This document shows positions 1 through 64,000 of a DNA stretch of 64,000 nt, one piece after another. The DNA is taken from the IMG/VR virus record IMGVR_UViG_3300020578_000017, positions 1 through 64,000 of that record; one strand, 5' to 3'. Every line of letters starts with the position of its first letter. The stretch's first letter is position 1. The notes under the pieces were generated by a model, which worked only from the letters and a program-made list of their open reading frames with translations, was not told the DNA's origin and ran no database searches. Made by a program: the position numbers and the translations under genes. The DNA comes from a virus.

Positions 1-3000
1 TAAATCTTACCGTAGCTGGATCATTTCCGTTTACTAATCCTGGAAAGACACCACCGGCTATAAAATCTAAGGTACCGTTAGATAAAATACGAGCAATACG
101 ATGATTTAATGTTACATAAAGCTCATCAGAAAAATTTGATATTCCATTAGCATTAAGAACGGCAGAGATAACCTGGCTATCTTCTGATATGACACCAAGA
201 GATGGACTTAGTAGATATACAGACCCATCATCAAATACTGTAAAACCTGATAAGTCCGTTATAGCTATACTACGAGATTCTGGGGGCAAGGCGCCTTTTA
301 TAGAAACTATTTTTGATCCTGCGACGGTTACATCCAAAACTAAAATTTCACTAGAGGAAAGATGAAAGTCAACTACGCTAGAAGGACTATCCCCTGATAC
401 TGTACCGTAGACAACATTTAGGTCACTATCAACAAGCTTAAATACCCTAAAAGCGTCACTTAAGTAAACATTTGAATCTAAAATTCTTATTTTCTTAAAT
501 GGATAGTCGTTTTCTGGTAAACTAATAACTTCCGAAAGGGCGCCATTTTCTGTATAAACGTGAATGACGTTATCTAGTAGGACATATAGGCTATTATCAT
601 AAGATACTGTCAAATCTTTAATCGTTTCAAACGTCTGCAAGCCAGAAAGCTCTAATTGGAACCCTTCATCAAAAACAGGCTCACTTGTTCCGTCTGTATA
701 GTAAAAACTTGCGGAAGCTGAAGCTATACCTTGCTCATCAATCTCATAGTAAGGGCTCAAAGAAACACTAGAAAGCTTATGTGTACCAGCTGGATATACT
801 TTTACCTGTAACGGAATTGAGCGGTAGCCACTGCTAGTAACCTGAGTCTCTAAAGCTACCAAACTGGCGGCAGCGGTAGCGTTTCCTGGTGTTACGTTAA
901 TGCCATCAAGATAGATAAGATTGTTTATCTGATGTGAGGATATGTAATTTTGGTTTTCAATAGTAATTATTAATTCAGCGTTTGAGTCGGTGTACCCATC
1001 TTCATAAGTAACTACAACCTCTAGTGGTACAGAACTTTCAGCATTAACTGAAACTGCTCCGTCATCCTCCAAGAAGTTTTTTAACTCAACAGAAGACACT
1101 CTTCTGTTTATCGCAATGTTTTTAACTGCATAAACGTTTTGGTTATTTCTGCTAACCACCTTTATCTCAGCAATACCGCCTTGCGTAAAGGTGACATTGG
1201 TATCTAATGACTTATTTCCATTAACATAAACATCAACATTAGAATGCTTATTACCAGAACTGTTATAAACATTAGCGGATACCTTTCTAGTATCCCCAAT
1301 GTAAATTAAATCAATATCTGGTATAGAAAAATCTAGGTAATAATCAATTCCTGTGCCACTTGGTAAAACTGTTATGGGCCTTACCGCTTGAGTTTGGGTA
1401 GAAAACCCTTCTGGTGTAAAAACTAAAGATGTGCTCGATACCGAAGTAGGTGTATACCGATAAACAGAAGTTTTTAAGACATCGCTAAAGTAAAAAGAGC
1501 TTCCAACACTTAAATTGTATAAATTTTCTGGGATACGCCCTATGTTTTTTTGATTTAAGTTAGAAACTAAATCATCCTGGTTTATAGAAAAATCTGGCGA
1601 TCCTATTGATGATCCGGAAAATATTTGAAGTGGTACAAAACCTGTAGCGTTATTATTGTCAACTAAGAATACTGAGCCGCTGATGTCCAGACAAGATAAC
1701 TTAAGACCTGACCTGCTTAACCTGTAAGGGTGCGAGATACCGCTTACTATCGTAGTGGCATAATCAAGTGTTACGCCCTCTTTTGGTTTTTTTGCATTTC
1801 TTCTTATGAAACCAATTTGCCTGCTGTTGCCAATCTGTCTAGTAAAGTAAACCCTTGACTTTAAGATACAAAGATCCGTTACGTTACCGGATAAAGTTCC
1901 CCAGTCAGAAAAATCCGTCTTCCCATCATTAATGAAAAGTCGAGTACTGTTACCATCGTTAAAAGCTATGACGCCAGCGTCTGGTCTTAACAAATCAAAC
2001 AAATAAGCTTTTTTATTCTTGTAGTCATAATACTTATTAATTTTAGAAGATAGGTTGCTATCAAAGTAGGTTAAATAGCCGTCTTCCTTAAGTACCGAAA
2101 GCGTTCCCTCGTCGCTCACACTAGACCATAAAATTGGAGCGGAAAGAGGCTCTGGCAAATACTTGGTAAACTTACCGCGAAGAGTGCCGGAGCAAGAGTT
2201 AGATACCTCAAATGGATTGCTAGATTTTATTACTAAGTCTGCTTCTGTAAATAAAGCTTCATTTGAATCGTAAATATTTCCAGTAACATAAGATAAAGTA
2301 GAGCCTGCGTCAACCTGGTAAAATGGTAGATTTGGTTCTATTCTTTCTGGACCAGCTACCTGAATAAAAACACTTGAAGTCAAGTCACCCACTGATATAT
2401 CTAATGTCGTTATATCGAAGCTATTTGGGTTTATGGCAAGAGTGCCTAAAGAGTTTTCAATAACTCTTATACTATTACCGCTGGTTGTAAAAGTCGCTAA
2501 GCTATTTCCATATACGAGTGTATTGTTTGCCCTTCTCACAAAGAAGTTTATTCTTTTCTGTGGGATACTATCAAACTTAATAAAATTATCATACTTAGTA
2601 ACGTAGCTAGGGAACTCTAAACGAACAGGAGTAGTATCTTGGCTCTCTAAAGCAGATAGAATAAATTCTCGTTGAACTGTAGGATCAGATTCAGAAATTG
2701 CAACAGCACGGCCTGCTGGATTAGGTCCAGAAAGTGGAGGAGTAAAATAAAAAGTAGAACCAGAGCATGAATAATTAGCGCTACCTGAAGTTACAACCCA
2801 GACTATCCCAGAGTTATAAGGTAAAGCAGTGCCGTCTGAATAAATGACTTGACCTGATATGGTAACAGGATAGCTAAAAGGTTCTGGATGTAGAAGGTCA
2901 ACAGGCCTATATGGTACTTTTAGAGTTCCGCCAATAATGTCTGGAATATCTATCCTATAAGGAGCAGCTAGTGGATTAACTTGAACAGTAATCGTACCTG

Positions 3001-5377
3001 ACAAAACTGGCGTTATGGGTTGGGGAGTTTCATAATTAATTATGTGAACACCAGAGGACAGACCAGATAATAAAATGAATGTCCCTGAAGTTTCATAGGA
3101 TACGATGTTATTACTGTCACTAGAAAACTTTAATGCCTTATCGTATTGCCTATTTCCAGATATAAAGATGTATGTTGGAATCTCTAAACTTGAACCCTCT
3201 TTAACTTTAATCAATGGACTAGGTGTAGAAATGTTTCCTATTCCGACTGATACAGGCCTGTGGTAAAAGTTAGCCTCAACAGATAACCCTAAAGCTGTAT
3301 TTCCTGAATATGTTAGGGAAAGAGTGCTTTTAATTTCATTCTCTTCTCTTGTGTACAAGTATCCGCCACTTATAAAAGTATTCGGCCCAGATAAAGAACT
3401 TACAGTCGAAACAAGAGTCCCATCACTTAGTACTGCCTGTACGGGTACAATATTATCGGTTGAAGTCGGTAAGTTTAAAGGACCTCCAGAATATTTTAGC
3501 GCATATGGGTGTTTCGTGTTGCTAGGATTGACTTTAAACTCAGCAGTTGAGTTGATAAATGGATCTTCTGTTGATGAGATTTTTATTTTACCAACAATCT
3601 CATTAGACAAGTCAAGTATACCGACATGATCGTTTATGAAATCAGTGCTTTCATTGAAGTATTGTGGCTCTATATCGATAGATAGCCCATGGTACGCTGG
3701 ATTTGAAGGTGGAGGATCTGCGTATGAGTCATCAGGCGGTAAATGTGTGAAGACTAGATGATGCCTGGATTCTACTAAATCTGCCTTGTGCAGGTAATCA
3801 GCCCCATTTGGTGTATCTAGTGTTCCATAGTCAACAAGGTTAGATGCTACAGGTGCATCTGTTACAGAAGTCTTACTAAACTCTAAATCTTGTCGGTACA
3901 ACTTTACCTCTGAACCATTTTTTTGATAGACCCATAAACGATGGATTTGTTTCTTAGCTGATTCTTGATAAAGCTCAGAGCTTATAGACTTAATACCAGA
4001 ATATCCGGTTATTAAGGGTGATAACGTTCCTAAAGTTAAGTTGTACCTGTATACAACACCTGAGCTATCTAAAAACGCAACCCAATCTTTAGCTAGAGGT
4101 ACTGCCTTTACTATAACTGGATCTATCCTTAATGCGTATTGTGCTATATCAGCATTTTCGTTAGAATGAGAAAAGTTATAAACATAAGTTAAATTATCTT
4201 TTCTTGTCGCTAATATGCACCTGTAAGATCCATCTTTAGCCTCTGATAGACAAAAAGCAGTGCCTTCCTGGGTTACTTTACCAACAGGCTGTAAGATAGG
4301 TCTATTGACATAAACACGGTATACTACCGACTTTGGTGGTTCTTTATCTTGCTTTTTTACGGAAATGTAAAAGTATAAAACTACATCCTGCAACGAAGAG
4401 AGTGAACGTATATTTATATTGTTATCTAATTGAAATAAAACTTCACCATACCCATACTGAGAGTCGTGAGTAAACTCATAAATCTTATTACGGGCAGATA
4501 CATAATTTTTATTTCTTGCTTTACAAAATGACCAAACTTTACTCTTGGTATTTGAATAACTAGGATAACTTATATCAGTAACTCTAATCGGGGTTACAGT
4601 ACCGTTACTATCAACAGAAATAACATCTGGAGTTAAGCTAGAGTAGGATACTAATGAGCTATCTGCTCTTCCATCATTATATGAAACAGTTGAGTTAATA
4701 TCCAGGGTAGTCCCTAAATCAATTTCAAATCCATTTGTGTTATAGTATGGTTCATAGTTTACTGCTACCGGGCCAGTAACTTTCAAATAGATATCCTGAG
4801 TTAAACTTCTTTCCCCCTCAGTAAAAATAACTCTTACGACAAAAGGCTCAGTCCTAGCATGAATGCCTAAAATCTTATATGCAAACCTACCCTGAGAGTT
4901 TTGTGAGGTTATTTTAATTTCTGGTACTAAAGTTTCAGATTCTAAAAGGTTATAAAATTCATTACCATCTCTTGACACTAAAATTGTGTAGTTAGATTTG
5001 GCAGCAGTTATCCTTGATGTATCAGAATAAACTACGGTAGGGTAAATAAATAGGTTATCACCTTGATCCAAAGTTTGTTCTTTATAGTATGGATCGAATC
5101 TAGCATTATCATCAATAATATGAGAGGACTTAGGAAGAATAGAGTTAATTATTTCAACTTTACAGGTACTAAGAACTTCATTAGCTAGAGTATAGTCAAT
5201 GAAAACCTGACCAACCCCATTTGGGGTGACAAGACCATCTACAGTTACTTCCGCAACATCTGCCATGGAGATATCTGAAAGCCTATAAACGGCGCCAGAT
5301 ATCTCTGGATATACACTTAACTGAAAAGTATCAGAAGTTACACCCAGAGTTAAGACAGGGGGGAATATTCGAGTCAC
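1..5377 (-). CDS. Giant (>1790 aa, runs off left edge) virion/baseplate-associated protein with Ig-like (Big_2-type) and beta-propeller/NHL-like segments
   Basis: Not in the ORF track because no stop lies inside the window. GTG at 5377 overlaps the TGA of the upstream small ORF. My manual translation is open from MTRIFPPVLTLGVTSDTFQLSVYPE to LYVTLNHRIARILSNGTLDFIAGGVFPGLVNGNDPATVRF at the edge. Big_2-like motifs: VAEVTVDGLVTPNGVG, SSLTPDVISVDSNGTVT. The C-terminal part is NHL-like. Confidence 0.8.
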   Translation of the reverse strand, partial: MTRIFPPVLTLGVTSDTFQLSVYPEISGAVYRLSDISMADVAEVTVDGLVTPNGVGQVFIDYTLANEVLSTCKVEIINSILPKSSHIIDDNARFDPYYKEQTLDQGDNLFIYPTVVYSDTSRITAAKSNYTILVSRDGNEFYNLLESETLVPEIKITSQNSQGRFAYKILGIHARTEPFVVRVIFTEGERSLTQDIYLKVTGPVAVNYEPYYNTNGFEIDLGTTLDINSTVSYNDGRADSSLVSYSSLTPDVISVDSNGTVTPIRVTDISYPSYSNTKSKVWSFCKARNKNYVSARNKIYEFTHDSQYGYGEVLFQLDNNINIRSLSSLQDVVLYFYISVKKQDKEPPKSVVYRVYVNRPILQPVGKVTQEGTAFCLSEAKDGSYRCILATRKDNLTYVYNFSHSNENADIAQYALRIDPVIVKAVPLAKDWVAFLDSSGVVYRYNLTLGTLSPLITGYSGIKSISSELYQESAKKQIHRLWVYQKNGSEVKLYRQDLEFSKTSVTDAPVASNLVDYGTLDTPNGADYLHKADLVESRHHLVFTHLPPDDSYADPPPSNPAYHGLSIDIEPQYFNESTDFINDHVGILDLSNEIVGKIKISSTEDPFINSTAEFKVNPSNTKHPYALKYSGGPLNLPTSTDNIVPVQAVLSDGTLVSTVSSLSGPNTFISGGYLYTREENEIKSTLSLTYSGNTALGLSVEANFYHRPVSVGIGNISTPSPLIKVKEGSSLEIPTYIFISGNRQYDKALKFSSDSNNIVSYETSGTFILLSGLSSGVHIINYETPQPITPVLSGTITVQVNPLAAPYRIDIPDIIGGTLKVPYRPVDLLHPEPFSYPVTISGQVIYSDGTALPYNSGIVWVVTSGSANYSCSGSTFYFTPPLSGPNPAGRAVAISESDPTVQREFILSALESQDTTPVRLEFPSYVTKYDNFIKFDSIPQKRINFFVRRANNTLVYGNSLATFTTSGNSIRVIENSLGTLAINPNSFDITTLDISVGDLTSSVFIQVAGPERIEPNLPFYQVDAGSTLSYVTGNIYDSNEALFTEADLVIKSSNPFEVSNSCSGTLRGKFTKYLPEPLSAPILWSSVSDEGTLSVLKEDGYLTYFDSNLSSKINKYYDYKNKKAYLFDLLRPDAGVIAFNDGNSTRLFINDGKTDFSDWGTLSGNVTDLCILKSRVYFTRQIGNSRQIGFIRRNAKKPKEGVTLDYATTIVSGISHPYRLSRSGLKLSCLDISGSVFLVDNNNATGFVPLQIFSGSSIGSPDFSINQDDLVSNLNQKNIGRIPENLYNLSVGSSFYFSDVLKTSVYRYTPTSVSSTSLVFTPEGFSTQTQAVRPITVLPSGTGIDYYLDFSIPDIDLIYIGDTRKVSANVYNSSGNKHSNVDVYVNGNKSLDTNVTFTQGGIAEIKVVSRNNQNVYAVKNIAINRRVSSVELKNFLEDDGAVSVNAESSVPLEVVVTYEDGYTDSNAELIITIENQNYISSHQINNLIYLDGINVTPGNATAAASLVALETQVTSSGYRSIPLQVKVYPAGTHKLSSVSLSPYYEIDEQGIASASASFYYTDGTSEPVFDEGFQLELSGLQTFETIKDLTVSYDNSLYVLLDNVIHVYTENGALSEVISLPENDYPFKKIRILDSNVYLSDAFRVFKLVDSDLNVVYGTVSGDSPSSVVDFHLSSSEILVLDVTVAGSKIVSIKGALPPESRSIAITDLSGFTVFDDGSVYLLSPSLGVISEDSQVISAVLNANGISNFSDELYVTLNHRIARILSNGTLDFIAGGVFPGLVNGNDPATVRF

Positions 5378-5553
5378 TTGTCTTGATTAGATTGATTCTG
5401 TAGCTCTAAAAGAACAAGGTCTAATAAATGTTGAACTTTCTTACTTTCGCTCTCAAGCTCTGAGCGCATATTATCTAAGTACGAAGAAAGCTCTTTGCCT
5501 AAATCGCCTAACTCAGTAGTAGGTAGTTTTACCTTGTTCCAGTCTGCGTGCAT
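5374..5553 (-). CDS. Small 59-aa helical protein between spike and giant ORF
   Basis: ATG 5553 to TGA 5374: MHADWNKVKLPTTELGDLGKELSSYLDNMRSELESESKKVQHLLDLVLLELQNQSNQDK. Fills the gap exactly and its stop overlaps the next GTG; it is just below the apparent 60-aa ORF-track cut-off. Confidence 0.7.
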   Translation of the reverse strand: MHADWNKVKLPTTELGDLGKELSSYLDNMRSELESESKKVQHLLDLVLLELQNQSNQDK

Positions 5554-5569
5554 ACATAATTATAGTTTA

Positions 5570-8500
5570 TCAAGAGGTTAGAGTAACAGTTGATAATATG
5601 CTCGGTGGTGGCGGAATAACTGGAGGGGTGCCTGGTGTACCGTGAACATGGGTCATAAGCCAGGTAAGCAAGACATCACCCTTGGGTACGGGGTGAACGG
5701 AAGTAGAACCGCCAAGCTGAATCAAAGAAGAATCAATTGTAGTTATTCTTGCTTTTATTACTGCAAGGGCCTCAGAGACAACTTCCGCAAGTATCTTGCT
5801 TTTTATGGCAGCTATACCAATTTCAGTAGCAATGGTTGCATTTCCTAGCTTTGTAGTAACATCTACGTTACCAGTTAACGTAGAAAGCTCTGCATTTCCA
5901 ACTTTAGTTGTGACTTTAGCGTTTCCTAAAATAGTAGAACCGTCAAAGTTTCCAGCTAAAGTAGACATAAGAACATTACCTGCTTTGGTGCTGAAGTCCA
6001 TGTTGCCGAGAAGAGTATTCATTAAAACATTACCTGCCTTGGTATCATGCTTAATATCACCAAGTAAAGTACCGTGCCTTAATGACCCAGCGGCTACTGC
6101 AACTTCAAAAGCCATCTGATTACCCAATGCTATGCCAGCGTTTCCGACATTCATCTTGTAACCACCTAAAGCAAAAGCATTGATATCGCCATTGACATTT
6201 AGGTTATGAGCGCCACCTACTCTAATATCCTGGTCTGCTTGAATATGCGTGACTACAGAACCTTCAATCGAAGCCTTCATTGAACCCTTATGAAGATTAG
6301 CCTTGAATCCTTCAGTAGTTAAACCATAGCCCTGCTTTTGCTCATGGGTCAAAGGATTAACTGATCCACCTTCATCTTCGTTTTTATGTGGGTTCGATGG
6401 AAGAATACGTAAATCTATATCCCCACGTAATATACCCTGTAATGCGTTGCCGGTGTCGCCAATTTTCCCAATATCTACTTCAATACCGCCGTCTAATAAG
6501 GCCTGTATGCTTCTTGAGTTGTGGCTATCTTTACCAATCGCGGCAACTAAAGCCCCTGCCATGTCCAAGACAAGACTCTTATTGTCTATCGGATCTGACC
6601 CAATTCTTAGCATGACATCACCGCATAAGTGTGCGTCTAATGAACCTGCCATTCGGTTAGGGTTGCTGATAATAGGCGTAGATGAAGCATTGACGTAACC
6701 TTGCTTGATCGACGGCATCATCATGTTATGGAACTGGTATGGAGCATCGCCCTCAAGGTAATAACTTTCTTTTTTATCTAGATTCTTTGAGGTCTTGTAT
6801 ACTTCTGGGTTCAGAGTCTTACCAGTTGGGTCGTAGCCATTATGACGGTGCCTGCGGGCCATATTCTGACTGTTTCTCCCGACTCGCATAATAATCCCGC
6901 CATCGGTTGTAAGATCTAAAGATATTCTTTCGCTTCTAGTATTACTTAAATCTTCTGAATCAAAAACACCTACGGATACTTCACGGTTATCTAAATAAGT
7001 TTTTGGCCTTATACCATAATCAACCCTGTCATCGCATCCTAAATTAATAAAAGATCGACCTATTGCCGTAAGCTCAATAGACTCTTCTTTATAATCTTTC
7101 TCTACGAGAAGCCTTACACTACCCCCGAAACTACCCTCGACACTTCTTCCGGCACCAACTGGATTAACTCCTACTGGGACTAGCTTTTCCCCCTCAGTAG
7201 ATGCATATACATGTTCTTTTTTAGCTCTAGTAGAACCAACGTGAAAACTTATATAGCCTTCTTTATTCACATAAAATCTGGTTTGTGAAACAGATGACGG
7301 CATCTTCCACATACTTGCAACTGACCAGGTCCTAGTCTTGGCAAAATCAGGAAAGGTGTCATCCGTAATTGCTAGCTCTTGTGAGCTAACTGACGTAGTA
7401 TTAGGGCTATTAAAAAGCTGATGCCTTAATACCTTACCGTAGTTCTCTGGCTTATCAAAAAAGTCATAACCAACTAAAGTACCCTGAACACTCTCAATCA
7501 GATTTTTAGACAAATAGACATCTTTAGGCACACTGGATATAGGTTTCTCAGAACCAGATAGCCTTGTATCTACATCTGTTAACAGAAATGGATATGACTG
7601 ATCAAGGATTCCGTCACCTAACTCTTTTATTGAAAACCTTGACTCAGTAAGTGGTAATGATCCATAAAGTATTTCCTGGCTTACTTTCTGACGAGTCTGT
7701 TCATTCATGCTGGACGGATACGCAACTAAGTAAGGATCGTCAATTGTAAGCTTACCGCTTAAAGTTCTTGTCCAATTATAACTTCCATCGTCTGACATGA
7801 TAAAGTTTTGTTCTAAGTCAGGGGTGATTAAACTTAGAGAAGGATCTATGCTTCCTGCTTTATTTAAAGAAAATCTTTTTGTCTTATCCGAAGAAGGGTC
7901 TAACCCAAAGTTTTCGTGAACCTTACTGTCTTTATCTAGAAGATTTCCCTCATGATCATAATGGCATTCCATATACCTATTGATCATGCCGTCTATCCTT
8001 ACCGAAGCATCAGTAGCTCGATAGTACTGCAAAGAATTAAGAACAATACTTTGATCAGAGCTTCTTATCTGAATTTCGTTCAGCTTTCTGTTTGATAAAA
8101 GAATGTCATCGTCTACCCTAAGATCGCTTCCTTGATCGCTTGAAAGGAAAATCTCACCTGGGTAAAGTCTTTGGTTTTTTACCCTTGCTTTTGCGGTAGT
8201 GCTTCTAAAGCCAGGAACTTGAGCATCAGGTGTAGACATTTTGTCATAGTTATAAGCATAAACTGGAAAGTAAGGTGGCAAGAATCCAGTAATGATCGGC
8301 GTATGATTAGTAGCTGTAGTTGGAATTAAAGATAAAACAACCTTAGCCCCAACCTCTGGCATGCCGCCCATGAAGCCACGACGAGTGACATAAGGGAAAC
8401 TAACAGGAACATCACGCATGAGGTCCTGACCGCCGTAGACATACTGAACATCGCAAGTCATTTTTTCATTATTGACCCGCATTACGATGCCAATTTTTAT

Positions 8501-8581
8501 CTGACTCTGAGTGTCACCAGCCCTACTATCTACTTGATAGGGGGATGGTTTATATGTAATCCAACTCCAAATGTTATTCAT
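5570..8581 (-). CDS. Baseplate central spike (gp5/gpV-like), unusually large, 1003 aa
   Basis: N-terminal OB-fold-like segment (IGIVMRVNNEKMTCDVQ...GMPEVGAKVVL), C-terminal 9-residue T-x-x-G-N beta-helix repeats and an apex HxH motif (LMTHVHG). Follows the hub gene. Confidence 0.75.
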   Translation of the reverse strand: MNNIWSWITYKPSPYQVDSRAGDTQSQIKIGIVMRVNNEKMTCDVQYVYGGQDLMRDVPVSFPYVTRRGFMGGMPEVGAKVVLSLIPTTATNHTPIITGFLPPYFPVYAYNYDKMSTPDAQVPGFRSTTAKARVKNQRLYPGEIFLSSDQGSDLRVDDDILLSNRKLNEIQIRSSDQSIVLNSLQYYRATDASVRIDGMINRYMECHYDHEGNLLDKDSKVHENFGLDPSSDKTKRFSLNKAGSIDPSLSLITPDLEQNFIMSDDGSYNWTRTLSGKLTIDDPYLVAYPSSMNEQTRQKVSQEILYGSLPLTESRFSIKELGDGILDQSYPFLLTDVDTRLSGSEKPISSVPKDVYLSKNLIESVQGTLVGYDFFDKPENYGKVLRHQLFNSPNTTSVSSQELAITDDTFPDFAKTRTWSVASMWKMPSSVSQTRFYVNKEGYISFHVGSTRAKKEHVYASTEGEKLVPVGVNPVGAGRSVEGSFGGSVRLLVEKDYKEESIELTAIGRSFINLGCDDRVDYGIRPKTYLDNREVSVGVFDSEDLSNTRSERISLDLTTDGGIIMRVGRNSQNMARRHRHNGYDPTGKTLNPEVYKTSKNLDKKESYYLEGDAPYQFHNMMMPSIKQGYVNASSTPIISNPNRMAGSLDAHLCGDVMLRIGSDPIDNKSLVLDMAGALVAAIGKDSHNSRSIQALLDGGIEVDIGKIGDTGNALQGILRGDIDLRILPSNPHKNEDEGGSVNPLTHEQKQGYGLTTEGFKANLHKGSMKASIEGSVVTHIQADQDIRVGGAHNLNVNGDINAFALGGYKMNVGNAGIALGNQMAFEVAVAAGSLRHGTLLGDIKHDTKAGNVLMNTLLGNMDFSTKAGNVLMSTLAGNFDGSTILGNAKVTTKVGNAELSTLTGNVDVTTKLGNATIATEIGIAAIKSKILAEVVSEALAVIKARITTIDSSLIQLGGSTSVHPVPKGDVLLTWLMTHVHGTPGTPPVIPPPPSILSTVTLTS
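5801..6070 (-). repeat. Ten 27-nt (9-aa) degenerate repeats T-x-x-G-[N/D/I]-x4 in spike gene
   Basis: TLLGDIKHD TKAGNVLMN TLLGNMDFS TKAGNVLMS TLAGNFDGS TILGNAKVT TKVGNAELS TLTGNVDVT TKLGNATIA TEIGIAAIK. Confidence 0.85.
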
Positions 8582-8608
8582 TGTAAAAATTACTTATTTT
8601 TCACAGTT

Positions 8609-10570
8609 TCATATACTATTTGTTGATATATTTTGTGCATTTTGTGAAACGGCTGAGTTTTCTAAGATAATAGCTTCAACTTTTGCTTCTATGTCAATTG
8701 AAGTTATATTATAACCATAAGCAAATCCTGGTACTAAGTCATACCCATTACTATCGCTAATCGTAAAATATGGATCACTAAGGTTTTTTGGCTTTTTATC
8801 ACTAATTATAGTGCTTACATTGAGATTTGCTGTGTCTATTATAGAATCAACCCTTGATAAAGTACTTTGAGCCGTATTTAACTCAGGTTTGTTTTCTTTG
8901 TTTTGTTTATCCCTTACAAACTTTATAAAATTATCTAAATCTTGTGAATTTTTAGCTAAATATTCCCTAAAAGTATTTTGCACTAATCCTTTTTGATTTT
9001 TATATTGAATAAAAAGAGCCTCTATACTAGATGTATCTGAACCAAGTACGTTTTGTATTTGGGAAACTATAGCTGTTTTCTTTTGATCTTTGTTTTCTGA
9101 AAAAACTAGATACCTTTCAGATGTGCTCACTTTCCTTCTTAAAGTATCTACGCCTAATGTTGTTGTAAAGCTCTGACCAAAGCTAAAATCATGAGATATG
9201 GTCCTAACATAACAGTAAACATCTTCTTCTTCTAGATATATTGGAATACCTAGCTTTAGCTCTGGCCTTCCTGCAATCTCAATATTTGCAGTGTATTCTT
9301 TAGTATTAAGACGATTTAACTCAGAAACTGCAAGATAGAATAAGTTCTGAACATCTCTTACATAGTTGTAAGAAACTTTATTCTGCTTTATTCCATATGT
9401 TTTTGCTTTTTCTGTGTCTATATAAAATATGCTTGGTTTTTTAACGGAATTTGAATCGTGCATAAAAGCACCTTCTATGTCTACACGGGTATAAATATTG
9501 TCTAGGTTATGAGTAATCGAGTATGATAATAAATCCAAACTTGATATTTTATACTCATTCAAACTTTTAGTGTTTAAGTTGTAATAGGGTGGCTTAAATG
9601 TTATTATTCCACCAGTATCCATGAAAAACTCAAAGTTAATTCTATTCTTTACTTCATTGGCTACCTCTAGAGGAGATCTTATGCCTAAATTGAACGGGTC
9701 TTGACCACCACTTATTTCTGCATATAAAGGCAAAGATTCTGATGGAGAACCAAAAGTGCCACCGCTTAGAGAAATAGGTGTAAAAGTTTTAGTCTTGAAA
9801 ATGACTTCGTTATCAACTTTGTTTTTTTCTATTGCGTTTTTTATCGCGGACTTTCTGCGATTATCAAGCCCTAGTATTTTCATGGACTGATCCGTAATTG
9901 AACCGAATCTGTTTCTCCAGTACTCCATAGCTGTAGCATAAGATTTGGCGTTAGTAGCTACTATTTTTCTTACTGTGTCAGTGTTTCCAATTAATGGCGC
10001 ATCAACCCCAACAAGGTCTTTAAACATGGCTAGAGATAGAGCATAAATAATCTCTGGGCCAGTCAAGTTTGAGTACACATTAGACAATGCTCGAAATGGA
10101 GAACCTACATTAAGACTATTAAGCGCCGAGTCTGAAGTTATAATCTTACTGATATCCCACCACTTCAACATATCCTCGCAAGAGACGTGCATGGAGTAGA
10201 AGCCATCAGAGTACGACTTCTCTATACTGGTTATTAGGCCCCAGAATACTAGATAGTACTGTGGCTGTCCTGAATCGTCTAAAAACCTACCCTTTATAAA
10301 GATCTGCACCTCAGACATAAGAGGTATGTTCAACTTGCCGTTTTCATAAACTTGTGAACTGTTATGCTTAGGTACAGCTAAATCAAATGAGGCAGTACCA
10401 GGATTACTCTCAAGCGATAGATTGACATTTAATCTGGTAATAAGATCAACAATAAGAGAGCTTGCCCCACAGTCCCTGCATACTGGCAAATCTATATTTT
10501 GATTAATCGTTACAAATGCATCTGGAGCTAAAAGTAGGACAGGCCTATTTTTTTGATATTGAAAGTTCAT
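8609..10570 (-). CDS. Baseplate hub protein (T4 gp27/Mu gp44/VgrG-like fold)
   Basis: VFWGLITSIEKSYS..SCEDMLKW, FEFFMDTGGIITFKPP, IEIAGRPELKLGIPI..YVRTISHDFS..FTTTLGV are typical hub motifs; lies between tube initiators and spike. Confidence 0.75.
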   Translation of the reverse strand: MNFQYQKNRPVLLLAPDAFVTINQNIDLPVCRDCGASSLIVDLITRLNVNLSLESNPGTASFDLAVPKHNSSQVYENGKLNIPLMSEVQIFIKGRFLDDSGQPQYYLVFWGLITSIEKSYSDGFYSMHVSCEDMLKWWDISKIITSDSALNSLNVGSPFRALSNVYSNLTGPEIIYALSLAMFKDLVGVDAPLIGNTDTVRKIVATNAKSYATAMEYWRNRFGSITDQSMKILGLDNRRKSAIKNAIEKNKVDNEVIFKTKTFTPISLSGGTFGSPSESLPLYAEISGGQDPFNLGIRSPLEVANEVKNRINFEFFMDTGGIITFKPPYYNLNTKSLNEYKISSLDLLSYSITHNLDNIYTRVDIEGAFMHDSNSVKKPSIFYIDTEKAKTYGIKQNKVSYNYVRDVQNLFYLAVSELNRLNTKEYTANIEIAGRPELKLGIPIYLEEEDVYCYVRTISHDFSFGQSFTTTLGVDTLRRKVSTSERYLVFSENKDQKKTAIVSQIQNVLGSDTSSIEALFIQYKNQKGLVQNTFREYLAKNSQDLDNFIKFVRDKQNKENKPELNTAQSTLSRVDSIIDTANLNVSTIISDKKPKNLSDPYFTISDSNGYDLVPGFAYGYNITSIDIEAKVEAIILENSAVSQNAQNISTNSI

Positions 10571-11301
10571 GCGTTATCTATATGACCCTCAACTAAAGGA
10601 GGGCTATTATAGAATAATACTACAAATTCAAAAGTATAATCAAAGTTAAACGGATTTTCTGGACTTTGTGAGTAAGCAAAAGATTCAAAATTTCCATAAC
10701 ATAAAAGGTCTAAATACTTAAGCTCTACTAAATTTCTAGTGTCTATAGTTTTTCTTGTAGACGAAGCAAGTAAACTCTGATTACTTCCGGTGTTTTCTTG
10801 CTTTTTGTATGATTTTTTTATCTGAGATATAGAATTGTATTTTTCAGTTCTTTCTTCTTTTAATAAACTACTGTTTCTAAAATTAACACTATTATTTTTA
10901 TAAAGCAAAAGAAGATTCATAAAGTTTTTATAAGCAACAGTTTCATTTGCCTTTTGTCGGGTAAGTCCATCGTTTTTATGTAAAAATGCTGCAGATTTAC
11001 CTTGGGCGTTTATTATATCAAGTTCATCACCCCAGTATTGCGGTATGAACCCAGCTCTAGTATAGTTACTTGCATTTATTGCTTTTGACATAGAAATACC
11101 GAGATTGCTTGGATTTATATCTAAATAAATCTGAGAACCTGAAACATAAGATATAGTTTGATTTATAACTTTTACGCGACTAAACCTAAGAAGTTTATTT
11201 GTATCTACATAAGCTTGAGATAGCTTAAGACCAGATACGTCAAAGGCAGGTATCTTATCTACGCTAAAGTTTCCAGGAAGATCATCTTTAGAAAGTGACA
11301 T
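10567..11301 (-). CDS. Tail tube initiator/baseplate protein, paralog 2
   Basis: LDINPSNL...TRAGFIPQYWGDELDII..G...YGNFESFAYSQSPENPFNFDYTFEFVV; aligns with the adjacent upstream gene. Confidence 0.6.
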   Translation of the reverse strand: MSLSKDDLPGNFSVDKIPAFDVSGLKLSQAYVDTNKLLRFSRVKVINQTISYVSGSQIYLDINPSNLGISMSKAINASNYTRAGFIPQYWGDELDIINAQGKSAAFLHKNDGLTRQKANETVAYKNFMNLLLLYKNNSVNFRNSSLLKEERTEKYNSISQIKKSYKKQENTGSNQSLLASSTRKTIDTRNLVELKYLDLLCYGNFESFAYSQSPENPFNFDYTFEFVVLFYNSPPLVEGHIDNA

Positions 11302-11818
11302 CTGTACCGAGTACCTTAAACGTAAAGCTAAAACTCAACATAAATGGTTTATCTACTGAGTCCTCTAAAGATAAGCTTTCAAAGAAACCGTAATAGATAA
11401 ACCGATCAAAATGTAGCTCTAATGGTATGAAATCTTTAGCAAAGTTATTGTCTATCGTTATACCGCCAGAACGATATGCTTGAACAATCTTCTCTAGTCT
11501 TGTAAATGCATCACTTGTTTTACTGTCAGAAAAGCTAGCAAACCCAGTACTTTCTGTTTGAAAGCCCCCTGAAACTGCCTCTACGCCGATTGAGTCGAGT
11601 TCCTCTCCCCATAACTCATCTATCCAACCCGCATGACTACGTCGTCTTGTAATTTTAGGCTTATAGTTCATGTTCCAAGAGTTTGGATTTACATAAAAAT
11701 AAACTTTTTCTCCATCAGGTGTTTTTATGTATACTAATGAACTTTCTTGAGTTGGGTAAAAGCGAACCAACTGATTTTTTGAATCATTTGGTGCCTTACC
11801 AAAAGTACCTTCGCTCAT
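11288..11818 (-). CDS. Tail tube initiator/baseplate protein, paralog 1
   Basis: FYVNPNSW...SHAGWIDELWGEELDSI...YGFFESLSLEDSVDKPFMLSFSFTFKV; tube-like fold motifs, directly after the tape-measure cluster. Confidence 0.65.
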   Translation of the reverse strand: MSEGTFGKAPNDSKNQLVRFYPTQESSLVYIKTPDGEKVYFYVNPNSWNMNYKPKITRRRSHAGWIDELWGEELDSIGVEAVSGGFQTESTGFASFSDSKTSDAFTRLEKIVQAYRSGGITIDNNFAKDFIPLELHFDRFIYYGFFESLSLEDSVDKPFMLSFSFTFKVLGTDVTF

Positions 11819-14800
11819 TAGCTATTCTGCCTTAAGTAATATGTAACAAAGTCATTCGTTTTGTTGACTGCTACCCTGCGAATTTCTTGCTCAATCTCTT
11901 TGGCATTCCTACTAACATCAAGAATAACCTGACTATTCGTATTAGGGTCTACTTTAGTATAGATCATCTGATCTATCTCAATGTCTGCTACCAGGAATTC
12001 ACCTGATGAAAATCCTGAACTTACTATGAGATCAACTATGTTTCCAAGGTCTCGGTCTGCTGTAGGGGCATCGTATAGTCCAATAACAAGGTCTTTGTAC
12101 CCATAAGAGGAAAGACTCGCTTGATTAGGTAAAAATCTTGTTGCTGGTCCAGTAATAGCGTTAACCGGATTTGGTAAGTTTACCGGGCTTGGCATAGAAA
12201 ATGAAGGCATATCTGGAGCTTTTGCTTCTGGAGAATCTGACTTTTCTTGACTTACCGGCCTGCCTAAGAGATTATAGTTTGATGTATATGTGTATACTTG
12301 CTTTCTCTTGCTTATGCTTGCTCTTAGAGAAGAACTCTCTGCTGCGGCAGAACGTGACTCTTCCCTGAATAGCCTTTCGAATTTATGAACAGACTCAACC
12401 TCTTGTCTAGTAAGATTTTTGCTAGATTGATCTACTAAATTTACTACTTCAGGAACTCTTGCAGCTGCTCTAAAGAACCCTCTGAGCAGGGCTTTCCTTA
12501 CTTCTGGGTCTGTTGATGAACTTACTATATCCACTAAAGGTTTCATTAATGCCGGATTTATTTGCATTTTCTGCATAATGTCTGCGCCGGATGTTTTATA
12601 GTAGCTATCCTTGAACCAACCGAATACATCAAGCTTCTGTCTTATACTTGACCGCTGTACGGAGTCAGCAGCTGACCAGGATTCAGTTAGGAAATCTTTT
12701 AATATTTTTTCAGCTTGTTCTGTATTTTTAGACCTACCTGAAGATATAAGTAAAGAAAACAGAAGCACAAACTGCTGGGAGCTTATCTTATCTTTTAGTA
12801 AACTAGGAATCCTGGAATAGGCATCTAAAGCGGCAGCTTTTACTATCTCAGGATTTTTATTTTTACCAGAAGATATGGCTTGATATGTCTTATCGGACAT
12901 AGTTTTAGCATAGTTTTCATAGTACCTGGATAGTTGATCTTCATTAAGGCCAGAAAGATCCTCTAAAGGTACTTCTTTATTGGTAATTTTAGGGGTTCGA
13001 GATTCAATTTCTGGCTTTAATGCAGCAAGTTTACTATCTTTTGATATTTTTTCAAATAATAATTTTCTGTACTCATCTAACTCTTTAATTTTATCTACTA
13101 ACTCCATCCTGTCTTCTTCGGTGCGACCTCCTGACAAATATTTCCTTTTTAGACCATCTACTTCTCGTGACAAAGACGTATACTTTATAAACTGCTGGGC
13201 AACTGGCAATCCTCCTGTAAATAGAGCAGATAACTTTCCTGAAATTGAGGTAAATATACTGTTTACATCGACAAATAAAAAGTCTAGGTAGTTTTTTATG
13301 TCAGAAAACATGTCGGCAAAGTGTTGCCTCTGACTAAAAAGTTGTATTTTTAAATCTTGTGCCTCAACTTTTGCAGCGGTAGACTCGTCTATCCTCGCAC
13401 CATTAATATCTCTGATTTTTTGAAACTCAGTCACTTTTTTTATGGTGTCTAAAGGCTTAGGGCTGCTTTTCTTCAGGTTAAGTAATATTCTTAACATATC
13501 CATGCCAAATTGACCAAACTGAACACCAGCAGCTGCCTCAATAGTTCTAAGATTCTTTGACATAAAGCTGGCTAGCTTCTCCGGAGAAGACTTGAGTATG
13601 TCAATTTGAGGTAGTAGCAATTTTCTAAGTTTGACAATCCCATAGGCAAATTGAGCACTTGGATCAGACTTAAGTAAGTTTTGTAACTCTAAAGCCGCAG
13701 ACTCAAAATTAGTGCCGCTATCTTTAGAAAGATTTTCTATTGCCCTGTCTGCTAAAGACTGATTGATCGCTTCTGCTCTTTCATTGCCAACAATTCCGCC
13801 ACGATTACTCTTGAAAATTTCTTCCAAATCATTTCTGGTCACAAGCTGATTTGAAATATCAACAAAAAGGGTATCAGTGCCAGAAGAGAAAGTCTGTAGT
13901 TGATTTAAAAAGTTATCTTCCCCTTTCTTGTTCATTATCCTGGCTTTTTGAATAGTAGAGATGAGATTAATTAAACTACTTACTCTGGTATTAAGCCCGG
14001 ACATCTTACCCTGAAGACCCCTGAATGACATAAAAAGTCGATATGAGTTTAATCCACCAGTCGCTGCTACCTTAGAGAGATAAGCTAATGCCTGAGATGA
14101 TTTTTCGAAAGTAAACTGTTGACCGTCAATCATTGAGTCAAAGGCTTCAACAACTTGACCAGATTCTACGCCAAGTCCTTTTTGAAAAGTAATAACCTCA
14201 TTAATAAGCTTCATTCTGGCTTGATTAACATCTATAGCTTTTCCTGACTCGTCTATAAGCCTTCTTAAATCTATGCTAGAAGACATGGAGTCAAGTTGTT
14301 GTATTTGATCTTTGGTTAGTTTATAAATATTTGTGGAATTTTGCTCTAAGGAAATATTCGTATCTCGTAGTAAACTTACATACTCATTTTGTGCCTTATT
14401 CAACTGAGCAGCAACTAAGTCTTCCCTGAGGCCTACATTTAAACTGTACTGTAGCTGGCGTGTTCCTCTTGTCTTAAGTATTTCCTGGTTAAAGTTATGA
14501 ACTGCAGCAATGGCCTTAATCGCAAAGGCTACTAAGCCAAAAACCCCAACGTTAAGAAACATTTGTATGGGCTGTATTAAAAACTCAAGACCCTTTATAA
14601 TGTTGCTAAAGACTTTTACTAGACCTAGATATACACTTGATGCCAACGACGGCGAAGCGCCAAAATTGGTCGATTGTTTTTTTATTTTTGATGCAGTATC
14701 GATTCTTAATCTCATTTGTGACAAGTGATGTTTAGCTTTTTTTATATTAAGCTCTCTTACAGCACTGAAAGCTTTTTTAAACTCACTTACTGCTTCATTT

Positions 14801-15420
14801 GCCTCTTTAAATATTTCCTGATTTACTGAACCAACATTCTGATAAACACTTTGAGCAGTTTTAGTAAGATTTTTTGCTTTATCCTGAAGTTTTTTTAACT
14901 CAACTATAGACTCATTCAAAGATTCTTGTGATTTTGATAGCTCTTCTAAGTCTATATCTTGTAAACTTCCTTGTTCAGCAAGAGTATTAGCTAACTTTTT
15001 AAGTAAAGCATATTGATTAGCTACTTTTATACTAATCAAACCTGAAACTGAAGCGAGCTTAGCTGTATCAGCTGGATTTAATAAATCTGAAGTTTTGGCA
15101 AGCTCAAAGAAATCTTCTCTGGCTTTTCTATTCCTTATTTCCGCTTCTTTAAGGTCTCTGATGAAGTCGCCAAACAAATCATATGAACCAAAGACTTCAT
15201 TCGATAAGACCGAAATATCACGAGCTGAAGACTCAAAAGACTTTCTGATAACTTCTACAGAATCATTCAATGACTCAAGGTTAGATAAGGCGTTTCCCTG
15301 GGCTTTATACTCTGGCGAAAGATCAAATGACTCTAATGTTGTATCAAAATTCTTTAGTGATTCAAAGTATTTTTTTTGTTTAGCAGTAAAATTTTTAAGA
15401 TCTTGTATGATACTAAACAA
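11818..15420 (-). CDS. Tape-measure-like protein D (1200 aa)
   Basis: Long helical/coiled-coil protein, TTG start; hydrophobic VGVFGLVAFAIKAIAAVH followed by the shared motif NFNQEILKTRGTRQL. Confidence 0.65.
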   Translation of the reverse strand: MFSIIQDLKNFTAKQKKYFESLKNFDTTLESFDLSPEYKAQGNALSNLESLNDSVEVIRKSFESSARDISVLSNEVFGSYDLFGDFIRDLKEAEIRNRKAREDFFELAKTSDLLNPADTAKLASVSGLISIKVANQYALLKKLANTLAEQGSLQDIDLEELSKSQESLNESIVELKKLQDKAKNLTKTAQSVYQNVGSVNQEIFKEANEAVSEFKKAFSAVRELNIKKAKHHLSQMRLRIDTASKIKKQSTNFGASPSLASSVYLGLVKVFSNIIKGLEFLIQPIQMFLNVGVFGLVAFAIKAIAAVHNFNQEILKTRGTRQLQYSLNVGLREDLVAAQLNKAQNEYVSLLRDTNISLEQNSTNIYKLTKDQIQQLDSMSSSIDLRRLIDESGKAIDVNQARMKLINEVITFQKGLGVESGQVVEAFDSMIDGQQFTFEKSSQALAYLSKVAATGGLNSYRLFMSFRGLQGKMSGLNTRVSSLINLISTIQKARIMNKKGEDNFLNQLQTFSSGTDTLFVDISNQLVTRNDLEEIFKSNRGGIVGNERAEAINQSLADRAIENLSKDSGTNFESAALELQNLLKSDPSAQFAYGIVKLRKLLLPQIDILKSSPEKLASFMSKNLRTIEAAAGVQFGQFGMDMLRILLNLKKSSPKPLDTIKKVTEFQKIRDINGARIDESTAAKVEAQDLKIQLFSQRQHFADMFSDIKNYLDFLFVDVNSIFTSISGKLSALFTGGLPVAQQFIKYTSLSREVDGLKRKYLSGGRTEEDRMELVDKIKELDEYRKLLFEKISKDSKLAALKPEIESRTPKITNKEVPLEDLSGLNEDQLSRYYENYAKTMSDKTYQAISSGKNKNPEIVKAAALDAYSRIPSLLKDKISSQQFVLLFSLLISSGRSKNTEQAEKILKDFLTESWSAADSVQRSSIRQKLDVFGWFKDSYYKTSGADIMQKMQINPALMKPLVDIVSSSTDPEVRKALLRGFFRAAARVPEVVNLVDQSSKNLTRQEVESVHKFERLFREESRSAAAESSSLRASISKRKQVYTYTSNYNLLGRPVSQEKSDSPEAKAPDMPSFSMPSPVNLPNPVNAITGPATRFLPNQASLSSYGYKDLVIGLYDAPTADRDLGNIVDLIVSSGFSSGEFLVADIEIDQMIYTKVDPNTNSQVILDVSRNAKEIEQEIRRVAVNKTNDFVTYYLRQNS

Positions 15421-15422
15421 TT

Positions 15423-18400
15423 TTAGCCCCTCTTAGTGATGTTGTAATACTGGCTAATCTCATTTAGTCTAATTGAGACAGCTTGATCTGCTATGCTTGC
15501 AACATCAGTAGTGGTTTCAATAACTTTAAGTTTGACGTTTCTTACTTTATAATCAATATCACCTGTGATTGGTGCTAGTCCTGGTCGAGGAAGTCTGCTC
15601 GTTATAGAAGGTAAAGCAGATGCCCTTCCCATAACTTTCCTTTTTTCTTGATCTTCCTCTCGTTTTATGTCCCTTCGCGCCTTATCCCCTAAAGAACCAG
15701 GTAGTATAGATGCAAAACCCCTAGTTAGCCTTGCGTACCATGGCATTTCTTCTGCTTCTTTTTCTAACTGGGTAGCAGCAGTCTTTGTGGTTTCTGAATC
15801 CTTAGCTTTCCTAATTTGACCCCGCTGTTCTGCTGTTGGCTCCTTTGGCTTAGCTTGGCTACTTGCTGACTGTCTAATTGCGTTGAAGCCTATATCTAAA
15901 GCTTTTTGAACAGACTGCCGATCTCTCTGATTATAAGATAGAATATTCCTTTGAATATTTGTTCTGTTATTGTCTATGGATGACAATACTTGGTGTAGCA
16001 ATCTTTCTGGGTTTTTTTCTGTAGCAGCTTTGTCTAAAAATTCTCTTAAGATAAAAGAGAAAAGAGGCGAACTGCCAAACTTAATCCTAAGAGCCTCAAG
16101 CAATAAGCTCTTAGGATCTGTCGGATTTTTTTCTAGTAACCGTAGTAACTCTTTTTGCTCGTTTGTTAAGTTTAATACGCTATCTGGAATTTTTACTGTA
16201 ACACCATCAGATGAAACACTTCTCCTGGAAGCGGCTTGCTTTAAGGCGGGTACATTGAGAGACGCACTTGGTAGTCTTACCGCCGTACCGATATTTGAGG
16301 TAGTGGCTACCGGCGCTTGGCTACTACCAACGATAAATGACTTAAAAGCTTCTTTCATTTCTTGGTCGAGTTTTGATTTTATATAAGCAGGAAAGTCACT
16401 CTGGCCTGTTACGGTGAAATAGTTGGTGAAGTTTAGAGACTGAGAAGCTAGTGATGCTTTAACTTGAGACGGTGAAGACTGTGCTAAATCTGCCAACCTG
16501 CTCGCAGCTTCATTAAAACGTTGAATAGCTTCGGCTCTTTGTGGTCCATTAGAAGACAGTATCTTAGCTTGTTGTTCTCTCATAGTTGCTAAAGTGTCGC
16601 CAAGCTGCTTAATAAAATCAGAACCAGATAATGATTCAGTAGGTGCCGCGATGCCAAGCTTACTTGCTATCCATTTTGCAAAGGATGACTCAAGTAAACC
16701 ATGCTGTATAAAGTCAATTATATTCTCTGCTAAGCCTTGAACTTTTATAAGTAATCCTTCAATGGCGTTGGTAACACCTCTAAGAGGGGGTACCAATTGA
16801 TCGGCATTATTTGCTAAGCCTGTCTCAAGTTTTTGATACGCAGACGCATCTGATTCTGCTTGATCGTTTATGTCACCAAGAAGCATAGAAAGCAAGTCGC
16901 CTAGAGTTTTCGTAGGGTTAGCTTTAGCTAATGCAAGTAAAGACTGTCTAATAGTAAATAATGCGTTCTCATCACCCGTTATGAGCTTTGACCTTGTAAA
17001 CTGCTCCATGGTCATTTGCATAGCTCTATCAAAGCCAGGGTCAGAAGCTTTCATACTTAAAGTATTCTTGTCATATAAAGCTTGAGCTAAGATAGCTTGT
17101 TTAGTCTGTGGCGGAACAAGCTTTAAGGCGTAAGCGATATCCCTAAGATCTGCTGCTGTTGGGTTTAGTTTTTTGCTTTGAATATCTTTCAGTTTTCTTA
17201 GTGCCTGTTCTACAAATCCCTTAGCCCTCTGCTGCCCTTCAGTTCCGGTAGGCATAGCTCGAACAGTGGTCTCTAAAATGTCAACTAGTTCGGATGGCTT
17301 TTGTGCTAAAAGGCTAGCAACCATTCTTTGAGTAGAGTCGTCGTCTTGGAATGCCTGGGAAACCGCTTCTATGTAGGAAGTAACATCACGTGTCCCTAGT
17401 ATCTTTGTATCGTATAATCTAGTGAATAGAGATGCTGTAGCTTTTAAGTTGTCACCAAAAATTGGGGACTGCATGGCTAATCCCTTTGTGGCACCAAGCA
17501 ATCTAGCTACATTAATATAACTACCTTTTGTTACCCTGTTAAGGCCACCGTATAAGGACTGAAGCTGCCTCTCGCCGTACCCATATTCATTCACTAACTC
17601 CATAGAGTTTTGAGCAACTTCATCTGTGCTGATTCCCCAAGTATAGCTCAAGGCTAAACCCATATTGACAAACTTATTCAGGTTAGAAATAACCCCGGCG
17701 CCTTGTTGCAGGTTTCCTTGCAGCCTCGGTAAGTTCAATCCGGCATATTTTGCCAATTCTTCCTTTGCTTGCTCAGGTGATAGTCTAAACTTATTCTGAG
17801 TAGCATCAGCTGTTGCGTATATACTAGTAAACTCATCTTTAAGTTTGTCAAATATTGAATCTACGGTTTTAAAATCTGCTTGAGCTCGAAGGTCTAAACC
17901 TAAGTCACCCAAACTTCTTCCAGATAAAAGAGTCTTATTAAGTTCTCTGGCTTTATCGCTTGCGCTAAGCACTAAACCTAGAACAGATACAATACCACCG
18001 GCTACGGATATTCCTACGGAAGCCCACCTAGCAAAAGATGATATCTTTCCCACGACAGAAGTAAACTTTGAAAGAGAACTTTCTATTACTTTCTGGGTTG
18101 CAGATAAAGAATTATCTATATTCGACTGATCTTTTCTATCTGACGAGACTTTAGCAAGGGCTTTCCCTAAGCCTTCAGCTTTTCTGAAATGTTTTTCTGC
18201 CTCAGCTGGGTTTAAAGAAAATGCTGCTCTAACGCCATCAATGAAACCCTTAGCCGCATCCTGGGCACCTTCAAAAAATCCTTCGAAGCCTTTTTCAAGA
18301 GTTTTCTTTGCTATCTCATCCAGGCCTTTTTGATACCCAACTAGAGAAGATGACTCTCGTTTTAGGGTATCTCTAGCTTGAGCAAGTTGTGTTGTTTTTT

Positions 18401-18932
18401 TGGCTACAGAATCTTGTAATGGTCTTAGTTTATTTGCGTATTCTACATCGCTATCGAATTGTTTTCTATCTATTCTTGCAATTTCTTGTAAAGACTTTTG
18501 CAGGGATTGCTGAATAAACTCAACTTCTTTTACATTCTTATCAAGATTAGACATATCCTGTGAGGAAATTAGTCCTTGATAATAAGCTCTTTTACCTATA
18601 TTTTGAATCCTTTGAGCGTAGCTTACTGTTTCTAAAATTTGCTCTCTGATGTTCGGAAAAACTTGTACTAAATTTTTTTCATTAGCGATCTCTTCCCAGG
18701 ATTTATCTAGTTCGTCTCTTTCCTGGCTAAGTGTATTTGCTGTTTCTCTAAGTTGCGCGAAAAGCTCAGGATCATAAGCATCCTCAACATTCTTAGCTGT
18801 GTCAAATAAAAGCTTGTTGAACGTTTTAGTTTTTTCAGTTATGCTTTTAAGAAACTCTGCTGAATTAGCAAAGCCAAGTTCTAACTTAAACGATAAGCTA
18901 GAACGATTTTTTGCTTTGTTATTAGGTGCCAC
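15423..18932 (-). CDS. Tape-measure-like protein C (1169 aa)
   Basis: Helical, GTG start; GISVAGGIVSVLGLVL then ELNKTLLSGRSLGDL; ALSYTWGISTDEVA resembles a tape-measure core motif. Confidence 0.65.
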   Translation of the reverse strand: MAPNNKAKNRSSLSFKLELGFANSAEFLKSITEKTKTFNKLLFDTAKNVEDAYDPELFAQLRETANTLSQERDELDKSWEEIANEKNLVQVFPNIREQILETVSYAQRIQNIGKRAYYQGLISSQDMSNLDKNVKEVEFIQQSLQKSLQEIARIDRKQFDSDVEYANKLRPLQDSVAKKTTQLAQARDTLKRESSSLVGYQKGLDEIAKKTLEKGFEGFFEGAQDAAKGFIDGVRAAFSLNPAEAEKHFRKAEGLGKALAKVSSDRKDQSNIDNSLSATQKVIESSLSKFTSVVGKISSFARWASVGISVAGGIVSVLGLVLSASDKARELNKTLLSGRSLGDLGLDLRAQADFKTVDSIFDKLKDEFTSIYATADATQNKFRLSPEQAKEELAKYAGLNLPRLQGNLQQGAGVISNLNKFVNMGLALSYTWGISTDEVAQNSMELVNEYGYGERQLQSLYGGLNRVTKGSYINVARLLGATKGLAMQSPIFGDNLKATASLFTRLYDTKILGTRDVTSYIEAVSQAFQDDDSTQRMVASLLAQKPSELVDILETTVRAMPTGTEGQQRAKGFVEQALRKLKDIQSKKLNPTAADLRDIAYALKLVPPQTKQAILAQALYDKNTLSMKASDPGFDRAMQMTMEQFTRSKLITGDENALFTIRQSLLALAKANPTKTLGDLLSMLLGDINDQAESDASAYQKLETGLANNADQLVPPLRGVTNAIEGLLIKVQGLAENIIDFIQHGLLESSFAKWIASKLGIAAPTESLSGSDFIKQLGDTLATMREQQAKILSSNGPQRAEAIQRFNEAASRLADLAQSSPSQVKASLASQSLNFTNYFTVTGQSDFPAYIKSKLDQEMKEAFKSFIVGSSQAPVATTSNIGTAVRLPSASLNVPALKQAASRRSVSSDGVTVKIPDSVLNLTNEQKELLRLLEKNPTDPKSLLLEALRIKFGSSPLFSFILREFLDKAATEKNPERLLHQVLSSIDNNRTNIQRNILSYNQRDRQSVQKALDIGFNAIRQSASSQAKPKEPTAEQRGQIRKAKDSETTKTAATQLEKEAEEMPWYARLTRGFASILPGSLGDKARRDIKREEDQEKRKVMGRASALPSITSRLPRPGLAPITGDIDYKVRNVKLKVIETTTDVASIADQAVSIRLNEISQYYNITKRG

Positions 18933-21900
18933 TATTTCCTACGAGACGTTCCCAGACCCGGATTAAATTATTGGCGTCATTCAGGTACAAGGTCTCATAT
19001 AGAACATTCTTATAAAAGACCTGATTACTAGGTGGCGTTACATCTTGTTTAGGTGTTACAATATACCTAAACTTTCTGCCGTCCCTAGTATCTGGCAATT
19101 GCTCAAGAATAAATTGAGGAACTGAAACATCGTCTTTCTTGCCAAACGATGAATCCGTAATTCTTCCGGTTCCTACTTCAATACGAGGAGCTAATCTAGG
19201 TAACCGGGAAGACTTTACTTTTTGAGTGGAAACACGATATGTAGCTGGATTTCCTGCGGTAAACTGACTATCTAGTCTCGGAAGATTTAGTTTTCCTGTA
19301 GGAAGATTGGCCTGCCTAACTAATCCATCACTAATATTATCTGCAGTTCTTGGAATATTTGATCCAGTTCCGGAAATCTCTGATAGCCCTAATCCTACAG
19401 CTATTTTATCCTTTACTTGATCGTATGGGGTTTTTTCTCCCATGGATATGCCGTATAAAACATGCATAGCGCGGTCTATCTGATTAGTTACTTTATCTGC
19501 TGAAGACCCTTCAGGAAGATTTGGCGAAAAAGATATGTCTCTATTTCCTGCTCTATACCTACCTGAACGATTTCTAAGCACGTCTTCAACTAAATCTGGC
19601 GCAAGATGCATGGCAGCAGCTAACGATAATATATCGCCTTCACCCAAATTTAGATTTCTTTCCTTGCTAATTCTGACAATCTTTTGTATGTTACTGGCTG
19701 CTCTTTCTGCCACAAGTCTTGCTGAAGAAATAATATCCATGCATTGTTCTTTCCTAGCTTTCCACTGTTCAGGTATAAGCTGAAATACTCCCTTTGGTAA
19801 ATGTCTGGCATTTTTATCTGAGTTTGCTCGTACATTTGTGCCAGTGGCTTGTATTTTTAACGCGAAAAGTAATGCAGGGCTTATATTATACTCCGCTGCC
19901 ACGGCCATTAGTGGCCCATAAATACGTTGATCAGATGCAGTATCTAATAAAAGTTTCTTAGCTAGCTTGGTTTCTTCGCTAGACTGGTTTAATGACATCT
20001 TTGATCTATATAGAGAAGCAGAGTCTAATGGGGCTTGGCTGATGTTAAGCATTCTATCGATACCAAGTCCAGCAGAACCACCAGCTAAAAGCCCTGCTCC
20101 AGCTGCCAAAGCAATTGGACCTATTCCTAAAGTAGTAAGACCAAATATAGCACCACCTGCAATCGCTGCTCCTGCAATGGCGCCAGCGATTACAGGAGTT
20201 TGTCCTCTTGATATGGCGGATATAACACTTTGTATCCAAGAAGTTGCCTTTGACAGCAAAGACTGAGCTCTTCTGAACAAACTGCCAATCCCGGCAAATA
20301 TAGAGTTCTTTGCCTGATTAAGTGTCTTGACACCAGATGTTGTATGCTTAGCCATTCTTGCAGCAATATCAGTCATATTTTTTCTATGATCCTGGGCTTG
20401 AGGCAGCGAACTTTCTAGTTTAAATAATCCGCGATCATCAAGCTTCCTTATACCATTAGGGTCAAATCTGGCCGCTAATAGTAAATCTTTAAATTGTTCT
20501 GGTATATTTATCTGCTTGCTAGCTAAGTCTAACGCTGATCTATAGCTTAGGGCATTGATCATTACTCTATCAGCTTCAATTCCATATATTAGTTTAATTT
20601 GCCCATCTATAGCTTGCTGAAAAACTGGTAAAACAACCTGAGGAAATACCTTTGCGGACTCTAAAAGAGTAAGCATGATATCTGGATTACTTAACTGAGC
20701 CTCATAGAATCCAAGAGAGCTTAACTGTATTTGTACTTGAAGGTACTCATTTGATTGAGTGCCTAGACGATTACCTATATCTATTCTTTGTGCTTCTAAA
20801 GACTTCCTAACTGCTAGATAGCCTTCTCTCATTCTTTGTCTAAGTAATGACAAATCTGTGCTACTATCTAAATCGTAGCCTGCTAATGTAATAAGTGTAC
20901 CCATATCTTCGAATCTTTGACTTTTTACGTTATCTAAAACTGAAGATACAAAATCAGCCGCTTGACTTTCATTCAATTTTGTACTATTGGCTATTTTAGT
21001 TAAAATAGAACTATTGATCGTAAATGTGTTAATGACCCCACCAAACTTTTGAGATATTTCAATGAGGCTATTTAAAGCTAAAGAAGTATTTGTTCTTGAC
21101 TTATATGCACCAACCCTGGCCTCTTCAAAAACTTGTTCAACCTGACTCGTGGTTAACTGAGAAGAAAAAGTCAAATTGCCTACTTTAGACATTACCTCCT
21201 CAAAACTCATACCGAGCAGATGACCGTACTTCGCAGAAAGCGCTATAGGGCTGAATATATTTCTTGTATTTTCTGGATCACCGAAATCCTTAGCTGAACT
21301 AATCTCAAGATTCTTAGTTGAGCCGCCAGCCTCTCTGTAGGCTAAAATGCCCTTAACCCTATCGGTATAGTCAAGTAAAAATTCGTCTTGAACTGAGTTA
21401 AGTTGCTTGTTTAGTGAATCTATTCTCTTGAATAAGTTTTCTGAGTTTGGCTCGATTCCATATAATAACTCTTGTGTGCCAAATAGTTCTATTATGGATT
21501 TGTTTACTTCAGCGGTATAATTCATCCCTTTCAGCATAAGGTCAAGTATGAAGCTCAAATAACCAACGCTTTTACCGATGGAATTGATGCTTTTTACCAT
21601 ACTCTTAAATCCACTGGTCATAGCAGATCCTATTTTACTTAATCTATTGTCAAGCTCAAAAGCATTTTTCGCTTCTTTTTCCGGGTCTACAGATACCTTA
21701 CTTTGTAGTAGCCTTCTTCTTTCTATGGAAACAGCAGCAGAAGTAAGTGCCCGAGAAGCAATCCCCCAAATAGTACCTATTGCACTATTTAGGCCATCTC
21801 CACTATCCTGAATTGAAGTAAAACTATTTTTAACATCATTAAAGGCACTAACTGTGCTTCTAAGTGAGTAAAAGGTTCCTCTTTGTTTAAAAAGTTGCTC

Positions 21901-22497
21901 AACCGCTTCTTTGTAAACTCTATCGGTTTTAATGACCTCAACTGCTAAAGATTCAATTTTATTTGCCTCTTTAAAAAGTAATCTTACAATATTATCGTCA
22001 AGACTTGCTACAGATATAGAATCTAAATCTTCTAAAGTCTTTACGCCTAATCCTGCAAGCATACCTCTGACGACTTCAACTTGCTTTAATTGGGATTCGC
22101 AGTCAGGTATACTTGCTGGTGATAACCTGGATCTCTCGAATAGAATCTCTTCTAGTTTGTTTACAGCATAAAAAACTTGCTCAATCCGTTCTTTTACTGG
22201 TTCAAAGTTTGCATCTGGCCTTCTCTTAAAAGTAAGTAGAAGATCTTTTATAATGTACTCAATTTCAGACTTGACTTTAGATGAACTGTTTTTAAGCTTG
22301 TCTAGTAGCTTAATAAGCTGTTCTTTTTTCTTGTCGGTTGAAGAAAAATCATTTATAGCTTTTTCGGCACTTTCTATAAAAGTATCCCAGTCTTCAGTTT
22401 GTAAGTTTAGCCTTATATCAATATCTTCAACGGATAAAGACTTACCTAGAGATCTAAAGCTTTTTATGAAAGCCTCTAATTCTTCTGAGCTAGCCAC
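18922..22497 (-). CDS. Tape-measure-like protein B (1191 aa) with glycine-rich hydrophobic hairpin and degenerate SLT domain
   Basis: EVNKSIIELFGTQEL motif; VIAGAIAGAAIAGGAIFGLTTLGIGPIALAAGAGLLAGG; AVAAEYNISPALLFALKIQATG...KGVFQLIPEQW is lytic-transglycosylase-like. Confidence 0.7.
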   Translation of the reverse strand: MASSEELEAFIKSFRSLGKSLSVEDIDIRLNLQTEDWDTFIESAEKAINDFSSTDKKKEQLIKLLDKLKNSSSKVKSEIEYIIKDLLLTFKRRPDANFEPVKERIEQVFYAVNKLEEILFERSRLSPASIPDCESQLKQVEVVRGMLAGLGVKTLEDLDSISVASLDDNIVRLLFKEANKIESLAVEVIKTDRVYKEAVEQLFKQRGTFYSLRSTVSAFNDVKNSFTSIQDSGDGLNSAIGTIWGIASRALTSAAVSIERRRLLQSKVSVDPEKEAKNAFELDNRLSKIGSAMTSGFKSMVKSINSIGKSVGYLSFILDLMLKGMNYTAEVNKSIIELFGTQELLYGIEPNSENLFKRIDSLNKQLNSVQDEFLLDYTDRVKGILAYREAGGSTKNLEISSAKDFGDPENTRNIFSPIALSAKYGHLLGMSFEEVMSKVGNLTFSSQLTTSQVEQVFEEARVGAYKSRTNTSLALNSLIEISQKFGGVINTFTINSSILTKIANSTKLNESQAADFVSSVLDNVKSQRFEDMGTLITLAGYDLDSSTDLSLLRQRMREGYLAVRKSLEAQRIDIGNRLGTQSNEYLQVQIQLSSLGFYEAQLSNPDIMLTLLESAKVFPQVVLPVFQQAIDGQIKLIYGIEADRVMINALSYRSALDLASKQINIPEQFKDLLLAARFDPNGIRKLDDRGLFKLESSLPQAQDHRKNMTDIAARMAKHTTSGVKTLNQAKNSIFAGIGSLFRRAQSLLSKATSWIQSVISAISRGQTPVIAGAIAGAAIAGGAIFGLTTLGIGPIALAAGAGLLAGGSAGLGIDRMLNISQAPLDSASLYRSKMSLNQSSEETKLAKKLLLDTASDQRIYGPLMAVAAEYNISPALLFALKIQATGTNVRANSDKNARHLPKGVFQLIPEQWKARKEQCMDIISSARLVAERAASNIQKIVRISKERNLNLGEGDILSLAAAMHLAPDLVEDVLRNRSGRYRAGNRDISFSPNLPEGSSADKVTNQIDRAMHVLYGISMGEKTPYDQVKDKIAVGLGLSEISGTGSNIPRTADNISDGLVRQANLPTGKLNLPRLDSQFTAGNPATYRVSTQKVKSSRLPRLAPRIEVGTGRITDSSFGKKDDVSVPQFILEQLPDTRDGRKFRYIVTPKQDVTPPSNQVFYKNVLYETLYLNDANNLIRVWERLVGNSGT

Positions 22498-25400
22498 TGC
22501 TTACGCCTTTTTCTACAGTTGGCCTATAATTCATCATTATGTAGTCAATAAACTTAGAAGAATCCTTAATGTATACGTCCATATTGTACTGTTCTATAAG
22601 AATAGATTTTCCATCGGAAAGTTGGCTTAAATGCTGGGCAAACTTTTCTCTAAAACTCTCATCAAGTCCTACTACGCTCTCATGCCGAATGGATTCTCGT
22701 TGAGAGTGCTGAAGCCTTTTCGCAATTAAAGAAAACTGCTTTACCTGTTCTTTTAGCTTTTGTCTATGGGCCATCTGTTTCAGGTATTGTTCTTTTGACT
22801 CAACTCTTCTGATTTGACCCCTGACAACATCGAGTATTACTTCGGGGTTAACTTCAATCTTAAAGTCTCTAAAAAAATTAAGAATGAGTGCGGTTCTTTC
22901 TTTGCCGTTACTTTGAATTATTCGCTTTAGCTGAGGAAGGTCATATCTCTCAAGAAAGTTTTCCGACTTTTTAACGAAATCCCCATAAGACATATTGGTA
23001 TTTATAGCTGTTTCCGTGGCATAAGCTTTTTCAAACAACCTTTGAGAATAAGTATCTTCCTGTATTGTATTTTGGTAAGCTCTTACGGCAGCTCTTTTAT
23101 TTCCCTCTGGGGCCTTAGCAGACTCTACTCCAGTTTTCATAGTTCTCACTAAAGAACGTAGTCTACTCCAGTCAAACCCTACAGGGTCAGTTCTTACTTC
23201 GCCTAGTCTTTTACCGGAAGGAAGAACTACCCTTTCTCTTCCCCTTGCAACTTCTTCATGCGAAATAACATCCTCTAAGCTAAGACCATATCGGGTCATA
23301 AGTGAAGAAACTAATCGAGCAACAGCCATATACTGAACTTCAGTGTAGTCACTTTTTCCATATCTCTCGATTTCAATGCCTAACGCTGCAGGATTTATTG
23401 ACTCACCCATTTTAAATCCCTCAGAAAGTAAACTGCTTCCTGGACCTATTGCACCGCCGTGAGAGGCTATCTTTTTTTCATCGACCATGTAATAAATTTT
23501 ACCGTCACGACCAACTATATAATGAGCTGATGTTTTTCCTGGTCCACCAGTAAACTCACTTATAGCGGAAGAAGCTGTTCCCTCAGTAGAGTGGAGGACA
23601 ATCTTACGCAAACGCTGTATTTCGCCTTTATTGCTTTTCCCTAACTTGTAAGCAGGAACCTTTCCACGATAATCAACAACTTGACCAGGAGATATGCTAG
23701 TTAAGCTAGGAGAAGTTCCGGTACTTTCTAAAGCGGGTGCTGGAACTTTTTTTGCGTTGGTTATAAAGTTCCATAAAGTCTGACCTACACTGTAAAGTTG
23801 CATAAATGTACTATGTATCTTAGAACCAATAAACCTTAGTGACTTATCTAAGGACTCAGCAACAGTTATAGTCTTTAAGTTCATACTCAAAGCGGACTTC
23901 ATAACCAACTGCTGAATATTTTCTGCCGTTAATTGCGGAGGACTTGGCCTTCCTTTATACTTAGATGTATATCTTTTTGCTGTAATAAGCTCAGAAATAC
24001 TTGAACCAAGACCAAGCGTGGTTGTTGCTTCTTCAATAAGTGTTCTTTTTGATAAGCTTGGGGGCCTGTCCCCCATTCTTTCGTTATATATTACTCTATA
24101 TCTTGCAGCTACTGCATCATCTAAAAGATCAAAACTTAAATCCGGAAACATTCTTATCAAATTCGTAGCAAAGCTAGATATTTGAGTAAGATTACTTCTG
24201 TCAGAACCTACTAGTTTCCTTTGTCTCGTAGCATAATCTAACATGTACTGAAGCTCGGTAACTTTAGCTAAAGCAGCGTCTTTGTCAGCTTTATTGATTA
24301 CAAACTTAGCCTTTCTGCTTTCTTCTTTTATTTGCTCACGGAGCGTAGATGCAGCTTTTGTTAAAAACTTAGAAACTGCTCTTGGGTTTTCTGAAAAAAG
24401 AGGGCCAAGTACACCCATAATTTGTGAAGTGCTATACCCCATAACTTCTTGTAACACATTACTTAATAAATCACGACCTTGATCTGCGCTCAGTGCTCTT
24501 TTTCTAACTAAACTGTTTAAGATCGTACCAAACTGCCTTGACCTGTTCGTAAAGTAAGAAAATGAGTCTGATAGAGAAATAACATTTGCTAAAAATGCTT
24601 TTGGACTTACTGGGCTGCTTGATACAATATTTGCTAGATTCCTGAAAGAATCTGTGGTTGTGCTAAATAAATCACCGAAGCTAAACCGCCAGTCCCCAAT
24701 AGCCCTACCTAGCTCTGATGGGTCAGACTGAAATACCTGAGATATTGCATAGTAATCTTCTAGGGGTCCTTTAAGATTTGCAATTTGCCCTGTTCTTATG
24801 TTGGCAATCATATTTGGCTTCAGGTTTACTCTACCAAACTCGGCTTCCAAATCACGTATGGTTAAACCTGATTTGATTAAAGGGTCAAGTAAGCTTATAT
24901 ATTTTTCTGGATCCAGGTTTAGCTGTATGGAAAAACTATCTTGATTAACAACTGAGCCATCTGGTCGTGTTATTGTATATGAAAAAGATTTATCGTTAAG
25001 GTAATCGTACAAAGTCTGGTAAAATGAGCTTAATGCTGCCTCTTTATTGGGAGCTTTAGGGTCTACCATACTCAACTGATTGATCGTGCCAAACAGGTTA
25101 ATTATACTCTGATTGAAGCTTATCTGCTGCTGCCTACCGGCAATTATATATTGAGCAGCTTTTGCCAGGACCATAAGTAAAAACCCATAAGGACCGACTA
25201 TTTTACCCATTGAGTGAATAATGCTGGTAGATACCTGAGAAACTGAATTAAAATCTTTGTTAGCATTGAACTCTTTAGCTAGAACATTTTTTGAGCTTTT
25301 TGCAAAAAACTGACCAGAATACTTACCAGACCTTATATCTTGGGCTCTTTTTTTTAAAATAGAATCAAATAATCTATTTGAGCCTTGAAGTATTGTGTTA

Positions 25401-26080
25401 ACGACACTCGGTAGCCCATTTCCGGTTGAAAAAAAGTTAAACATTCCGGTTCCAGATTTTTTTAAATCCATAAAAGCAGATTCTAATGGAGTTAAAAATG
25501 CATCATACCCATCTAGTGATTTCTCTTTAAACAAAGTAGAGTTGTAGGTCGCTTGAGCAATCGCTAACATTTTAGGGTCTAAACCTTTGGTGAAGTTAGT
25601 AGACTCTTTCCTAAGTAAAGAAAGTAAGTTTTTTAAGTTATTGATCTCTTCTTTTGTGAAATCACTTTCTTCTTTACTTGATTTTATTGCTTGAATCTGA
25701 CGAGATATATTTTTTATCGAGATACGTCTATCATTTATTTCTTTTACTACAGAAGGTGGAACTTTATTTGGTGCTAAAAGACTAAAGCTGTTTACTGATT
25801 TCCAAACTAAATTTGGTATCTCAGTAAGCTTCCTTACCTCAGTATCTATTTGTTTTTTTTGTGAGTAAGTTTGTATTTCAGGTTGCGATAACACATAGCC
25901 ACCGCCTAACTTGAACCTCTCTGTCTTAGAACTCACATTAGGAAACTTTTGCTTTACTAAAGTGTCAAGGCTTCTCTCGAAGTTGGCTACCTGTTTTAGG
26001 CTTCTATCCGATCCTAGGCCATCCCAGTCTATTTTAAGCTCTCGCTCAAGGAAAGCGTAGTCGTCGCCAAATTCTATCAT
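22490..26080 (-). CDS. Tape-measure-like protein A (1196 aa) with Amidase_2 (N-acetylmuramoyl-L-alanine amidase) domain
   Basis: SFNQSIINLFGTINQL motif. Amidase motifs IVLHSTEG, SAHYIVGRDGKI, ASHGG, GIEIE, VISHEEVA, RTDPVGFDW (His/His/Asp zinc ligands and catalytic Glu apparently present). Confidence 0.75.
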   Translation of the reverse strand: MIEFGDDYAFLERELKIDWDGLGSDRSLKQVANFERSLDTLVKQKFPNVSSKTERFKLGGGYVLSQPEIQTYSQKKQIDTEVRKLTEIPNLVWKSVNSFSLLAPNKVPPSVVKEINDRRISIKNISRQIQAIKSSKEESDFTKEEINNLKNLLSLLRKESTNFTKGLDPKMLAIAQATYNSTLFKEKSLDGYDAFLTPLESAFMDLKKSGTGMFNFFSTGNGLPSVVNTILQGSNRLFDSILKKRAQDIRSGKYSGQFFAKSSKNVLAKEFNANKDFNSVSQVSTSIIHSMGKIVGPYGFLLMVLAKAAQYIIAGRQQQISFNQSIINLFGTINQLSMVDPKAPNKEAALSSFYQTLYDYLNDKSFSYTITRPDGSVVNQDSFSIQLNLDPEKYISLLDPLIKSGLTIRDLEAEFGRVNLKPNMIANIRTGQIANLKGPLEDYYAISQVFQSDPSELGRAIGDWRFSFGDLFSTTTDSFRNLANIVSSSPVSPKAFLANVISLSDSFSYFTNRSRQFGTILNSLVRKRALSADQGRDLLSNVLQEVMGYSTSQIMGVLGPLFSENPRAVSKFLTKAASTLREQIKEESRKAKFVINKADKDAALAKVTELQYMLDYATRQRKLVGSDRSNLTQISSFATNLIRMFPDLSFDLLDDAVAARYRVIYNERMGDRPPSLSKRTLIEEATTTLGLGSSISELITAKRYTSKYKGRPSPPQLTAENIQQLVMKSALSMNLKTITVAESLDKSLRFIGSKIHSTFMQLYSVGQTLWNFITNAKKVPAPALESTGTSPSLTSISPGQVVDYRGKVPAYKLGKSNKGEIQRLRKIVLHSTEGTASSAISEFTGGPGKTSAHYIVGRDGKIYYMVDEKKIASHGGAIGPGSSLLSEGFKMGESINPAALGIEIERYGKSDYTEVQYMAVARLVSSLMTRYGLSLEDVISHEEVARGRERVVLPSGKRLGEVRTDPVGFDWSRLRSLVRTMKTGVESAKAPEGNKRAAVRAYQNTIQEDTYSQRLFEKAYATETAINTNMSYGDFVKKSENFLERYDLPQLKRIIQSNGKERTALILNFFRDFKIEVNPEVILDVVRGQIRRVESKEQYLKQMAHRQKLKEQVKQFSLIAKRLQHSQRESIRHESVVGLDESFREKFAQHLSQLSDGKSILIEQYNMDVYIKDSSKFIDYIMMNYRPTVEKGVSSG

Positions 26081-27258
26081 TTAGGACGATTCCTGGGATT
26101 GTTTACAGGTAAGCCTCCGCGCTTTATCTCCCCTGAGAAATTGCCAGGATTTACATTTACTGGAAGTATTGTTGATCTTGAGGTGTTTGAAACTGGTAGT
26201 ATTGATGAATATAAATCTTTAGGAACTTCATACTCTTTATCTATTTGGTCAAGCTCATCTTTAGTGACGCCAAGAACTGTAATGATCAACTCTCTTCTTT
26301 GATCAAAATCAGTGATGTCTTGCATCTTATTTTCATCAAAAATAGTAAATGGTTCAGCAACGGAAGATTTTTCTAGCTCTGAAGCTTTAGCTTTTATAGC
26401 TTCTATCTTACGTTCTCTTTCTTCTCGCTTAAACGTTCTATACCCTTCTAATGCGTTATCTCTGGCGCTATCCATTGCCAATTCGTGAGCATCTTTTTTA
26501 TTGTTAACAACAACATCTAAATCATATAAAAGCTTTTTGTACTCATCTTCTCTAGAAGAGTTGGATAATGGATTGACCAAGGAGTCTGAACTGGTGGAAA
26601 TACCTTTTGCCCGGTCCATGACTTCTTTTCTATAGTCATCTTCTTTTGACCGTTGGTCAGTGACTTCTTTGTCAATCTTTTCAACAGCTTTTCCGTTTAA
26701 AAAAGCACCCATCCAACGGACATAACTCCATTGAACATCAAAACCTTGTCTGTCATCTTCAGCCCGGTTGTAGCTTATCCACTGAACCTGCATCGAGTTA
26801 AGAGGTAGCTGGTCAGTTCCTTGCAATCCAGTAACTGTGGTGGAGTTTAGAGTAGTATTTAAATATGCTTTCCAATAAACCCTGGACTGAGGCTCATAGC
26901 AGTATGCCTCTAGCTTACCAAAGGCATCTGTAATCCTACGATTAAAGGTCAAACACTTATGTATTAATCTACTTATTGCTTTTGATGGCCATTTTCGTAA
27001 GGAGTTAAATAACTTTAAAGCGCTATCATCTCTATCTTTTAAGAATAAAACGCCATCGATTTGAAGTACTGAATAAGCCAAGTACCAGCAATCGTAAATT
27101 ATCTCTTTAGCGGGGTGTTTGCTGGGTGTTCGATCTTTTATTCGCTGAAACTCTAAATCGTTAAGTGATTTAAGAACAAAGTCAAAACCATTGAAGTGTA
27201 AGCTCTCAGTAAGAAAACCCTTAAAAAGAAGCTGCTCTACGTCCTCGTAATGGTTCAA
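26077..27258 (-). CDS. Putative tail assembly chaperone 2
   Basis: Located between tube/chaperone and tape measure; the N-terminus (LLFKGFLTESLHFNGFDFVLKSLNDLE...LAYSVLQIDG) resembles the upstream chaperone. Confidence 0.5.
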   Translation of the reverse strand: MNHYEDVEQLLFKGFLTESLHFNGFDFVLKSLNDLEFQRIKDRTPSKHPAKEIIYDCWYLAYSVLQIDGVLFLKDRDDSALKLFNSLRKWPSKAISRLIHKCLTFNRRITDAFGKLEAYCYEPQSRVYWKAYLNTTLNSTTVTGLQGTDQLPLNSMQVQWISYNRAEDDRQGFDVQWSYVRWMGAFLNGKAVEKIDKEVTDQRSKEDDYRKEVMDRAKGISTSSDSLVNPLSNSSREDEYKKLLYDLDVVVNNKKDAHELAMDSARDNALEGYRTFKREERERKIEAIKAKASELEKSSVAEPFTIFDENKMQDITDFDQRRELIITVLGVTKDELDQIDKEYEVPKDLYSSILPVSNTSRSTILPVNVNPGNFSGEIKRGGLPVNNPRNRPK

Positions 27259-27286
27259 AATGTCCTGCCATTGTGCTTTTTTCTGC

Positions 27287-27772
27287 CTAAGCTGTTTGTT
27301 GCTGCTCGTCTACAGACTGAGCAAGTTGAACTTGAGCAATAAGCTCTTGAACAATCTCTTGTTCTGTCTTATCTGGATTAATGTCCCTCTCAAGCTCTGA
27401 AACCAACTCGGCATAGGCAAAGAATATTCTATCTATGACAGCCTGGCCCCATTTACCAACCAAGTCACGGAGGTACTTTAGACGCTCAACCTTTACAGCT
27501 ACACCATCAATTTGTTCGCCAGTTTCAAAAAACTCTACGTTATCAATTCTGTAACCATCAATAGCCTTTATGGACCTGCATACAGTCTCAAGCTTCATTT
27601 TAAAAATGAAAGCCATCTTAACTTCAGAAGAAAGATAGTCTTGAATATCACTTTCTTCTTCCGCACCGAGTATGCCAATCGTGACTTTTAGTTTACCGAT
27701 CTGTACGTCTGTCTCACGGTAGAAGTCACGACTGGCCTCTTCGATTTTAGATAAAACTGTATTTAGGTCCAT
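27287..27772 (-). CDS. Putative tail assembly chaperone 1
   Basis: 161 aa directly after the tube gene; ETVCRSIKAIDG...LVGKWGQAVIDRIFFAY chaperone-like pattern. Confidence 0.55.
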   Translation of the reverse strand: MDLNTVLSKIEEASRDFYRETDVQIGKLKVTIGILGAEEESDIQDYLSSEVKMAFIFKMKLETVCRSIKAIDGYRIDNVEFFETGEQIDGVAVKVERLKYLRDLVGKWGQAVIDRIFFAYAELVSELERDINPDKTEQEIVQELIAQVQLAQSVDEQQQTA

Positions 27773-27834
27773 GATGTATCTTTATTGATTGGTTAAGTTA
27801 GCTGATTTACTATAGACTAAAACTACGTAGTCTA

Positions 27835-28488
27835 TTAAGCAGGTGTATTAGAACCTGGGTAAATCTGGCTATTTGCCTTTGAACCTGCGTCAGTTGAAGG
27901 GACGGTATTAACTTTATTGGTTCCGTTCCATGCGAAGATATCAGTTACCGTTAGAGTGACATCTTCTGCTACTAGAGCAGTATCAACATTGAAAGTAGAG
28001 CCGTATTGGGTGATCCAGCAGCCCGCATACAAGGTAGCGATAACCCGAGGAGCGTCTATTCCTGCCTCTGGACCAGTACCACCTACTGCCTCGCCGATAC
28101 CTCCCCCAGTTAACGTATCTACTTCAGATATTACAACTTCTTGCCTGAGGTCAAATGGCCAACGATGATGCTTAAGCGCTCTTACTACGCCATCTATTCC
28201 GCCCTTATAGCCTAGGGCTTGGAAAATATTCATATGATATAATGCAGTACGGTTTAAGGTAATGCTGATAGGATCAGACATGCCAGGAACTAGTTCTGCA
28301 ATTTGGTCACCGAAACCAATACCTCTTACTGCTTCAGTGTTTCTGGCGTCAGATGGAGCAAAGCTGCTTACAACACCTAAAGCAACTTGTACCGCATCTG
28401 ACTGTGAGGATACGGCGAAAAGTCTATTCCTGGAACTTGAAATAGACTTTGTTTGAGGACTCAAGCCTTTTCTATAAATGTCACTCAT
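27835..28488 (-). CDS. Tail tube protein
   Basis: Directly follows the sheath; LGVVSSFAPSDARNTEAVRGIG..ELVPG..ISITLNRTALY..PFDL..TLYAGCWITQYGSTF..VAEDVTLTVTD; AGAGG RBS upstream. Confidence 0.8.
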   Translation of the reverse strand: MSDIYRKGLSPQTKSISSSRNRLFAVSSQSDAVQVALGVVSSFAPSDARNTEAVRGIGFGDQIAELVPGMSDPISITLNRTALYHMNIFQALGYKGGIDGVVRALKHHRWPFDLRQEVVISEVDTLTGGGIGEAVGGTGPEAGIDAPRVIATLYAGCWITQYGSTFNVDTALVAEDVTLTVTDIFAWNGTNKVNTVPSTDAGSKANSQIYPGSNTPA

Positions 28489-28544
28489 GTAACAACCTCT
28501 AAAAATTAGTCAGCTAACTAATGAAATAAAATAATAAACTTCAA

Positions 28545-28580
28545 GAAACAAAGCGTGGGCCTATAAATAGACCCACGCCC
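28545..28580 (-). terminator. Intrinsic terminator after sheath gene
   Basis: Minus strand GCGTGGGTCTAT-TT-ATAGGCCCACGC followed by TTTGTTTCT. Confidence 0.7.
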
Positions 28581-28593
28581 CATTTTTAATCAA

Positions 28594-31512
28594 CTATGCC
28601 TTAATGTTAAGGGTTACTCTTACCCAAGCGACGCTGAACACAGGCTTGTAGAAAGCCTCAGCAAGAATGATGGTTGGATCAAGCGGACTAACTTGAACAT
28701 CAACATTCTTGAACTCTGAGACAAGTTGTGCGGAAACTAGAGACTGTAAAGAACCAGCTAGATTTGATCTCATTGAAGCTAGAAGAGAAGGTAGGTTCTT
28801 CTGGCCAATAAAGACCTCTAGTGAAGCTCTGCAGTCTTTCTGTACCTTGTCGATAACCTGAGTCACGTAAGGAGTACGGGTAAGCACTGAAGACATATCA
28901 GTAGTAAACCACTGACGAACACGAATGTTAGGACGGAAGTCTTCAAGTACAGTAACGCCAGCTACTGCAGTTTGATTTGCCTCAACGCTATCTAGGATTC
29001 TGGATAGACGCTTGAAACCAACTAATTCCTTGCGGGTCATATCGGTAGCTTCATCATACTGAGGGCTTACAACCTTACCAGCAAGAGCTGCTGCTAACAT
29101 TGCGCCGTCAACTAGATACTCATTCTCAACGCCAGCTTCATCAACAATACCTAGAACAACGCCATCTGGGTAAAGTAAGACGATTCTTGAGCCAACTAAG
29201 CCCTTGGCTAGAGACTGAGCCTTTGAAGGTGTTGTGCCTAAAGGACAGCCAAGGAACGTCATTCTCTCGCCCTGGAATCTCTCAGAAGACATCTTGTCTA
29301 CGTGAGCCTTGGCAAAGCCTTGGACCTCGCTAAGCGTAGTTAAAGGAACAACGATATCTGCATTGTAGATACCTTCAATCTTCTTTTCAAGATCTGTGAT
29401 ACCTGCAATATAAGCAGCTGCAGAAGCATCTGCCTTGCCGGGAGTCTTAAGAACTTGCTTAAAGCCAACAGCAGTTGCACCATTTAAGAATGCTAGGTAT
29501 GCAGCTAATGATAACTTGTTGTCAATATTGATGTTGCCGTACTCAGCTTCAATGTTCTTAATCTTGGTAAATACCTTGGAGCTGAAATCTTCCTTTCGGT
29601 ACTTATAAGAAACATAATAGAAGTCACCGATGGATGGCTCAGGACCACTCTTATCAAAGGTCTTGATAATGGCAGTATCACCGTCACCGCAGTCTAATGT
29701 GTTTAGAACTTGTAACTTGATACCAGGTACGTCAAGAACAAAATCATTACTTGCAGTTAGTGTGGGGTCAACAGTAACATCAATAATTAGGTAGTCATCG
29801 GCATCATAAAGACCTGAGTCCTTAATAGTGAATCTAACGCCTGTGCTTGGATCGTAGAAGGTTCTTCCTACGACACCAGAACCAGAAGTGCCAGATGCAT
29901 TATTTGAAGATACGACAAACTGAGTAGGGCTACCGAATAAAATGGTAATTATCTCGTCTACTGCCTTCTTAGGGACAGTCTGTAAGTCGGATCCAGTCTC
30001 TAGCCATACCTCTGAAGCACTCCAGTCACCGTCATCAACATCACTATCATCGGCATTTAGCTCTGCGTGAGCTAGTGAACCGCTGCTCTGTGAGGAGATA
30101 GAGTAGGTGCCAGCTCCAGCAGCGCCTGCAGACTCAACTGTAACAGTATAAACTTCATCACGTAACTGGTTATACCAGTAAGTAGCGAGTACAACTGAAT
30201 CATCCGCAATAGCTTCAGAAAGAATAACCTTATTGCCGCTAAGAGCAACTGGAGTACCACCATCTACAGAAACCTTGGTTAAGTCACGGGTTTCTCTGCC
30301 TAATCCGGAACCATCTACTGGAGTGAAAGTCATTTGCCAAACTGCAGTAGCGCCATCTACGACATCAACTGGAGATAGCACATCATTGACAAACTTGCTG
30401 TCAACTAGAGTTACCTTGACCTGGGTGTCATCGAAATACTCTTTCTTTGGAGTATGAACAGCGCCAGAAACTAAAGCAGAGGAACCCCAGTTTAGTTGAT
30501 CGCCTTCATTGACGAAACTTGCACCCTCTGCATAATCGCTGCTGCGGTTAGGGCTTGATCCGACGCCACCGCCAATGATCTCAACAACCTGCTTGTTTGG
30601 TAACGGATCAGAAGTATCTTGATAGGTATTTGTCCAATAAGATACCTTCAAGCTGCTGACTACTTCACCTAAAGTGACGCTCGCACCAGTAATAACAACA
30701 AGACCACTAACAGTACCGTAAACGCCAGCAGTACCGGTAGGGATTAAGGAGCTTAATGGAAGCTGGATGACACCATTTTGACCATCAATAACAACTGAAG
30801 TTTCTAGTACAGTCTCATCGTCGCCAGCAGTAAAAACGAGTACTGGATTTAGGTTAGGACTACCAGGTTCAATAATACCAACGCCACTGGATACAGATAA
30901 TGAACCAGCTAATGCTGAACCATTACCAGTAGAATCTACAATTGGGCTATAGAAAGTGTTAATGCTAACTAAAGCATCATGACGAGTGCCAGTTGCAACT
31001 GGAGAGCTTAAAAGATCGCTGTGAACTTCTAATTCAACTAGAAGGTCACCACGATGCCAGTAATAAGTAACGTCAACAACGTCATCTTCGAGTACGACTT
31101 GAGCTAGGTAAACCTCACCTAGTAAACCATTAACTCTGGCAACACCTGCAGCTTCACCATTAATTCTTACGGCAACCTGAGAAGGAGCTGTGGCTAAAGT
31201 GCCTGTGCCATCACCTGAAGTAATAGGAACGTTACGAACACGAACAACAGACTTCTCGCCGTCTGCATTTCCTAATAGATTTGTGTCAGGATCTACGAAA
31301 CGACCTGTCATATCTTCACGGTTAGAAATAACATCTACTGAAGCTGATGAACCGCGAACAACTTCTAAGTTACGGACTGTGTAGGTTTCTTCGCCAACAC
31401 CAACGAAAACTGGAATTCTTAAACCAGCTGAACCAACTGCGCCTTCTGTAGATACGATTGTGTTCGTATAGACTCCAGGCGGAACATAAGTAGTAAATGG
31501 ACCAATACCCAT
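28594..31512 (-). CDS. Contractile tail sheath protein (972 aa, with inserted Ig-like domains)
   Basis: Starts TYVPPGVYT..PVFVGVG; C-terminal sheath domain (AFLNGA, HVDKMS..ER, RIVLLYP, LAAALAG, YKPVFSVAWVRVT). Confidence 0.9.
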   Translation of the reverse strand: MGIGPFTTYVPPGVYTNTIVSTEGAVGSAGLRIPVFVGVGEETYTVRNLEVVRGSSASVDVISNREDMTGRFVDPDTNLLGNADGEKSVVRVRNVPITSGDGTGTLATAPSQVAVRINGEAAGVARVNGLLGEVYLAQVVLEDDVVDVTYYWHRGDLLVELEVHSDLLSSPVATGTRHDALVSINTFYSPIVDSTGNGSALAGSLSVSSGVGIIEPGSPNLNPVLVFTAGDDETVLETSVVIDGQNGVIQLPLSSLIPTGTAGVYGTVSGLVVITGASVTLGEVVSSLKVSYWTNTYQDTSDPLPNKQVVEIIGGGVGSSPNRSSDYAEGASFVNEGDQLNWGSSALVSGAVHTPKKEYFDDTQVKVTLVDSKFVNDVLSPVDVVDGATAVWQMTFTPVDGSGLGRETRDLTKVSVDGGTPVALSGNKVILSEAIADDSVVLATYWYNQLRDEVYTVTVESAGAAGAGTYSISSQSSGSLAHAELNADDSDVDDGDWSASEVWLETGSDLQTVPKKAVDEIITILFGSPTQFVVSSNNASGTSGSGVVGRTFYDPSTGVRFTIKDSGLYDADDYLIIDVTVDPTLTASNDFVLDVPGIKLQVLNTLDCGDGDTAIIKTFDKSGPEPSIGDFYYVSYKYRKEDFSSKVFTKIKNIEAEYGNINIDNKLSLAAYLAFLNGATAVGFKQVLKTPGKADASAAAYIAGITDLEKKIEGIYNADIVVPLTTLSEVQGFAKAHVDKMSSERFQGERMTFLGCPLGTTPSKAQSLAKGLVGSRIVLLYPDGVVLGIVDEAGVENEYLVDGAMLAAALAGKVVSPQYDEATDMTRKELVGFKRLSRILDSVEANQTAVAGVTVLEDFRPNIRVRQWFTTDMSSVLTRTPYVTQVIDKVQKDCRASLEVFIGQKNLPSLLASMRSNLAGSLQSLVSAQLVSEFKNVDVQVSPLDPTIILAEAFYKPVFSVAWVRVTLNIKA

Positions 31513-31562
31513 ATTTATCTCCCTAAAAGTAGTAGTTACAATATAAATTTCTATCTATATAG

Positions 31563-31648
31563 AAAAAAGCCAATATAAATTTAAATCCCATATAGGGAGT
31601 AGGCCTCCATTAATATGAAGGCCTACTAGAAAAATTTATTGGCTTTTT
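31563..31648. promoter_or_regulatory. Nested inverted repeat upstream of sheath gene
   Basis: Inner stem AGTAGGCCT...AGGCCTACT (31598-31627) enclosed by an outer pair AAAAAGCCAATA(T)AAATTT / AAATTTATTGGCTTTTT. Confidence 0.5.
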
Positions 31649-32195
31649 AGAAACCGTAGTTATGTGCACCATCTTTAATGTCGTAAGGTTCACCTAGAAC
31701 TGGTTCTTTATTGTTTTCTTTTAAAAACCCATCGTGTTCATCATCGCTATCCGATGATTCAAATGGATTAGAAGAGGAAAGCTGATCTTCGTCTGATAGT
31801 GACATTTCTTCGCCATCGGAAGATGATGAACTCATGTCTTCAGAATCACGTAGGTCTGAAGATAGATAGTCTTCAAAATCCGCATCACTGCTTTCCCAAT
31901 TTGATGAAGAACTCTCTAGTACATCCGAAGACAAATAATCTTCCCAGGATAACTCACTTAGATCGAATTCTTCGGATATCATATCATGTATACCGCTCTC
32001 TACTTCGTCTAAGTCACCAGAAAGGCCCTCTACAAGGTCATCTAACTCTTCAAGTTCATCGGATAGTTTTTCTACTTCTGAAGACTCTAAATCATCAGTA
32101 TTAGATTCAAACTTATCCTGCCATTCACTAAACTTATCCCAAAGTAGATCTAAGTCACTAGCTAGCTCATTAAGCTTCTGCGATATTTTTTCCAC
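31647..32195 (-). CDS. Highly acidic D/E/S-rich hypothetical protein
   Basis: GGAG RBS and GTG start; very high D/E/S content with an internal repeat EDYLSSD x2. Confidence 0.75.
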   Translation of the reverse strand: MEKISQKLNELASDLDLLWDKFSEWQDKFESNTDDLESSEVEKLSDELEELDDLVEGLSGDLDEVESGIHDMISEEFDLSELSWEDYLSSDVLESSSSNWESSDADFEDYLSSDLRDSEDMSSSSSDGEEMSLSDEDQLSSSNPFESSDSDDEHDGFLKENNKEPVLGEPYDIKDGAHNYGF

Positions 32196-32222
32196 GTTAT
32201 TAGACTCTCCTAAGATATAAAT

Positions 32223-32594
32223 TTATTGATTATTAATGACGATATCAGCAACTTCTTTTCTTGACTGTTTTGTCTCATTTGAAGCTGCTTTTAAACTACC
32301 GGAGTCAGTTAGTTCAACTAAATGACTGTTTGTTTCTCTTCTGATGCTATTAGCGGTTTGATGTAAGGAATTAATCTTTTCCCATTTCTTTTCCGCATCA
32401 GAGCCAACTATTTGATCGATAGTTGCTGTTGGTGGCATACCTGCTTGATAAGTGATGCCGACAGTATGAGGCTTGAACTGACGAGGAGACATAGACTTGC
32501 AAGACTTACACTCTGCCTCGGAAACCTGACTATCTTGTACTATCTTGTCAAATAATAAACCACATTCTTTACAAAAGAAATCAAACTTTGGCAT
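32223..32594 (-). CDS. FmdB-like zinc-ribbon protein
   Basis: MPKFDFFCKECG...CKSC. Confidence 0.7.
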   Translation of the reverse strand: MPKFDFFCKECGLLFDKIVQDSQVSEAECKSCKSMSPRQFKPHTVGITYQAGMPPTATIDQIVGSDAEKKWEKINSLHQTANSIRRETNSHLVELTDSGSLKAASNETKQSRKEVADIVINNQ

Positions 32595-32596
32595 TT

Positions 32597-34477
32597 TTAC
32601 GTAACCCTCTCAGACTTTAGTATAGGGCTTTCTATGATTGGAAAAAGCGTAGGCTCTTGAAATACAGGAACATCTTTAATGTCTGAATACGCATAGCTGA
32701 TAAACTTCAAATGTACATCCCGTATTTTTATTGGAATTGGCTTTCTAATATGCCAGTCCGTTAAGAAAACAACACTTACACTTGCCATGTAGTACTGATC
32801 TGTTGTATTTTCATCATAAGGTTCTTCTGCTTCGCCTTGTATAGAAATCTCATCTAGGATTATTCCCTCGGAATCAAATCTTTCTTTTAGGGACAGAAGA
32901 TACATGGCGGTTAAATCAGTAATTTCTTCCTGCTGAATTGGGTCTAAAGCAACTATATCTAGGGTAAAAGAAACTCTAAATTTACCCCCATACTCATGGG
33001 AAGTTGGCTCAGGATCACCCGAAATAAAAACTAGCTGCCTCCCACCTACCTGAGCTTGTTTTGCGAAACTTAAAACGCAACCTTCTATTGCTTCATTATT
33101 TGCACCATACGCAGAGAATTCGTAAGGACCCTGTGAGTCTAATGCATAATAATAGCTTACCTTTACTTCACCTTCAGGAATAGCTTCATTGAATATCAGA
33201 TCATTTGTGTCAGAGTCAAATGTGAAAACTTCATGGGATATAATATCTTTCTTTACCCATACATCAACGCTTTTTGCTACAATGCCAGCATCTGGAAGCA
33301 TTATTCTCCAAGAATCATCAAACACTTCGGCTATAGGAACTGTAAGACCGGGGGATTCGCTGAGATAATAGTAGCTAGCGGTTACCCTTAATCCTGGTGG
33401 TAGCTTTTTTGAAAAAGTTACCTTGTAGCCATCTACTAGAGAAAATGTTATCTTATCTTTGCTATAAACGTCTGTATTTTCGTCTGTGTAGTTAAAAAGC
33501 TTTTCTTCATCTAACCAAACTTCTAAGGTACCTGCTACTGTTTTTGAAAACTCTAAGTCAAGTATACTTTCTGTACCGGTAGTTTTTCTCTTTAGAAGTT
33601 CGTTTGAAACTCTTTTTATTACAAAGTAATCAAAGCCAGATTGTAATGTCTCGTCGGTACTGGCCTGTACGATACTTAAGTTAATACCTGACTGCTTTTC
33701 TTTAAAGGTAATAGTACGTAAAGATTCATCTATCTCATACTTACTGCTATCTACATCAACATCATCTACTCTAACAGTTAAGTCTGTAAAAATATCAGAT
33801 CCAAGTTCTTCGTTAAAATATATCTTTGCTCTTCTAAAGTTTGAAGTACTAATAGGAAAAGGTGCCCTGTATAACAACGGGTCTACCATAAAAGTAGTGT
33901 CAGATACAATCTCTACCCCGTAAGCACCGACATGAGCCAAGTGTAAAGAGTAGTAAGCTATTTTAACTAAAGATCCAGAAGGCGGGGCTGTCCTAAGCTG
34001 CACTAAACCTTCTGTTGGGAAAATCTGAAAAGGAGTTACAGACTGCCCATCAACGTAAACGCTTATGGAGCCAACGTCATCTTTATTTAAGGATACGATC
34101 TCTTTTTCAAACTTACTAAGACCTACCAATTGCTGATTAGATAACTCAAATAAAACATTGTCACCATCTACCTGGTCTGATACATCATCTACATGATACT
34201 GTACAAGATTTTGAGTGTCTTCTCTTACCCATTCTACAGCAGAGCCAGAAATATTAACTAAGCCTACGCGAGAAAGAACTTGACCAAGATAGTTGTCTGG
34301 AGATAGCTTTATCTGCTCTGCACTACTATTTTTAACGATAATACCATACTTGCTTTTTTCATCAAGTTGGTATTTGTTTGTTACAGTAATTTTGTCGTAA
34401 ATAGGATGAGTACGAAAAGCTCCTTGAAGCTCCCGTATTAATCTACGCTTTACGGCGTTAGTTAATTGATAATAAAT
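32597..34477 (-). CDS. Tail terminator/neck-like structural protein with Ig-like inserts, 626 aa, probable ATT start
   Basis: The track ORF starts at TTG 34129, but the frame is open for 116 more codons back to ATT 34477 (IYYQLTNAVKRRLIRELQGAFRTHPIY...), with AGGTGA RBS 6 nt upstream and an in-frame TGA three codons upstream. C-terminal GGKFRVSFTLDIVALDPIQQEEITD...YYMASVSV resembles terminator folds. Confidence 0.6.
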   Translation of the reverse strand: MYYQLTNAVKRRLIRELQGAFRTHPIYDKITVTNKYQLDEKSKYGIIVKNSSAEQIKLSPDNYLGQVLSRVGLVNISGSAVEWVREDTQNLVQYHVDDVSDQVDGDNVLFELSNQQLVGLSKFEKEIVSLNKDDVGSISVYVDGQSVTPFQIFPTEGLVQLRTAPPSGSLVKIAYYSLHLAHVGAYGVEIVSDTTFMVDPLLYRAPFPISTSNFRRAKIYFNEELGSDIFTDLTVRVDDVDVDSSKYEIDESLRTITFKEKQSGINLSIVQASTDETLQSGFDYFVIKRVSNELLKRKTTGTESILDLEFSKTVAGTLEVWLDEEKLFNYTDENTDVYSKDKITFSLVDGYKVTFSKKLPPGLRVTASYYYLSESPGLTVPIAEVFDDSWRIMLPDAGIVAKSVDVWVKKDIISHEVFTFDSDTNDLIFNEAIPEGEVKVSYYYALDSQGPYEFSAYGANNEAIEGCVLSFAKQAQVGGRQLVFISGDPEPTSHEYGGKFRVSFTLDIVALDPIQQEEITDLTAMYLLSLKERFDSEGIILDEISIQGEAEEPYDENTTDQYYMASVSVVFLTDWHIRKPIPIKIRDVHLKFISYAYSDIKDVPVFQEPTLFPIIESPILKSERVT

Positions 34478-34487
34478 GACGTATCAC

Positions 34488-34745
34488 CTAATATTTTATA
34501 GTCTCGTCGGGTAGCTCATTTATGACTTTTTTCTTTTTAAGCTTATCTAAAGCTTGACCAAGGCTATCCAAATTTTGCTTTGGTAGTTTTTTTAAGCCAG
34601 GGTCACTTACAAACTTATCTAAAGCTTTTGTCAAATTAGTCTTTGACGTTTGCCCGCCACTACTTGTACTAAGTTCTTTTTTGTTTAGTAGGCCAACTTG
34701 CTTAGCATAAGAAATGGAGTCCTTGAACTTTTTCAAAGACCCCAT
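34488..34745 (-). CDS. Basic hypothetical protein; probably the -1 frame extension of the upstream gene
   Basis: The frame is open upstream of the ATG back to the A8 run at 34822-34829. Confidence 0.55.
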   Translation of the reverse strand: MGSLKKFKDSISYAKQVGLLNKKELSTSSGGQTSKTNLTKALDKFVSDPGLKKLPKQNLDSLGQALDKLKKKKVINELPDETIKY

Positions 34746-34813
34746 CCCGAATGACTTATCGGACTCAGCTACGTTCTCTAAGTAGTTTAACGCCTTAGTG
34801 ACGTTTTTATCAA

Positions 34814-35512
34814 CTACCGCGTTTTTTTTGAGAGTTTAACGAAACTGGCTTTCTTTTTGGTGACAGGAGAATCAGCAGAAGCCTTTACAGGCATTGCGCC
34901 CTCAAAGCCTCCTAAATCATCAGCCTGAGCAAAAGGAGCATGGCCTAATGAAGTTACTTCTGGAAGAGCCTCGTGACGGAAAACAGCCTTGACAGAAGAT
35001 AGGCTCTTATTAGAATCAATCCTGTCCTGAACTGCGGGGCCTTCATTTCTGGCGGTGCCGATAGAACTTGCGTCAAAGTTGGCGAACTTGGCTAGTTCCT
35101 TAGCAATTCCCATTACTAAGTTGTACTCTTCTGCATAGAGGCTAGCAACTTTAGATGCCTTCCTCTTAGAAGCAACTACTGGAGAATGGCCCATCAGCAT
35201 ATCGCTGATGGCATCTAAGCCCTTGGGGTAAAAGTCAGAGTTATGAGCCTGATCGCCATAAACAGCTTGCGCTCTAGCCTGGACTTCAGCTAATGAAGGT
35301 GGGTTCCAATCTTCCTGGGGAAGAACAGCGGATAAAGGCATATCCTTGACATGCTTCATGCCTGAAAAGTTATGATTATGAATTTCTACATTGCGACCAC
35401 TGTTGTCATGAACCTGAAAAGAATCATCAACACCAATTTCGTCTTCAGCGCCAGGAACCATTAAACTAGCTAACTTGGCTAGCTCGCGGGCAATTTCTTG
35501 ATCTCTTGACAT
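34814..35512 (-). CDS. Putative internal head protein rich in K-x-A-S motifs
   Basis: AKLAS, KRKASKVAS, AKFAN, KKKAS; AGGA RBS. Confidence 0.6.
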   Translation of the reverse strand: MSRDQEIARELAKLASLMVPGAEDEIGVDDSFQVHDNSGRNVEIHNHNFSGMKHVKDMPLSAVLPQEDWNPPSLAEVQARAQAVYGDQAHNSDFYPKGLDAISDMLMGHSPVVASKRKASKVASLYAEEYNLVMGIAKELAKFANFDASSIGTARNEGPAVQDRIDSNKSLSSVKAVFRHEALPEVTSLGHAPFAQADDLGGFEGAMPVKASADSPVTKKKASFVKLSKKTR

Positions 35513-35586
35513 TTAAAGGGAGTCCTTCTAACGATAAGTCCTACAAAAAGTATCTAAGCAAAGAATAAAAAACAAACTAAAACAAC

Positions 35587-36555
35587 TTAATCGCCAAATA
35601 GGGATTTTACTTTTTTCTGCCTATTCAAACGATTTTTATCTCTAAGAGACTTAGCCTCTTCTATGTCTTCATCTTCCTCTACATCTAAATGCTTTGGTGT
35701 GATGTCGAACTCTGGTTTCTGTGAAGGAGGGATATTTTCGGGTTCTTCTGGAGCAGCCTCTTCTTCTGCCTCAAACTCTTCAAAAGGCTCTTGTTTTGGC
35801 CTGAATGCCGAGAACTCACCCTCTTGCTCTTCCCTTTTAAAAAGCTTAGGGACTCCCTTTACTGCAGGAATAACATCCTCTTCCATTTCTTCTACCGCCT
35901 TAGTATCAATGTCCTTAGGTAGCAACGTGGTTGGGACAGTCTGTATTTCTGAAACAGCTCTGTTTTTAAATAATGGCTTTACGCCTTTTTCTGGAGCTTT
36001 TTTCTCAGAAAAAGGTGAGGAGGGTAATGCTGATACTTCTTCCTCTTCTGGTTTCTGTAATTCTTGAGGCTTAATTGGCATATCAAGTTTAAACTTATCT
36101 AAAAGTTTTCTTACTGAAGCGAATATATGCTTACAGCCATAATTTACCCTTACAGGATCTCTTACTTTAGGAGGAACAAGCTTTCCTCTTGAGTTTCCTA
36201 GTAACGCATCTTTTTGAGATAAGTTATACTGACCGCCTTGGTATAGAAAAGCTGGACAGTCGCAGTTTACTTTTATGTTTAGATCTTTTTTGTCTTCTAC
36301 CTGGGTAGGATCATCTAAAATCTGAATACTTACCTTATGACCATCTTTTTTTGAATCTTTCTCTGAGCACACTACTTTGTATACATAGATGCTATCTTTT
36401 TCAGAGTAGTTCAGTAATCCAGTTGAACAGTTTAGCGAATTTCTATTTAGTTTTGACTTAGAAGACACAATCTCATCAAGAGATATAGCTGCTATTTTGA
36501 CACGACCAGAAATAATGTTTCTGATCGTTCCAACTAACACTAGGATAGGGATCAC
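35587..36555 (-). CDS. SWIM-type zinc-finger protein with acidic/Pro-rich tail
   Basis: KVNCDCPAFLYQG...GCKHI (CxC...CxH). Confidence 0.7.
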   Translation of the reverse strand: MIPILVLVGTIRNIISGRVKIAAISLDEIVSSKSKLNRNSLNCSTGLLNYSEKDSIYVYKVVCSEKDSKKDGHKVSIQILDDPTQVEDKKDLNIKVNCDCPAFLYQGGQYNLSQKDALLGNSRGKLVPPKVRDPVRVNYGCKHIFASVRKLLDKFKLDMPIKPQELQKPEEEEVSALPSSPFSEKKAPEKGVKPLFKNRAVSEIQTVPTTLLPKDIDTKAVEEMEEDVIPAVKGVPKLFKREEQEGEFSAFRPKQEPFEEFEAEEEAAPEEPENIPPSQKPEFDITPKHLDVEEDEDIEEAKSLRDKNRLNRQKKVKSLFGD

Positions 36556-37574
36556 TCACTGTCCTCAAGCTGTGCGGCAACCATAAGACCCCTAGCTACG
36601 GCAGTAAGTGGATCAGATGCATGTCTAATTTCTCTTACCTCAAAGGGGAAGTTACTCTTATGCTTTTCAAATACCTTTTTAAACATATCAACGAAACCGC
36701 CTGCAAGAGAAGTACCGCCTGCGATTACGATAGGAATAGCATCAGAAAGCTCTACCTTAGCGTTTTTCATCTCTTTGACTACAAATGAAACGGCTCTTTC
36801 GATTAGAGTCTGGTAGTAGAATGCAATAGCTTCTTCTTCCTTTGAACTAAAATCATCGGCCATAATATTAACGCCTTTTTCCTTGATGATCTGAATGCGG
36901 GAAGCTGTGGTGCTTAAGGCTCTAGCCACGCTTGCGTCAATCTGATCGCCGGAACCTTGAATTGAGAACTGAAGAATAGGCATAGTCATGTAGCTAAAAC
37001 AAACGTTGACCATACCGCCACCGAAAGACATGGATAAACCTGTAAAATTGCTATCCTGGCACTCAGCATAAATGATTGCCATAGCTTCATTGATTGGTAC
37101 AGGTCTAAATCCCAGGCTAGATACTAGCCTCTCAAGAACCTTTGTATGGTAGATATTGTTTACGCCTTTGTTATCTACTGGATCTGCGGGAATAGAATAG
37201 CAAACAACCTCACCTTCCTTTGCAGGCTCACCAAGTAGGCTCTTAATAATAGCGGCTAGAATATCCCCAGAAATCGCTAGCTCTTCTGGGGATATTAAAC
37301 CATCCTTTAATGGCCTTCTTGCTTCTCTCTTAAGTAGATTTGCAAAGTTTACTGACTCATCGCCAATAATATAGAAGTTGCCACCTAGCTCAAGTAGCTT
37401 GGCACCGGACATCTTGATAGTATTTTTAATGAAGGGCTCATCAGGTACATCTATAAAAGAGTCTCTAATCTTTGTAAGAACTACTTCTCCTGAAGCATTT
37501 TTAACTGCCGAAACAAAGAAACATGTACCAGCGTCAAGTCCCCTACCTGGGTTAATATCAGTTTTCTTAGCCAT
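36552..37574 (-). CDS. Actin-like ATPase (MreB/FtsA/ParM superfamily)
   Basis: Phosphate-1 GLDAGTC, connect-1 INEAMAI, phosphate-2 SFGGGMVN, adenosine IVIAGGTSLAGGF, connect-2 DPLTAVARG; also RRPLKDGLI resembling MreB RPMKDGVI. Confidence 0.9.
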   Translation of the reverse strand: MAKKTDINPGRGLDAGTCFFVSAVKNASGEVVLTKIRDSFIDVPDEPFIKNTIKMSGAKLLELGGNFYIIGDESVNFANLLKREARRPLKDGLISPEELAISGDILAAIIKSLLGEPAKEGEVVCYSIPADPVDNKGVNNIYHTKVLERLVSSLGFRPVPINEAMAIIYAECQDSNFTGLSMSFGGGMVNVCFSYMTMPILQFSIQGSGDQIDASVARALSTTASRIQIIKEKGVNIMADDFSSKEEEAIAFYYQTLIERAVSFVVKEMKNAKVELSDAIPIVIAGGTSLAGGFVDMFKKVFEKHKSNFPFEVREIRHASDPLTAVARGLMVAAQLEDSE

Positions 37575-38157
37575 CGGTATTACTCTTCTTTTTCCTTAAC
37601 TTTTTAAGCTCCTCAAGAGCTTTATCTGCGATTTCATCTGCAACAACTGCAGAATCAGCTTTTAGGGAAACATCATCTTTAACTTTGAATGTCGGTATAA
37701 AAAGCTCTTCTGCAACACTGTCTGGTATCGCAGCAATAACAGGCTTGGCATGATTATAATCAGAAACAGGTGCCTGTTGAACTGGAATTCCTTTTGCTAA
37801 CAAGTCAACTATAGAATGAATTGAACCCGCTAAACTTTGAATATCTGAGTTTAGCTTTGCGATATCTTTTTTAATGGCATCCATATTGGCATCAGCTTTG
37901 CTGACTGCCATAGGCTTAACGACGTTATTCGACTGAGGAACGGGGGGCCTAGGACCAACGTTTTTTCTGCTGTCCATAGAGGCATAACGAACTTCTGCAT
38001 CTGATACAGAAATAATCCATCTCTTATGAATTGCTTGAACTACAGATGGAGAAGCTTGCTGTTCTTCAGTCAAGTAATAAATATCGCCATAGTTTTTCCA
38101 GGTGCAACCTACTTCTAGGTCCATTACACCATGAACTGCTGACATAAATGCTTGCAT
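37567..38157 (-). CDS. Hypothetical coiled-coil protein coupled to the actin-like gene (candidate adaptor)
   Basis: 8-nt overlap with the actin gene; coiled coil MDAIKKDIAKLNSDIQSL and basic C-terminal helix ALEELKKLRKKK. Confidence 0.65.
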   Translation of the reverse strand: MQAFMSAVHGVMDLEVGCTWKNYGDIYYLTEEQQASPSVVQAIHKRWIISVSDAEVRYASMDSRKNVGPRPPVPQSNNVVKPMAVSKADANMDAIKKDIAKLNSDIQSLAGSIHSIVDLLAKGIPVQQAPVSDYNHAKPVIAAIPDSVAEELFIPTFKVKDDVSLKADSAVVADEIADKALEELKKLRKKKSNTDG

Positions 38158-38167
38158 TTAATTTTAC

Positions 38168-38992
38168 CTACTCTAATTGAGATATTAGAGACTTAGCGAG
38201 TTTTTTAGTATAGAGACGAAGCGTAGACATAATGAAATTTTCACCATGTAGGGACCTTATGAAGTTTTTGTACTTCAAAATGGCTTCATCGTCATTTACA
38301 ACTTTTTTGACTCGCTTCTCTCTTTCTGTTCCCCAAGTTTCATTCGTATCTTGATCTAAGACTTTACTGGCAGTTCCCCACCTTACATTTCGTCTTAAGT
38401 TCTTATAGCCAAACTTGGTTCCCCAGCTTAAAAATTTACGGTCATCCTTAACTGTTCTTCCTTTACTTCCCCAGGTTTTTGCTGTTTTTGTGCTATCGAA
38501 AGAACGACCACCAGTTCCCCACCGACTAGCCTTTTCTCTAACATTAAAATTTGTCTTTTTAGGGGATTTTTTACCTCGCTCTATGGCTCTCTGCCTAAGA
38601 GTAGCGAGGTAGGAGTCTTGTCTTTTTGTGGCAGCTGGAGTTTTTACATCTCTTTTTTTTGGCACTAAGTATCTTAACTCAACACCACCTACTTTAGCAC
38701 TTAGTTTCTTAGAGTATAAAAGTTTTTTAGTTTTTCTCTCTCTTACAGTTTCTTTTTCTTCAATTACAAGTAACTGTTTTACAACAACAATGACTTTAAT
38801 TCTATTGTTGTTTACTACTTTTATAAGAAATTGAACTTGGTTTCTGTATTCAGGATAAGTTCTATATGTCTGGGATTGCTGCCAACTTCTTTTCAGGTCT
38901 CTGGAAAAAGTAATAAAAATTCTTCTAAACTGAGACACCGTAGGACCTTTAATTCGTGATAGTTTTTTAAGTCCTTGAGAAAACTTGAACAT
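38168..38992 (-). CDS. Very basic protein with five WG[T/S] repeats (neck/tail-completion position)
   Basis: RWGTG, TWGSK, SWGTK, RWGTA, TWGTE; K/R-rich. Confidence 0.7.
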   Translation of the reverse strand: MFKFSQGLKKLSRIKGPTVSQFRRIFITFSRDLKRSWQQSQTYRTYPEYRNQVQFLIKVVNNNRIKVIVVVKQLLVIEEKETVRERKTKKLLYSKKLSAKVGGVELRYLVPKKRDVKTPAATKRQDSYLATLRQRAIERGKKSPKKTNFNVREKASRWGTGGRSFDSTKTAKTWGSKGRTVKDDRKFLSWGTKFGYKNLRRNVRWGTASKVLDQDTNETWGTEREKRVKKVVNDDEAILKYKNFIRSLHGENFIMSTLRLYTKKLAKSLISQLE

Positions 38993-40213
38993 CTAGAATA
39001 AATCTTCCCAGACTTTTTTCCTTGCCTTTATGACTTCTGGCGTTACGGTAATGTCTGGGTCTTTATTTGGAGCTTGGACAAGGCTGGCTTTTAGCGGAAC
39101 AGAATACCTAATGTCACGAGAACCTATTAATGATAAGTTGAACCTTTGTTGTAATGGAGCTCCACTAACGGTTGTAAGATTTACAGCACCAATAGAAAAT
39201 CTATCACCATTCTTCCTGACAATAAAATCTCGCTGTGAAATTAAAGGTGTTGCACCAGTCCAGGCTTCAAAGGTAAAAGTCGGCTTTAATCCCTCTGGGG
39301 TAGCCTCAAGACTCTTAGACTCATCTGGAGGCGCAATCAATATATCGTAAGGTCCTGTGTACCCGCCAATATACCCCGTACCAAAACATATTGTGCAATC
39401 ATTCAGCGTTGACTTATGAGTTGGGCTATTATTATGGCATTCAGAACCAGACCATTTACGTAAAAATAACTTTACTCTCTCGCCACCCTGCTCAAGAATA
39501 AAATTGTTCCTATTCATGGCCTCCTTCCAATAAGGCTCTGCTTCAGTCATTTCTTCAAGTCTGACCATAACTGCTGCCGCCAAGGGAGTTTCTTTAATCT
39601 CTGATGTTGCAGTGTCTTCACCTACTGTAGTGAGCTTATAATAAAGCCTTCTATTGAGATTTGTCTGAACAAAGTTGGTGACCGAATAGTAAGAGCAAGT
39701 AACTTGACTTCCTGTTTGCGGTAATATGGCTGGAATTGATATATGCGAGACTGGATCGTATACTTTTTTTGTGTTAAGCCAAACTAATGATTTTGCACCA
39801 TCGGCTTTAAATGGTGCTATACTCTGTCCGTCTATATTAACTGTAATCTCTTGACCTTCACTGTACTGTAGATATATCTGGTCATTGAGCACAGGCTTGC
39901 CTGATGTCCTAAAAATCCACTCTTTCTTTGGATTAGTACCACGAGTTGTAAAAGAGTCGGAAACATTTTCTGTGACTAGCTCTATTTTATGGGCGTCCCT
40001 AAAATATCCAACATCAATTGGATCTGTATTTACTTTTGTGTATACACCATTCGGGTCATCATAGGCTCTATAAATATTGACCCCAACAATATTGAAGCCA
40101 TAGTTTGATGCATCAAGCTTTGGGTCACCGAATGCAATATCGATAGCAAACTGAACCCCTGGGTTATATATGCTTGCCTCAGGGGGGCTTTTAGGGAATC
40201 CATATCCGCTCAT
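38993..40213 (-). CDS. Neck/head-closure protein with zinc finger
   Basis: GERVKLFLRKWSGSEC...CTICFGTGYIGGY...AWTGATPLISQRDFIV..GDRFSI, plus an Ig-like insert. Confidence 0.65.
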   Translation of the reverse strand: MSGYGFPKSPPEASIYNPGVQFAIDIAFGDPKLDASNYGFNIVGVNIYRAYDDPNGVYTKVNTDPIDVGYFRDAHKIELVTENVSDSFTTRGTNPKKEWIFRTSGKPVLNDQIYLQYSEGQEITVNIDGQSIAPFKADGAKSLVWLNTKKVYDPVSHISIPAILPQTGSQVTCSYYSVTNFVQTNLNRRLYYKLTTVGEDTATSEIKETPLAAAVMVRLEEMTEAEPYWKEAMNRNNFILEQGGERVKLFLRKWSGSECHNNSPTHKSTLNDCTICFGTGYIGGYTGPYDILIAPPDESKSLEATPEGLKPTFTFEAWTGATPLISQRDFIVRKNGDRFSIGAVNLTTVSGAPLQQRFNLSLIGSRDIRYSVPLKASLVQAPNKDPDITVTPEVIKARKKVWEDLF

Positions 40214-40216
40214 AAA

Positions 40217-40591
40217 TTAGACTTCGCTATCTAAGCTTTCTAAATCAAAAGCTACAGCTCCTGTTTCTCGATTAATCTTAAACGGATGATTGGCAGGAAT
40301 ACCGTACTTAAGCATGACTTCTTGAAGTAGGTTGTTTTTTAAGTTTCTAGCAGAAGCCAATTGCTCAATAAAATATGCCTTACGCTCCTCAAGCATACCA
40401 ATCTCATAAAGAAAGTTTTTAATCTGAACATCGGCGCTATTCAAAGCACCGAGGTCAGAAGACTCTACTACTGGAGATTTCGTAGGGGCTTGAAGTCTAC
40501 CTGCTCGGTAGTCCTCAAGTAGCTTAAGCTCTTCAGCTGAAAGCTGATCATTTTCTGATTGCTGCAACGTTTTCTTACCTCTAGATGACAC
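40217..40591 (-). CDS. Small coiled-coil protein (paralog of 41828-42154)
   Basis: KYGIPANHPFKINRETGAV. Confidence 0.7.
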   Translation of the reverse strand: MSSRGKKTLQQSENDQLSAEELKLLEDYRAGRLQAPTKSPVVESSDLGALNSADVQIKNFLYEIGMLEERKAYFIEQLASARNLKNNLLQEVMLKYGIPANHPFKINRETGAVAFDLESLDSEV

Positions 40592-41492
40592 CGAAACCTC
40601 TACTTACCAAGTTGCGAATAGACATGACGCCGGGTGCAGAACCAGGACCAAGATACCCGCTCTGGTATCCTGTGGTGAACCTGGCTTGACGAAGACCCTT
40701 AGTATATTTTAGTGTAGCCTTGGCTTGTTCAATCATAGTATTTAACTGCTGCTCTAATGCGTCTCTCATAGCTTGGTATTTTGATGATTTTTCTAAGTCA
40801 AGCTGAACACCGCCAATCGAGTAACCGAACTCATCAGCAATCCAGTTAAGAGCTACTGCCTCAATAGCTAGAACAGCAGCACCAATAATAACCATAATAC
40901 GCCAAGATCGTTGTTTTCCGCCATCAAGATTATCTAACTTGAGGTTAGTTGCGGGTGGGTATAGGTTTATCCAATCTATCGCTAGATGGAGAAAGTCTAT
41001 AAGCTCTTCATCCTCCCAGATGAATCCAAACTGTGTGGTATAGTTTTTTACGCGATTCTTTTTTTGAGGCGGCATAAAGTGATAATTTCTTTCAGGATTA
41101 TTATCTCTTAAAACATGCCTAAGTTTTCTCAGTAAATCTTTTTCAAAATCAGTGTATTCTGGTTGGTCAACTTGAACACAAAAATCTTCAACAGAAAATC
41201 TCTCTTCTCTGTACTGTGGATCGTTTCCTGCGTACTCTATGATCTTCCAGGATATAAAGTGTTCGCCTGTCTCCCAATCTTCTCCTACTGTGAAGTTGGC
41301 ATAGTATTCACCTACTTTAACTCTAGTGGCATCGAAATCTTCAATAATTACCGTGCTGGCCCCACCTATAGTCGTTCTGTAAATAGTAAAAGTTAAACTG
41401 TAAACGTCAGTATAAATGCCTTTTATAGTTCGAATGTTAATGTTTAAATCTGTTGGCCCCAAAGACTGACCACGGTTAAAAGCAATTCTCAC
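40581..41492 (-). CDS. Head-tail adaptor with N-terminal Ig-like domain
   Basis: LRHVLRD...FIWEDEELIDFL..AIDWINLYPP..EFGYSIGGVQLDLEKSSKYQ is adaptor-like. Confidence 0.65.
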   Translation of the reverse strand: MRIAFNRGQSLGPTDLNINIRTIKGIYTDVYSLTFTIYRTTIGGASTVIIEDFDATRVKVGEYYANFTVGEDWETGEHFISWKIIEYAGNDPQYREERFSVEDFCVQVDQPEYTDFEKDLLRKLRHVLRDNNPERNYHFMPPQKKNRVKNYTTQFGFIWEDEELIDFLHLAIDWINLYPPATNLKLDNLDGGKQRSWRIMVIIGAAVLAIEAVALNWIADEFGYSIGGVQLDLEKSSKYQAMRDALEQQLNTMIEQAKATLKYTKGLRQARFTTGYQSGYLGPGSAPGVMSIRNLVSRGFGVI

Positions 41493-41495
41493 TTT

Positions 41496-41822
41496 TTAGC
41501 ACCTTTTAAGCTTTTTAACATTAAACTTATTTTCTATAGCATATCTATTCGTTAAGTTGTCTTTTTTAATATTCCATCGAATAGTATAAGTGCCAATGGG
41601 AGCGTCAACCGGTACCTTTACTGGAGCATAGTATTGACCAACACCAAACCTAACAGCATCCTGTGTCTCCATTGAGGCCATGGGCTGCTGTTCGCAATCA
41701 TTATTGTAAAAAATCTCATATTCGATTTCAAGAACATCAGTATACACACCTAATCCGTCTCTAATGATGACGAATAAGTCTTTTGAACCTAGCTCCTGAC
41801 CTCTCTCGTATGAGATTGCCAC
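41496..41822 (-). CDS. Small Ig-like virion protein (paralog of adaptor N-terminal domain)
   Basis: RGQELGSKDL..GVYTDV..GVGQYYA..IGTYTIRW. Confidence 0.65.
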   Translation of the reverse strand: MAISYERGQELGSKDLFVIIRDGLGVYTDVLEIEYEIFYNNDCEQQPMASMETQDAVRFGVGQYYAPVKVPVDAPIGTYTIRWNIKKDNLTNRYAIENKFNVKKLKRC

Positions 41823-41827
41823 TTTTA

Positions 41828-42154
41828 TTACCCGCGCTCAGGTGTTATAACGATCTTACCTGTTGAAAGATTGATCTGCCAATCCCTGTTTCCAGGAATT
41901 TCATACTTGACTGCCATTCTTCTGACAGAAGCTTGACGCGCCTCTTCTGCATTTTCTAGCTCCTCAAGAGCTAGCTTCTGTAGCTTTGCCGCAGTAGCAA
42001 CAGCATTTGTGGCACGGGTAACCGCTGTCTCTGAATCTTTAATGTCCTCAAGATCATGTTCTTCAATCGTAATCTCTATGGTAGAGAAAACCTCATCAGC
42101 ATCAACGACAATAATTTCCTCGTCGTCAATAATTTCTACATTATGTTCGTCCAT
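41828..42154 (-). CDS. Small coiled-coil protein (paralog of 40217-40591)
   Basis: KYEIPGNRDWQINLSTGKI. Confidence 0.7.
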   Translation of the reverse strand: MDEHNVEIIDDEEIIVVDADEVFSTIEITIEEHDLEDIKDSETAVTRATNAVATAAKLQKLALEELENAEEARQASVRRMAVKYEIPGNRDWQINLSTGKIVITPERG

Positions 42155-42168
42155 TTTTTTGACCTTTC

Positions 42169-42513
42169 TTATAACTTATAGATAATAACGACAATAATCT
42201 CTTCGGGACTTGGAGGAGGCAAAATCTCTGAGAATGTGAAATAAGTAGCCCCTGACCCACGTACTGGAGATTCAAAAAAATCTAAACCAGCGACTTGATA
42301 CTGACCATTTCTGTAAATATCAATCCAGTGGCCTTCACCAGTGACCCCTGAACTTCTTACTCCATAGTTTGAAAAATAACTAGATACCGGAACTAATAAC
42401 TCTAGTAAATTAATAGTGTGAGAGTTGGTCCCGTAACCATATCCTTCGGCAAGAGATAGCGGAGTGCCGCCACCTCCCCCTAAGGTTGGTTTTCTGATAA
42501 TCCCAATTGGCAT
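42169..42513 (-). CDS. Small virion protein, Ig-like (IDIYRNGQYQVAGLDF)
   Basis: The motif resembles the C-terminal domain of the fibre gene (LEVYLNGQLI). Confidence 0.55.
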   Translation of the reverse strand: MPIGIIRKPTLGGGGGTPLSLAEGYGYGTNSHTINLLELLVPVSSYFSNYGVRSSGVTGEGHWIDIYRNGQYQVAGLDFFESPVRGSGATYFTFSEILPPPSPEEIIVVIIYKL

Positions 42514-42518
42514 TACTT

Positions 42519-42863
42519 TTACCGAACAGTTGATATGTTTAGCCCGTCTAGGCTAGTTGGGAATACAACCTGAAAACTATCTTCAATAAAAGCGTCTTCC
42601 AGGTCTCTTAAGTCTGTAGCTTTATATATTACTAAATAATCTTTACTTACATCAAAAACCGTAGAGTCCATAAGAAGAGGATATCTGTAAATTCCCTTAC
42701 CTATTCTATTCATCGGAACATCTTGAAGATCGAACACCTTTACATCGCTTTCAAAATGAATGATCGTGACAGTTGGATTACTGACCTCAAGCAAATTTCT
42801 ATCACCATCTAGCCAAATGGCTGAAAAGTTATGAATAGTATTTGCGTATATAATAAATGCCAA
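42519..42863 (-). CDS. Small Ig-like virion protein
   Basis: PMNRIGKGIYRY..DYLVIYKA..EDSFQV, similar to the neighbouring Ig-like genes. Confidence 0.55.
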   Translation of the reverse strand: MAFIIYANTIHNFSAIWLDGDRNLLEVSNPTVTIIHFESDVKVFDLQDVPMNRIGKGIYRYPLLMDSTVFDVSKDYLVIYKATDLRDLEDAFIEDSFQVVFPTSLDGLNISTVR

Positions 42864-42925
42864 AGCTTAAGCCCTATCAATAATGAATGATATGGAAATT
42901 CTCATAAGATATGAGATATTAATCA

Positions 42926-44014
42926 TCAACCAAAGATGCTAAGCTCATGCTCTGGGCTATATAGATTGTCTGATAGTGCTTTTGATCTCGTAGTACCTAA
43001 GAGGTGAACCTGAGTACCCCTCTTAGCAGATAGGCTAAAATCTGTTGATACTTTACGCATACTACAATCTTCTAGCATTGCAATAGCACCTGAATCAATG
43101 TCAATATCTACTTTTTTATTATTAACTAAGTCAACGTTATGTAAGTCAATCTTTGCGGACTTAAGTCCTAAAAACCCAAGAGTATTATTAGACACAAGAG
43201 AACTCTTAACTTCATTTCTGCTAGAAATGGTAGCTAGCTCAACCCTGGCTACACTATCATTTTCAGTTACAACTGAGCTTGTGAAATCAATAATACTATT
43301 ATTCTTGGACTCAAATGCCAAATTATTTGATGATACTTTAGCACTTACTAATGACACATTCGATAACGAATCTGCACTAACCGCTACATTATTTGCCTCA
43401 AAGAAACTCTCTCTGATATCAGCGGTAGATGTATTTACTGCCCTTACGCCAATTTTATTGTTTAAGAAAATACAGCTATTTAATGTGTAAGTAGACGCTT
43501 GATTAGATAAAGAAAGAGCAATATAGTTATCTCTTAGAACACATTTGTTCATATCAATCTTTGCTGAGTTTATAACTTTTACAGCTTCTCCGCGATAACC
43601 TTGGATCGTAATGTCCCTGATGCATACTCCTTGAGCAAAATCAACAATTACGCAGTGCTCTAGGCTATTGTCCCCAGAAAGAACTACAGTAGCGCTGTCC
43701 TGTGGCTTAATGATGATAAACCCATTAGCGCCTAATACATGTTGATTGAATTTAACTGTCTCTGTATATATGCCCTTAGCTAACCTTATCTCTACTGGAT
43801 GATTGATGAAAATAGGTAGGCTATCAACAGCTGCTTGGATAGACTTTTTAGGTGCTAACTTGTCTCCTAAAAACATATCATCACCATTTACAAGATCAAC
43901 ATAAACAGAATAATCTGAAGTAGTGGTGGTTGCTTTACCCTTTAATTCAACAGTTAGGCCCTCTACGTGGTCCTGGGTGATTGCGAGTATCTGATTAGCT
44001 CTAATCCTAGCCAT
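42926..44014 (-). CDS. Right-handed parallel beta-helix (pectin-lyase-like) virion protein
   Basis: VYVDLVNGDD...PKKSIQAAVD..IRLAKGIYTE entry motif followed by regular NN-x-x-[G/A] coils. Confidence 0.8.
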   Translation of the reverse strand: MARIRANQILAITQDHVEGLTVELKGKATTTTSDYSVYVDLVNGDDMFLGDKLAPKKSIQAAVDSLPIFINHPVEIRLAKGIYTETVKFNQHVLGANGFIIIKPQDSATVVLSGDNSLEHCVIVDFAQGVCIRDITIQGYRGEAVKVINSAKIDMNKCVLRDNYIALSLSNQASTYTLNSCIFLNNKIGVRAVNTSTADIRESFFEANNVAVSADSLSNVSLVSAKVSSNNLAFESKNNSIIDFTSSVVTENDSVARVELATISSRNEVKSSLVSNNTLGFLGLKSAKIDLHNVDLVNNKKVDIDIDSGAIAMLEDCSMRKVSTDFSLSAKRGTQVHLLGTTRSKALSDNLYSPEHELSIFG

Positions 44015-44058
44015 ATTTATATTTATACCGTTTTGAGTAGGTTACTAGAGTATTATAG

Positions 44059-44100
44059 TTAAAAAGCCCGAGGGGGGCAAGAAAAATCTTGCCCCCCTCC
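44059..44100 (-). terminator. Intrinsic terminator after fibre gene
   Basis: Minus strand GAGGGGGGCAAGA-TTTT-TCTTGCCCCCCTC then GGGCTTTTT. Confidence 0.75.
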
Positions 44101-44131
44101 TACCACTTAAGATAGTAAGGTTTTATATTCG

Positions 44132-46174
44132 TTAGATGTTGGTAGACTTGGCGAAGTAACGAATATAGATATGGTCGCCGACGATAGAACCGTAAACCTT
44201 AACGACGCGGCTCTCACGAGTAAAGGTGAACTGGGGCATTTCTGCACCAGAGTTGCCTTCTTCGATTAGCTGACCGTTTAGGTATACTTCTAGGTCGGAA
44301 TCAGAAGCAGCGCCTGCGGAAGGAACAGCGAAATTCGCTTGGTTGTAGTAGTAGCCAGAAGCTAATACGACTTCATCGTTAGAATCATCAGCAATAACTG
44401 CCTTAGCCTTAGGCTCCTTGATACCTAGAGAGCCTAGGGCGTGGCTGTGTAGTGCGTCTGCACCAGAGATGACAGAATCGTTGACTAGCTTAGCTAGGTC
44501 GGAACCTAGGGCTGTGTCACCAGCGAAGGAGAAGCTGGCATCTGCATCAACGCTGAAGCTGGCGCCAGCTTGCATAGAAATGCTTGCACCAGACTCAACT
44601 ACCATTGAACCATGACCTTTTTGAACATTGCTCTTTAGGATTAGGTCGCCACCCTCGTCGATGGTTAGGTTTGCACCGGAAACCATGGTGACAGAAGACT
44701 TTAGGCTGCTGTTGCCATCGAAACCTAGTGCAACGGTGTTACCTAGAACGTAAATGTTCTGACCAGCCTGTAGGGTACCTGCACCGGAGAACTGGACGAA
44801 GTTTAGGTCATCGCCAGCGTCAGCAATGGCTAATGCAGAGATTGAGGAATTTAGTACCCAAGAAGTGTTGGACTGATCGGTACCATTCTTAACAAAGCAG
44901 TAAGTACCACGGGGTAGCTCACCGACAATGTTAGCATCCTCATCACGCTCAAGAACCCAGGCGGAAGAAACGCTACCCTTATCGATAACGATATAGATGC
45001 CGTTGAACTTGGCAAGAGCCTCGTCCTTGATTAGGACGCGATCACCATTATCAACAGAGTAACCATCAAGTACTAAAGCGCCGTTGTTCTCAGCGGTTAG
45101 CTTGGTGTGCTTGATTCCATGGCTGTTGTTAGAAGCGCTCTCAGAAGCATTGTTGGCAGGTAGAGCAACCTTAGAAGCAGCCCAGACCATCTCCTTAACG
45201 GTTAGACCCTGAGCAACGTGGTCAACATACTGCTTGGTGGCAGCTTGTAGAGCAGAAGCAGGATCTTGAGCTAAGGTTACGGTTGATTGGAAGGTAGCTG
45301 CACCCTTCTGTAGCATAGTGCTTTCCATGGTGATAGCACCGGTTACCTGGACTGCGCCAGCGAACTGAGCTAAACCACCAACGTTTAGAGTGCTCTTTAG
45401 AGCAGAAGCGCCAGTGACAACGACAGAGCTAGCAAACTGAGCCGCACCAGCAACGTCTAAGGTGCTCTCTAGAACAGAAGCGCCAGTGATCTGAACGTTA
45501 TTAGCGAACTGAGCTAAACCAGCAACGTCTAGAGTGCTCTTTAGAATAGAAGCACCAGTGATCTGAACGTTATTAGCGAACTGAGCTAAACCAGCAACGT
45601 CTAAGGTGCTCTTTAGCATAGAAGCGCCAGTGACGCTAACGGAGCTAGCAAGCTGAGCCGCGCCAGCAACGTCTAGAGTGCTCTGTAGAATAGAAGCACC
45701 AGTGATCTGAACGTTATTAGCGAACTGAGCTAAACCGACAACGTCTAAGGTGCTCTTTAGAGCAGAAGCGCCAGTGACAACGACAGAGCTAGCAAACTGA
45801 GCCGCACCAGCAACGTCTAAGAGGCTCTCTAGAATAGAAGCGCCGGTAACGGTTAAAGCGCCACCAACTTGTAGGGCGGCCTTCATCTGAGCGTTGCCGC
45901 TTGCGATTAAGGTGCCACCGATTAGAGCATTGCCAGTGATGCTGGCTTCTTGACCAACATATAAACCACTAGCAATATGAACATTGGCTAAGAAATCAGC
46001 GCCAGAACGTACACTTAAAGTACCTGATAAAGTAGCGCCGCTAGAGACGGTTAAAGAACCGCTTAGCGCAGTGCCACTTGCGACAGAGAAGGTGCCTCTG
46101 ATCGCAATGTTGTTCTCTAAGTGACGTGAAGCAATTGCTCCACTGGCGATTTGGAAACCCCTAAATTGTCCCAT
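44132..46174 (-). CDS. Head/tail fibre protein with beta-solenoid repeats
   Basis: 24-aa repeats; AATKQYVD; LDGYSVDNGDRVLIKDE..FNGIYIV fibre module; GAGG RBS. Confidence 0.75.
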   Translation of the reverse strand: MGQFRGFQIASGAIASRHLENNIAIRGTFSVASGTALSGSLTVSSGATLSGTLSVRSGADFLANVHIASGLYVGQEASITGNALIGGTLIASGNAQMKAALQVGGALTVTGASILESLLDVAGAAQFASSVVVTGASALKSTLDVVGLAQFANNVQITGASILQSTLDVAGAAQLASSVSVTGASMLKSTLDVAGLAQFANNVQITGASILKSTLDVAGLAQFANNVQITGASVLESTLDVAGAAQFASSVVVTGASALKSTLNVGGLAQFAGAVQVTGAITMESTMLQKGAATFQSTVTLAQDPASALQAATKQYVDHVAQGLTVKEMVWAASKVALPANNASESASNNSHGIKHTKLTAENNGALVLDGYSVDNGDRVLIKDEALAKFNGIYIVIDKGSVSSAWVLERDEDANIVGELPRGTYCFVKNGTDQSNTSWVLNSSISALAIADAGDDLNFVQFSGAGTLQAGQNIYVLGNTVALGFDGNSSLKSSVTMVSGANLTIDEGGDLILKSNVQKGHGSMVVESGASISMQAGASFSVDADASFSFAGDTALGSDLAKLVNDSVISGADALHSHALGSLGIKEPKAKAVIADDSNDEVVLASGYYYNQANFAVPSAGAASDSDLEVYLNGQLIEEGNSGAEMPQFTFTRESRVVKVYGSIVGDHIYIRYFAKSTNI
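45317..45820 (-). repeat. Seven tandem 72-bp (24-aa) repeats in fibre gene
   Basis: Two unit types, LDVAGAAQFASSVVVTGASALKST and LDVAGLAQFANNVQITGASILKST; near-identical DNA at 360-bp offset (45390-45461 vs 45750-45821). Confidence 0.9.
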
Positions 46175-46232
46175 TTAATCACCCTCACTAAGTAATGCCG
46201 ACATTTAATCTGCGTCTAAAATATACAAACGA

Positions 46233-46502
46233 TTAACTATGTAAAAGAGACTTTAAGCTTTGGACTCTATCTGCATAGCTTAAAGCATCAACTTTTGACC
46301 TTCGTCCAAAATATTCATTTCTTAGCTGACTTATTCCGCCTAAATCATGAAATACAAAAAAGAACCTTGACTTATCTTTCCTGGTTTTTACCATGTCGCA
46401 TCCTGCACACTGAAGAAATGCAGCAAAGTACAAATCGCAGGTTTCGTATTCTTTTTCTTGAAGACTTGGGGCTTCCATACTATTATCCTTTAAATTTATC
46501 AT
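46233..46502 (-). CDS. Small DUF5659-like protein
   Basis: YETCDLYFAAFL..G...FFVF...LKSLL pattern. Confidence 0.55.
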   Translation of the reverse strand: MINLKDNSMEAPSLQEKEYETCDLYFAAFLQCAGCDMVKTRKDKSRFFFVFHDLGGISQLRNEYFGRRSKVDALSYADRVQSLKSLLHS

Positions 46503-46836
46503 AAGAAGCTGTATTATACCCTCTTTCTTTTGCTAGCTTCTTCGCATCGGACCAAGAAGATACAATCTCACCATTGACATTAGGTAAAACTTTATCTGAC
46601 TTGTGCTCTACTCTTTGCTTTCTATCTAGCAATAAAGAGTTTTTTGTTCTTAACTCTTTTTCCTTCAGTAACTTACCTGTCCAGTTATCTCCCTTAAGAT
46701 GGATATTTGGATTACCTATTAATTTCTGTAAGAAGTTTGAGCAACTATCGCAAGAAAATACTGGTCTTTCTTTTATTGAGTGCGATACCTCACAGTAAGT
46801 ATCGCACTCCTTGCAATATAAAGTATATTTAGGCAT
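46483..46836 (-). CDS. FmdB-like zinc-ribbon protein
   Basis: MPKYTLYCKECD..HSI..CDSC..LQKLI..LKGDNW. Confidence 0.75.
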   Translation of the reverse strand: MPKYTLYCKECDTYCEVSHSIKERPVFSCDSCSNFLQKLIGNPNIHLKGDNWTGKLLKEKELRTKNSLLLDRKQRVEHKSDKVLPNVNGEIVSSWSDAKKLAKERGYNTASYDKFKG

Positions 46837-47800
46837 TGTTTGACAACATGTCTAGTTTAGATGTTATAAACTTCTTTACAGCACCCTTTTCTAGAAGAAG
46901 CAAAGCTCTTAAAGTAGCAATATCATTAGTATTTTCAACAAACTCTTTCCTTTCACGGAAAGAAAGATCTTTCCAGTTATAAGGAATGTCCTTAACTGTG
47001 TTATTCTTTACATCTGGCTTTGCATCTAAAGAAGTTGCTAGTTCAGTATACTCTTTTGCTTCCTCTACTTTATTTGGCTGAGACTTAGCAGTCTTTGCTT
47101 TTTTTTCTGCCTTTACAGGGGTCGCCTCTTTTTTAGGTACAGAAAGAACCTCAATACCTTGTTGCTGGACAGTAGATAGAGCCTCTGTATCTAACTCGCT
47201 TCCGCCAAAAACTCTCTTATGGCTAGGAGGTTCTATGGTAGGAACGCTATTTTTTGTGTTAACTAAAGGCACGGTGTCAAGGAACTTTTTCGCCGTTATC
47301 TTGGGTGACCTATTAAGTTGAGTAGCTTCACCGCCATCTGACAAAACTTCTAGACTAGGAATGCTCTTAAGATCATTGTTGTCTTGTAGCGACTTTCTGG
47401 CAGCTTTTTTCGCCTTTAATGAAGGTAATGCTTCATCAAGTGGTACATTATCATCATCTTCATCAGATATTACTTTCGAGCTGAAATCAATAACTGGCTG
47501 AGGTTTCTTTCTTGGTAACTCTGAGTCTGACTGCTCTGCAGACCTAACCTTATACTTGTCTAAAAGAGCCTGTGAGTTAAGTTTCGGGTTAACTGCTGGC
47601 GTATTCTGTACTTCTACGTCAACTGAATCATCTGTAGCTAATAACCACCCTCTCCTAATAGCACCAGAAAGCCCAGGCGCTGTGAACTTTTGCTCTCCCA
47701 GTAGTAAAGTGGTCCCATCAAAGCCAACTACCTGGGAAGATCTTAGAGTTTTGTTTATTTCACCGATAGTAAAGTTTTTAATTACAACATATTGCTGCAT
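46829..47800 (-). CDS. Hypothetical protein downstream of capsid
   Basis: 323-aa ORF with a low-complexity middle and compact N- and C-terminal domains. Confidence 0.7.
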   Translation of the reverse strand: MQQYVVIKNFTIGEINKTLRSSQVVGFDGTTLLLGEQKFTAPGLSGAIRRGWLLATDDSVDVEVQNTPAVNPKLNSQALLDKYKVRSAEQSDSELPRKKPQPVIDFSSKVISDEDDDNVPLDEALPSLKAKKAARKSLQDNNDLKSIPSLEVLSDGGEATQLNRSPKITAKKFLDTVPLVNTKNSVPTIEPPSHKRVFGGSELDTEALSTVQQQGIEVLSVPKKEATPVKAEKKAKTAKSQPNKVEEAKEYTELATSLDAKPDVKNNTVKDIPYNWKDLSFRERKEFVENTNDIATLRALLLLEKGAVKKFITSKLDMLSNNA

Positions 47801-47835
47801 ATAAATTAAATCTCCGAATATATTATATTATAGAT

Positions 47836-47868
47836 AAGGAAAGAGGCGGGTGTTTCCACCCGCCTCTT
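47836..47868 (-). terminator. Intrinsic terminator after major capsid gene
   Basis: Minus strand AAGAGGCGGGTG-GAAA-CACCCGCCTCTT then TCCTT. Confidence 0.8.
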
Positions 47869-47887
47869 AAAATTAGGCTCTTATATC

Positions 47888-48751
47888 CTATCGAGCAATC
47901 GATAGAGACTGGAGGCCTAGTGGGTTGTGAATACCGATACCGACGTTCTCGAATACGGAGAAGCCGATTAGGCGGTTCTTTGGATCATCAGCGGAAAGAA
48001 CGGTTAGTTCTGTACGAACTGGCATTCTGCCGAAGAACTCAGGCTCGGCGCAGACGTATACGGTTCCGGGAGGAACGATACGAGAAACGATGATCTGAGC
48101 GCCCCAGATGTAAGCCATTAGACCGGTCTTTAGTAAGACGGCCTGAGTCTCGATATCTAGGATATCGCGACCAAACTTACGGATATCGGTGTAGTCCTTA
48201 GCATTCATGAAGATGCGGGAAACACGAAGGTCCCAACGCTCAATGTCAGCAAAGGCATCAGCTAGAGCGGAGGGGGTTAGGGGAGCGGTGATACCGATCT
48301 GCTGGTTAGGGGAGTTTGCAGCGCCGATAACAGCGTTCATTACTGCAAAGCTCTTGGTATCTTCTTGAGCCTGGATTTCAGCCTTGGCTAGATCCTGTGC
48401 ACGCTCAATTAGGTCGAAGCGGCGCTCCTTGACCTGAGTTAGAGGAATCTCAGGGTTGGAAGCGATTTCGAATAGGGGGAATAGAACACGAAGGCTCTTG
48501 GAAACAGAGATGATGTTCTCACCCTCTTCGCCCATTACAAATGCGGTGACATCGGGGTCACGGTCATAGATGGGTAGAGCGCCATCAGGTAGTTGCTCGA
48601 CGAGGTAAGCCTTACGGGCAACGGAAGAATAGTCGCGACGGCGACGTAGGGGCTGGACCATAGAAGCAGCTAGCTTAGCGCGACCACCAGCGGTCTTGAC
48701 TAAGTCGGAGATAATCCGTTGCTTGGTCTCGTTAGAAATGTGATCAGACAT
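47888..48751 (-). CDS. Major capsid protein (HK97 fold)
   Basis: AAGGAG RBS, strongly biased codon usage; VEQLPDGALPIYDRD..FEIASNPEI..WGAQIIVS; follows protease/scaffold/decoration genes and is followed by a terminator. Confidence 0.85.
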   Translation of the reverse strand: MSDHISNETKQRIISDLVKTAGGRAKLAASMVQPLRRRRDYSSVARKAYLVEQLPDGALPIYDRDPDVTAFVMGEEGENIISVSKSLRVLFPLFEIASNPEIPLTQVKERRFDLIERAQDLAKAEIQAQEDTKSFAVMNAVIGAANSPNQQIGITAPLTPSALADAFADIERWDLRVSRIFMNAKDYTDIRKFGRDILDIETQAVLLKTGLMAYIWGAQIIVSRIVPPGTVYVCAEPEFFGRMPVRTELTVLSADDPKNRLIGFSVFENVGIGIHNPLGLQSLSIAR

Positions 48752-48771
48752 TGTATCTTATCTCCTTACTC

Positions 48772-49272
48772 TTAAACTAGAAGTAGTAATCCGAGCCAGG
48801 GGTCGGAAGCGGTGGGAGCCTTGACAACAACGCCGACTTCAACGGTAGAAGCGCCCTTTTCCTTGGTTAGAAGACCATTGGCGGAGGAATATAGAAGGTC
48901 GCCAGCGGCATAAGCAGCTAGAGCGGCGCCATCGCCGTCGTTAGTATGAGTCTCATAAACGTCAACCTGGCAAGCGCCTAGGCAATGGACGAAGGGACCC
49001 TTTTCTGAAGCTACTGCGGGGGTATTCTCGAAAGGATTACCGGCAGCGTTGTTGATGAATAGACCTAGGGGACGATCAGAGCGGTCACAGGCGCCGACTA
49101 AAAGATCATCCTTTAGACCAGCAACGGAACCACCTAGGACGCCATTAGGCATGCTTGCACTAAGAGTGTCATTGGTGTAATCACCACCTAGTGAATTAAC
49201 CTTTGTGAAAGCATCTTCCTCTAATGAGAATAGAGAGTTACGATGCCCCACATATTGAATGCGTAGAGCCAT
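48772..49272 (-). CDS. Capsid decoration/cement protein
   Basis: Immediately upstream of the capsid gene; YAAGDLLYSSANGLLT..VGVVVKAPT is beta-tulip-like. Confidence 0.7.
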   Translation of the reverse strand: MALRIQYVGHRNSLFSLEEDAFTKVNSLGGDYTNDTLSASMPNGVLGGSVAGLKDDLLVGACDRSDRPLGLFINNAAGNPFENTPAVASEKGPFVHCLGACQVDVYETHTNDGDGAALAAYAAGDLLYSSANGLLTKEKGASTVEVGVVVKAPTASDPWLGLLLLV

Positions 49273-49311
49273 TTTTTTTTACCTTTCTCCTACAATCAGG
49301 AAAAACATTTT

Positions 49312-50304
49312 TTAGTAGTTGAAGTGCTCGCTGACATCAGGGTCAGACTTCCATAGACGGCTTAGGTTCTCAACATCCATCGTAGAACCGTTGGCGCGAG
49401 GGGCAGAAGCAATCTTCTTTACGCCACGCTTTTCAGCTGCACGATTGACATTACGAGAAGCGGTCTTGCTAAGGGAGTCCTTGATAGCAGCTTCCATCTT
49501 CATCGCCTTATCTGAATCATCTAAATCCATATCATCTGCGGCATCCTCAGAGACTGCAGAACCGAGACCATCCATCTCGTCATCGCCTTCACCCGCCATA
49601 TCTAGATCGAGGTCTAGATCGTCACCAGCTTCATCAGCCTCAACTTCTTCTGCTTCAGGAGCCTCTAGATCCATTGCTGGAACTTCTGCCATTGCCTCTG
49701 GCATATTTGCAGGGGGACCAAAGTCAGCAGGAGCTTCACCAGGCTCGCCGCCCTTTTGCCACTCTTCTTGGCCCATAACTGGAGCCATGGGTGCAGCCAT
49801 CTCAGGGGCCATAGCCTCAGGCATCCCTTCGGCTTCTGGAGCTTCTTCCTCACTATCAAGCTCGTCCATCTCAACAACTTCTGCAGCATACTTATTGATG
49901 CGGGCAACAGTGTCGATAAGGGAGCGTAGGGGTAGATCCATAAGGTCAGTGGCTTGCTTCTCGATGAACTCATCAGTACCATCTGGGAATAGAGCAGAGG
50001 CAACCTTAATAGCTAAAGAAGACTTCTTAGCTAGGGTCTGGGCTGTACGTAGTAAAGCAAGATTTGCTTGCTTTGAACCAGGCATTGCTACGTTAAGAGT
50101 GGGATGGCGCATATCCTTGTCCATCTTCCAATCATCACGCATGTCAGGTCTTTCATGGTTCTCGTTTGCTTCTGGGTCCCAAGTCATATACTGTTCTGCA
50201 TCGGGTACGGGACGTACACGATTTAGAGAGTTTGGATCGGCGTTTTCAACGTCGGAAGCGCGACGAGAAAATCCATCCTTGGTTAGGCGCTTTCTGTTAG
50301 CCAT
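49312..50304 (-). CDS. Putative scaffolding protein
   Basis: Acidic low-complexity middle, basic end, C-terminal LSRLWKSDPDVSEHF; between protease and capsid genes. Confidence 0.65.
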   Translation of the reverse strand: MANRKRLTKDGFSRRASDVENADPNSLNRVRPVPDAEQYMTWDPEANENHERPDMRDDWKMDKDMRHPTLNVAMPGSKQANLALLRTAQTLAKKSSLAIKVASALFPDGTDEFIEKQATDLMDLPLRSLIDTVARINKYAAEVVEMDELDSEEEAPEAEGMPEAMAPEMAAPMAPVMGQEEWQKGGEPGEAPADFGPPANMPEAMAEVPAMDLEAPEAEEVEADEAGDDLDLDLDMAGEGDDEMDGLGSAVSEDAADDMDLDDSDKAMKMEAAIKDSLSKTASRNVNRAAEKRGVKKIASAPRANGSTMDVENLSRLWKSDPDVSEHFNY

Positions 50305-50326
50305 AGTAGTTTAAATAACCTCCAAG

Positions 50327-50686
50327 TTACTTAGCATTCTGTCTGCGTTGTAGAAGTCTCGCAACGCGCTTTTCGATTTCGTTGCTTACGGCATCAATCC
50401 GAGCAGCGAGTCGAGGGTTTTGATTCTCAACCTGAGTTGCAACATCATCAAGTTGATCAACGATAAAACTTGCCTTCTTTACTAAGGCAGAAAAAGAGCC
50501 ATTATTCTCGGAAGATGAAACAGAAGCCCCTTTCTCTACTACTGCTTCAACTGCAGCAGAAACAGCTTCTTCTTCATCATGAGCAAGTTCAACGTCTACA
50601 ACGATATCCCTGCCGCACTCACACTTGCCTAAAGTGAGCTGTTTTGCTACTTTGAACAGGCCTTCATAAGTTTGTTCACTAGCCAT
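50327..50686 (-). CDS. Small head-associated helical protein
   Basis: KKASFIVDQLDDVATQVE..LAARIDAVSNEIE. Confidence 0.65.
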   Translation of the reverse strand: MASEQTYEGLFKVAKQLTLGKCECGRDIVVDVELAHDEEEAVSAAVEAVVEKGASVSSSENNGSFSALVKKASFIVDQLDDVATQVENQNPRLAARIDAVSNEIEKRVARLLQRRQNAK

Positions 50687-50754
50687 GTTAGTTACCTTTA
50701 AAAAATAGAGTTTGGTTCTCTATGTAAGATTTTTTATAAAAGGTTTATAAAAAC

Positions 50755-51780
50755 TTAGTCTCTTACGATTAGATCATTCTCTTGTGTAGTGGACTGGGAA
50801 GCTGCTAAATTGCCATCCATATCCCTTTGGTTTTCTTCTTCGCCTTCTTCATCTGATGGAACATCTTCTTTTTCGGCTTCTACATCGCCACCAAAAAGGC
50901 TATCCAAAGTTTTCTGTAGGTTTTCATCTTCCTGCTCTGGACTTAGCTCTTTATTGTCATTTTCCTCATCATCTGTGTCCTCTGCCATCAAAGGCTTAGA
51001 GACTGCTGCGGATTTGACTAGACCTGAGAATAGACTTAAAGAATTTGCAGACTTACTCAAGAATGCAGTATCTAAATTTACGACATTTCTTAAAACTGCT
51101 CCACTAAATGCAGGAACTTCAACCCAGGAAGCTTCAATAAATCTTACCGACTCAGGATCGTTTTCATGCCCGCAGAGTTCTGCAATCGTCCTTAAGTTAC
51201 CTTTTTTATCCATGAACCTGGAGCCTTTTTCTCTTGTGACATGATCACAAAGCTCTTGTTCATTCCTGGCTTTTTTCCCACACTTTGTACAAAATGTATA
51301 AGCAGCAATGCAGCCCATCGACATAGCTTTCATCGAACCCGTTTTGATTCTATGAACTAAGTCCTCATGCTTTCTATGAGTAGCAACAAGAATATCGCAA
51401 TATAAAGTTTCACCTTTAATATCCCTAAGCACAGCATCTACAATAGTACCTTTCGAAAGCTCTGGAACCTGAACATGCTCAACGTAGTTTGGGGCGCCAA
51501 CAAATGTTCGATAGGTTTGCTTAAGTGTTCCTCTTGTCCAGCTATCGTAATTTTGATTGATGTACTTCTCTGAAGAAAGCTTGATGTGATGATCGCAATC
51601 TTCTTCTGTATCAACTGATGCAATGATGGTACAATGCGAAAATAAATATTCTTTTGGACTGTAAGCTTTAATGTCGAAACTAGAAGTCAAGCCAACGCTT
51701 GCATTCTTAGAAAAACCTTTTCGATAAGGATTAAAATCTGTATCGACAAAAAGAGCATTAGCAAATATCTTAAACGCCAT
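50755..51780 (-). CDS. Prohead protease (HK97/assemblin-like clan) with zinc-finger insert
   Basis: NYVEH, AMSMGC..CTKCG..LCDH, FIEASWVEVPAF. The likely start is ATG 51780 (MAFKIFANA), overlapping the upstream gene end, rather than 51894. Confidence 0.7.
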   Translation of the reverse strand: MAFKIFANALFVDTDFNPYRKGFSKNASVGLTSSFDIKAYSPKEYLFSHCTIIASVDTEEDCDHHIKLSSEKYINQNYDSWTRGTLKQTYRTFVGAPNYVEHVQVPELSKGTIVDAVLRDIKGETLYCDILVATHRKHEDLVHRIKTGSMKAMSMGCIAAYTFCTKCGKKARNEQELCDHVTREKGSRFMDKKGNLRTIAELCGHENDPESVRFIEASWVEVPAFSGAVLRNVVNLDTAFLSKSANSLSLFSGLVKSAAVSKPLMAEDTDDEENDNKELSPEQEDENLQKTLDSLFGGDVEAEKEDVPSDEEGEEENQRDMDGNLAASQSTTQENDLIVRD

Positions 51781-52003
51781 TTTTTTTCTTCTTTCTCTTC
51801 TTACTCTTTTTACGCTCAATAAGATCGTTTTGCAAGCGAGTGAAATCCATTCCAGTAGATGTGTTTGAATAGCTACCATGTGGTAGTGTTTCAATATAAT
51901 ACAAAGAAGGAGCTATACCACCATCTACAAAACCAGGAGCAGAATCTGCTAGATTGGATTTTTTTTGCAGATAAAGATGGATAACACTAAAACTATCCAT
52001 CAA
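51770..52003 (-). CDS. Small hypothetical protein with basic tail
   Basis: Fills the gap and overlaps both neighbours. Confidence 0.55.
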   Translation of the reverse strand: MMDSFSVIHLYLQKKSNLADSAPGFVDGGIAPSLYYIETLPHGSYSNTSTGMDFTRLQNDLIERKKSKKRKKKKNGV

Positions 52004-52535
52004 TCAGATCATGAATGACTGTTAAATAAACAGCATTTTGAAAAGCAACATCTCTATTGAAAAGACTTGAAACTACTAGACGAATATCTTCATCAGCTAA
52101 GTTGTCGCCAAACATGCTACTTACTTTAGTAAAGGTACTTAGCTCTGTATCGCCTTCGTTTTTAAGAAGTCTTGCTTCTTTCATTACACTAGCTAGTTTT
52201 TTAAGGTGAGATACGACTACACCAACCTGAGCGGCAGAGGGAACACCACCAACGGCGCCGATAACTTTTGGATCGTCTTTTGATGGCACCATTAGATCAA
52301 CTACAGTAGGCCTTACTCCCAAAGCATCTGATACAGGTAAAAGATCTTCTGGAGAATGCCTTCCGATTTGGTGAGGCCACTGCACATCAACCTTGTCAAT
52401 GCTTGGATGTAAAGCTAAAATGGTCCCGACAAATGAAGACCCATAGTGGCTTGTAATCATAAGCTGCACAGTTTGTCCAACTTTAAAGTCAGAGGTTTTA
52501 GCTGCAAATGGATATAAGGCAAACTTTTTAAACAT
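51993..52535 (-). CDS. Hypothetical head protein with SH3-like domain
   Basis: FKVGQTVQL..FVGTILAL..KVDVQWP..SPEDLLPV. Confidence 0.65.
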   Translation of the reverse strand: MFKKFALYPFAAKTSDFKVGQTVQLMITSHYGSSFVGTILALHPSIDKVDVQWPHQIGRHSPEDLLPVSDALGVRPTVVDLMVPSKDDPKVIGAVGGVPSAAQVGVVVSHLKKLASVMKEARLLKNEGDTELSTFTKVSSMFGDNLADEDIRLVVSSLFNRDVAFQNAVYLTVIHDLIDG

Positions 52536-53078
52536 CTAATTTTCCTCTCGTGGAAGAACATTTTCTAACTCATCCACGCGCTTACTTAATATTTCTGAAT
52601 AACGCTTTATTGCCTCAAGATAGTTTGGCTGGCTATCTTGTTTTAACTCAACACTTTCCTCTTTAAGCTCTTGTAGAGCCTGATGCCATAGCTCAATAAA
52701 CTCTACTGGAATAAAGTTAGGCTTTGCATATCCTGAAGAGTTTTTTCTAAACCAGAAGTATGGAGAGTTTGCTTCAGTTTGAGTGTAAATATAAGTCGGA
52801 CTAAAAAGCTGAGCTACAAAAGGCTCATCTAATCTACCTAACATTTTTCCATAATAAAAAACTTTATTTACAAAGTCATCCTCTGGGTTTGGATCGTTTT
52901 TAAATAAAATAGCTATGTTATGAGCATTAGAAGTGTCGTAAAAGTTTGATATTAGCACACCACGAACTTGATTATATAAAATCTTCTCTTTTTCGTTGAA
53001 GTTATCAATGCTAGCCTCAAATAAAGCATACTTATCTAAGTAAGCTTTTAAAATGCGGCTATTTTTATCTTGCATCAA
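52536..53078 (-). CDS. Hypothetical protein
   Basis: 180-aa ORF abutting both neighbours. Confidence 0.65.
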   Translation of the reverse strand: MMQDKNSRILKAYLDKYALFEASIDNFNEKEKILYNQVRGVLISNFYDTSNAHNIAILFKNDPNPEDDFVNKVFYYGKMLGRLDEPFVAQLFSPTYIYTQTEANSPYFWFRKNSSGYAKPNFIPVEFIELWHQALQELKEESVELKQDSQPNYLEAIKRYSEILSKRVDELENVLPREEN

Positions 53079-53356
53079 TCTTTTTTCAAATCTGCAGTTA
53101 GATCTGGATCGCTGGTATCTCTTGTGCCTAAACTAGTGTCTGACCTATCTCTGCGTTTATGATGAACGCCTACACCATTTCTTCTTTTGTTCTGTCTCTT
53201 ACGATCTGACTTACGGCGATCCCTGGTTCTTTGTTCCTTGATGGTATCTTTATCTTTTACTCTTTTTGCTAGTTTTATTGGATCGCTTGATAAAACTGCT
53301 GATAAATTATAAGATTTTGCAATCTTAATTAGTTCTAAGTAAAGATCATCCATCAT
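53075..53356 (-). CDS. Small basic protein
   Basis: R/K-rich central segment; after the portal gene. Confidence 0.65.
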   Translation of the reverse strand: MMDDLYLELIKIAKSYNLSAVLSSDPIKLAKRVKDKDTIKEQRTRDRRKSDRKRQNKRRNGVGVHHKRRDRSDTSLGTRDTSDPDLTADLKKD

Positions 53357-53379
53357 ACTAATTATTTTTTACTAACGCT

Positions 53380-55098
53380 CTAAGCGGGAGTACCTTCTAT
53401 TTCAGTTTGAGTTTCAGGAGCAGGAGTCTCTTCTGTTGGGGCTTCTTCACCCCCAGATAAATCTGGAGCCCCTTCTTCACCTAAGTTAAGGTCACCACCT
53501 AATTGACCCAGGGTACCTCCACCAAATCCTCCCATATCGACCTCATTACCGGAATCGCCTTCTTGATACTCTAGCTTAAGGTATTTAGCGAACCTTTCAG
53601 TAATATTAGACTTACCTACTAGATCCTGAGCTACATTTTGATAAATGCCACGAAGTAGATCATTGAAGGCAGAATCGTTGACGGTGCCCATATCGGCTTC
53701 TAGCCTTTCGCGAGTTGCAATAGGATCGATATTCAACAAGTCAAGTATGGTTGCTATGTCTATTGATCCCTTTTGATACAAGCTATAGAGAGCTTCAAAA
53801 GTATCATTACTATCTCTTAGAGCTAATCTTCTGAAGGATAGTCTAGGGTAAATTAACTTTTCGTTACCGTCTTCATCTTTTTCTACAAAGCCATTTGCTT
53901 TTGCAACTGGTTTAAATAGAACCTCTTCAACAAAGTTTTGCATAACTTCCCTAAAAAGGAGATATCTGGTGTTCAGCACTTCAAGCGTAATCTTTGCACC
54001 GGCATAAGTCGCCTCACCTGACAAAAGCTCTGCTGTGACTCCTAATCCTGACATCAGTCGCGTTGCGATTCTACCATACTCGGAATCTAGAACAAGAAGT
54101 CGATCATTTGAGCCAATTTCTTGCCAGTTTAACTCATAGTTGGTGATAATGCTGTAATCTGGATCAATCATTGAAGCTTCTACCTGCTCACGGAGACCTT
54201 CAACATCATCTTCAGATAATCCTTCAGCAGAAACAATTCTTTTCGGGGTCATGTTCCTGCTTGCAATTTGCGTTTGTGTCTGACGAAGCTTTTCGAACTC
54301 AAGAAGGTCTCGTAAAACTCTATCTAATATGCTAGTGCCTTGATCCTCATAATCACTCATCTTTCTCGCTAGATGAAAAACATGACTACCAGAATAAGGG
54401 TCTGTATCTAATGGAATATTCTGCCCACGTTTAACATAATCAACAATATCTGGTGGCATTGTCTTTAATGCCTTTAGAGCAGATTGATCGCCGTGATTAG
54501 CTCTCTCTACTAATTCTCTAGTTGCTGGGTCTGGTACAAGAGATACTTCAACATAATCTGTAAATGGGTACTTCTTAGTTTCTACTGTGTCTGGATCTAA
54601 TACCTTAAGTGCTGACCAAGATTTTATCTCCTCATCCCACTCAGAGAAAATATACACATCGCCAATAAGGTTATACTCATGTGCGATAGAGAGAAGCTTT
54701 TGGAATAAGTTGATTCTTTCAACCATAGCCTCATAGAATCTTAGAATCTTCTGAGCGGTTTTATAGTCCTTAGCCTTAGGAATAGTCAGTGTTACTTTAG
54801 AAAGTGGAATCTCTGAGTGTAAGTCGATAGCAGGACCGACTATAGGGTCATTTTTATAGAAGTGACGGTACCATCTTCTCTTCTCTCTATTAGTTCTTGG
54901 GAGTTCGAGCATGTCCGTAGAAAGATACGGACTGAAAAACGGAGCTTCCTGTGTTTGAAGGATATCGCTTCCGGTTTTAAAAATGGAATCTAAACTGCTA
55001 TTTCTATTAGCGGTTCTAGGTGCCCCCATTGCAGTAGTTGCATAGGGTTTCTTTGAATTTGCTGTTTTTGAGCTAGCAGTAGTTCGTCTTGTTGGCAC
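53380..55098 (-). CDS. Portal protein
   Basis: RHFYKNDPIVGPAIDLHSEIPLS, IGDVYIF, HVFHLARK..YEDQGTSILDRV; two genes after the terminase; acidic C-terminal tail. Confidence 0.85.
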   Translation of the reverse strand: MPTRRTTASSKTANSKKPYATTAMGAPRTANRNSSLDSIFKTGSDILQTQEAPFFSPYLSTDMLELPRTNREKRRWYRHFYKNDPIVGPAIDLHSEIPLSKVTLTIPKAKDYKTAQKILRFYEAMVERINLFQKLLSIAHEYNLIGDVYIFSEWDEEIKSWSALKVLDPDTVETKKYPFTDYVEVSLVPDPATRELVERANHGDQSALKALKTMPPDIVDYVKRGQNIPLDTDPYSGSHVFHLARKMSDYEDQGTSILDRVLRDLLEFEKLRQTQTQIASRNMTPKRIVSAEGLSEDDVEGLREQVEASMIDPDYSIITNYELNWQEIGSNDRLLVLDSEYGRIATRLMSGLGVTAELLSGEATYAGAKITLEVLNTRYLLFREVMQNFVEEVLFKPVAKANGFVEKDEDGNEKLIYPRLSFRRLALRDSNDTFEALYSLYQKGSIDIATILDLLNIDPIATRERLEADMGTVNDSAFNDLLRGIYQNVAQDLVGKSNITERFAKYLKLEYQEGDSGNEVDMGGFGGGTLGQLGGDLNLGEEGAPDLSGGEEAPTEETPAPETQTEIEGTPA

Positions 55099-55103
55099 TT
55101 ACA

Positions 55104-55421
55104 TCACCTGGTGTACTTCTTTATCGGAAGCTTATTTAAATTGACCGTAGTGTAATTATAGCGTTGATTACTTACGCTATCGCCACCGTCTTTTACTAAC
55201 TGCTTGTGTTCATCAGCTGATTTTACAAAATCTTTTCTTGCTTCGTCTGCCCAGCGAATGATTCCTTGTAGTTTTCCTAAAGATCTTAAGTAACCACGAG
55301 AAGAACCTGCTCTTTTTGCAGACTGATGCATGCTTTGTAACTTATTTTCTAATGATGCAGCATCTTTCAGTAGCTTTTTTAATTCAGATTCAATTTTTTC
55401 TAAGTCACCATCATTGAACAC
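55104..55421 (-). CDS. Small coiled-coil protein between terminase and portal
   Basis: 105-aa ORF, 1-nt overlap with terminase stop. Confidence 0.65.
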   Translation of the reverse strand: MFNDGDLEKIESELKKLLKDAASLENKLQSMHQSAKRAGSSRGYLRSLGKLQGIIRWADEARKDFVKSADEHKQLVKDGGDSVSNQRYNYTTVNLNKLPIKKYTR

Positions 55422-57241
55422 TACTTTGGTTTCCTATTAGTTCGATAAGTATTCGTACCGTGTAGCTTTGAACGTTTTGTATGAAACGCGGTATAAGAAG
55501 ATGCAGTTTTTCCTGCAGCCTCTCTAGCACTATAGGTGGGATATGTTTTTTTTCCAAAGCTGCTTTTGAATTTAGTCGCACAATAAGCCATTCTAGCTAA
55601 AGAGTCTGATTGATCATCGTGCATACCTTCAACTGGAGGGGCTTCTACTGTTATGACGTATTTTGAATGTTGGCTTTCTTCTAAGTTAAAAAGCTCTTTT
55701 ATGAAAGGCTCTGACTCCGGAAATGCTAAATTATCCTTGAAATATTCATGGGGAACTGGTAGTTGAATATTGTTTTCCGCAACTAATAAACCTAATGAAG
55801 AGTAAATTTCTGAGTTTAAGGTACGAGTTACTGTTAGCATCTCAAGGTGCCTAACGCCAGCCTCTTTAAGATGCTCTAGGAAAGGTAAACCACCGTATTG
55901 GTCAAAGTAACCTTTGACAATATAAAATCGCTTACAAATCTCCGCGACTTCACGCGAAATACTCCTTAATGACTGTGGAGTTTCTACAGGTAAACGTGAA
56001 AAGTCATATCTATCGGGTAATCCATAGTTGGTGTGATGTCCGTAATAAACCCTAGAGTAATCAACAATTAAGCGGTCATCTTCCCAATGTCCTAAAGTTA
56101 TAGCGGTTCCGTCATTAATAGAACCAACGTCCATCCCTAAAAAGTAAGGCTGCCCTAACTCACCTTTTAGCTTATAGTTTCCAGGTATAATGCACTTAGA
56201 CTTAAAGGTATCTTTGTCCTTCAGCCACGATCTCTTACTGTCACCAAATTCTGCACCGTACTCTACCATGAAAACGGAAGAGTCTCGCTTGAATCTTGAT
56301 TTCAAGAACTCTGATTCAAGATTAGGGTTAATCTCCCAAGAAGGCATTTGAAGAATTAGTAGACCTGACTTTTTACCTTCAGACAAACCTTGTGTGTATA
56401 GTTTCCATAACTGCCCGGATCTGTTTAAAGGCGATGACAAAGAAATAATCTTACCTTCTTGCTTGCCATTCTTGTTGACAAATGAAGATACTGAAGGGGT
56501 TAGTGCGTCATAAACTTTTTCTGAGCTAGCAACACCGCCGTTATCGATAAAGTGGGCTAACTCGTCCAGTACGACAACGATAGAGGAGCTACCACGCATT
56601 GTCCTTGAAAGTGAACCACCAGACTGTCCTACAATCGCTCCGTCTGCATTAGGTTCGTTTTCAATTTCCCATTGTGTCCTGAATCTAACCTCTTGCTTTG
56701 TTATGTTAGATTTGAACCTATCCAAAATTGGAACTGTAGAGACAATATTTTTTACAGTATTGAAGATATTCTGTGCTGGCTTTTGTCCGTTAGCGATATT
56801 AATAATCTTAATTTCACCGCCACGCATTAGAGAGTAATACTCAAATGGATCTGGTATATGTAAAATCTTATAATACTCATAAGCGGTAATCAAAGAAGTT
56901 ACTGTAGATTTAGTTCCTCTTCTTCCGATGACCATCGCCATTTCATTAAATTGATGACCGTCTTCATTTACATTACAACGGCCCTGGTTATATAAGTATT
57001 GCAGGTATTCGTATTCTGTAAGTTCAAATAACTGAGTTTCCCTGAACTTATCAAACAATTTGATTGTCTTGTTCTGTCTGTCTAAAGGCATGCCGTAGAA
57101 CATCTTTAAAACAAATCTTTGAATAGGGAATAGATTTACTTTAGCTCCCCAGTCACTTTCACAAAAAGAAACGACATCAGCAAGAGTTCTATCAGAGTTT
57201 CCTAAGAACTCACGATTGATAATGTCGTTAATGATTCCCAT
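55421..57241 (-). CDS. terL: Terminase large subunit
   Basis: Walker A GRRGTKS, Walker B VVVLDELAH, ISLSSP coupling motif, nuclease LGMDVGSIND and HDDQSD. Confidence 0.92.
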   Translation of the reverse strand: MGIINDIINREFLGNSDRTLADVVSFCESDWGAKVNLFPIQRFVLKMFYGMPLDRQNKTIKLFDKFRETQLFELTEYEYLQYLYNQGRCNVNEDGHQFNEMAMVIGRRGTKSTVTSLITAYEYYKILHIPDPFEYYSLMRGGEIKIINIANGQKPAQNIFNTVKNIVSTVPILDRFKSNITKQEVRFRTQWEIENEPNADGAIVGQSGGSLSRTMRGSSSIVVVLDELAHFIDNGGVASSEKVYDALTPSVSSFVNKNGKQEGKIISLSSPLNRSGQLWKLYTQGLSEGKKSGLLILQMPSWEINPNLESEFLKSRFKRDSSVFMVEYGAEFGDSKRSWLKDKDTFKSKCIIPGNYKLKGELGQPYFLGMDVGSINDGTAITLGHWEDDRLIVDYSRVYYGHHTNYGLPDRYDFSRLPVETPQSLRSISREVAEICKRFYIVKGYFDQYGGLPFLEHLKEAGVRHLEMLTVTRTLNSEIYSSLGLLVAENNIQLPVPHEYFKDNLAFPESEPFIKELFNLEESQHSKYVITVEAPPVEGMHDDQSDSLARMAYCATKFKSSFGKKTYPTYSAREAAGKTASSYTAFHTKRSKLHGTNTYRTNRKPK

Positions 57242-57243
57242 AA

Positions 57244-57708
57244 CTACTTAATGTTGTCGATATTTCTCTTGACTCTATCTTCTATGTCTATTAGCCTTTG
57301 GTTTATCTTATGAAAGAATACTTCTCTTTCATTGTCATTAACTTTTAGGTCACTAAGAACATCGTTTACAGAAGATAACATGGAGCGAATCAGTTCTACT
57401 ACGTAAGGATTATGGAACGAGAATGTACTATCTGTCGCTGCTTTCTTTTGCTCTGTCGCAATGTCTGCTAATATTTTATATGCTCTTACAATTTTATCGC
57501 TAATATAAGAAGCATCGCCCTTAGCTCGTTCTATTTTTCTTCTTGCAATTCTCATACTATCAATCTCCTCTGCTAATCCAGAAAGGATTATTGAGAAGAA
57601 GTCTGAACTGCCGGAAAAAGCTCGCTCTATCTTATCCTGGACTCTATCTTCAGGCCTAAGAAACTCACCCTCTGGCTCTCTCCGAGAAGGGGTGTTACTG
57701 GAGCTCAT
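57244..57708 (-). CDS. Putative terminase small subunit
   Basis: 154-aa helical protein immediately upstream of terL; call based on position only. Confidence 0.45.
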   Translation of the reverse strand: MSSSNTPSRREPEGEFLRPEDRVQDKIERAFSGSSDFFSIILSGLAEEIDSMRIARRKIERAKGDASYISDKIVRAYKILADIATEQKKAATDSTFSFHNPYVVELIRSMLSSVNDVLSDLKVNDNEREVFFHKINQRLIDIEDRVKRNIDNIK

Positions 57709-59369
57709 AGATTAAACTGATTGAGTCCTTCAACCTCAATAGTTTCAATGCTCTTAGGATTGTCTACAGAAACCATTCTATCTAAAGTAAGATCCTTATA
57801 GAAGGAGCCATAAAGATGATTGTCCTTCAGGGATTCTTTATCGAAGATGGCTTCTTGGACAAATGCCTTTTTAAGTAATGAACAGCCTGCGCCTGCGTTG
57901 TAAGAACAACCACCGCAACGGTTTCCAACCTTAATACTGGATACTAAAGCAAAAGACGAGTTATCACAAGAATCAAACTGATCAGGTGAAGCTGTCTTTA
58001 CTTGTAGTATCGCTAAGTCTAAGGCTTTCTTCGCCTGATTAGTCCCAGAAATCTTAGAAGCAGCTTTAAGAACTCTGTTATAGGAATTACCATTTTTTAG
58101 TGCCTTGGCTGTCTTATTGATTAAATCTTCAGACATTACTGAAACCATGGGTAGTTCAGCAAATGCTGCAGAGATTTGCCTCGGAGCAGATTTTCTCTCT
58201 TGACTAAAAGCAGTTTTACTTACACCACAATGTGAAGACATGTCGTAAACGCAACCCTGGCACTTAGCAGTTCTACTTAAAGATGAGGCATTTTTAAGTA
58301 ACTCTGAATCGCAGCGAGCTACATCTGTTGGCACTGCAGAAAGCGAAGAAGCTGCCTTCGTGAAAACTTGATCTAAATAGTTATGTGGTACTTTTTCTGC
58401 GAACTTAACTTTAAGCTCTTCTACTGAGTATCCCTTTTGTAAATATTTAGCAGCTACCTTGACATAAGAATCTTCATTAAATGATTTCTTATTTTGAGCT
58501 AATGGAAGCTTTGCCTTTACACCAGCGACTCTTTGCTTAACTTCTTTCCTGGCAAGAAAAGCTTGTTGAAGCTTTTCTTTGTTTGCCAAAGAAGCATGCT
58601 TGCTTAAAAAGCTATCGTCTACTCTTTTAACTGAAAATAGGTAATCTAAGTATTGCTGCGTATTGTTATCAGTAAAAATTTCTTGTTTTGTGGCAATCTT
58701 CTTTGACACTAAAGCACATCGCCCAAAGTTATTAAAAGAACACCCACCGCAAGCGGAGGTTTTTAAAACAAACTTTGCTAACTTATTGTACTTATCGGTA
58801 ACTTCTTTTGCCTTGTGACAGCTATCAAAGGCAGTAACATCAACATAAACGTTTCCAAGTAAACCTTCTTCAGAAGCTAAAAGATTTCTGTTTGAAGCTG
58901 CTTTCTTCCACTCTTCTTGAGGCATATACTTACGTGCTTCAAGATTTAAATTCTCGCCAGTATACCCTCTGTGCATTAGTCTTCTTAAGAACTTATGACT
59001 GTTTGTGGGTGAACCAGATGATGCAACTCTAGACACTGAGTTTGGTGCATACTTATAAAGATTATCTGCTGTTTCTTCTGAATGATCCCAAAGGCTCTTC
59101 TTTTTAATCTGTTCTCTGATTGGTGGATTACCCTTTACTAGCTTGAAAGCCCCGTAAAGTGAATCTGTAGTGTCGCCCCAGGTATACTCAAGCTCAGAGT
59201 TCGCAGGCTCAATAGAGTTAGAATGCTTAAAGCTGATAGGCTCACTAAGCCAAGATAGGTCTACTATTGAAGCATCTTTGATTAGGTCAGTAATATCTCC
59301 TAAATCAACTTGCGGACCCTCACCGAATACGGAATCTAAGGACGGATTAGTTAGTTCATCTTCACGCAT
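57705..59369 (-). CDS. Protein with three Cys4 metal-binding repeats, K-x-A-rich (probable head-internal protein)
   Basis: C..CGGCSFNNFGRC, C..CQGCVYDMSSHC, C..CGGCSYNAGAGC. Confidence 0.7.
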   Translation of the reverse strand: MREDELTNPSLDSVFGEGPQVDLGDITDLIKDASIVDLSWLSEPISFKHSNSIEPANSELEYTWGDTTDSLYGAFKLVKGNPPIREQIKKKSLWDHSEETADNLYKYAPNSVSRVASSGSPTNSHKFLRRLMHRGYTGENLNLEARKYMPQEEWKKAASNRNLLASEEGLLGNVYVDVTAFDSCHKAKEVTDKYNKLAKFVLKTSACGGCSFNNFGRCALVSKKIATKQEIFTDNNTQQYLDYLFSVKRVDDSFLSKHASLANKEKLQQAFLARKEVKQRVAGVKAKLPLAQNKKSFNEDSYVKVAAKYLQKGYSVEELKVKFAEKVPHNYLDQVFTKAASSLSAVPTDVARCDSELLKNASSLSRTAKCQGCVYDMSSHCGVSKTAFSQERKSAPRQISAAFAELPMVSVMSEDLINKTAKALKNGNSYNRVLKAASKISGTNQAKKALDLAILQVKTASPDQFDSCDNSSFALVSSIKVGNRCGGCSYNAGAGCSLLKKAFVQEAIFDKESLKDNHLYGSFYKDLTLDRMVSVDNPKSIETIEVEGLNQFNL

Positions 59370-59374
59370 AAAAG

Positions 59375-59575
59375 TTAATCCTTAATTGGACCTTGCTCAT
59401 CATTGACAAGCTTTACGACATGTGTGCCGTCATCAGAAAGTTGCCAGAAATCAAGCGTTGATTTGTGGATTAGAAGATTACTTGAACCAACTTTACTAAA
59501 GCCCTGAAGGTCTCTTAGTGAAGAAATCTTTAGAACTTTAAGATTATGCTCATTATCTTCTTGCATATACACCAA
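59375..59575 (-). CDS. Small hypothetical protein
   Basis: LLIHKSTLDFWQLSDDG..VKLV; first gene after an AT-rich spacer. Confidence 0.65.
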   Translation of the reverse strand: MVYMQEDNEHNLKVLKISSLRDLQGFSKVGSSNLLIHKSTLDFWQLSDDGTHVVKLVNDEQGPIKD

Positions 59576-59613
59576 TACTTGTAAAGTAACTATTAAAATA
59601 ATATAACTATATG

Positions 59614-60309
59614 TTACAAAGAAGGCTCTTCGCCGACATACTTTTCTAAAGTAGCTATGAACTCTTCTTCAGTTACCCAAAAGCTTGAAATATCCATATT
59701 TCTTACGATGTTTGGATTTTTTCTAATTAGCTCAAATGCACTGAAGTAAACCCTATAAAGAGGGTCATTCTTGCTAAAGGCTTCAAGTATCTCCAATGAT
59801 CTTAATAGACGATATCTAATTTGTCCCTGGGAAAATCCTAGCCTTCTTGCTACTCCTGACTGAGAAGAAGTCTCATACATCAAGATTAAAATCTCAACGT
59901 GAAGAGGATCTAGCATAATCCTGTCTAAATCTCTAATTAGTTTCTCTTTGCATAGCCTAGGGAGGACTGTTAAAAATTTAAGTCTCTCTACGGCTGTTTT
60001 GCATCTATAACTAACAGCGCCTTGAGTTATTCCGAAAATCTGGGCAATGTCATTCTGATCTTTATTGAGTTCAAAATACATATGAATGTAATCTCTCTCA
60101 ATAGGATCTAAGTACTGTACTAGCTCAGATACCTGCGCTAACTGCTCTCTGAATATACGTCGTAATTCTGTTTCTTTAGCTTCTGCTTCCATATCTAAAA
60201 CAATCTGCTCTTCTTCAGAATCTGGATCATAAGCTAAGTTAGAGTCTGCACCAAAACGAGCTTCAAGCTCGCTGGGCTCCATAGAAAAAACAAACCAGTT
60301 AGAGCCCAT
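59614..60309 (-). CDS. Protein with two tandem sigma70 region-4-like HTH domains
   Basis: LDPIERDYIHMYF..KDQNDIAQIFGITQGAVSYRCKTAVERLK and LDPLHVEILILMY..SQSGVARRLGFSQGQIRYRLLRSLEIL. Confidence 0.75.
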   Translation of the reverse strand: MGSNWFVFSMEPSELEARFGADSNLAYDPDSEEEQIVLDMEAEAKETELRRIFREQLAQVSELVQYLDPIERDYIHMYFELNKDQNDIAQIFGITQGAVSYRCKTAVERLKFLTVLPRLCKEKLIRDLDRIMLDPLHVEILILMYETSSQSGVARRLGFSQGQIRYRLLRSLEILEAFSKNDPLYRVYFSAFELIRKNPNIVRNMDISSFWVTEEEFIATLEKYVGEEPSL

Positions 60310-60313
60310 TAAT

Positions 60314-60844
60314 CTAAACCCCTGTCAAGCAAACTTGAGGAACTTCTACTTCTAAAGTCTTTGAAGCTAGCTCAATCTTTACAATAGCGTTGCTGCTATC
60401 TAGTAGTTTTACAACTTTACCTTGAAGACTGCTGTAAAGGCCCTTAGTTATAACAACATTTTGACCTTTTTGTAGATTAGCAAACATCATGTTATGAAGT
60501 TTATGCCTTAAAGAATTGATATAAGAGTCAGAGACCAGTTTTGCTCTTCTCTCTTTTCTGTTTTTTGTTATGGTGACAATATGATCAAAGAATCTGTTAT
60601 TCTCTAGAAGATAAGGATTCTTCCTGATTGTATTAGTTTTTATAAAAATATAACCAGGCATTATGCTTTTGATTATTTTCTCGTTATCAATCTTCTCTGA
60701 AGAAGATGGAAAAAATATCTCACACTCACCTATGACATCAAAAACTTCTTGTTTAAGTACTTCCTCTGGTTGCTGTTCGCCAACATAACTTACGTTGACA
60801 ATTATCCAGCCTGGATCTTCCTCTGTAAAAAACCTACTCATCAA
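60314..60844 (-). CDS. nusG: NusG-family transcription elongation/antitermination factor (NGN + KOW)
   Basis: WIIVNV..EIFFP..IMPGYIFI (NGN); LQKGQNVVITKGLYSSLQGKVVKL..VKIEL..EVEVP (KOW). Confidence 0.8.
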   Translation of the reverse strand: MMSRFFTEEDPGWIIVNVSYVGEQQPEEVLKQEVFDVIGECEIFFPSSSEKIDNEKIIKSIMPGYIFIKTNTIRKNPYLLENNRFFDHIVTITKNRKERRAKLVSDSYINSLRHKLHNMMFANLQKGQNVVITKGLYSSLQGKVVKLLDSSNAIVKIELASKTLEVEVPQVCLTGV

Positions 60845-62090
60845 TTAACCTGCCACCTAAAAGATTTGCTAGTTGCTCTGTAGAGCCCATATTTACGCCG
60901 CTTTGACTATGTGCGCTATTTCTATTGCGCTTTGGGTTTCTGGCTAGCTCTACAAGTGGCATAGCTTCAGACTTTCCATTTTTTATTGAGTTTACGAAAG
61001 TAGAAAGACTAGGCTGGCTGCTTAGTAAACTGTAAAGAGGGTTACCAATTCTATTTCTAGCCTCAATTAATAATACGTCAGCTATTAGTGCTTCTTTAGT
61101 AAGACCAAAGTGAGGGCTTCCGAAAAACTTTGCAATAACTAAAAGCTCTTCGCCAAAAAGATCATAGGCATTTCTGGCTAATGCTTTATTAAAGAAGTCA
61201 ACCTCTTTTAGTCCCTTTGCCTCGCTATAGGCATCGATAGAAGCCTTGGCTAAACCAAGACTGACATCTCTAGGTGACTTCTTTGTAAGCATTGTTTCTA
61301 GTATTTTAAGCGATTCAATGATATTGTTTGGAACATTAAGTATAACTTTGATAAAATCTTCTCTTATTTGAAGAGAAAAATGTTCTTTAACTAAGTTTTC
61401 AGTTATGCTTCCAAAGATACTAATCTTATCTAATAACATTATAGCATCGCGCATGTAGTTTTTTGAAAGTTGAGCTAACTGTAATAAAGCTTTTGTTTCA
61501 AAAATAAACCCTTCTTGCTCACTTATTAGTGCAAGGCGCTTGCAAATATCATCAAGACTGACGTTTACTAACTCTAAATCAAAGCACCTTCCAGACAACT
61601 CCGGGGCAATTTTATTTGAGTCTGTGGTAACTAAAATAAGTATAATTTTATCTGCAAGATCATCAATTACTTGCTTTAGAAGTATCTGACCTGACATTGA
61701 AATAGTATGAGCTTCATCAATAACAATAATCTTTCTTGAAGAAAACTGAGAAATCTTTTCTTTAAGAATTTTAATGTCATTTACGCTTGAAATACTACCG
61801 CCGTCTAACTCGATATAATCTTTGTGTGATTTTGCATAAAAATCTTTACAAGACGGACACACAAGACACGGCTCTTGTTCTGCAGTTCTATTGTTGCATA
61901 AAATAGAGCTGCTAAATATTCTTGAAAGCGTTGTCTTTCCATTACCATGCGATCCCTCAAGTATGTAAGCAGCCTTAAAGGCGTTTCTAGCTAAAACAGC
62001 CTTTAATAACTTCACAGCACGAGTTTGCCCGACCACATCTTTGAATAGATGTGGTCGGTACTTATTCGCGAGAGATACCGAAGTTTGCAC
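60834..62090 (-). CDS. dnaX: DNA polymerase III clamp loader subunit gamma/tau-like
   Basis: LANKYRP..DVVGQ, Walker A GSHGNGKTT, zinc C..PCLVCPSC, Walker B IIVIDEAH, SGRC sensor, MRDAIMLLD. Confidence 0.9.
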   Translation of the reverse strand: MQTSVSLANKYRPHLFKDVVGQTRAVKLLKAVLARNAFKAAYILEGSHGNGKTTLSRIFSSSILCNNRTAEQEPCLVCPSCKDFYAKSHKDYIELDGGSISSVNDIKILKEKISQFSSRKIIVIDEAHTISMSGQILLKQVIDDLADKIILILVTTDSNKIAPELSGRCFDLELVNVSLDDICKRLALISEQEGFIFETKALLQLAQLSKNYMRDAIMLLDKISIFGSITENLVKEHFSLQIREDFIKVILNVPNNIIESLKILETMLTKKSPRDVSLGLAKASIDAYSEAKGLKEVDFFNKALARNAYDLFGEELLVIAKFFGSPHFGLTKEALIADVLLIEARNRIGNPLYSLLSSQPSLSTFVNSIKNGKSEAMPLVELARNPKRNRNSAHSQSGVNMGSTEQLANLLGGRLIDE

Positions 62091-62095
62091 TGAAA

Positions 62096-63139
62096 TTACG
62101 CCAGTTTTGGTAAGTCTAGGTTTAAAAGCGAACCAGCTAGTGACTCATACCGTAGTCGGTGGTTGTCGTTCAAGTCCTGGGCTGATCTAGTGATAGTATT
62201 AGTAACCTGCCAGAAATTAGAAATATTAGGGTCTAATGCCTGGCCCTCAACTGACTCAACAAAGTTTTTGTTAAGCCCTCTGCGGTTTTTAAGAGATGTA
62301 AAAAGATCTCTAACTTGATCATTTGATACCTTATGGTCAAGAGATAGACGAATTCTTGCCATCATCTCAATCAAATCTTCTTGCATTCTATCTACACAGT
62401 TAGTTAGTATAGCAGATAAATCATCAGCCATTATATCTCTAAACTTAGAAGAAAAGTAAGAAGAGTTACCATACGTTACAATAGCTCCATTGCTACAGAT
62501 TTTACGAAATAGTAACGCATCAAGCGTAAGTGCTCCCATACACAGTTCTGAAGACCTAAGATGGAAACCTAAACTACACTCTAGGCCGTCGCCTGGATCA
62601 AATGTATGATTTGTGAAAAATCTAGCATGAAAGTCCTCATCTTCCATACCTGCACCAGAAGCAAAATCTAAGTTGATATTACCAGAGCCAAAGGATGCCG
62701 TAACAATATCAACAAGGTCTTTATTGTCTACAGGTACAATATCTTCGTCAATAATGGCCCTTACGTGCTTTGGTCCGTCTGTTGTCTCATAATAACGAAT
62801 AATTTTATTGCTTGATAGTTTTGACTTCTTTGAACCTGAATCATCACCAGATAAAGCCCTATCAATCCAGAAATTCATAATACCGTCATTTAAGAAGTTT
62901 GGATTTTTAACGACAAATGCATGTGGTACTTTAATCATTCTACAAAGCTGCTTCAACGCAGTTTTTGTTTGAAGTACAAAATCTTCTTGCGTATTCCTAT
63001 CATGCATGATATGTAATCCCGTCTCAGGGTCATGGCGATAGTCCATACTACTCAAATCAATATATTGATTTTTTGTAACGTTTTTTGTGGCCCTTACTTC
63101 AGCGTCAAGGACTTCTAATTCACTAATACGATCTGACAC
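62096..63139 (-). CDS. DUF932-like protein
   Basis: ALKQLCRMIKVP, VRAI..VDNKDLV, LRSSELCMGAL..LFRKICSNGAI, VTNTITRSAQ. Confidence 0.7.
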   Translation of the reverse strand: MSDRISELEVLDAEVRATKNVTKNQYIDLSSMDYRHDPETGLHIMHDRNTQEDFVLQTKTALKQLCRMIKVPHAFVVKNPNFLNDGIMNFWIDRALSGDDSGSKKSKLSSNKIIRYYETTDGPKHVRAIIDEDIVPVDNKDLVDIVTASFGSGNINLDFASGAGMEDEDFHARFFTNHTFDPGDGLECSLGFHLRSSELCMGALTLDALLFRKICSNGAIVTYGNSSYFSSKFRDIMADDLSAILTNCVDRMQEDLIEMMARIRLSLDHKVSNDQVRDLFTSLKNRRGLNKNFVESVEGQALDPNISNFWQVTNTITRSAQDLNDNHRLRYESLAGSLLNLDLPKLA

Positions 63140-63157
63140 GACGCCCTCCTGTATCGA

Positions 63158-63835
63158 TTATAGAGACAGCTTCTGGATCATATTTCTCGGATCAGACACC
63201 CACCACTCATTCAAATCCTTGTAGGGGTACTCCAGAATGCTGGCAGACTTTCCTACTTTCTGGAATCTGTCTTCCCAATACTCACATCCCTTTCTTCCTG
63301 GCTCATCCATATCGAAAGCTAGAATAAACTTGTCTGCATATCTGATAATCCTCCTAAATTGTCCTTCAGTGAGTGTCCTTGTCAATGAACAAACCGAGTT
63401 TGGTTTTACGTGAGCAATAGAAAGTAAGTCAAATATACCTTCAGTTATGAAAACAGTCCTACTTTCCCATATATGCGGTAAGGCTTGTTTCCATCCCCAA
63501 AAGTTACCTTTAAATGAGGCATACTCTGGTATGAAATGTGAATAGTATTTAGACGACAATGATCTTGTTGAAAATGAAATAACACTGTTATTGTCATCAT
63601 GATGTGGAAAGATAAGTCTATTTGTGGTAGGAAACTTACCTGAACAAAAAGTTTGATTCCACTGACTTGCTTCTATAGAGCTTCCTTGAAGTTGATAAAA
63701 CTTCTTTATAAATCCTATTGAAAACTTATCTACTAATGAGCTTGTAATGTTTCTGGATTTTAAATAATCTAAAGCACTAGTTTCTTTCTTAAGTCTTTCA
63801 TGGGCTTCGGTAGACCAGGCAGTAAGATTCAACAT
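63158..63835 (-). CDS. dnaG: DNA primase catalytic core (TOPRIM), lacking the N-terminal zinc-binding domain
   Basis: ALDYLKSRNI..FSIGF, NRLIFP..VISFSTR, VFITEGIFDLLS, AFDMDEPG, YKDLNE. Confidence 0.8.
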   Translation of the reverse strand: MLNLTAWSTEAHERLKKETSALDYLKSRNITSSLVDKFSIGFIKKFYQLQGSSIEASQWNQTFCSGKFPTTNRLIFPHHDDNNSVISFSTRSLSSKYYSHFIPEYASFKGNFWGWKQALPHIWESRTVFITEGIFDLLSIAHVKPNSVCSLTRTLTEGQFRRIIRYADKFILAFDMDEPGRKGCEYWEDRFQKVGKSASILEYPYKDLNEWWVSDPRNMIQKLSL

Positions 63836-63851
63836 AGGGTAAATACTTATA

Positions 63852-63888
63852 GAAAAAGGGCCTGTTAGGTATTTACCTAACAGGCCCC
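63852..63888 (-). terminator. Intrinsic terminator
   Basis: Minus strand GGGCCTGTTAGGTA-AA-TACCTAACAGGCCC followed by TTTTTCT. Confidence 0.85.
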
Positions 63889-63902
63889 AGTCTCTGTGTT
63901 TA

Positions 63903-64000
63903 CTAGGGAACGACTACCGTGTCAGTAGCGAATCTGGGTGAACCAGCTACCCTTACGTGAATGTAAGCAGTACCGCCGCCAGCAAATGCTGCTAGGTTTA
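63903..64000 (-). CDS. C-terminal fragment of an upstream gene (partial)
   Basis: ...NLAAFAGGGTAYIHVRVAGSPRFATDTVVVP-TAG, followed by a terminator. Confidence 0.6.
   Translation of the reverse strand, partial: NLAAFAGGGTAYIHVRVAGSPRFATDTVVVP

Follow-up and report, generated by a model that had tools for sequence, protein, structure and literature searches.

The stretch of DNA analysed here (the window, 64,000 nt) comes from an uncultured jumbo myophage of lake water and carries on its minus strand four consecutive genes of near-equal length. These are copy A (22490..26080, 1196 aa, ATG start), copy B (18922..22497, 1191 aa, GTG start), copy C (15423..18932, 1169 aa, GTG start) and copy D (11818..15420, 1200 aa, TTG start), putative tape-measure protein (TMP) paralogs of classes A to D. 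Copies A and B overlap by 8 nt and copies B and C by 11 nt, copies C and D are separated by a 2-nt spacer, the upstream gene overlaps copy A by 4 nt, and copy D overlaps the next gene by 1 nt. A purine-rich run lies 6–14 nt 5' of the start in all four copies, and all junctions of the array can be read as coupled. Contigs from four other lake-water runs match the array, most pieces at no less than 99%, and span all of its gene junctions with zero indels; since every junction is bridged in this way, misassembly does not account for the array.

The genes around the array, all on the minus strand, resemble those of a contractile tail. A 972-aa tail sheath (28594..31512) matches phrog_279 (E 2.8e-14) and, by tblastn, the annotated sheaths of Tunturiibacter phage Tunturi_5 (PP885688.1; PMC11924767), Bacillus phage G and others. 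It is followed by a 217-aa tube-like protein (27835..28488), whose profile, built from 37 homologs, matches two virion proteins encoded next to the sheath gene in phage G, gp179 (96.7%) and gp180 (97.9%), and by a 161-aa tail-assembly-chaperone-like protein (27287..27772) matching two annotated tail assembly chaperones, phage G gp181 (92.6%) and Tunturi_5 gp258 (93.9%). A conserved 393-aa gene with no Pfam or PHROG family match (26077..27258) adjoins the array upstream. Two paralogous small tail genes of 176 and 244 aa (10567..11818) adjoin it downstream, and their profiles match Tunturi_5 gp255/gp256 (97–98%) and phage G gp184, the genes immediately 3' of the TMP in those phages. Beyond them lie two baseplate/hub-region genes of 653 and 1003 aa (5570..10570); the former matches phage G gp185 (97.5%) and, at 100% (E 4e-41), Tunturi_5 gp254, called a 'tail protein with lysin activity', and the latter gives a weak match to the baseplate hub family phrog_430 (E 2e-4). 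The order of sheath, tube-like, chaperone-like, 393-aa gene, array, small tail genes and hub-region genes is collinear with phage G gp178–gp185 (TMP gp183) and Tunturi_5 gp260–gp254 (TMP gp257), the sheath gene of Tunturi_5 lying about 60 kb away from its tail block. The order is also kept in 42–45 of 47 related loci, with homologs of the tube-like protein in 44, of the small tail genes in 45, and of the 393-aa gene in 44, where it stands directly upstream of a single family member. By this gene content, the array lies between tube and chaperone genes and baseplate-hub genes, that is, in the TMP slot of a contractile-tail module. The original prediction had placed four genes of equal length in that slot, each overlapping or abutting the next, and both the reading frames and the gene order shared with Tunturi 5 and phage G bear it out.

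Assignment of the family as putative TMPs rests on this synteny and on a weak profile link to the TMP of Tunturi 5, gp257, whose own annotation is apparently computational. A profile of single-copy TMPs from related huge phages aligned with gp257 over 247 columns (hhalign, 88%, E 2.9e-6), and the A2 family profile, which includes the copies of the window, reached gp257 at E 5.2e-4, a weak link for the window's own copies; these matches point to homology with an annotated TMP. The curated TMP families PF10145, PF20155, PF06791 and PHROGs 167 and 11265 gave no match at curated threshold, nor was a TMP family of NCBIfam matched, and the four copies are accordingly left outside the curated TMP families in our provisional assignment. 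Below threshold, PF10145 (PhageMin_Tail) was found in three proteins (E 0.03, 0.0055 and 0.0012; 14.6–19.2 bits, cut-off 33.2), PF20155 (TMP_3) at E 0.006 (16.8 bits, cut-off 41) and PF06791 (TMP_2) in one of 32 proteins scanned (E 0.0039), and three of the PF10145 and PF20155 matches fall on the family core. Copy B matches phrog_167, 'tail length tape measure protein', weakly over residues 46–832 (E 1.1e-3), and a phrog_11265 match (E 2.7e-4, residues 132–208) lies N-terminal of the core.

Among the copies of the window alone, BLASTP linked only A and B (E 5e-6); once four orthologs from another genome were added, all eight proteins were linked and collinear. Paralogy of the four had been proposed with an all-against-all hhalign comparison as its check, and the ortholog profiles upheld it for the neighbouring pairs A-B (97.4%, E 1e-11), B-C (95.4%, E 2e-8) and C-D (99.5%, E 4e-22); the non-neighbouring pairs gave 84.6% (A-C), 47% (B-D) and 10% (A-D). 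The A2 family profile recovers every copy (A, E 2e-143; B, 5e-136; C, 3e-150; D, 8e-135), and in the tree the class A, B, C and D clades each have an SH-aLRT of 100. Judged by these comparisons, the four copies are true paralogs. In the A2 alignment the conserved core occupies residues 187–703 of copy A (23972..25522) and positions 20467–21897, 16941–18284 and 13471–14802 in copies B, C and D, respectively, all on the minus strand. A search with this core recovered a family of 907 cluster representatives.

An architecture common to the copies had been anticipated. Residues 1–200, where a coiled coil had been proposed, are 28–35% charged and contain 1–4% proline. A common motif, expected to follow a hydrophobic helix, is present in all four copies at residues 322 (A), 331 (B), 331 (C) and 310 (D); the segment before it passes the Kyte-Doolittle threshold in C and D and fails in A and B. 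By the same measure TM-like segments occur in copies B, C and D, the TM-like helix spanning residues 304–322 of copy C and 289–307 of copy D. For copies B and D, AlphaFold2 predicts a mostly helical fold in the final ~500 aa, with low mean pLDDT (47 and 50); in copy D (501 aa) the model runs from helices through a disordered stretch rich in Pro to a pair of strands and a closing helix. The predicted strand-and-helix C-terminus is thus seen, at low confidence, as two strands and a helix in the models of both B and D.

Ortholog comparison indicates that each copy class retains its own rear module across genomes. In copy A, residues 823–948 (23237..23614, minus strand) match Amidase_2 (PF01510, E 3.2e-23) over profile positions 4–125 of 131, scoring 82.9 bits where the cut-off is 26, and the protein also matches PHROG amidase and endolysin families, so that this domain is a predicted N-acetylmuramoyl-L-alanine amidase belonging to Amidase_2. 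The C-terminal part of copy A is common to the orthologs P0005, P0013, P0165, P0021 and P0028. In copy B, approximately residues 858–1039 (19381..19926, minus strand) were modelled by AlphaFold2, within the C-terminal 492 aa, as a lytic-transglycosylase-like domain, with block mean pLDDT mostly 50–92 and a dip to 33–49 at model residues ~186–219; the model is confident over much of model residues 160–340 only. Among solved structures MltC (4c5f_A, Z 9.6, rmsd 4.1, 125 aligned) matches best, as the sole one with Z of at least 8, followed by Slt, MltE, MltF and Slt70 at Z 6.7–7.5, and no sequence-level match was found in Pfam, NCBIfam or PDB. The modelled domain has a lytic transglycosylase/goose-lysozyme-like fold. 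At a position where the orthologs P0019 and P0105 have a conserved Glu, which we take from the known lytic transglycosylase motif to be the catalytic one, copy B of the window has Ala, and its predicted enzyme may be dead. Copy B also has a Gly/Ala-rich hydrophobic stretch at residues 769–813 (20059..20193, minus strand; Kyte-Doolittle 19-residue means 1.67–2.07). Searches of Pfam, PHROGs and NCBIfam found no enzyme domain in copy C, and the class-specific region of copy D, modelled as helical at low confidence, has no recognisable enzyme. Different C-terminal payloads had been proposed for all four copies; the proposal stands for A and B and finds no enzyme behind it in C and D. The class B payload itself varies by genome, being an LT-like domain, an M23 domain or a glucosaminidase.

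Related huge phages with a single TMP in the same slot, with the same flanking genes and the same length, are represented by 46 IMG/VR loci on contigs of up to 529 kb, with 42 complete ORFs, and by LR745208 (1127 aa). All 46 loci hold exactly one family member, as do the five whole records of 372–529 kb, LR745208 and Tunturi_5, compared with four in the window; the premise that one TMP gene is the norm holds for this family. The A2 profile matches these single TMPs at 1e-16 to 1e-34 in 44 of the 46 loci, and the other two, the near-identical L040 and L041, are matched by the A3 profile only. None of the 32 scanned has a Pfam enzyme domain. The presence of a single member in the same slot marks the four-copy array as a derived expansion, and the ancestral state is, on this distribution, a single copy. 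The array was observed in three genomes: the window, G001, with four copies and a sheath 57% identical to that of the window, and L061, in which copies A, B and C are followed by the contig end. Matches on contigs of equal length suggest further sets of A+B+D, B+C+D and A+C. The copies are intact in the three genomes despite only about 20% identity between copies, and the array is old and retained. In the tree, copies C and D of G001 group with class C rather than class D and its copy B has no firm placement, so that the four classes may not be orthologous throughout the lineage; gene conversion or separate duplications may have taken place there.

Across the family the median length is 1140 aa (IQR 1089–1188), and 118 of the 148 proteins among the matches listed are of 1050–1249 aa. 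Single-copy relatives measure 1081–1252 aa and the copies of the array genomes 1116–1237 aa, except for copy A of G001 (1450 aa), in which a body of ~1225 aa ending in the usual motif is followed by an add-on domain. Neighbouring genes differ by 8–58% in length from their homologs in single-copy relatives, against at most 2% for the TMP. Constraint on TMP length is supported by these comparisons. Selection for a length shared by the four copies had been suggested; what stands is the family-wide constraint, as the within-genome spread is not clearly tighter than that of the family and mutual matching is inseparable from an ancestor-like constraint. In the cultured relative Tunturi 5, gp257 (1106 aa, similar in length to the copies of the window) would correspond to 166 nm if each residue spans 0.15 nm, fitting the measured tail of 167.0 nm (PMC11924767); PMC3556154 applies the same rule.

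Wall enzymes inside a ruler protein, as predicted for copies A and B, have precedents, and the TMP of mycobacteriophage TM4 is one with an embedded peptidoglycan-hydrolase motif. The TMP of phiCbK, gp95, is described as having an embedded CHAP motif, the wall enzyme being thought to act after ejection (PMC3556154). In TMPs of that type one gene makes one polypeptide and added domains alter the sole ruler, whereas the modules of the array sit on separate paralogs. Tunturi_5 gp257 is of the same family as the copies of the window by profile, with a chaperone-like gene upstream and the gp255/gp256 and gp254 homologs downstream, but it is a single TMP gene with no class-specific modules. The tail module of phage G is ordered alike, with the sheath followed by two virion proteins, chaperones, TMP and baseplate genes, and the 2893-aa TMP of that phage, gp183, is reported as found in virions by mass spectrometry, as carrying LytD glucosaminidase and M23 domains and as belonging to a 450-nm tail (PMC8570332). 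These enzyme kinds are those on copies B and A of G001, although phage G has both on one long protein and the array spreads them over separate copies of equal length; the A2 profile has no match in phage G. More than one TMP-like gene is known from Staphylococcus jumbo phages, which have two rather than four and are AR9-like, a group unrelated to the array phage. For MarsHill, 'Two potential tape measure proteins' are described as helical with TM segments, one with wall-degrading domains (preprint 10.1101/2020.12.14.422802), and in DC4 two adjacent TMP-like genes are of near-equal length (1962 and 1990 aa), neither product being among the 15 proteins mapped by LC-MS in the available text (PMC10638138). 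The accessible parts of these reports do not discuss the pair as a mixed ruler.

How four such proteins might be used can be read in several ways, of which a hetero-oligomeric tape measure and alternative tail cores had been proposed at the outset. In the second of these, each paralog could form its own homo-oligomer, with one kind per tail, so that one burst would contain as many as four kinds of virion, alike in tail length and unlike in their envelope-breaching equipment, a form of bet-hedging against variable host walls. Equal length would be required here as well, the four copies, with a strand-and-helix motif at the end of each, could compete for one docking site, and the variation of payloads between orthologs, seen in class B, is expected for host-facing parts; but coupled translation in one unit would bring all four together at assembly, no feature was seen that would enforce self-sorting, and tails with only C or only D would have no wall-cutting module unless it were supplied elsewhere, and we consider this arrangement unlikely. 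We give a slightly lower probability to a single measuring copy accompanied by TMP-derived ejected wall enzymes or membrane-channel formers. Such cargo copies would ride in the lumen or the hub cavity. The restriction of enzymes to A and B, their absence from the 32 single-copy relatives scanned, and the tail-lysin annotation reported for one of the two TMP-like genes of Staphylococcus jumbo phages fit this division of labour, whereas a protein freed from ruling should drift in length, and all classes keep to 1116–1237 aa at ~20% identity and retain the core and C-terminal motif.

The precedent of phage G, a distant sheath relative with a long tail and a long TMP, could be extended to four proteins laid end to end, their sum of 4756 aa giving a tail of about 700 nm. 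Neither end of the single-copy ancestor has been lost from any copy or turned into a specialised head-to-tail joint, and the tube, chaperone and hub genes are shared with one-copy relatives of equal length, two points that make a serial ruler very improbable. Redundant or decaying duplicates with no separate function, for which only the duplication itself speaks, are hardly credible given intact copies in three genomes at such low identity, stable classes each with its own conserved module, and zero indels in other runs.

We favour, at somewhat better than even confidence, serial tandem duplication of the TMP gene, class-specific modules and a mixed bundle in the tail lumen that sets one tail length. 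A single TMP gene of ~1150 aa, as kept by related huge phages, would first have split into two types, AB and CD, and these would then have given the four genes. Every copy would have kept a chassis consisting of the N-terminal charged region, the hydrophobic helix, the F/L-N-K/Q-x-I/L-L motif, the helical core, the Pro-rich linker, the C-terminal plug of two strands and a helix, and the ancestral total length, while residues ~750–1050 would have diverged into four class-specific modules. Module A would be the MurNAc-L-Ala amidase and module B the lytic-transglycosylase-like domain with its glycine-rich hydrophobic stretch; modules C and D have no assigned role, D being modelled as helical. The four genes would be translationally coupled and their products made together, all four may use C-terminal plugs of one kind for docking, and they would occupy the tube lumen next to one another. 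Because the lumen is threefold and TMP bundles in solved tails are reported to have 3–6 copies (PMC8570332), the fit of four kinds of TMP is not simple. The common length would set one tail length, predicted at ~175–180 nm. The four-copy array suggests a tail core built from several different proteins, and contraction would eject the bundle, delivering a set of cell-wall and membrane activities in one step.

The first 64 kb of a 116,449-base virus record, with nearly all genes on the minus strand, make up the window. Its tape-measure protein (TMP) slot is filled by four paralogs, old and intact, from a family in which protein length is conserved. As the original prediction had it, these are tandem minus-strand ORFs of nearly equal length: copy A (22490–26080, 1196 aa), copy B (18922–22497, 1191 aa), copy C (15423–18932, 1169 aa) and copy D (11818–15420, 1200 aa). 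Short overlaps or a 2-nt spacer chain the copies to each other and to both flanking genes, and a purine-rich run precedes each of the four start codons. Contigs of four other lake-water runs bridge all of the array junctions, mostly at 99% identity or more and with no indels seen in the array, showing that the array is not an assembly artefact. A search of the record with the TMP core profile found no fifth family member; four large minus-strand ORFs beyond the window (C1:76892–90131; 1032, 1193, 1126 and 1028 aa) do not match this profile. We also considered graded expression of the copies through their start codons, ATG/GTG/GTG/TTG. G001, a second four-copy genome, uses ATG/ATG/TTG-or-ATG/ATG, so the pattern is not conserved and the idea was rejected.

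When the window proteins were compared alone, A to B was the sole BLASTP link (E 5e-6, residues 201–369 versus 217–378), and neither A-C nor A-D gave a match. A sheath-protein search of IMG/VR recovered one relative, G001 (95,201 bases; sheaths 57% identical), whose TMP slot has the same gene context and contains four ORFs, which are 1450, 1179, 1207 and 1237 aa long. All-against-all BLASTP linked the eight proteins of G001 (G) and the window (W) collinearly over approximately residues 200–590, through G_C to G_D (2e-41), G_C to W_C (2e-23), G_A to G_B (8e-18), G_A to W_A (2e-17), G_D to W_D (4e-7) and G_B to G_D (4e-4). Pairwise hhalign comparison of profiles built from the orthologs of each copy gave probabilities of 97.4% for A-B (E 1e-11), 95.4% for B-C (E 2e-8), 99.5% for C-D (E 4e-22), 84.6% for A-C, 47% for B-D and 10% for A-D. 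The predicted paralogy is therefore confirmed, both by the A-B, B-C and C-D profile matches and by the BLASTP chain through G001. Of the hydrophobic helix and shared motif that had been described for all four copies, the motif is present in each, at residues 322, 331, 331 and 310 of A, B, C and D, respectively; the hydrophobic segment in front of it is TM-like in C and D.

The core of these proteins defines a large family. An eight-row core profile (A2), searched against 1.84 billion cluster representatives, matched 907 of them at E <= 1e-3, 524 at <= 1e-10 and 20 at <= 1e-30. The 148 listed proteins P0006–P0153 have a median length of 1140 aa (IQR 1089–1188), and 118 of them are 1050–1249 aa long. 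A2 detects all four copies in G001, where copy D alone gave no match at E 1e-3. Neither copy B nor the class C alignment recovered relatives in IMG/VR related-locus searches, and cultured-phage records gave no match to the whole array by megablast or to copy B by tblastn. The copies and their relatives reached no curated TMP family at its own threshold; sub-threshold TMP-family matches recur, and three of these (PF10145, PF20155) fall on the same core region. Judged by the sheath, the nearest phages are Tunturi_5, the uncultured 485-kb phage LR745208 and phage G. The A2 profile matches one 1127-aa ORF in LR745208 and, weakly (E 5e-4), the Tunturi_5 ORF annotated as "tail length tape measure protein", and has no match in phage G. 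Against 32 aligned members of the large clade, the single-TMP uncultured huge-phage relatives, the Tunturi_5 TMP scored 88% (E 2.9e-6). At 0.15 nm per residue, a rule also used for phiCbK (PMC3556154), its 1106 aa correspond to 166 nm, and the Tunturi 5 tail is given as 167.0 nm (PMC11924767). The core profile had no meaningful match among PDB sequences (best E 0.076).

The tape measure is the textbook single-gene molecular ruler, and a survey of copy number bore out the expectation that one such gene is the norm. Exactly one family member was found within ±10 kb in 46/46 IMG/VR loci obtained with the large-clade alignment (contigs up to 529 kb, several of them near-duplicate pairs), and exactly one in each of five whole records of 372–529 kb, three of which are rated 100% complete. 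The complete single-copy ORFs, 42 in number, are 1081–1252 aa long, the other four being cut by contig ends. The neighbours of the array place it in the same slot, as their profiles hit genes annotated in the tail modules of phage G and Tunturi_5, namely the two virion proteins after the phage G sheath and, in both phages, the annotated tail assembly chaperones, the genes directly after the TMPs and the hub-region proteins. For the 176-aa gene and the 244-aa gene (10567–11818) alike, the matches are Tunturi_5 gp255/gp256 and phage G gp184, and the two look like a paralog pair. The homologs of the 161-aa chaperone-like gene (26077–27772 region) in nine related loci are ORFs of 348–424 aa; in phage G, a frameshift gives the chaperone a longer version. 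Past the hub genes, a very large ORF of more than 1792 aa with a weak Big-like match runs off the end of the window (2–5377), and in G001 the very large ORF lying there has 3380 aa (contig 1550–11692).

Gene lengths in the window lineage were compared with large-clade medians. The tube-like gene (homolog in 44/47 loci) is 217 aa here and 244 aa in the large clade, the 393-aa gene directly upstream of the TMP (44/47) compares with 428 aa, the 176-aa gene (45/47) with 255 aa, the 244-aa gene (45/47) with 580 aa, the 653-aa gene (45/47) with 1171 aa, and the 1003-aa gene (42/47) with 733 aa. The TMP copies, at 1169–1200 aa, bracket a large-clade median of 1176 aa. The proposal that length is under selection thus stands insofar as TMP length is held while the neighbours differ; matching of the copies within a genome is not separable from a family-wide constraint because there are only six sets, three of them from equal-size contigs. 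The 653-aa hub-region gene (8609–10570) is about 500 aa shorter than the homologs of the single-copy relatives, and no Pfam domain accounting for this shortfall was found.

In an IQ-TREE analysis with 12 large-clade cores as the outgroup, all 24 array-lineage cores form one clade (SH-aLRT 95); its two branches, AB and CD, have support of 99 and 97, and each of the four ortholog classes has 100. The four-copy state is derived from a single-copy state. The tree points clearly to a first split into AB and CD; a second round of duplication may have occurred once or twice, and the tree does not tell which. G001 copy A groups with class A (87), G001 B lies inside AB without a class placement, and G001 C and D both group with class C (88), not class D. 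In a third genome, the JGI contig L061, the order is sheath, 216-, 161- and 390-aa genes, A (1188 aa), B (1116 aa), C (1143 aa) and contig end. Equal-size contigs taken as one suggest further sets, namely A+B+D on 32,970 bp, B+C+D on 13,498 bp, A+B+D on 75,273 bp and A+C on 15,073 bp, and one A and one B are also found on two adjacent NCBI accessions.

The C-terminal parts are class-specific and kept among orthologs, each class having its own stable module. The claim of different C-terminal payloads holds for A and B, and no enzyme was recognised in C or D. Copy A carries Amidase_2, as do P0013 and, weakly, P0021. The C-terminal part of copy B has no sequence-level match (best PDB E 0.26); the confident region of its model best matches lytic transglycosylases, with MltC first (Z 9.6, rmsd 4.1, 125 aligned). 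Within this domain (residues ~858–1039; 19381–19926) copy B has Ala where P0019 and P0105 keep a conserved Glu, and the predicted lytic-transglycosylase-like enzyme may be inactive in the window. M23 motifs take its place in two other class B proteins, G001 B carries Glucosaminidase, and G001 A carries a weak M23 and Peptidase_M15_4. The 1450-aa G001 copy A (L004:13051–17403) has its end motif at 1196–1223, followed by ~225 aa; it looks like a normal body of ~1225 aa with a C-terminal add-on bearing Peptidase_M15_4, an example of a module appended beyond the conserved end motif. In the model of copy D, the rear half consists of helices and a disordered stretch and ends in two strands followed by a helix, and the copy B model has the same two-strand and helix end, agreeing at low confidence in both with the strand-and-helix C-terminus foreseen. 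Searches of the ESM Atlas with the C-terminal regions of copies C and D yielded unnamed clusters only, TMP-named clusters at 0.76–0.83 being a lead only. Complex prediction of the last 110 residues of A–D (score 0.02) was informative neither way. Pfam enzyme domains were found in 0/32 large-clade members. A transfer of wall enzymes from the 653-aa gene onto the TMP copies is not supported, since Pfam found no domains in four long large-clade homologs, the G001 homolog or Tunturi_5 gp254.

TMPs span the tube as 3–6 copies, and the single 2893-aa TMP of phage G, which is found in virions, carries glucosaminidase and M23 (PMC8570332). Two candidate tape measure proteins are reported for Staphylococcus jumbo phages (10.1101/2020.12.14.422802), and in DC4 two TMP-like genes of 1962 and 1990 aa are adjacent (PMC10638138); the window, in contrast, has four, and we found no description in the literature of arrays larger than the two-gene Staphylococcus-phage case. 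We infer that the copies act as tape measures, that all four enter the tail and that they form one mixed bundle. Our hypothesis for the mechanism is a mixed ruler. It is conceivable, though somewhat less likely than not, that the tail lumen in this phage lineage holds a defined hetero-oligomeric tape measure of four equal-length paralog chains with a shared ruler and chain-specific cargo. In that case, duplication would have split the ruler role, common to the four chains, from the delivery of cargo specific to each, putatively an amidase, a transglycosylase and two modules that are membrane-directed or of unknown kind. By analogy, such a phage tail would functionally resemble an injection device for multiple effectors.

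The four-copy observation itself is real, and cautions annotators that "the longest tail gene" can be several genes. Together with a clean single-copy outgroup it makes a good test case, and it supplies specific proteins to look for when jumbo-phage tails are studied by virion proteomics or cryo-EM. A lineage that keeps four diverged paralogs at a common length, when dozens of relatives have a single gene in that slot, amounts to a natural experiment on the reading of the ruler, on the number of chains that the tube lumen accommodates, and on the way phages gain envelope-breaching enzymes at constant tail length.

What the first reader, a model, noticed from the sequence alone, without database searches (positions are those of the whole stretch)
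35587..38157. Actin-like ATPase with coupled partner genes inside the neck/tail module
Seen: a 340-aa protein with all five actin-fold motifs, overlapping an upstream coiled-coil gene with a basic C-terminal helix and a downstream SWIM-finger gene, with neck genes upstream and the tail module downstream. Known: phage cytoskeletal proteins are mainly PhuZ/TubZ tubulins and the AlpC actin of corynephage CGP3, linked to DNA positioning. Inference: late co-expression suggests an actin filament or ATPase for capsid trafficking or virion assembly, with the upstream gene as adaptor. Phosphate-2 reads SFGGG rather than DxGGG, marking a distinct family.
Basis: partly seen in the sequence, partly recalled or inferred. 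Interest (0 to 1): 0.8.

Follow-up and report, generated by a model that had tools for sequence, protein, structure and literature searches.

The report
Jumbo-phage volactin actin with adaptor
A large uncultured lake-water phage carries, among its neck and tail genes, an actin-like protein of the recently named volactin family together with a small conserved partner gene, a pair that hundreds of related giant phages keep in the same place and that probably builds phage-made filaments late in infection.

Summary
The three ORFs are real and tightly packed. The 340-aa protein is a full-length member of Pfam Volactin (PF25216, E 1e-68), an actin family known from Haloferax volcanii. "SFGGG" is that family's hallmark, not a new family. 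A profile scan of IMG/VR confirmed 350 relatives. In the best 80 loci the gene sits between the same virion genes, upstream of the tail sheath. The upstream 196-aa gene belongs to an unnamed partner family found upstream of volactin in 74 of 80 loci. It has a small N-domain, a long helix, an "FIPS" motif and a basic C-terminal helix (..ALKxLRKK). A similar ~195-aa gene precedes cellular volactins of Planctomycetota. The related phage Tunturi_5 lacks both genes. The SWIM-like downstream gene is not a coupled partner: 4 of 80 loci have it, and Tunturi_5 has a homologue. The phage volactins are not a recent host capture, and 11 relatives carry inteins at conserved motifs. Best reading: a late-expressed phage actin plus adaptor cassette. 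Earlier notes of this scan describe the same cassette on other phage DNA. None of my seven paper searches found a description in phages.

The parts
36552..37574 (-). Volactin-family actin-like ATPase (340 aa)
   Evidence: Pfam PF25216, E 1.2e-68, full length. AF2 pLDDT 91.8. Foldseek neighbours are MamK, MreB and BeeR. Invariant residues include D14, G16, T17, E163, S183, G185, G187, M188, G286, G287 and T288.
37567..38157 (-). Conserved partner (putative adaptor), 196 aa. It has an N-terminal domain of about 50 aa, a long helix 88-123, an 'ELFIPTFKV' motif and a C-terminal helix '..ADKALEELKKLRKKK'.
   Evidence: It overlaps the actin start by 8 nt. A family HMM hits an ORF upstream of volactin in 74 of 80 loci, and 45 of those 74 end within 150 nt of it. 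Alignment A2. AF2 model. The profile finds 1,324 clusters at E<=1e-3. No Pfam, PHROG or NCBIfam match.
35587..36555 (-). Lineage-specific neighbour, 322 aa, with a SWIM-like CxC...CxH domain (about residues 60-160) and an acidic, Lys-rich tail. It is not a conserved partner of the actin.
   Evidence: 4-nt GTGA overlap. Homologues in 4 of 80 loci. 36% identity over 139 aa to Tunturi_5 gp336, annotated 'tail protein'. Atlas lead to SWIM. No Pfam hit.
38993..40213 (-). Conserved virion-module gene upstream of the cassette (406 aa, with a C259/C261/C273/C276 cluster). Context only.
   Evidence: tblastn homologue upstream of volactin in 55 of 80 loci. Invariant Cys residues in A7. Homologue of Tunturi_5 gp322, annotated 'minor tail protein'. 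No PDB sequence match.
38168..38992 (-). Variable, very basic 274-aa gene between the conserved upstream gene and the partner. Context only.
   Evidence: ORF. No tblastn homologue in any of the 80 loci. No family match.
34488..35512 (-). Two lineage-specific small genes (232 aa at 34814-35512 and 85 aa at 34488-34745) inserted between the cassette and the conserved downstream gene.
   Evidence: ORFs. The 232-aa protein has a homologue only in L002. The 85-aa ORF holds two copies of the ALDK(L/F) peptide motif.
32597..34129 (-). Conserved downstream virion-module gene (510 aa). Context only.
   Evidence: tblastn homologue downstream of volactin in 62 of 80 loci. Homologue of Tunturi_5 gp324, annotated 'tail terminator' by its depositors. 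Only a sub-threshold DUF2460 hit. No PDB match.
32223..32594 (-). Zn-ribbon (FmdB-like) protein that precedes the sheath gene. Context only.
   Evidence: Pfam Zn_ribbon_8, E 7e-7, below the cut-off. Homologue in 45 of 80 loci.
28594..31512 (-). Tail sheath (972 aa). Context only.
   Evidence: phrog_279 tail sheath, E 2.8e-14. Homologue in 60 of 80 loci, about 6 kb downstream of volactin.
44070..44099 (-). Strong terminator-like hairpin (13 pairs, 9 GC) with a promoter-like site overlapping it. This is a possible start of the transcription unit that runs through the cassette.
   Evidence: This is a consensus scan only.

Best explanation
The 340-aa gene and the 196-aa gene just upstream form a two-gene cassette: a volactin-family actin-like ATPase and its dedicated adaptor. 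The cassette has been inherited as part of the neck-to-tail block of the structural genes in a large clade of uncultured jumbo myoviruses.

Shown: family membership, the actin fold, intact nucleotide-binding motifs, conserved gene order, co-occurrence of the two genes, and deep divergence from cellular volactins.

Inferred: the actin polymerises with ATP into dynamic filaments, as H. volcanii volactin does in vivo. The adaptor docks onto it through its conserved basic C-terminal helix (..DxAxxALKxLRKK), in the way that ParR- or AlpA-type adaptors and WH2-type peptides dock onto their actins. The adaptor's N-terminal domain holds a cargo or an anchor. Because the cassette sits in the late virion operon, the system most likely acts late, organising or moving virion parts (heads, necks or tails) in the infected cell. 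The SWIM-like gene downstream is a lineage-specific virion-module neighbour and not part of the system.
For: Family membership and fold:
- Full-length Pfam Volactin match, with no other family at E<=0.1.
- AF2 pLDDT 91.8. The nearest solved folds are the filament formers MamK, MreB and BeeR.
- Catalytic and phosphate motifs are invariant in 30 aligned members and align to those of MreB.
- H. volcanii volactin forms dynamic filaments in vivo (PMC10869688, passages read).

Spread and gene order:
- 350 of 408 candidate IMG/VR stretches encode a relative.
- In the best 80 loci, tblastn finds the same upstream gene in 55, the same downstream gene in 62 and the sheath in 60.
- LR745208.1 (485 kb) has the same order.

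The partner:
- The partner HMM hits in 74 of 80 loci. Four of the six misses have less than 1 kb of upstream DNA.
- 45 of the 74 end within 150 nt of the actin.
- The C-terminal motif is conserved across the family.
- The complete Tunturi_5 genome, which shares capsid, sheath and flanking genes, has neither gene.
- Cellular Planctomycetota volactins also have a ~195-aa gene directly upstream. Its N-domain matches the phage partner profile (hhalign probability 87.6%, E 3.5e-6; loci).

Age and importance:
- 65 viral rows form a clade (SH-aLRT 96). All 67 syntenic viral rows lie on one side of a branch in the best tree, well away from MreB. In the first tree the viral rows plus L086 had support 98.
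- 11 of 37 longer relatives carry inteins. In the five intein-bearing forms I aligned, the inteins sit just after the phosphate-2 motif or just before GDWID. From general knowledge, this pattern is typical of indispensable phage genes.

Operon structure:
- 8-nt and 4-nt overlaps and a 10-nt gap join the genes.
- No strong terminator-like site lies between 44070 and the cassette.
Against: - I have no direct evidence of polymerisation, ATPase activity, docking or timing.
- No cultured phage carries the gene. Only 2 of 50,697 phage records match, and both are metagenomic. There is therefore no virion proteome or infection imaging.
- Phosphate-2 has Ser, Met and Asn where MreB has Asp, Thr and Asp, so ATP turnover may be unusual. 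The same is true of the H. volcanii protein family.
- The branch that joins the window+L002 lineage to the other 65 viral rows has support of only 24.
- The partner's N-domain has no recognisable fold and no identified cargo.
- In 10 of 74 loci, one to three genes separate the partner from the actin.
- LR756511.1 has a volactin in another context without this partner. The family is therefore not tied to the virion module everywhere.
- Some phage relatives carry an N-terminal HTH-like extension. This would fit a role linked to DNA rather than to virions.
Confidence: 0.55

Rival explanations
1. Host-cell remodelling. The phage actin and adaptor act on the host rather than on virions. They would change or stabilise cell shape or size, or block division, late in infection to enlarge the factory, in line with volactin's role in cell-shape transitions.
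For: The only studied member controls the rod-to-disk transition in H. volcanii, and its filaments span the cytoplasm from membrane to membrane (PMC10869688, passages). Cellular volactins in Planctomycetota and haloarchaea sit next to adaptor- or anchor-like genes in chromosomal contexts with no phage genes. The CdpA paper notes the CdpA-like membrane protein HVO_2016 beside volactin (PMC12126565, passages).
Against: Host-takeover genes are usually early and lie outside the structural block. Here the position between the same virion genes holds in 55-62 of 80 loci. The window's partner has no membrane segment (sequence).
Confidence: 0.15
2. Non-filament assembly ATPase or virion component. The actin-fold protein would work as a chaperone-like ATPase for neck or tail assembly, or be built into or packaged in the particle. 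This would resemble the Hsp70 homologue of closteroviruses (role recalled from general knowledge, not from a call).
For: The gene sits among virion genes. The fold superfamily includes Hsp70 and EutJ. EutJ ranks 12th in the PDB search, and viral Hsp70 homologues dominate the BFVD search.
Against: The closest solved folds are filament formers, and no Hsp70 is listed among the rows shown up to rank 50. The protein has no substrate-binding domain: it is 340 aa and the actin core covers residues 11-334. The studied family member polymerises.
Confidence: 0.13
3. DNA positioning or segregation system of the ParMRC or AlpAC type. The adaptor would bind phage DNA, and the actin would move or separate genomes, for example towards packaging.
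For: The architecture of actin plus a small adaptor with a C-terminal helix resembles AlpC/AlpA of prophage CGP3 (PMC4446434 and PMC5539076, abstracts seen in the listing). Some phage volactins have an N-terminal HTH-like extension (HTH_23, E 4e-5, below the cut-off).
Against: The partner has no DNA-binding family match. Its N-domain model is beta-beta-alpha-alpha-beta with no PDB match. No centromere-like repeat array lies near the cassette: the only tandem repeat in 34000-40500 is a 2-copy 21-nt unit at 34165-34205, and only 10 nt lie upstream of the partner gene. The cassette lies in the structural block, not the replication block.
Confidence: 0.12
4. Recent, functionless capture of a host actin gene.
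For: None found. Cellular volactins do exist in Planctomycetota, haloarchaea and others.
Against: The viral sequences are at most 35-41% identical to the cellular ones found and group apart from them. Synteny is conserved over lineages that share only 42-58% identity. Motifs are invariant. Inteins target the gene.
Confidence: 0.02

Closest known systems
Volactin (VolA, HVO_2015) of Haloferax volcanii; Pfam PF25216
   Same: Full-length match to the family model. Same hallmark motifs: S-F-G-x-G-M-x-N, GDWID and NEAMA. The gene next door encodes a protein with a long linker and a similar-looking C-terminal peptide.
   Different: The window's copy is viral and sits in a virion gene block. It is about 35% identical to a haloarchaeal member (L085). 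Its neighbour is a soluble 196-aa protein, whereas the haloarchaeal neighbour is a DUF7139/CdpA-like membrane protein. Whether it has any role in cell shape is unknown.
AlpC/AlpA of Corynebacterium prophage CGP3, and plasmid ParM/ParR
   Same: A mobile-element-encoded actin-like ATPase paired with a small adaptor gene. The adaptor architecture (N-terminal binding domain, linker, C-terminal helix) looks alike. AlpAC details come from abstracts in the listing. ParMRC details are recalled.
   Different: AlpA and ParR bind centromere-like DNA and act in DNA transport or replication. Here I found no DNA-binding domain and no repeat site, and the cassette lies among late structural genes. I did not compare sequences with AlpC or ParM directly. 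ParM ranks only 42nd among fold matches.
PhuZ tubulin spindle of nucleus-forming jumbo phages (Chimalliviridae)
   Same: A phage-encoded cytoskeleton that organises capsids and particles in the cell (PMC9067925 and PMC8314001, abstracts in the listing). This is the functional model for the best explanation.
   Different: PhuZ has a tubulin fold, not an actin fold. No tubulin-family gene is present in the 116-kb record (the record is about 65% complete). The phage lineage is different.
MamK, MreB and BeeR bacterial actins
   Same: Nearest solved structures (TM 0.66-0.72, E about 1e-14). Same five-motif core.
   Different: Only 17-19% identity. No MreB_Mbl Pfam hit at E<=0.1. A 100%-supported branch separates the two MreB outgroup rows from all volactins. 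Phosphate-2 has Ser, Met and Asn instead of Asp, Thr and Asp.

Membership tests
Volactin (Pfam PF25216) | Full-length match to the family HMM above the gathering score | tested here: met
   232.5 bits against a cut-off of 35. Residues 11-334 cover model positions 3-321 of 321. 232.2 bits in the genome search.
Volactin (Pfam PF25216) | Actin (ASKHA) two-lobed fold | tested here: met
   AF2 pLDDT 91.8, pTM 0.90. Foldseek probability 1.00 to MamK, MreB, BeeR, crenactin and actin.
Volactin (Pfam PF25216) | Family-specific motifs shared with cellular members (SFGxGMxN, GDWID, NEAMA, GGTS) | tested here: met
   These residues are invariant in 30 phage and metagenome members and in the 7-row alignment that includes a Planctomycetes protein. 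They are also present in Halococcaceae, Planctomycetota, Omnitrophota and Bryobacteraceae rows.
Volactin (Pfam PF25216) | Groups with volactins and apart from MreB in a tree | tested here: met
   A 100%-supported branch separates the MreB outgroup from all volactin rows.
Volactin (Pfam PF25216) | Dynamic ATP-dependent filaments in vivo; role in cell-shape transition | not testable with these tools
   Known only for H. volcanii (PMC10869688).
ParMRC / AlpAC-type actin-adaptor-centromere systems | Small adaptor gene adjacent to the actin gene | tested here: met
   8-nt overlap in the window. The partner lies upstream in 74 of 80 loci.
ParMRC / AlpAC-type actin-adaptor-centromere systems | Adaptor with a DNA-binding N-terminal domain | tested here: not met
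   No Pfam, PHROG or NCBIfam match. The modelled N-domain has no PDB match at E<=0.001. The model is of low confidence, so a negative is weak.
ParMRC / AlpAC-type actin-adaptor-centromere systems | Centromere-like repeat array next to the operon | tested here: not met
   No repeat array in 34000-40500 apart from a 2-copy 21-nt tandem at 34165-34205. Only 10 nt lie upstream of the partner gene.
ParMRC / AlpAC-type actin-adaptor-centromere systems | Adaptor C-terminal helix docks onto the actin | not testable with these tools
SWIM zinc finger (PF04434), for the 322-aa downstream gene | CxCxnCxH signature | tested here: inconclusive
   C88-x-C90 ... C151-x-H153 is present and is conserved in the 4 homologues. 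The spacer is about 60 residues, longer than I recall for the family.
SWIM zinc finger (PF04434), for the 322-aa downstream gene | Match to the Pfam model | tested here: not met
   No family at E<=0.1. The only support is an Atlas lead: nearest viral clusters score 0.94-0.95, with PF04434 on 10-16% of members.

The most novel reading that the evidence does not exclude
These giant phages build their own actin cytoskeleton for virion logistics. Volactin filaments, gripped through the adaptor's conserved C-terminal helix, would carry or align heads, necks or tails via the adaptor's N-domain. That would be the first actin-based virion assembly or transport system in prokaryotic viruses. The same adaptor principle would serve cellular volactins: a gene just upstream that ends in a DxAxxL(K/S)xL-type peptide. 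The upstream genes of Planctomycetota, and perhaps the CdpA-like HVO_2016 of haloarchaea, would then be the volactin-binding factors that the H. volcanii paper calls unknown.
Probability: 0.25. Interest if true: 0.85.

Novelty: new variant of a known kind. Interest (0 to 1): 0.7.

Why it matters
Phage-encoded cytoskeletons are so far known mainly from the PhuZ tubulin of nucleus-forming jumbo phages and from a few ParM/AlpC-like actins tied to DNA. Here an actin of a different family, with its own adaptor, is a fixed part of the structural gene block in the best 80 of 350 related IMG/VR loci, and no tubulin was found in this record. If the filaments handle virion parts, this is a second, independent way for big phages to organise assembly in space. 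The partner family (1,324 clusters, no name in any library searched) also offers concrete candidates for the volactin-binding factors that the H. volcanii work calls unknown. Both questions can be tested with two small proteins and one peptide.

Tried and rejected
- Complex prediction for actin plus partner was unavailable and nothing was folded. Docking is therefore untested here.
- A single-sequence scan of IMG/VR found no relative. The alignment-based scan did.
- tblastn with the window's partner found only L002. An HMM was needed.
- No RNA holder was listed for the stretch.
- Contigs of four lake-water runs carry nearly the same DNA, with one difference, so no selection test was possible.
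- Profiles of the two conserved flanking proteins found nothing in PDB sequences (best E 0.095 and 0.066).
- Foldseek of the partner model found nothing at E<=0.001.
- A 16-residue C-terminal motif HMM gave only weak hits on the haloarchaeal upstream proteins. The best E was 0.0027, for two identical proteins. The next hit (E 0.27) was a TPR protein, a likely false positive, and the remaining upstream proteins scored 0.39 or worse. The same HMM did not even recover the window's own partner. The haloarchaeal motif link is therefore a lead, not a result.
- NCBIfam has no model that hits any of the three proteins.
- The partner profile search lists only the best 150 of 1,324 hits, all phage-like in length. 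It could not show whether the Planctomycetota partners are reached.
- Whether L086 and L101 (contigs labelled Thermoplasmatales and Heimdallarchaeota) are cellular or viral stays open. Pfam found NUDIX and glycosyltransferases near L086.
- 'SWIM gene as coupled partner' was considered and rejected.
- 'New actin family' was considered and rejected.
Full report
**What is there.** The window is the first 64 kb of a 116-kb linear IMG/VR virus record estimated at 65% complete. Nearly all long ORFs lie on the minus strand, and no tRNA gene was found. PHROG and Pfam scans identify a myovirus layout:
- primase, clamp loader, NusG-like and sigma-like genes at 59.6-63.8 kb;
- large terminase at 55421-57241;
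- portal at 53380-55098;
- protease at 50755-51894;
- major head protein at 47888-48751;
- tail sheath at 28594-31512;
- an amidase-bearing 1,196-aa protein at 22490-26080.

The three ORFs of the finding are exactly as given. They are joined by an 8-nt overlap and a 4-nt overlap. Only 10 nt separate the first of them from the gene before it. The only strong terminator-like hairpin in 31-44.5 kb lies at 44070-44099. The genes therefore look like part of one long structural transcription unit, although this rests on a consensus scan only.

**The actin.** The 340-aa protein matches Pfam Volactin (PF25216) over its whole length (E 1.2e-68, 232.5 bits against a cut-off of 35) and matches no other family at E<=0.1. 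No PHROG, NCBIfam model or PDB sequence matches. The AF2 model is confident (pLDDT 91.8). Its nearest solved folds are MamK, MreB and BeeR at TM about 0.7 and 17-19% identity. In an alignment with two MreBs fetched as an outgroup, D14-G16-T17, E163 and G286-G287-T288 fall on the MreB phosphate-1, connect-1 and adenosine motifs. S183, G185, G187 and M188 are invariant in 30 family members and are also present in the Halococcaceae, Planctomycetota, Omnitrophota and Bryobacteraceae rows. The odd phosphate-2 motif is thus the hallmark of an already named family and not a sign of a new one. The one studied member, H. volcanii VolA, forms dynamic filaments that bridge the cytoplasm and affects the rod-to-disk transition. 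[quoted passage not shown]

**How widespread it is, and where.**
- The word-index search found 361 relatives among the 8,000 candidates it scored. The 120 listed all carry PF25216.
- Among 50,697 phage records only two match, both metagenomic: LR745208.1 and LR756511.1. No cultured phage is known to have the gene.
- In IMG/VR, 350 of 408 candidate stretches encode a relative. The best 80 were fetched. Their contigs range from 5 to 619 kb.
- tblastn with the window's neighbours shows a fixed position. The 406-aa gene (38993-40213) lies upstream in 55 of 80 loci. The 510-aa gene (32597-34129) lies downstream in 62 of 80. A Zn-ribbon gene is present in 45 of 80 and the sheath in 60 of 80. Many of the remaining loci are cut by contig ends. 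LR745208.1 has the same order.
- The cultured relative Tunturiibacter phage Tunturi_5 shares the capsid protein (50% identity) and has homologues of these flanking genes. Its depositors annotated them 'minor tail protein', 'tail terminator' and 'tail sheath'. It has no volactin anywhere in its complete 308.7-kb genome.

**The upstream partner.** By tblastn the 196-aa protein has only one relative. ORF maps, however, showed a similar small gene with a similar C-terminus in locus after locus. An HMM built from 36 such proteins plus the window's own hits an ORF upstream of the actin in 74 of 80 loci. Four of the six misses have less than 1 kb of upstream DNA. In 45 of the 74 loci it ends within 150 nt of the actin, in 19 within 1.1 kb, and in 10 further away. 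The family has these features (alignment A2; C-terminal tails listed):
- an N-terminal domain of about 50 residues;
- a variable linker;
- a 'P-x-F-I-P-S-x-I-V' motif (ELFIPTFKV in the window);
- a C-terminus of the form acidic/Ser-rich, then D-x-A-x-x-A-L-K-x-L-R-K-K.

AF2 gives a small beta/alpha N-domain, a long helix 88-123 at pLDDT 90-95 and a C-terminal helix 170-193. The overall pLDDT is 68, and no PDB fold matches. A profile search of 1.84 billion representatives finds 1,324 clusters at E<=1e-3. The 150 listed are all 166-253 aa and match end to end, so no fused forms were seen among them. No Pfam family matched four phage partners tested, the window's among them; a fifth had only a sub-threshold Phasin hit. 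No PHROG or NCBIfam family matched the window's own partner. The partner co-occurs with the actin. The window's record has one copy of each. LR745208.1 has both, adjacent. Tunturi_5 has neither. LR756511.1 has a divergent volactin in another context without this partner.

**Cellular counterparts.** A scan of one genome per species returned 19 loci. Two of them (L083, L087) carry the partner, sheath and flanking genes, so they are phage contigs binned into MAGs.
- *Planctomycetota.* In 11 of the 12 Planctomycetota-type loci (L098 has only 282 nt of upstream DNA), a 191-247-aa ORF ends directly upstream of volactin. The context is chromosomal: ExbD, a TPR protein and a histidine kinase in L090. 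A profile of nine of these proteins (A3) matches the phage partner profile over the N-domain (hhalign probability 87.6%, E 3.5e-6, 50 columns).
- *L086 and L101.* These two contigs are labelled Thermoplasmatales and Heimdallarchaeota. Each has a 182-195-aa upstream gene with an 'FIP' motif and a tail of the type '..EDSADLLSEIQKEKK'. The profile match is weak (E 1e-3, probability 20%).
- *Haloarchaea.* 26 of 41 sampled Halobacteria genomes have a volactin above the cut-off. In 18 of those 26 loci the gene upstream encodes a ~295-390-aa protein whose C-terminal part holds 'VDxQVxGLKGLKGG' and 'VDDQTAKLKELRE'. In L085 its N-terminal part is DUF7139 (E 5e-44). The CdpA paper notes that the CdpA-like membrane protein HVO_2016 lies next to volactin. 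It also lists volactin in a CdpA pull-down (Log2FC 2.5, p 0.06) (PMC12126565, passages). The resemblance of these peptides to the phage tail is not statistically secured, so I treat it as a lead.
- *Proteome tables.* In the supplementary spreadsheets of PMC10869688, the rows for HVO_2015 and HVO_2016 show similar positive values in four of the five comparisons visible in the passages. I did not see the column headings, so this is only a hint of co-regulation.

**Age and importance.** Two quick maximum-likelihood trees were rooted on MreB.
- In the first (85 rows, one of them a wrongly picked ORF), all 66 viral rows plus L086 form a clade with SH-aLRT 98, and the 12 Planctomycetota rows form a clade with support 100.
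- In the second (94 rows, the bad row removed, eight haloarchaeal rows and the two GenBank phages added), 65 viral rows form a clade at 96 and window+L002 form a pair at 99. All 67 syntenic viral rows lie on one side of a branch, but that branch has support of only 24. LR756511.1 sits elsewhere on a long branch.
- Viral proteins are 31-41% identical to the cellular ones found.

This rules out a recent host capture. It does not settle whether the window's lineage and the main viral clade share a single origin. A search for longer forms returned 37 proteins. Eleven carry intein, LAGLIDADG or HNH domains. The other 26 are Planctomycetes-type proteins of 632-927 aa, some on contigs of up to 3 Mb. 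In the five intein-bearing forms I aligned, the inteins sit at two places: right after S-F-G-x-G-M-x-N and right before G-D-W-I-D. From general knowledge, inteins in phages favour conserved sites of indispensable proteins.

**The downstream gene.** Its N-terminal half has a C-x-C ... C-K-H signature that is conserved in its four homologues among the 80 loci. Three of those homologues lie 1.8-3.1 kb away from the actin. Pfam does not recognise it. Atlas neighbours are viral clusters with SWIM on 10-16% of members. Tunturi_5, which has no volactin, has a homologue (36% identity over 139 aa) annotated 'tail protein' near its capsid gene. It is therefore a virion-module gene of this lineage and not a partner of the actin.

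**Mechanism.** The shown facts are set out above. Four steps are inferred:
- (i) The protein polymerises, by homology with VolA and by its closeness to filament-forming folds.
- (ii) The partner docks through its C-terminal helix. This rests on conservation of that helix, the tight linkage, the co-absence and the analogy with ParR/AlpA.
- (iii) It acts late, from its position in the structural operon.
- (iv) The cargo is a virion part, from the fixed position between neck-side and tail-side genes.

My odds are about 0.6 for (i) and for (ii), and about 0.3 for (iv). The rivals are host-shape remodelling, a non-filament assembly ATPase or virion protein, and DNA positioning. Each is given with its tests in its own section. 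No tubulin gene is present in the record.

**Literature.** The searches were 'volactin' (17 papers), 'actin-like' + 'jumbo phage', 'phage' + 'MreB-like' + 'tail sheath' + 'metagenom' (0 papers), 'huge phages' + 'actin' (with a whole-word check of PMC11748809), 'AlpC', 'bacteriophage' + 'actin homolog' + 'filament' + 'virion assembly' (0 papers) and 'DUF7139' (0 papers). None turned up a description of volactin-family actins in phages, and the DUF7139 search found no paper at all. The library lacks most subscription journals, so this is absence in those searches only.

**Earlier notes of this scan.** They describe the same kind of cassette on other phage DNA (e1-5679955, e1-6107896, e1-5366491, e1-5915182, and with membrane-anchored partners e1-5404011 and e1-6075671). 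They also describe long-tailed planctomycete volactins (e1-4982058, e1-5237343). I reached the same reading from my own calls before seeing them. They gave me the lead to the CdpA paper, which I then read. They are not independent evidence.

**Verdict.** The protein is a new member of a named family. The conserved actin-plus-adaptor cassette inside the virion module of a large jumbo-phage clade is a new variant of known actin-adaptor systems, and its function is still open.

Noticed in passing
relatives P0121, P0122, P0143, P0146, P0148, P0150, P0152-P0155, P0157 (not in the window): Eleven of 37 longer volactin relatives carry intein, LAGLIDADG or HNH domains. In the five I aligned, the inteins sit at two sites: right after the phosphate-2 motif SFGxGMxN and right before GDWID.
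   Followed up: partly
relatives P0012, P0019, P0021, P0121: Four volactin relatives on 5-170-kb contigs have an N-terminal extension of about 60-70 residues. In three of them (P0012, P0019, P0121) it gives sub-threshold HTH hits (HTH_23, E 4e-5 to 0.024). This is a possible DNA-binding form.
   Followed up: partly
window 34533-34555, 34605-34627, 36085-36107, 37600-37622: the repeat finder reports a 4-copy 23-nt family (74-83% identity to the reference copy). All four copies encode, in frame, the peptide (A/L)L(D/E)(K/E)(L/F)(K/V). One copy is in the partner's C-terminal helix, one lies just after the SWIM-like domain, and two are in the 85-aa ORF. The pattern [AL]L[DE][KE][LF][KV] occurs 5 times in 68 minus-strand ORFs against 0.11 expected. 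The pattern was derived from these copies, and the L002 orthologue of the SWIM-like gene lacks it. It may mean several proteins share a docking peptide, or it may be chance.
   Followed up: partly
window 11818-26080: Four back-to-back genes of 1,169-1,200 aa. One of them has an Amidase_2 domain.
   Followed up: no
window 38993-40213 and its homologues (alignment A7): The conserved 406-aa upstream virion-module protein has a conserved four-Cys cluster (C259, C273 and C276 invariant, C261 nearly so) and no match in Pfam, PHROGs or PDB sequences.
   Followed up: partly
window 32223-32594 and 46483-46836: Two FmdB-like Zn-ribbon proteins lie in the structural block. The first is conserved directly before the sheath gene in 45 of 80 related loci.
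   Followed up: no
related loci L007, L016, L024, L045, L054, L073, L079, L109: Sheath genes in relatives encode 1,428-1,793 aa, far longer than the window's 972 aa and than usual sheaths.
   Followed up: no
window 34165-34205: A 2-copy 21-nt tandem repeat lies in the 358-nt gap between the 85-aa ORF and the conserved 510-aa gene. This is the only sizeable intergenic space in the block.
   Followed up: no
window 44001-46000 and 48001-50000: GC rises to 0.49 and 0.51 against about 0.38 elsewhere. At 49312-50314, ORFs of 330 and 331 aa run on both strands.
   Followed up: no
haloarchaeal genomes G020, G033, G037, G043 (locus L140 and three places without a locus): A second volactin match lies inside open frames of 1,184-1,258 aa. 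These may be fused or intein-bearing copies.
   Followed up: no
locus L108 (LR756511.1, 595 kb): A divergent phage volactin (33% identity) sits in a different gene context, without the partner family and without recognisable virion neighbours.
   Followed up: partly
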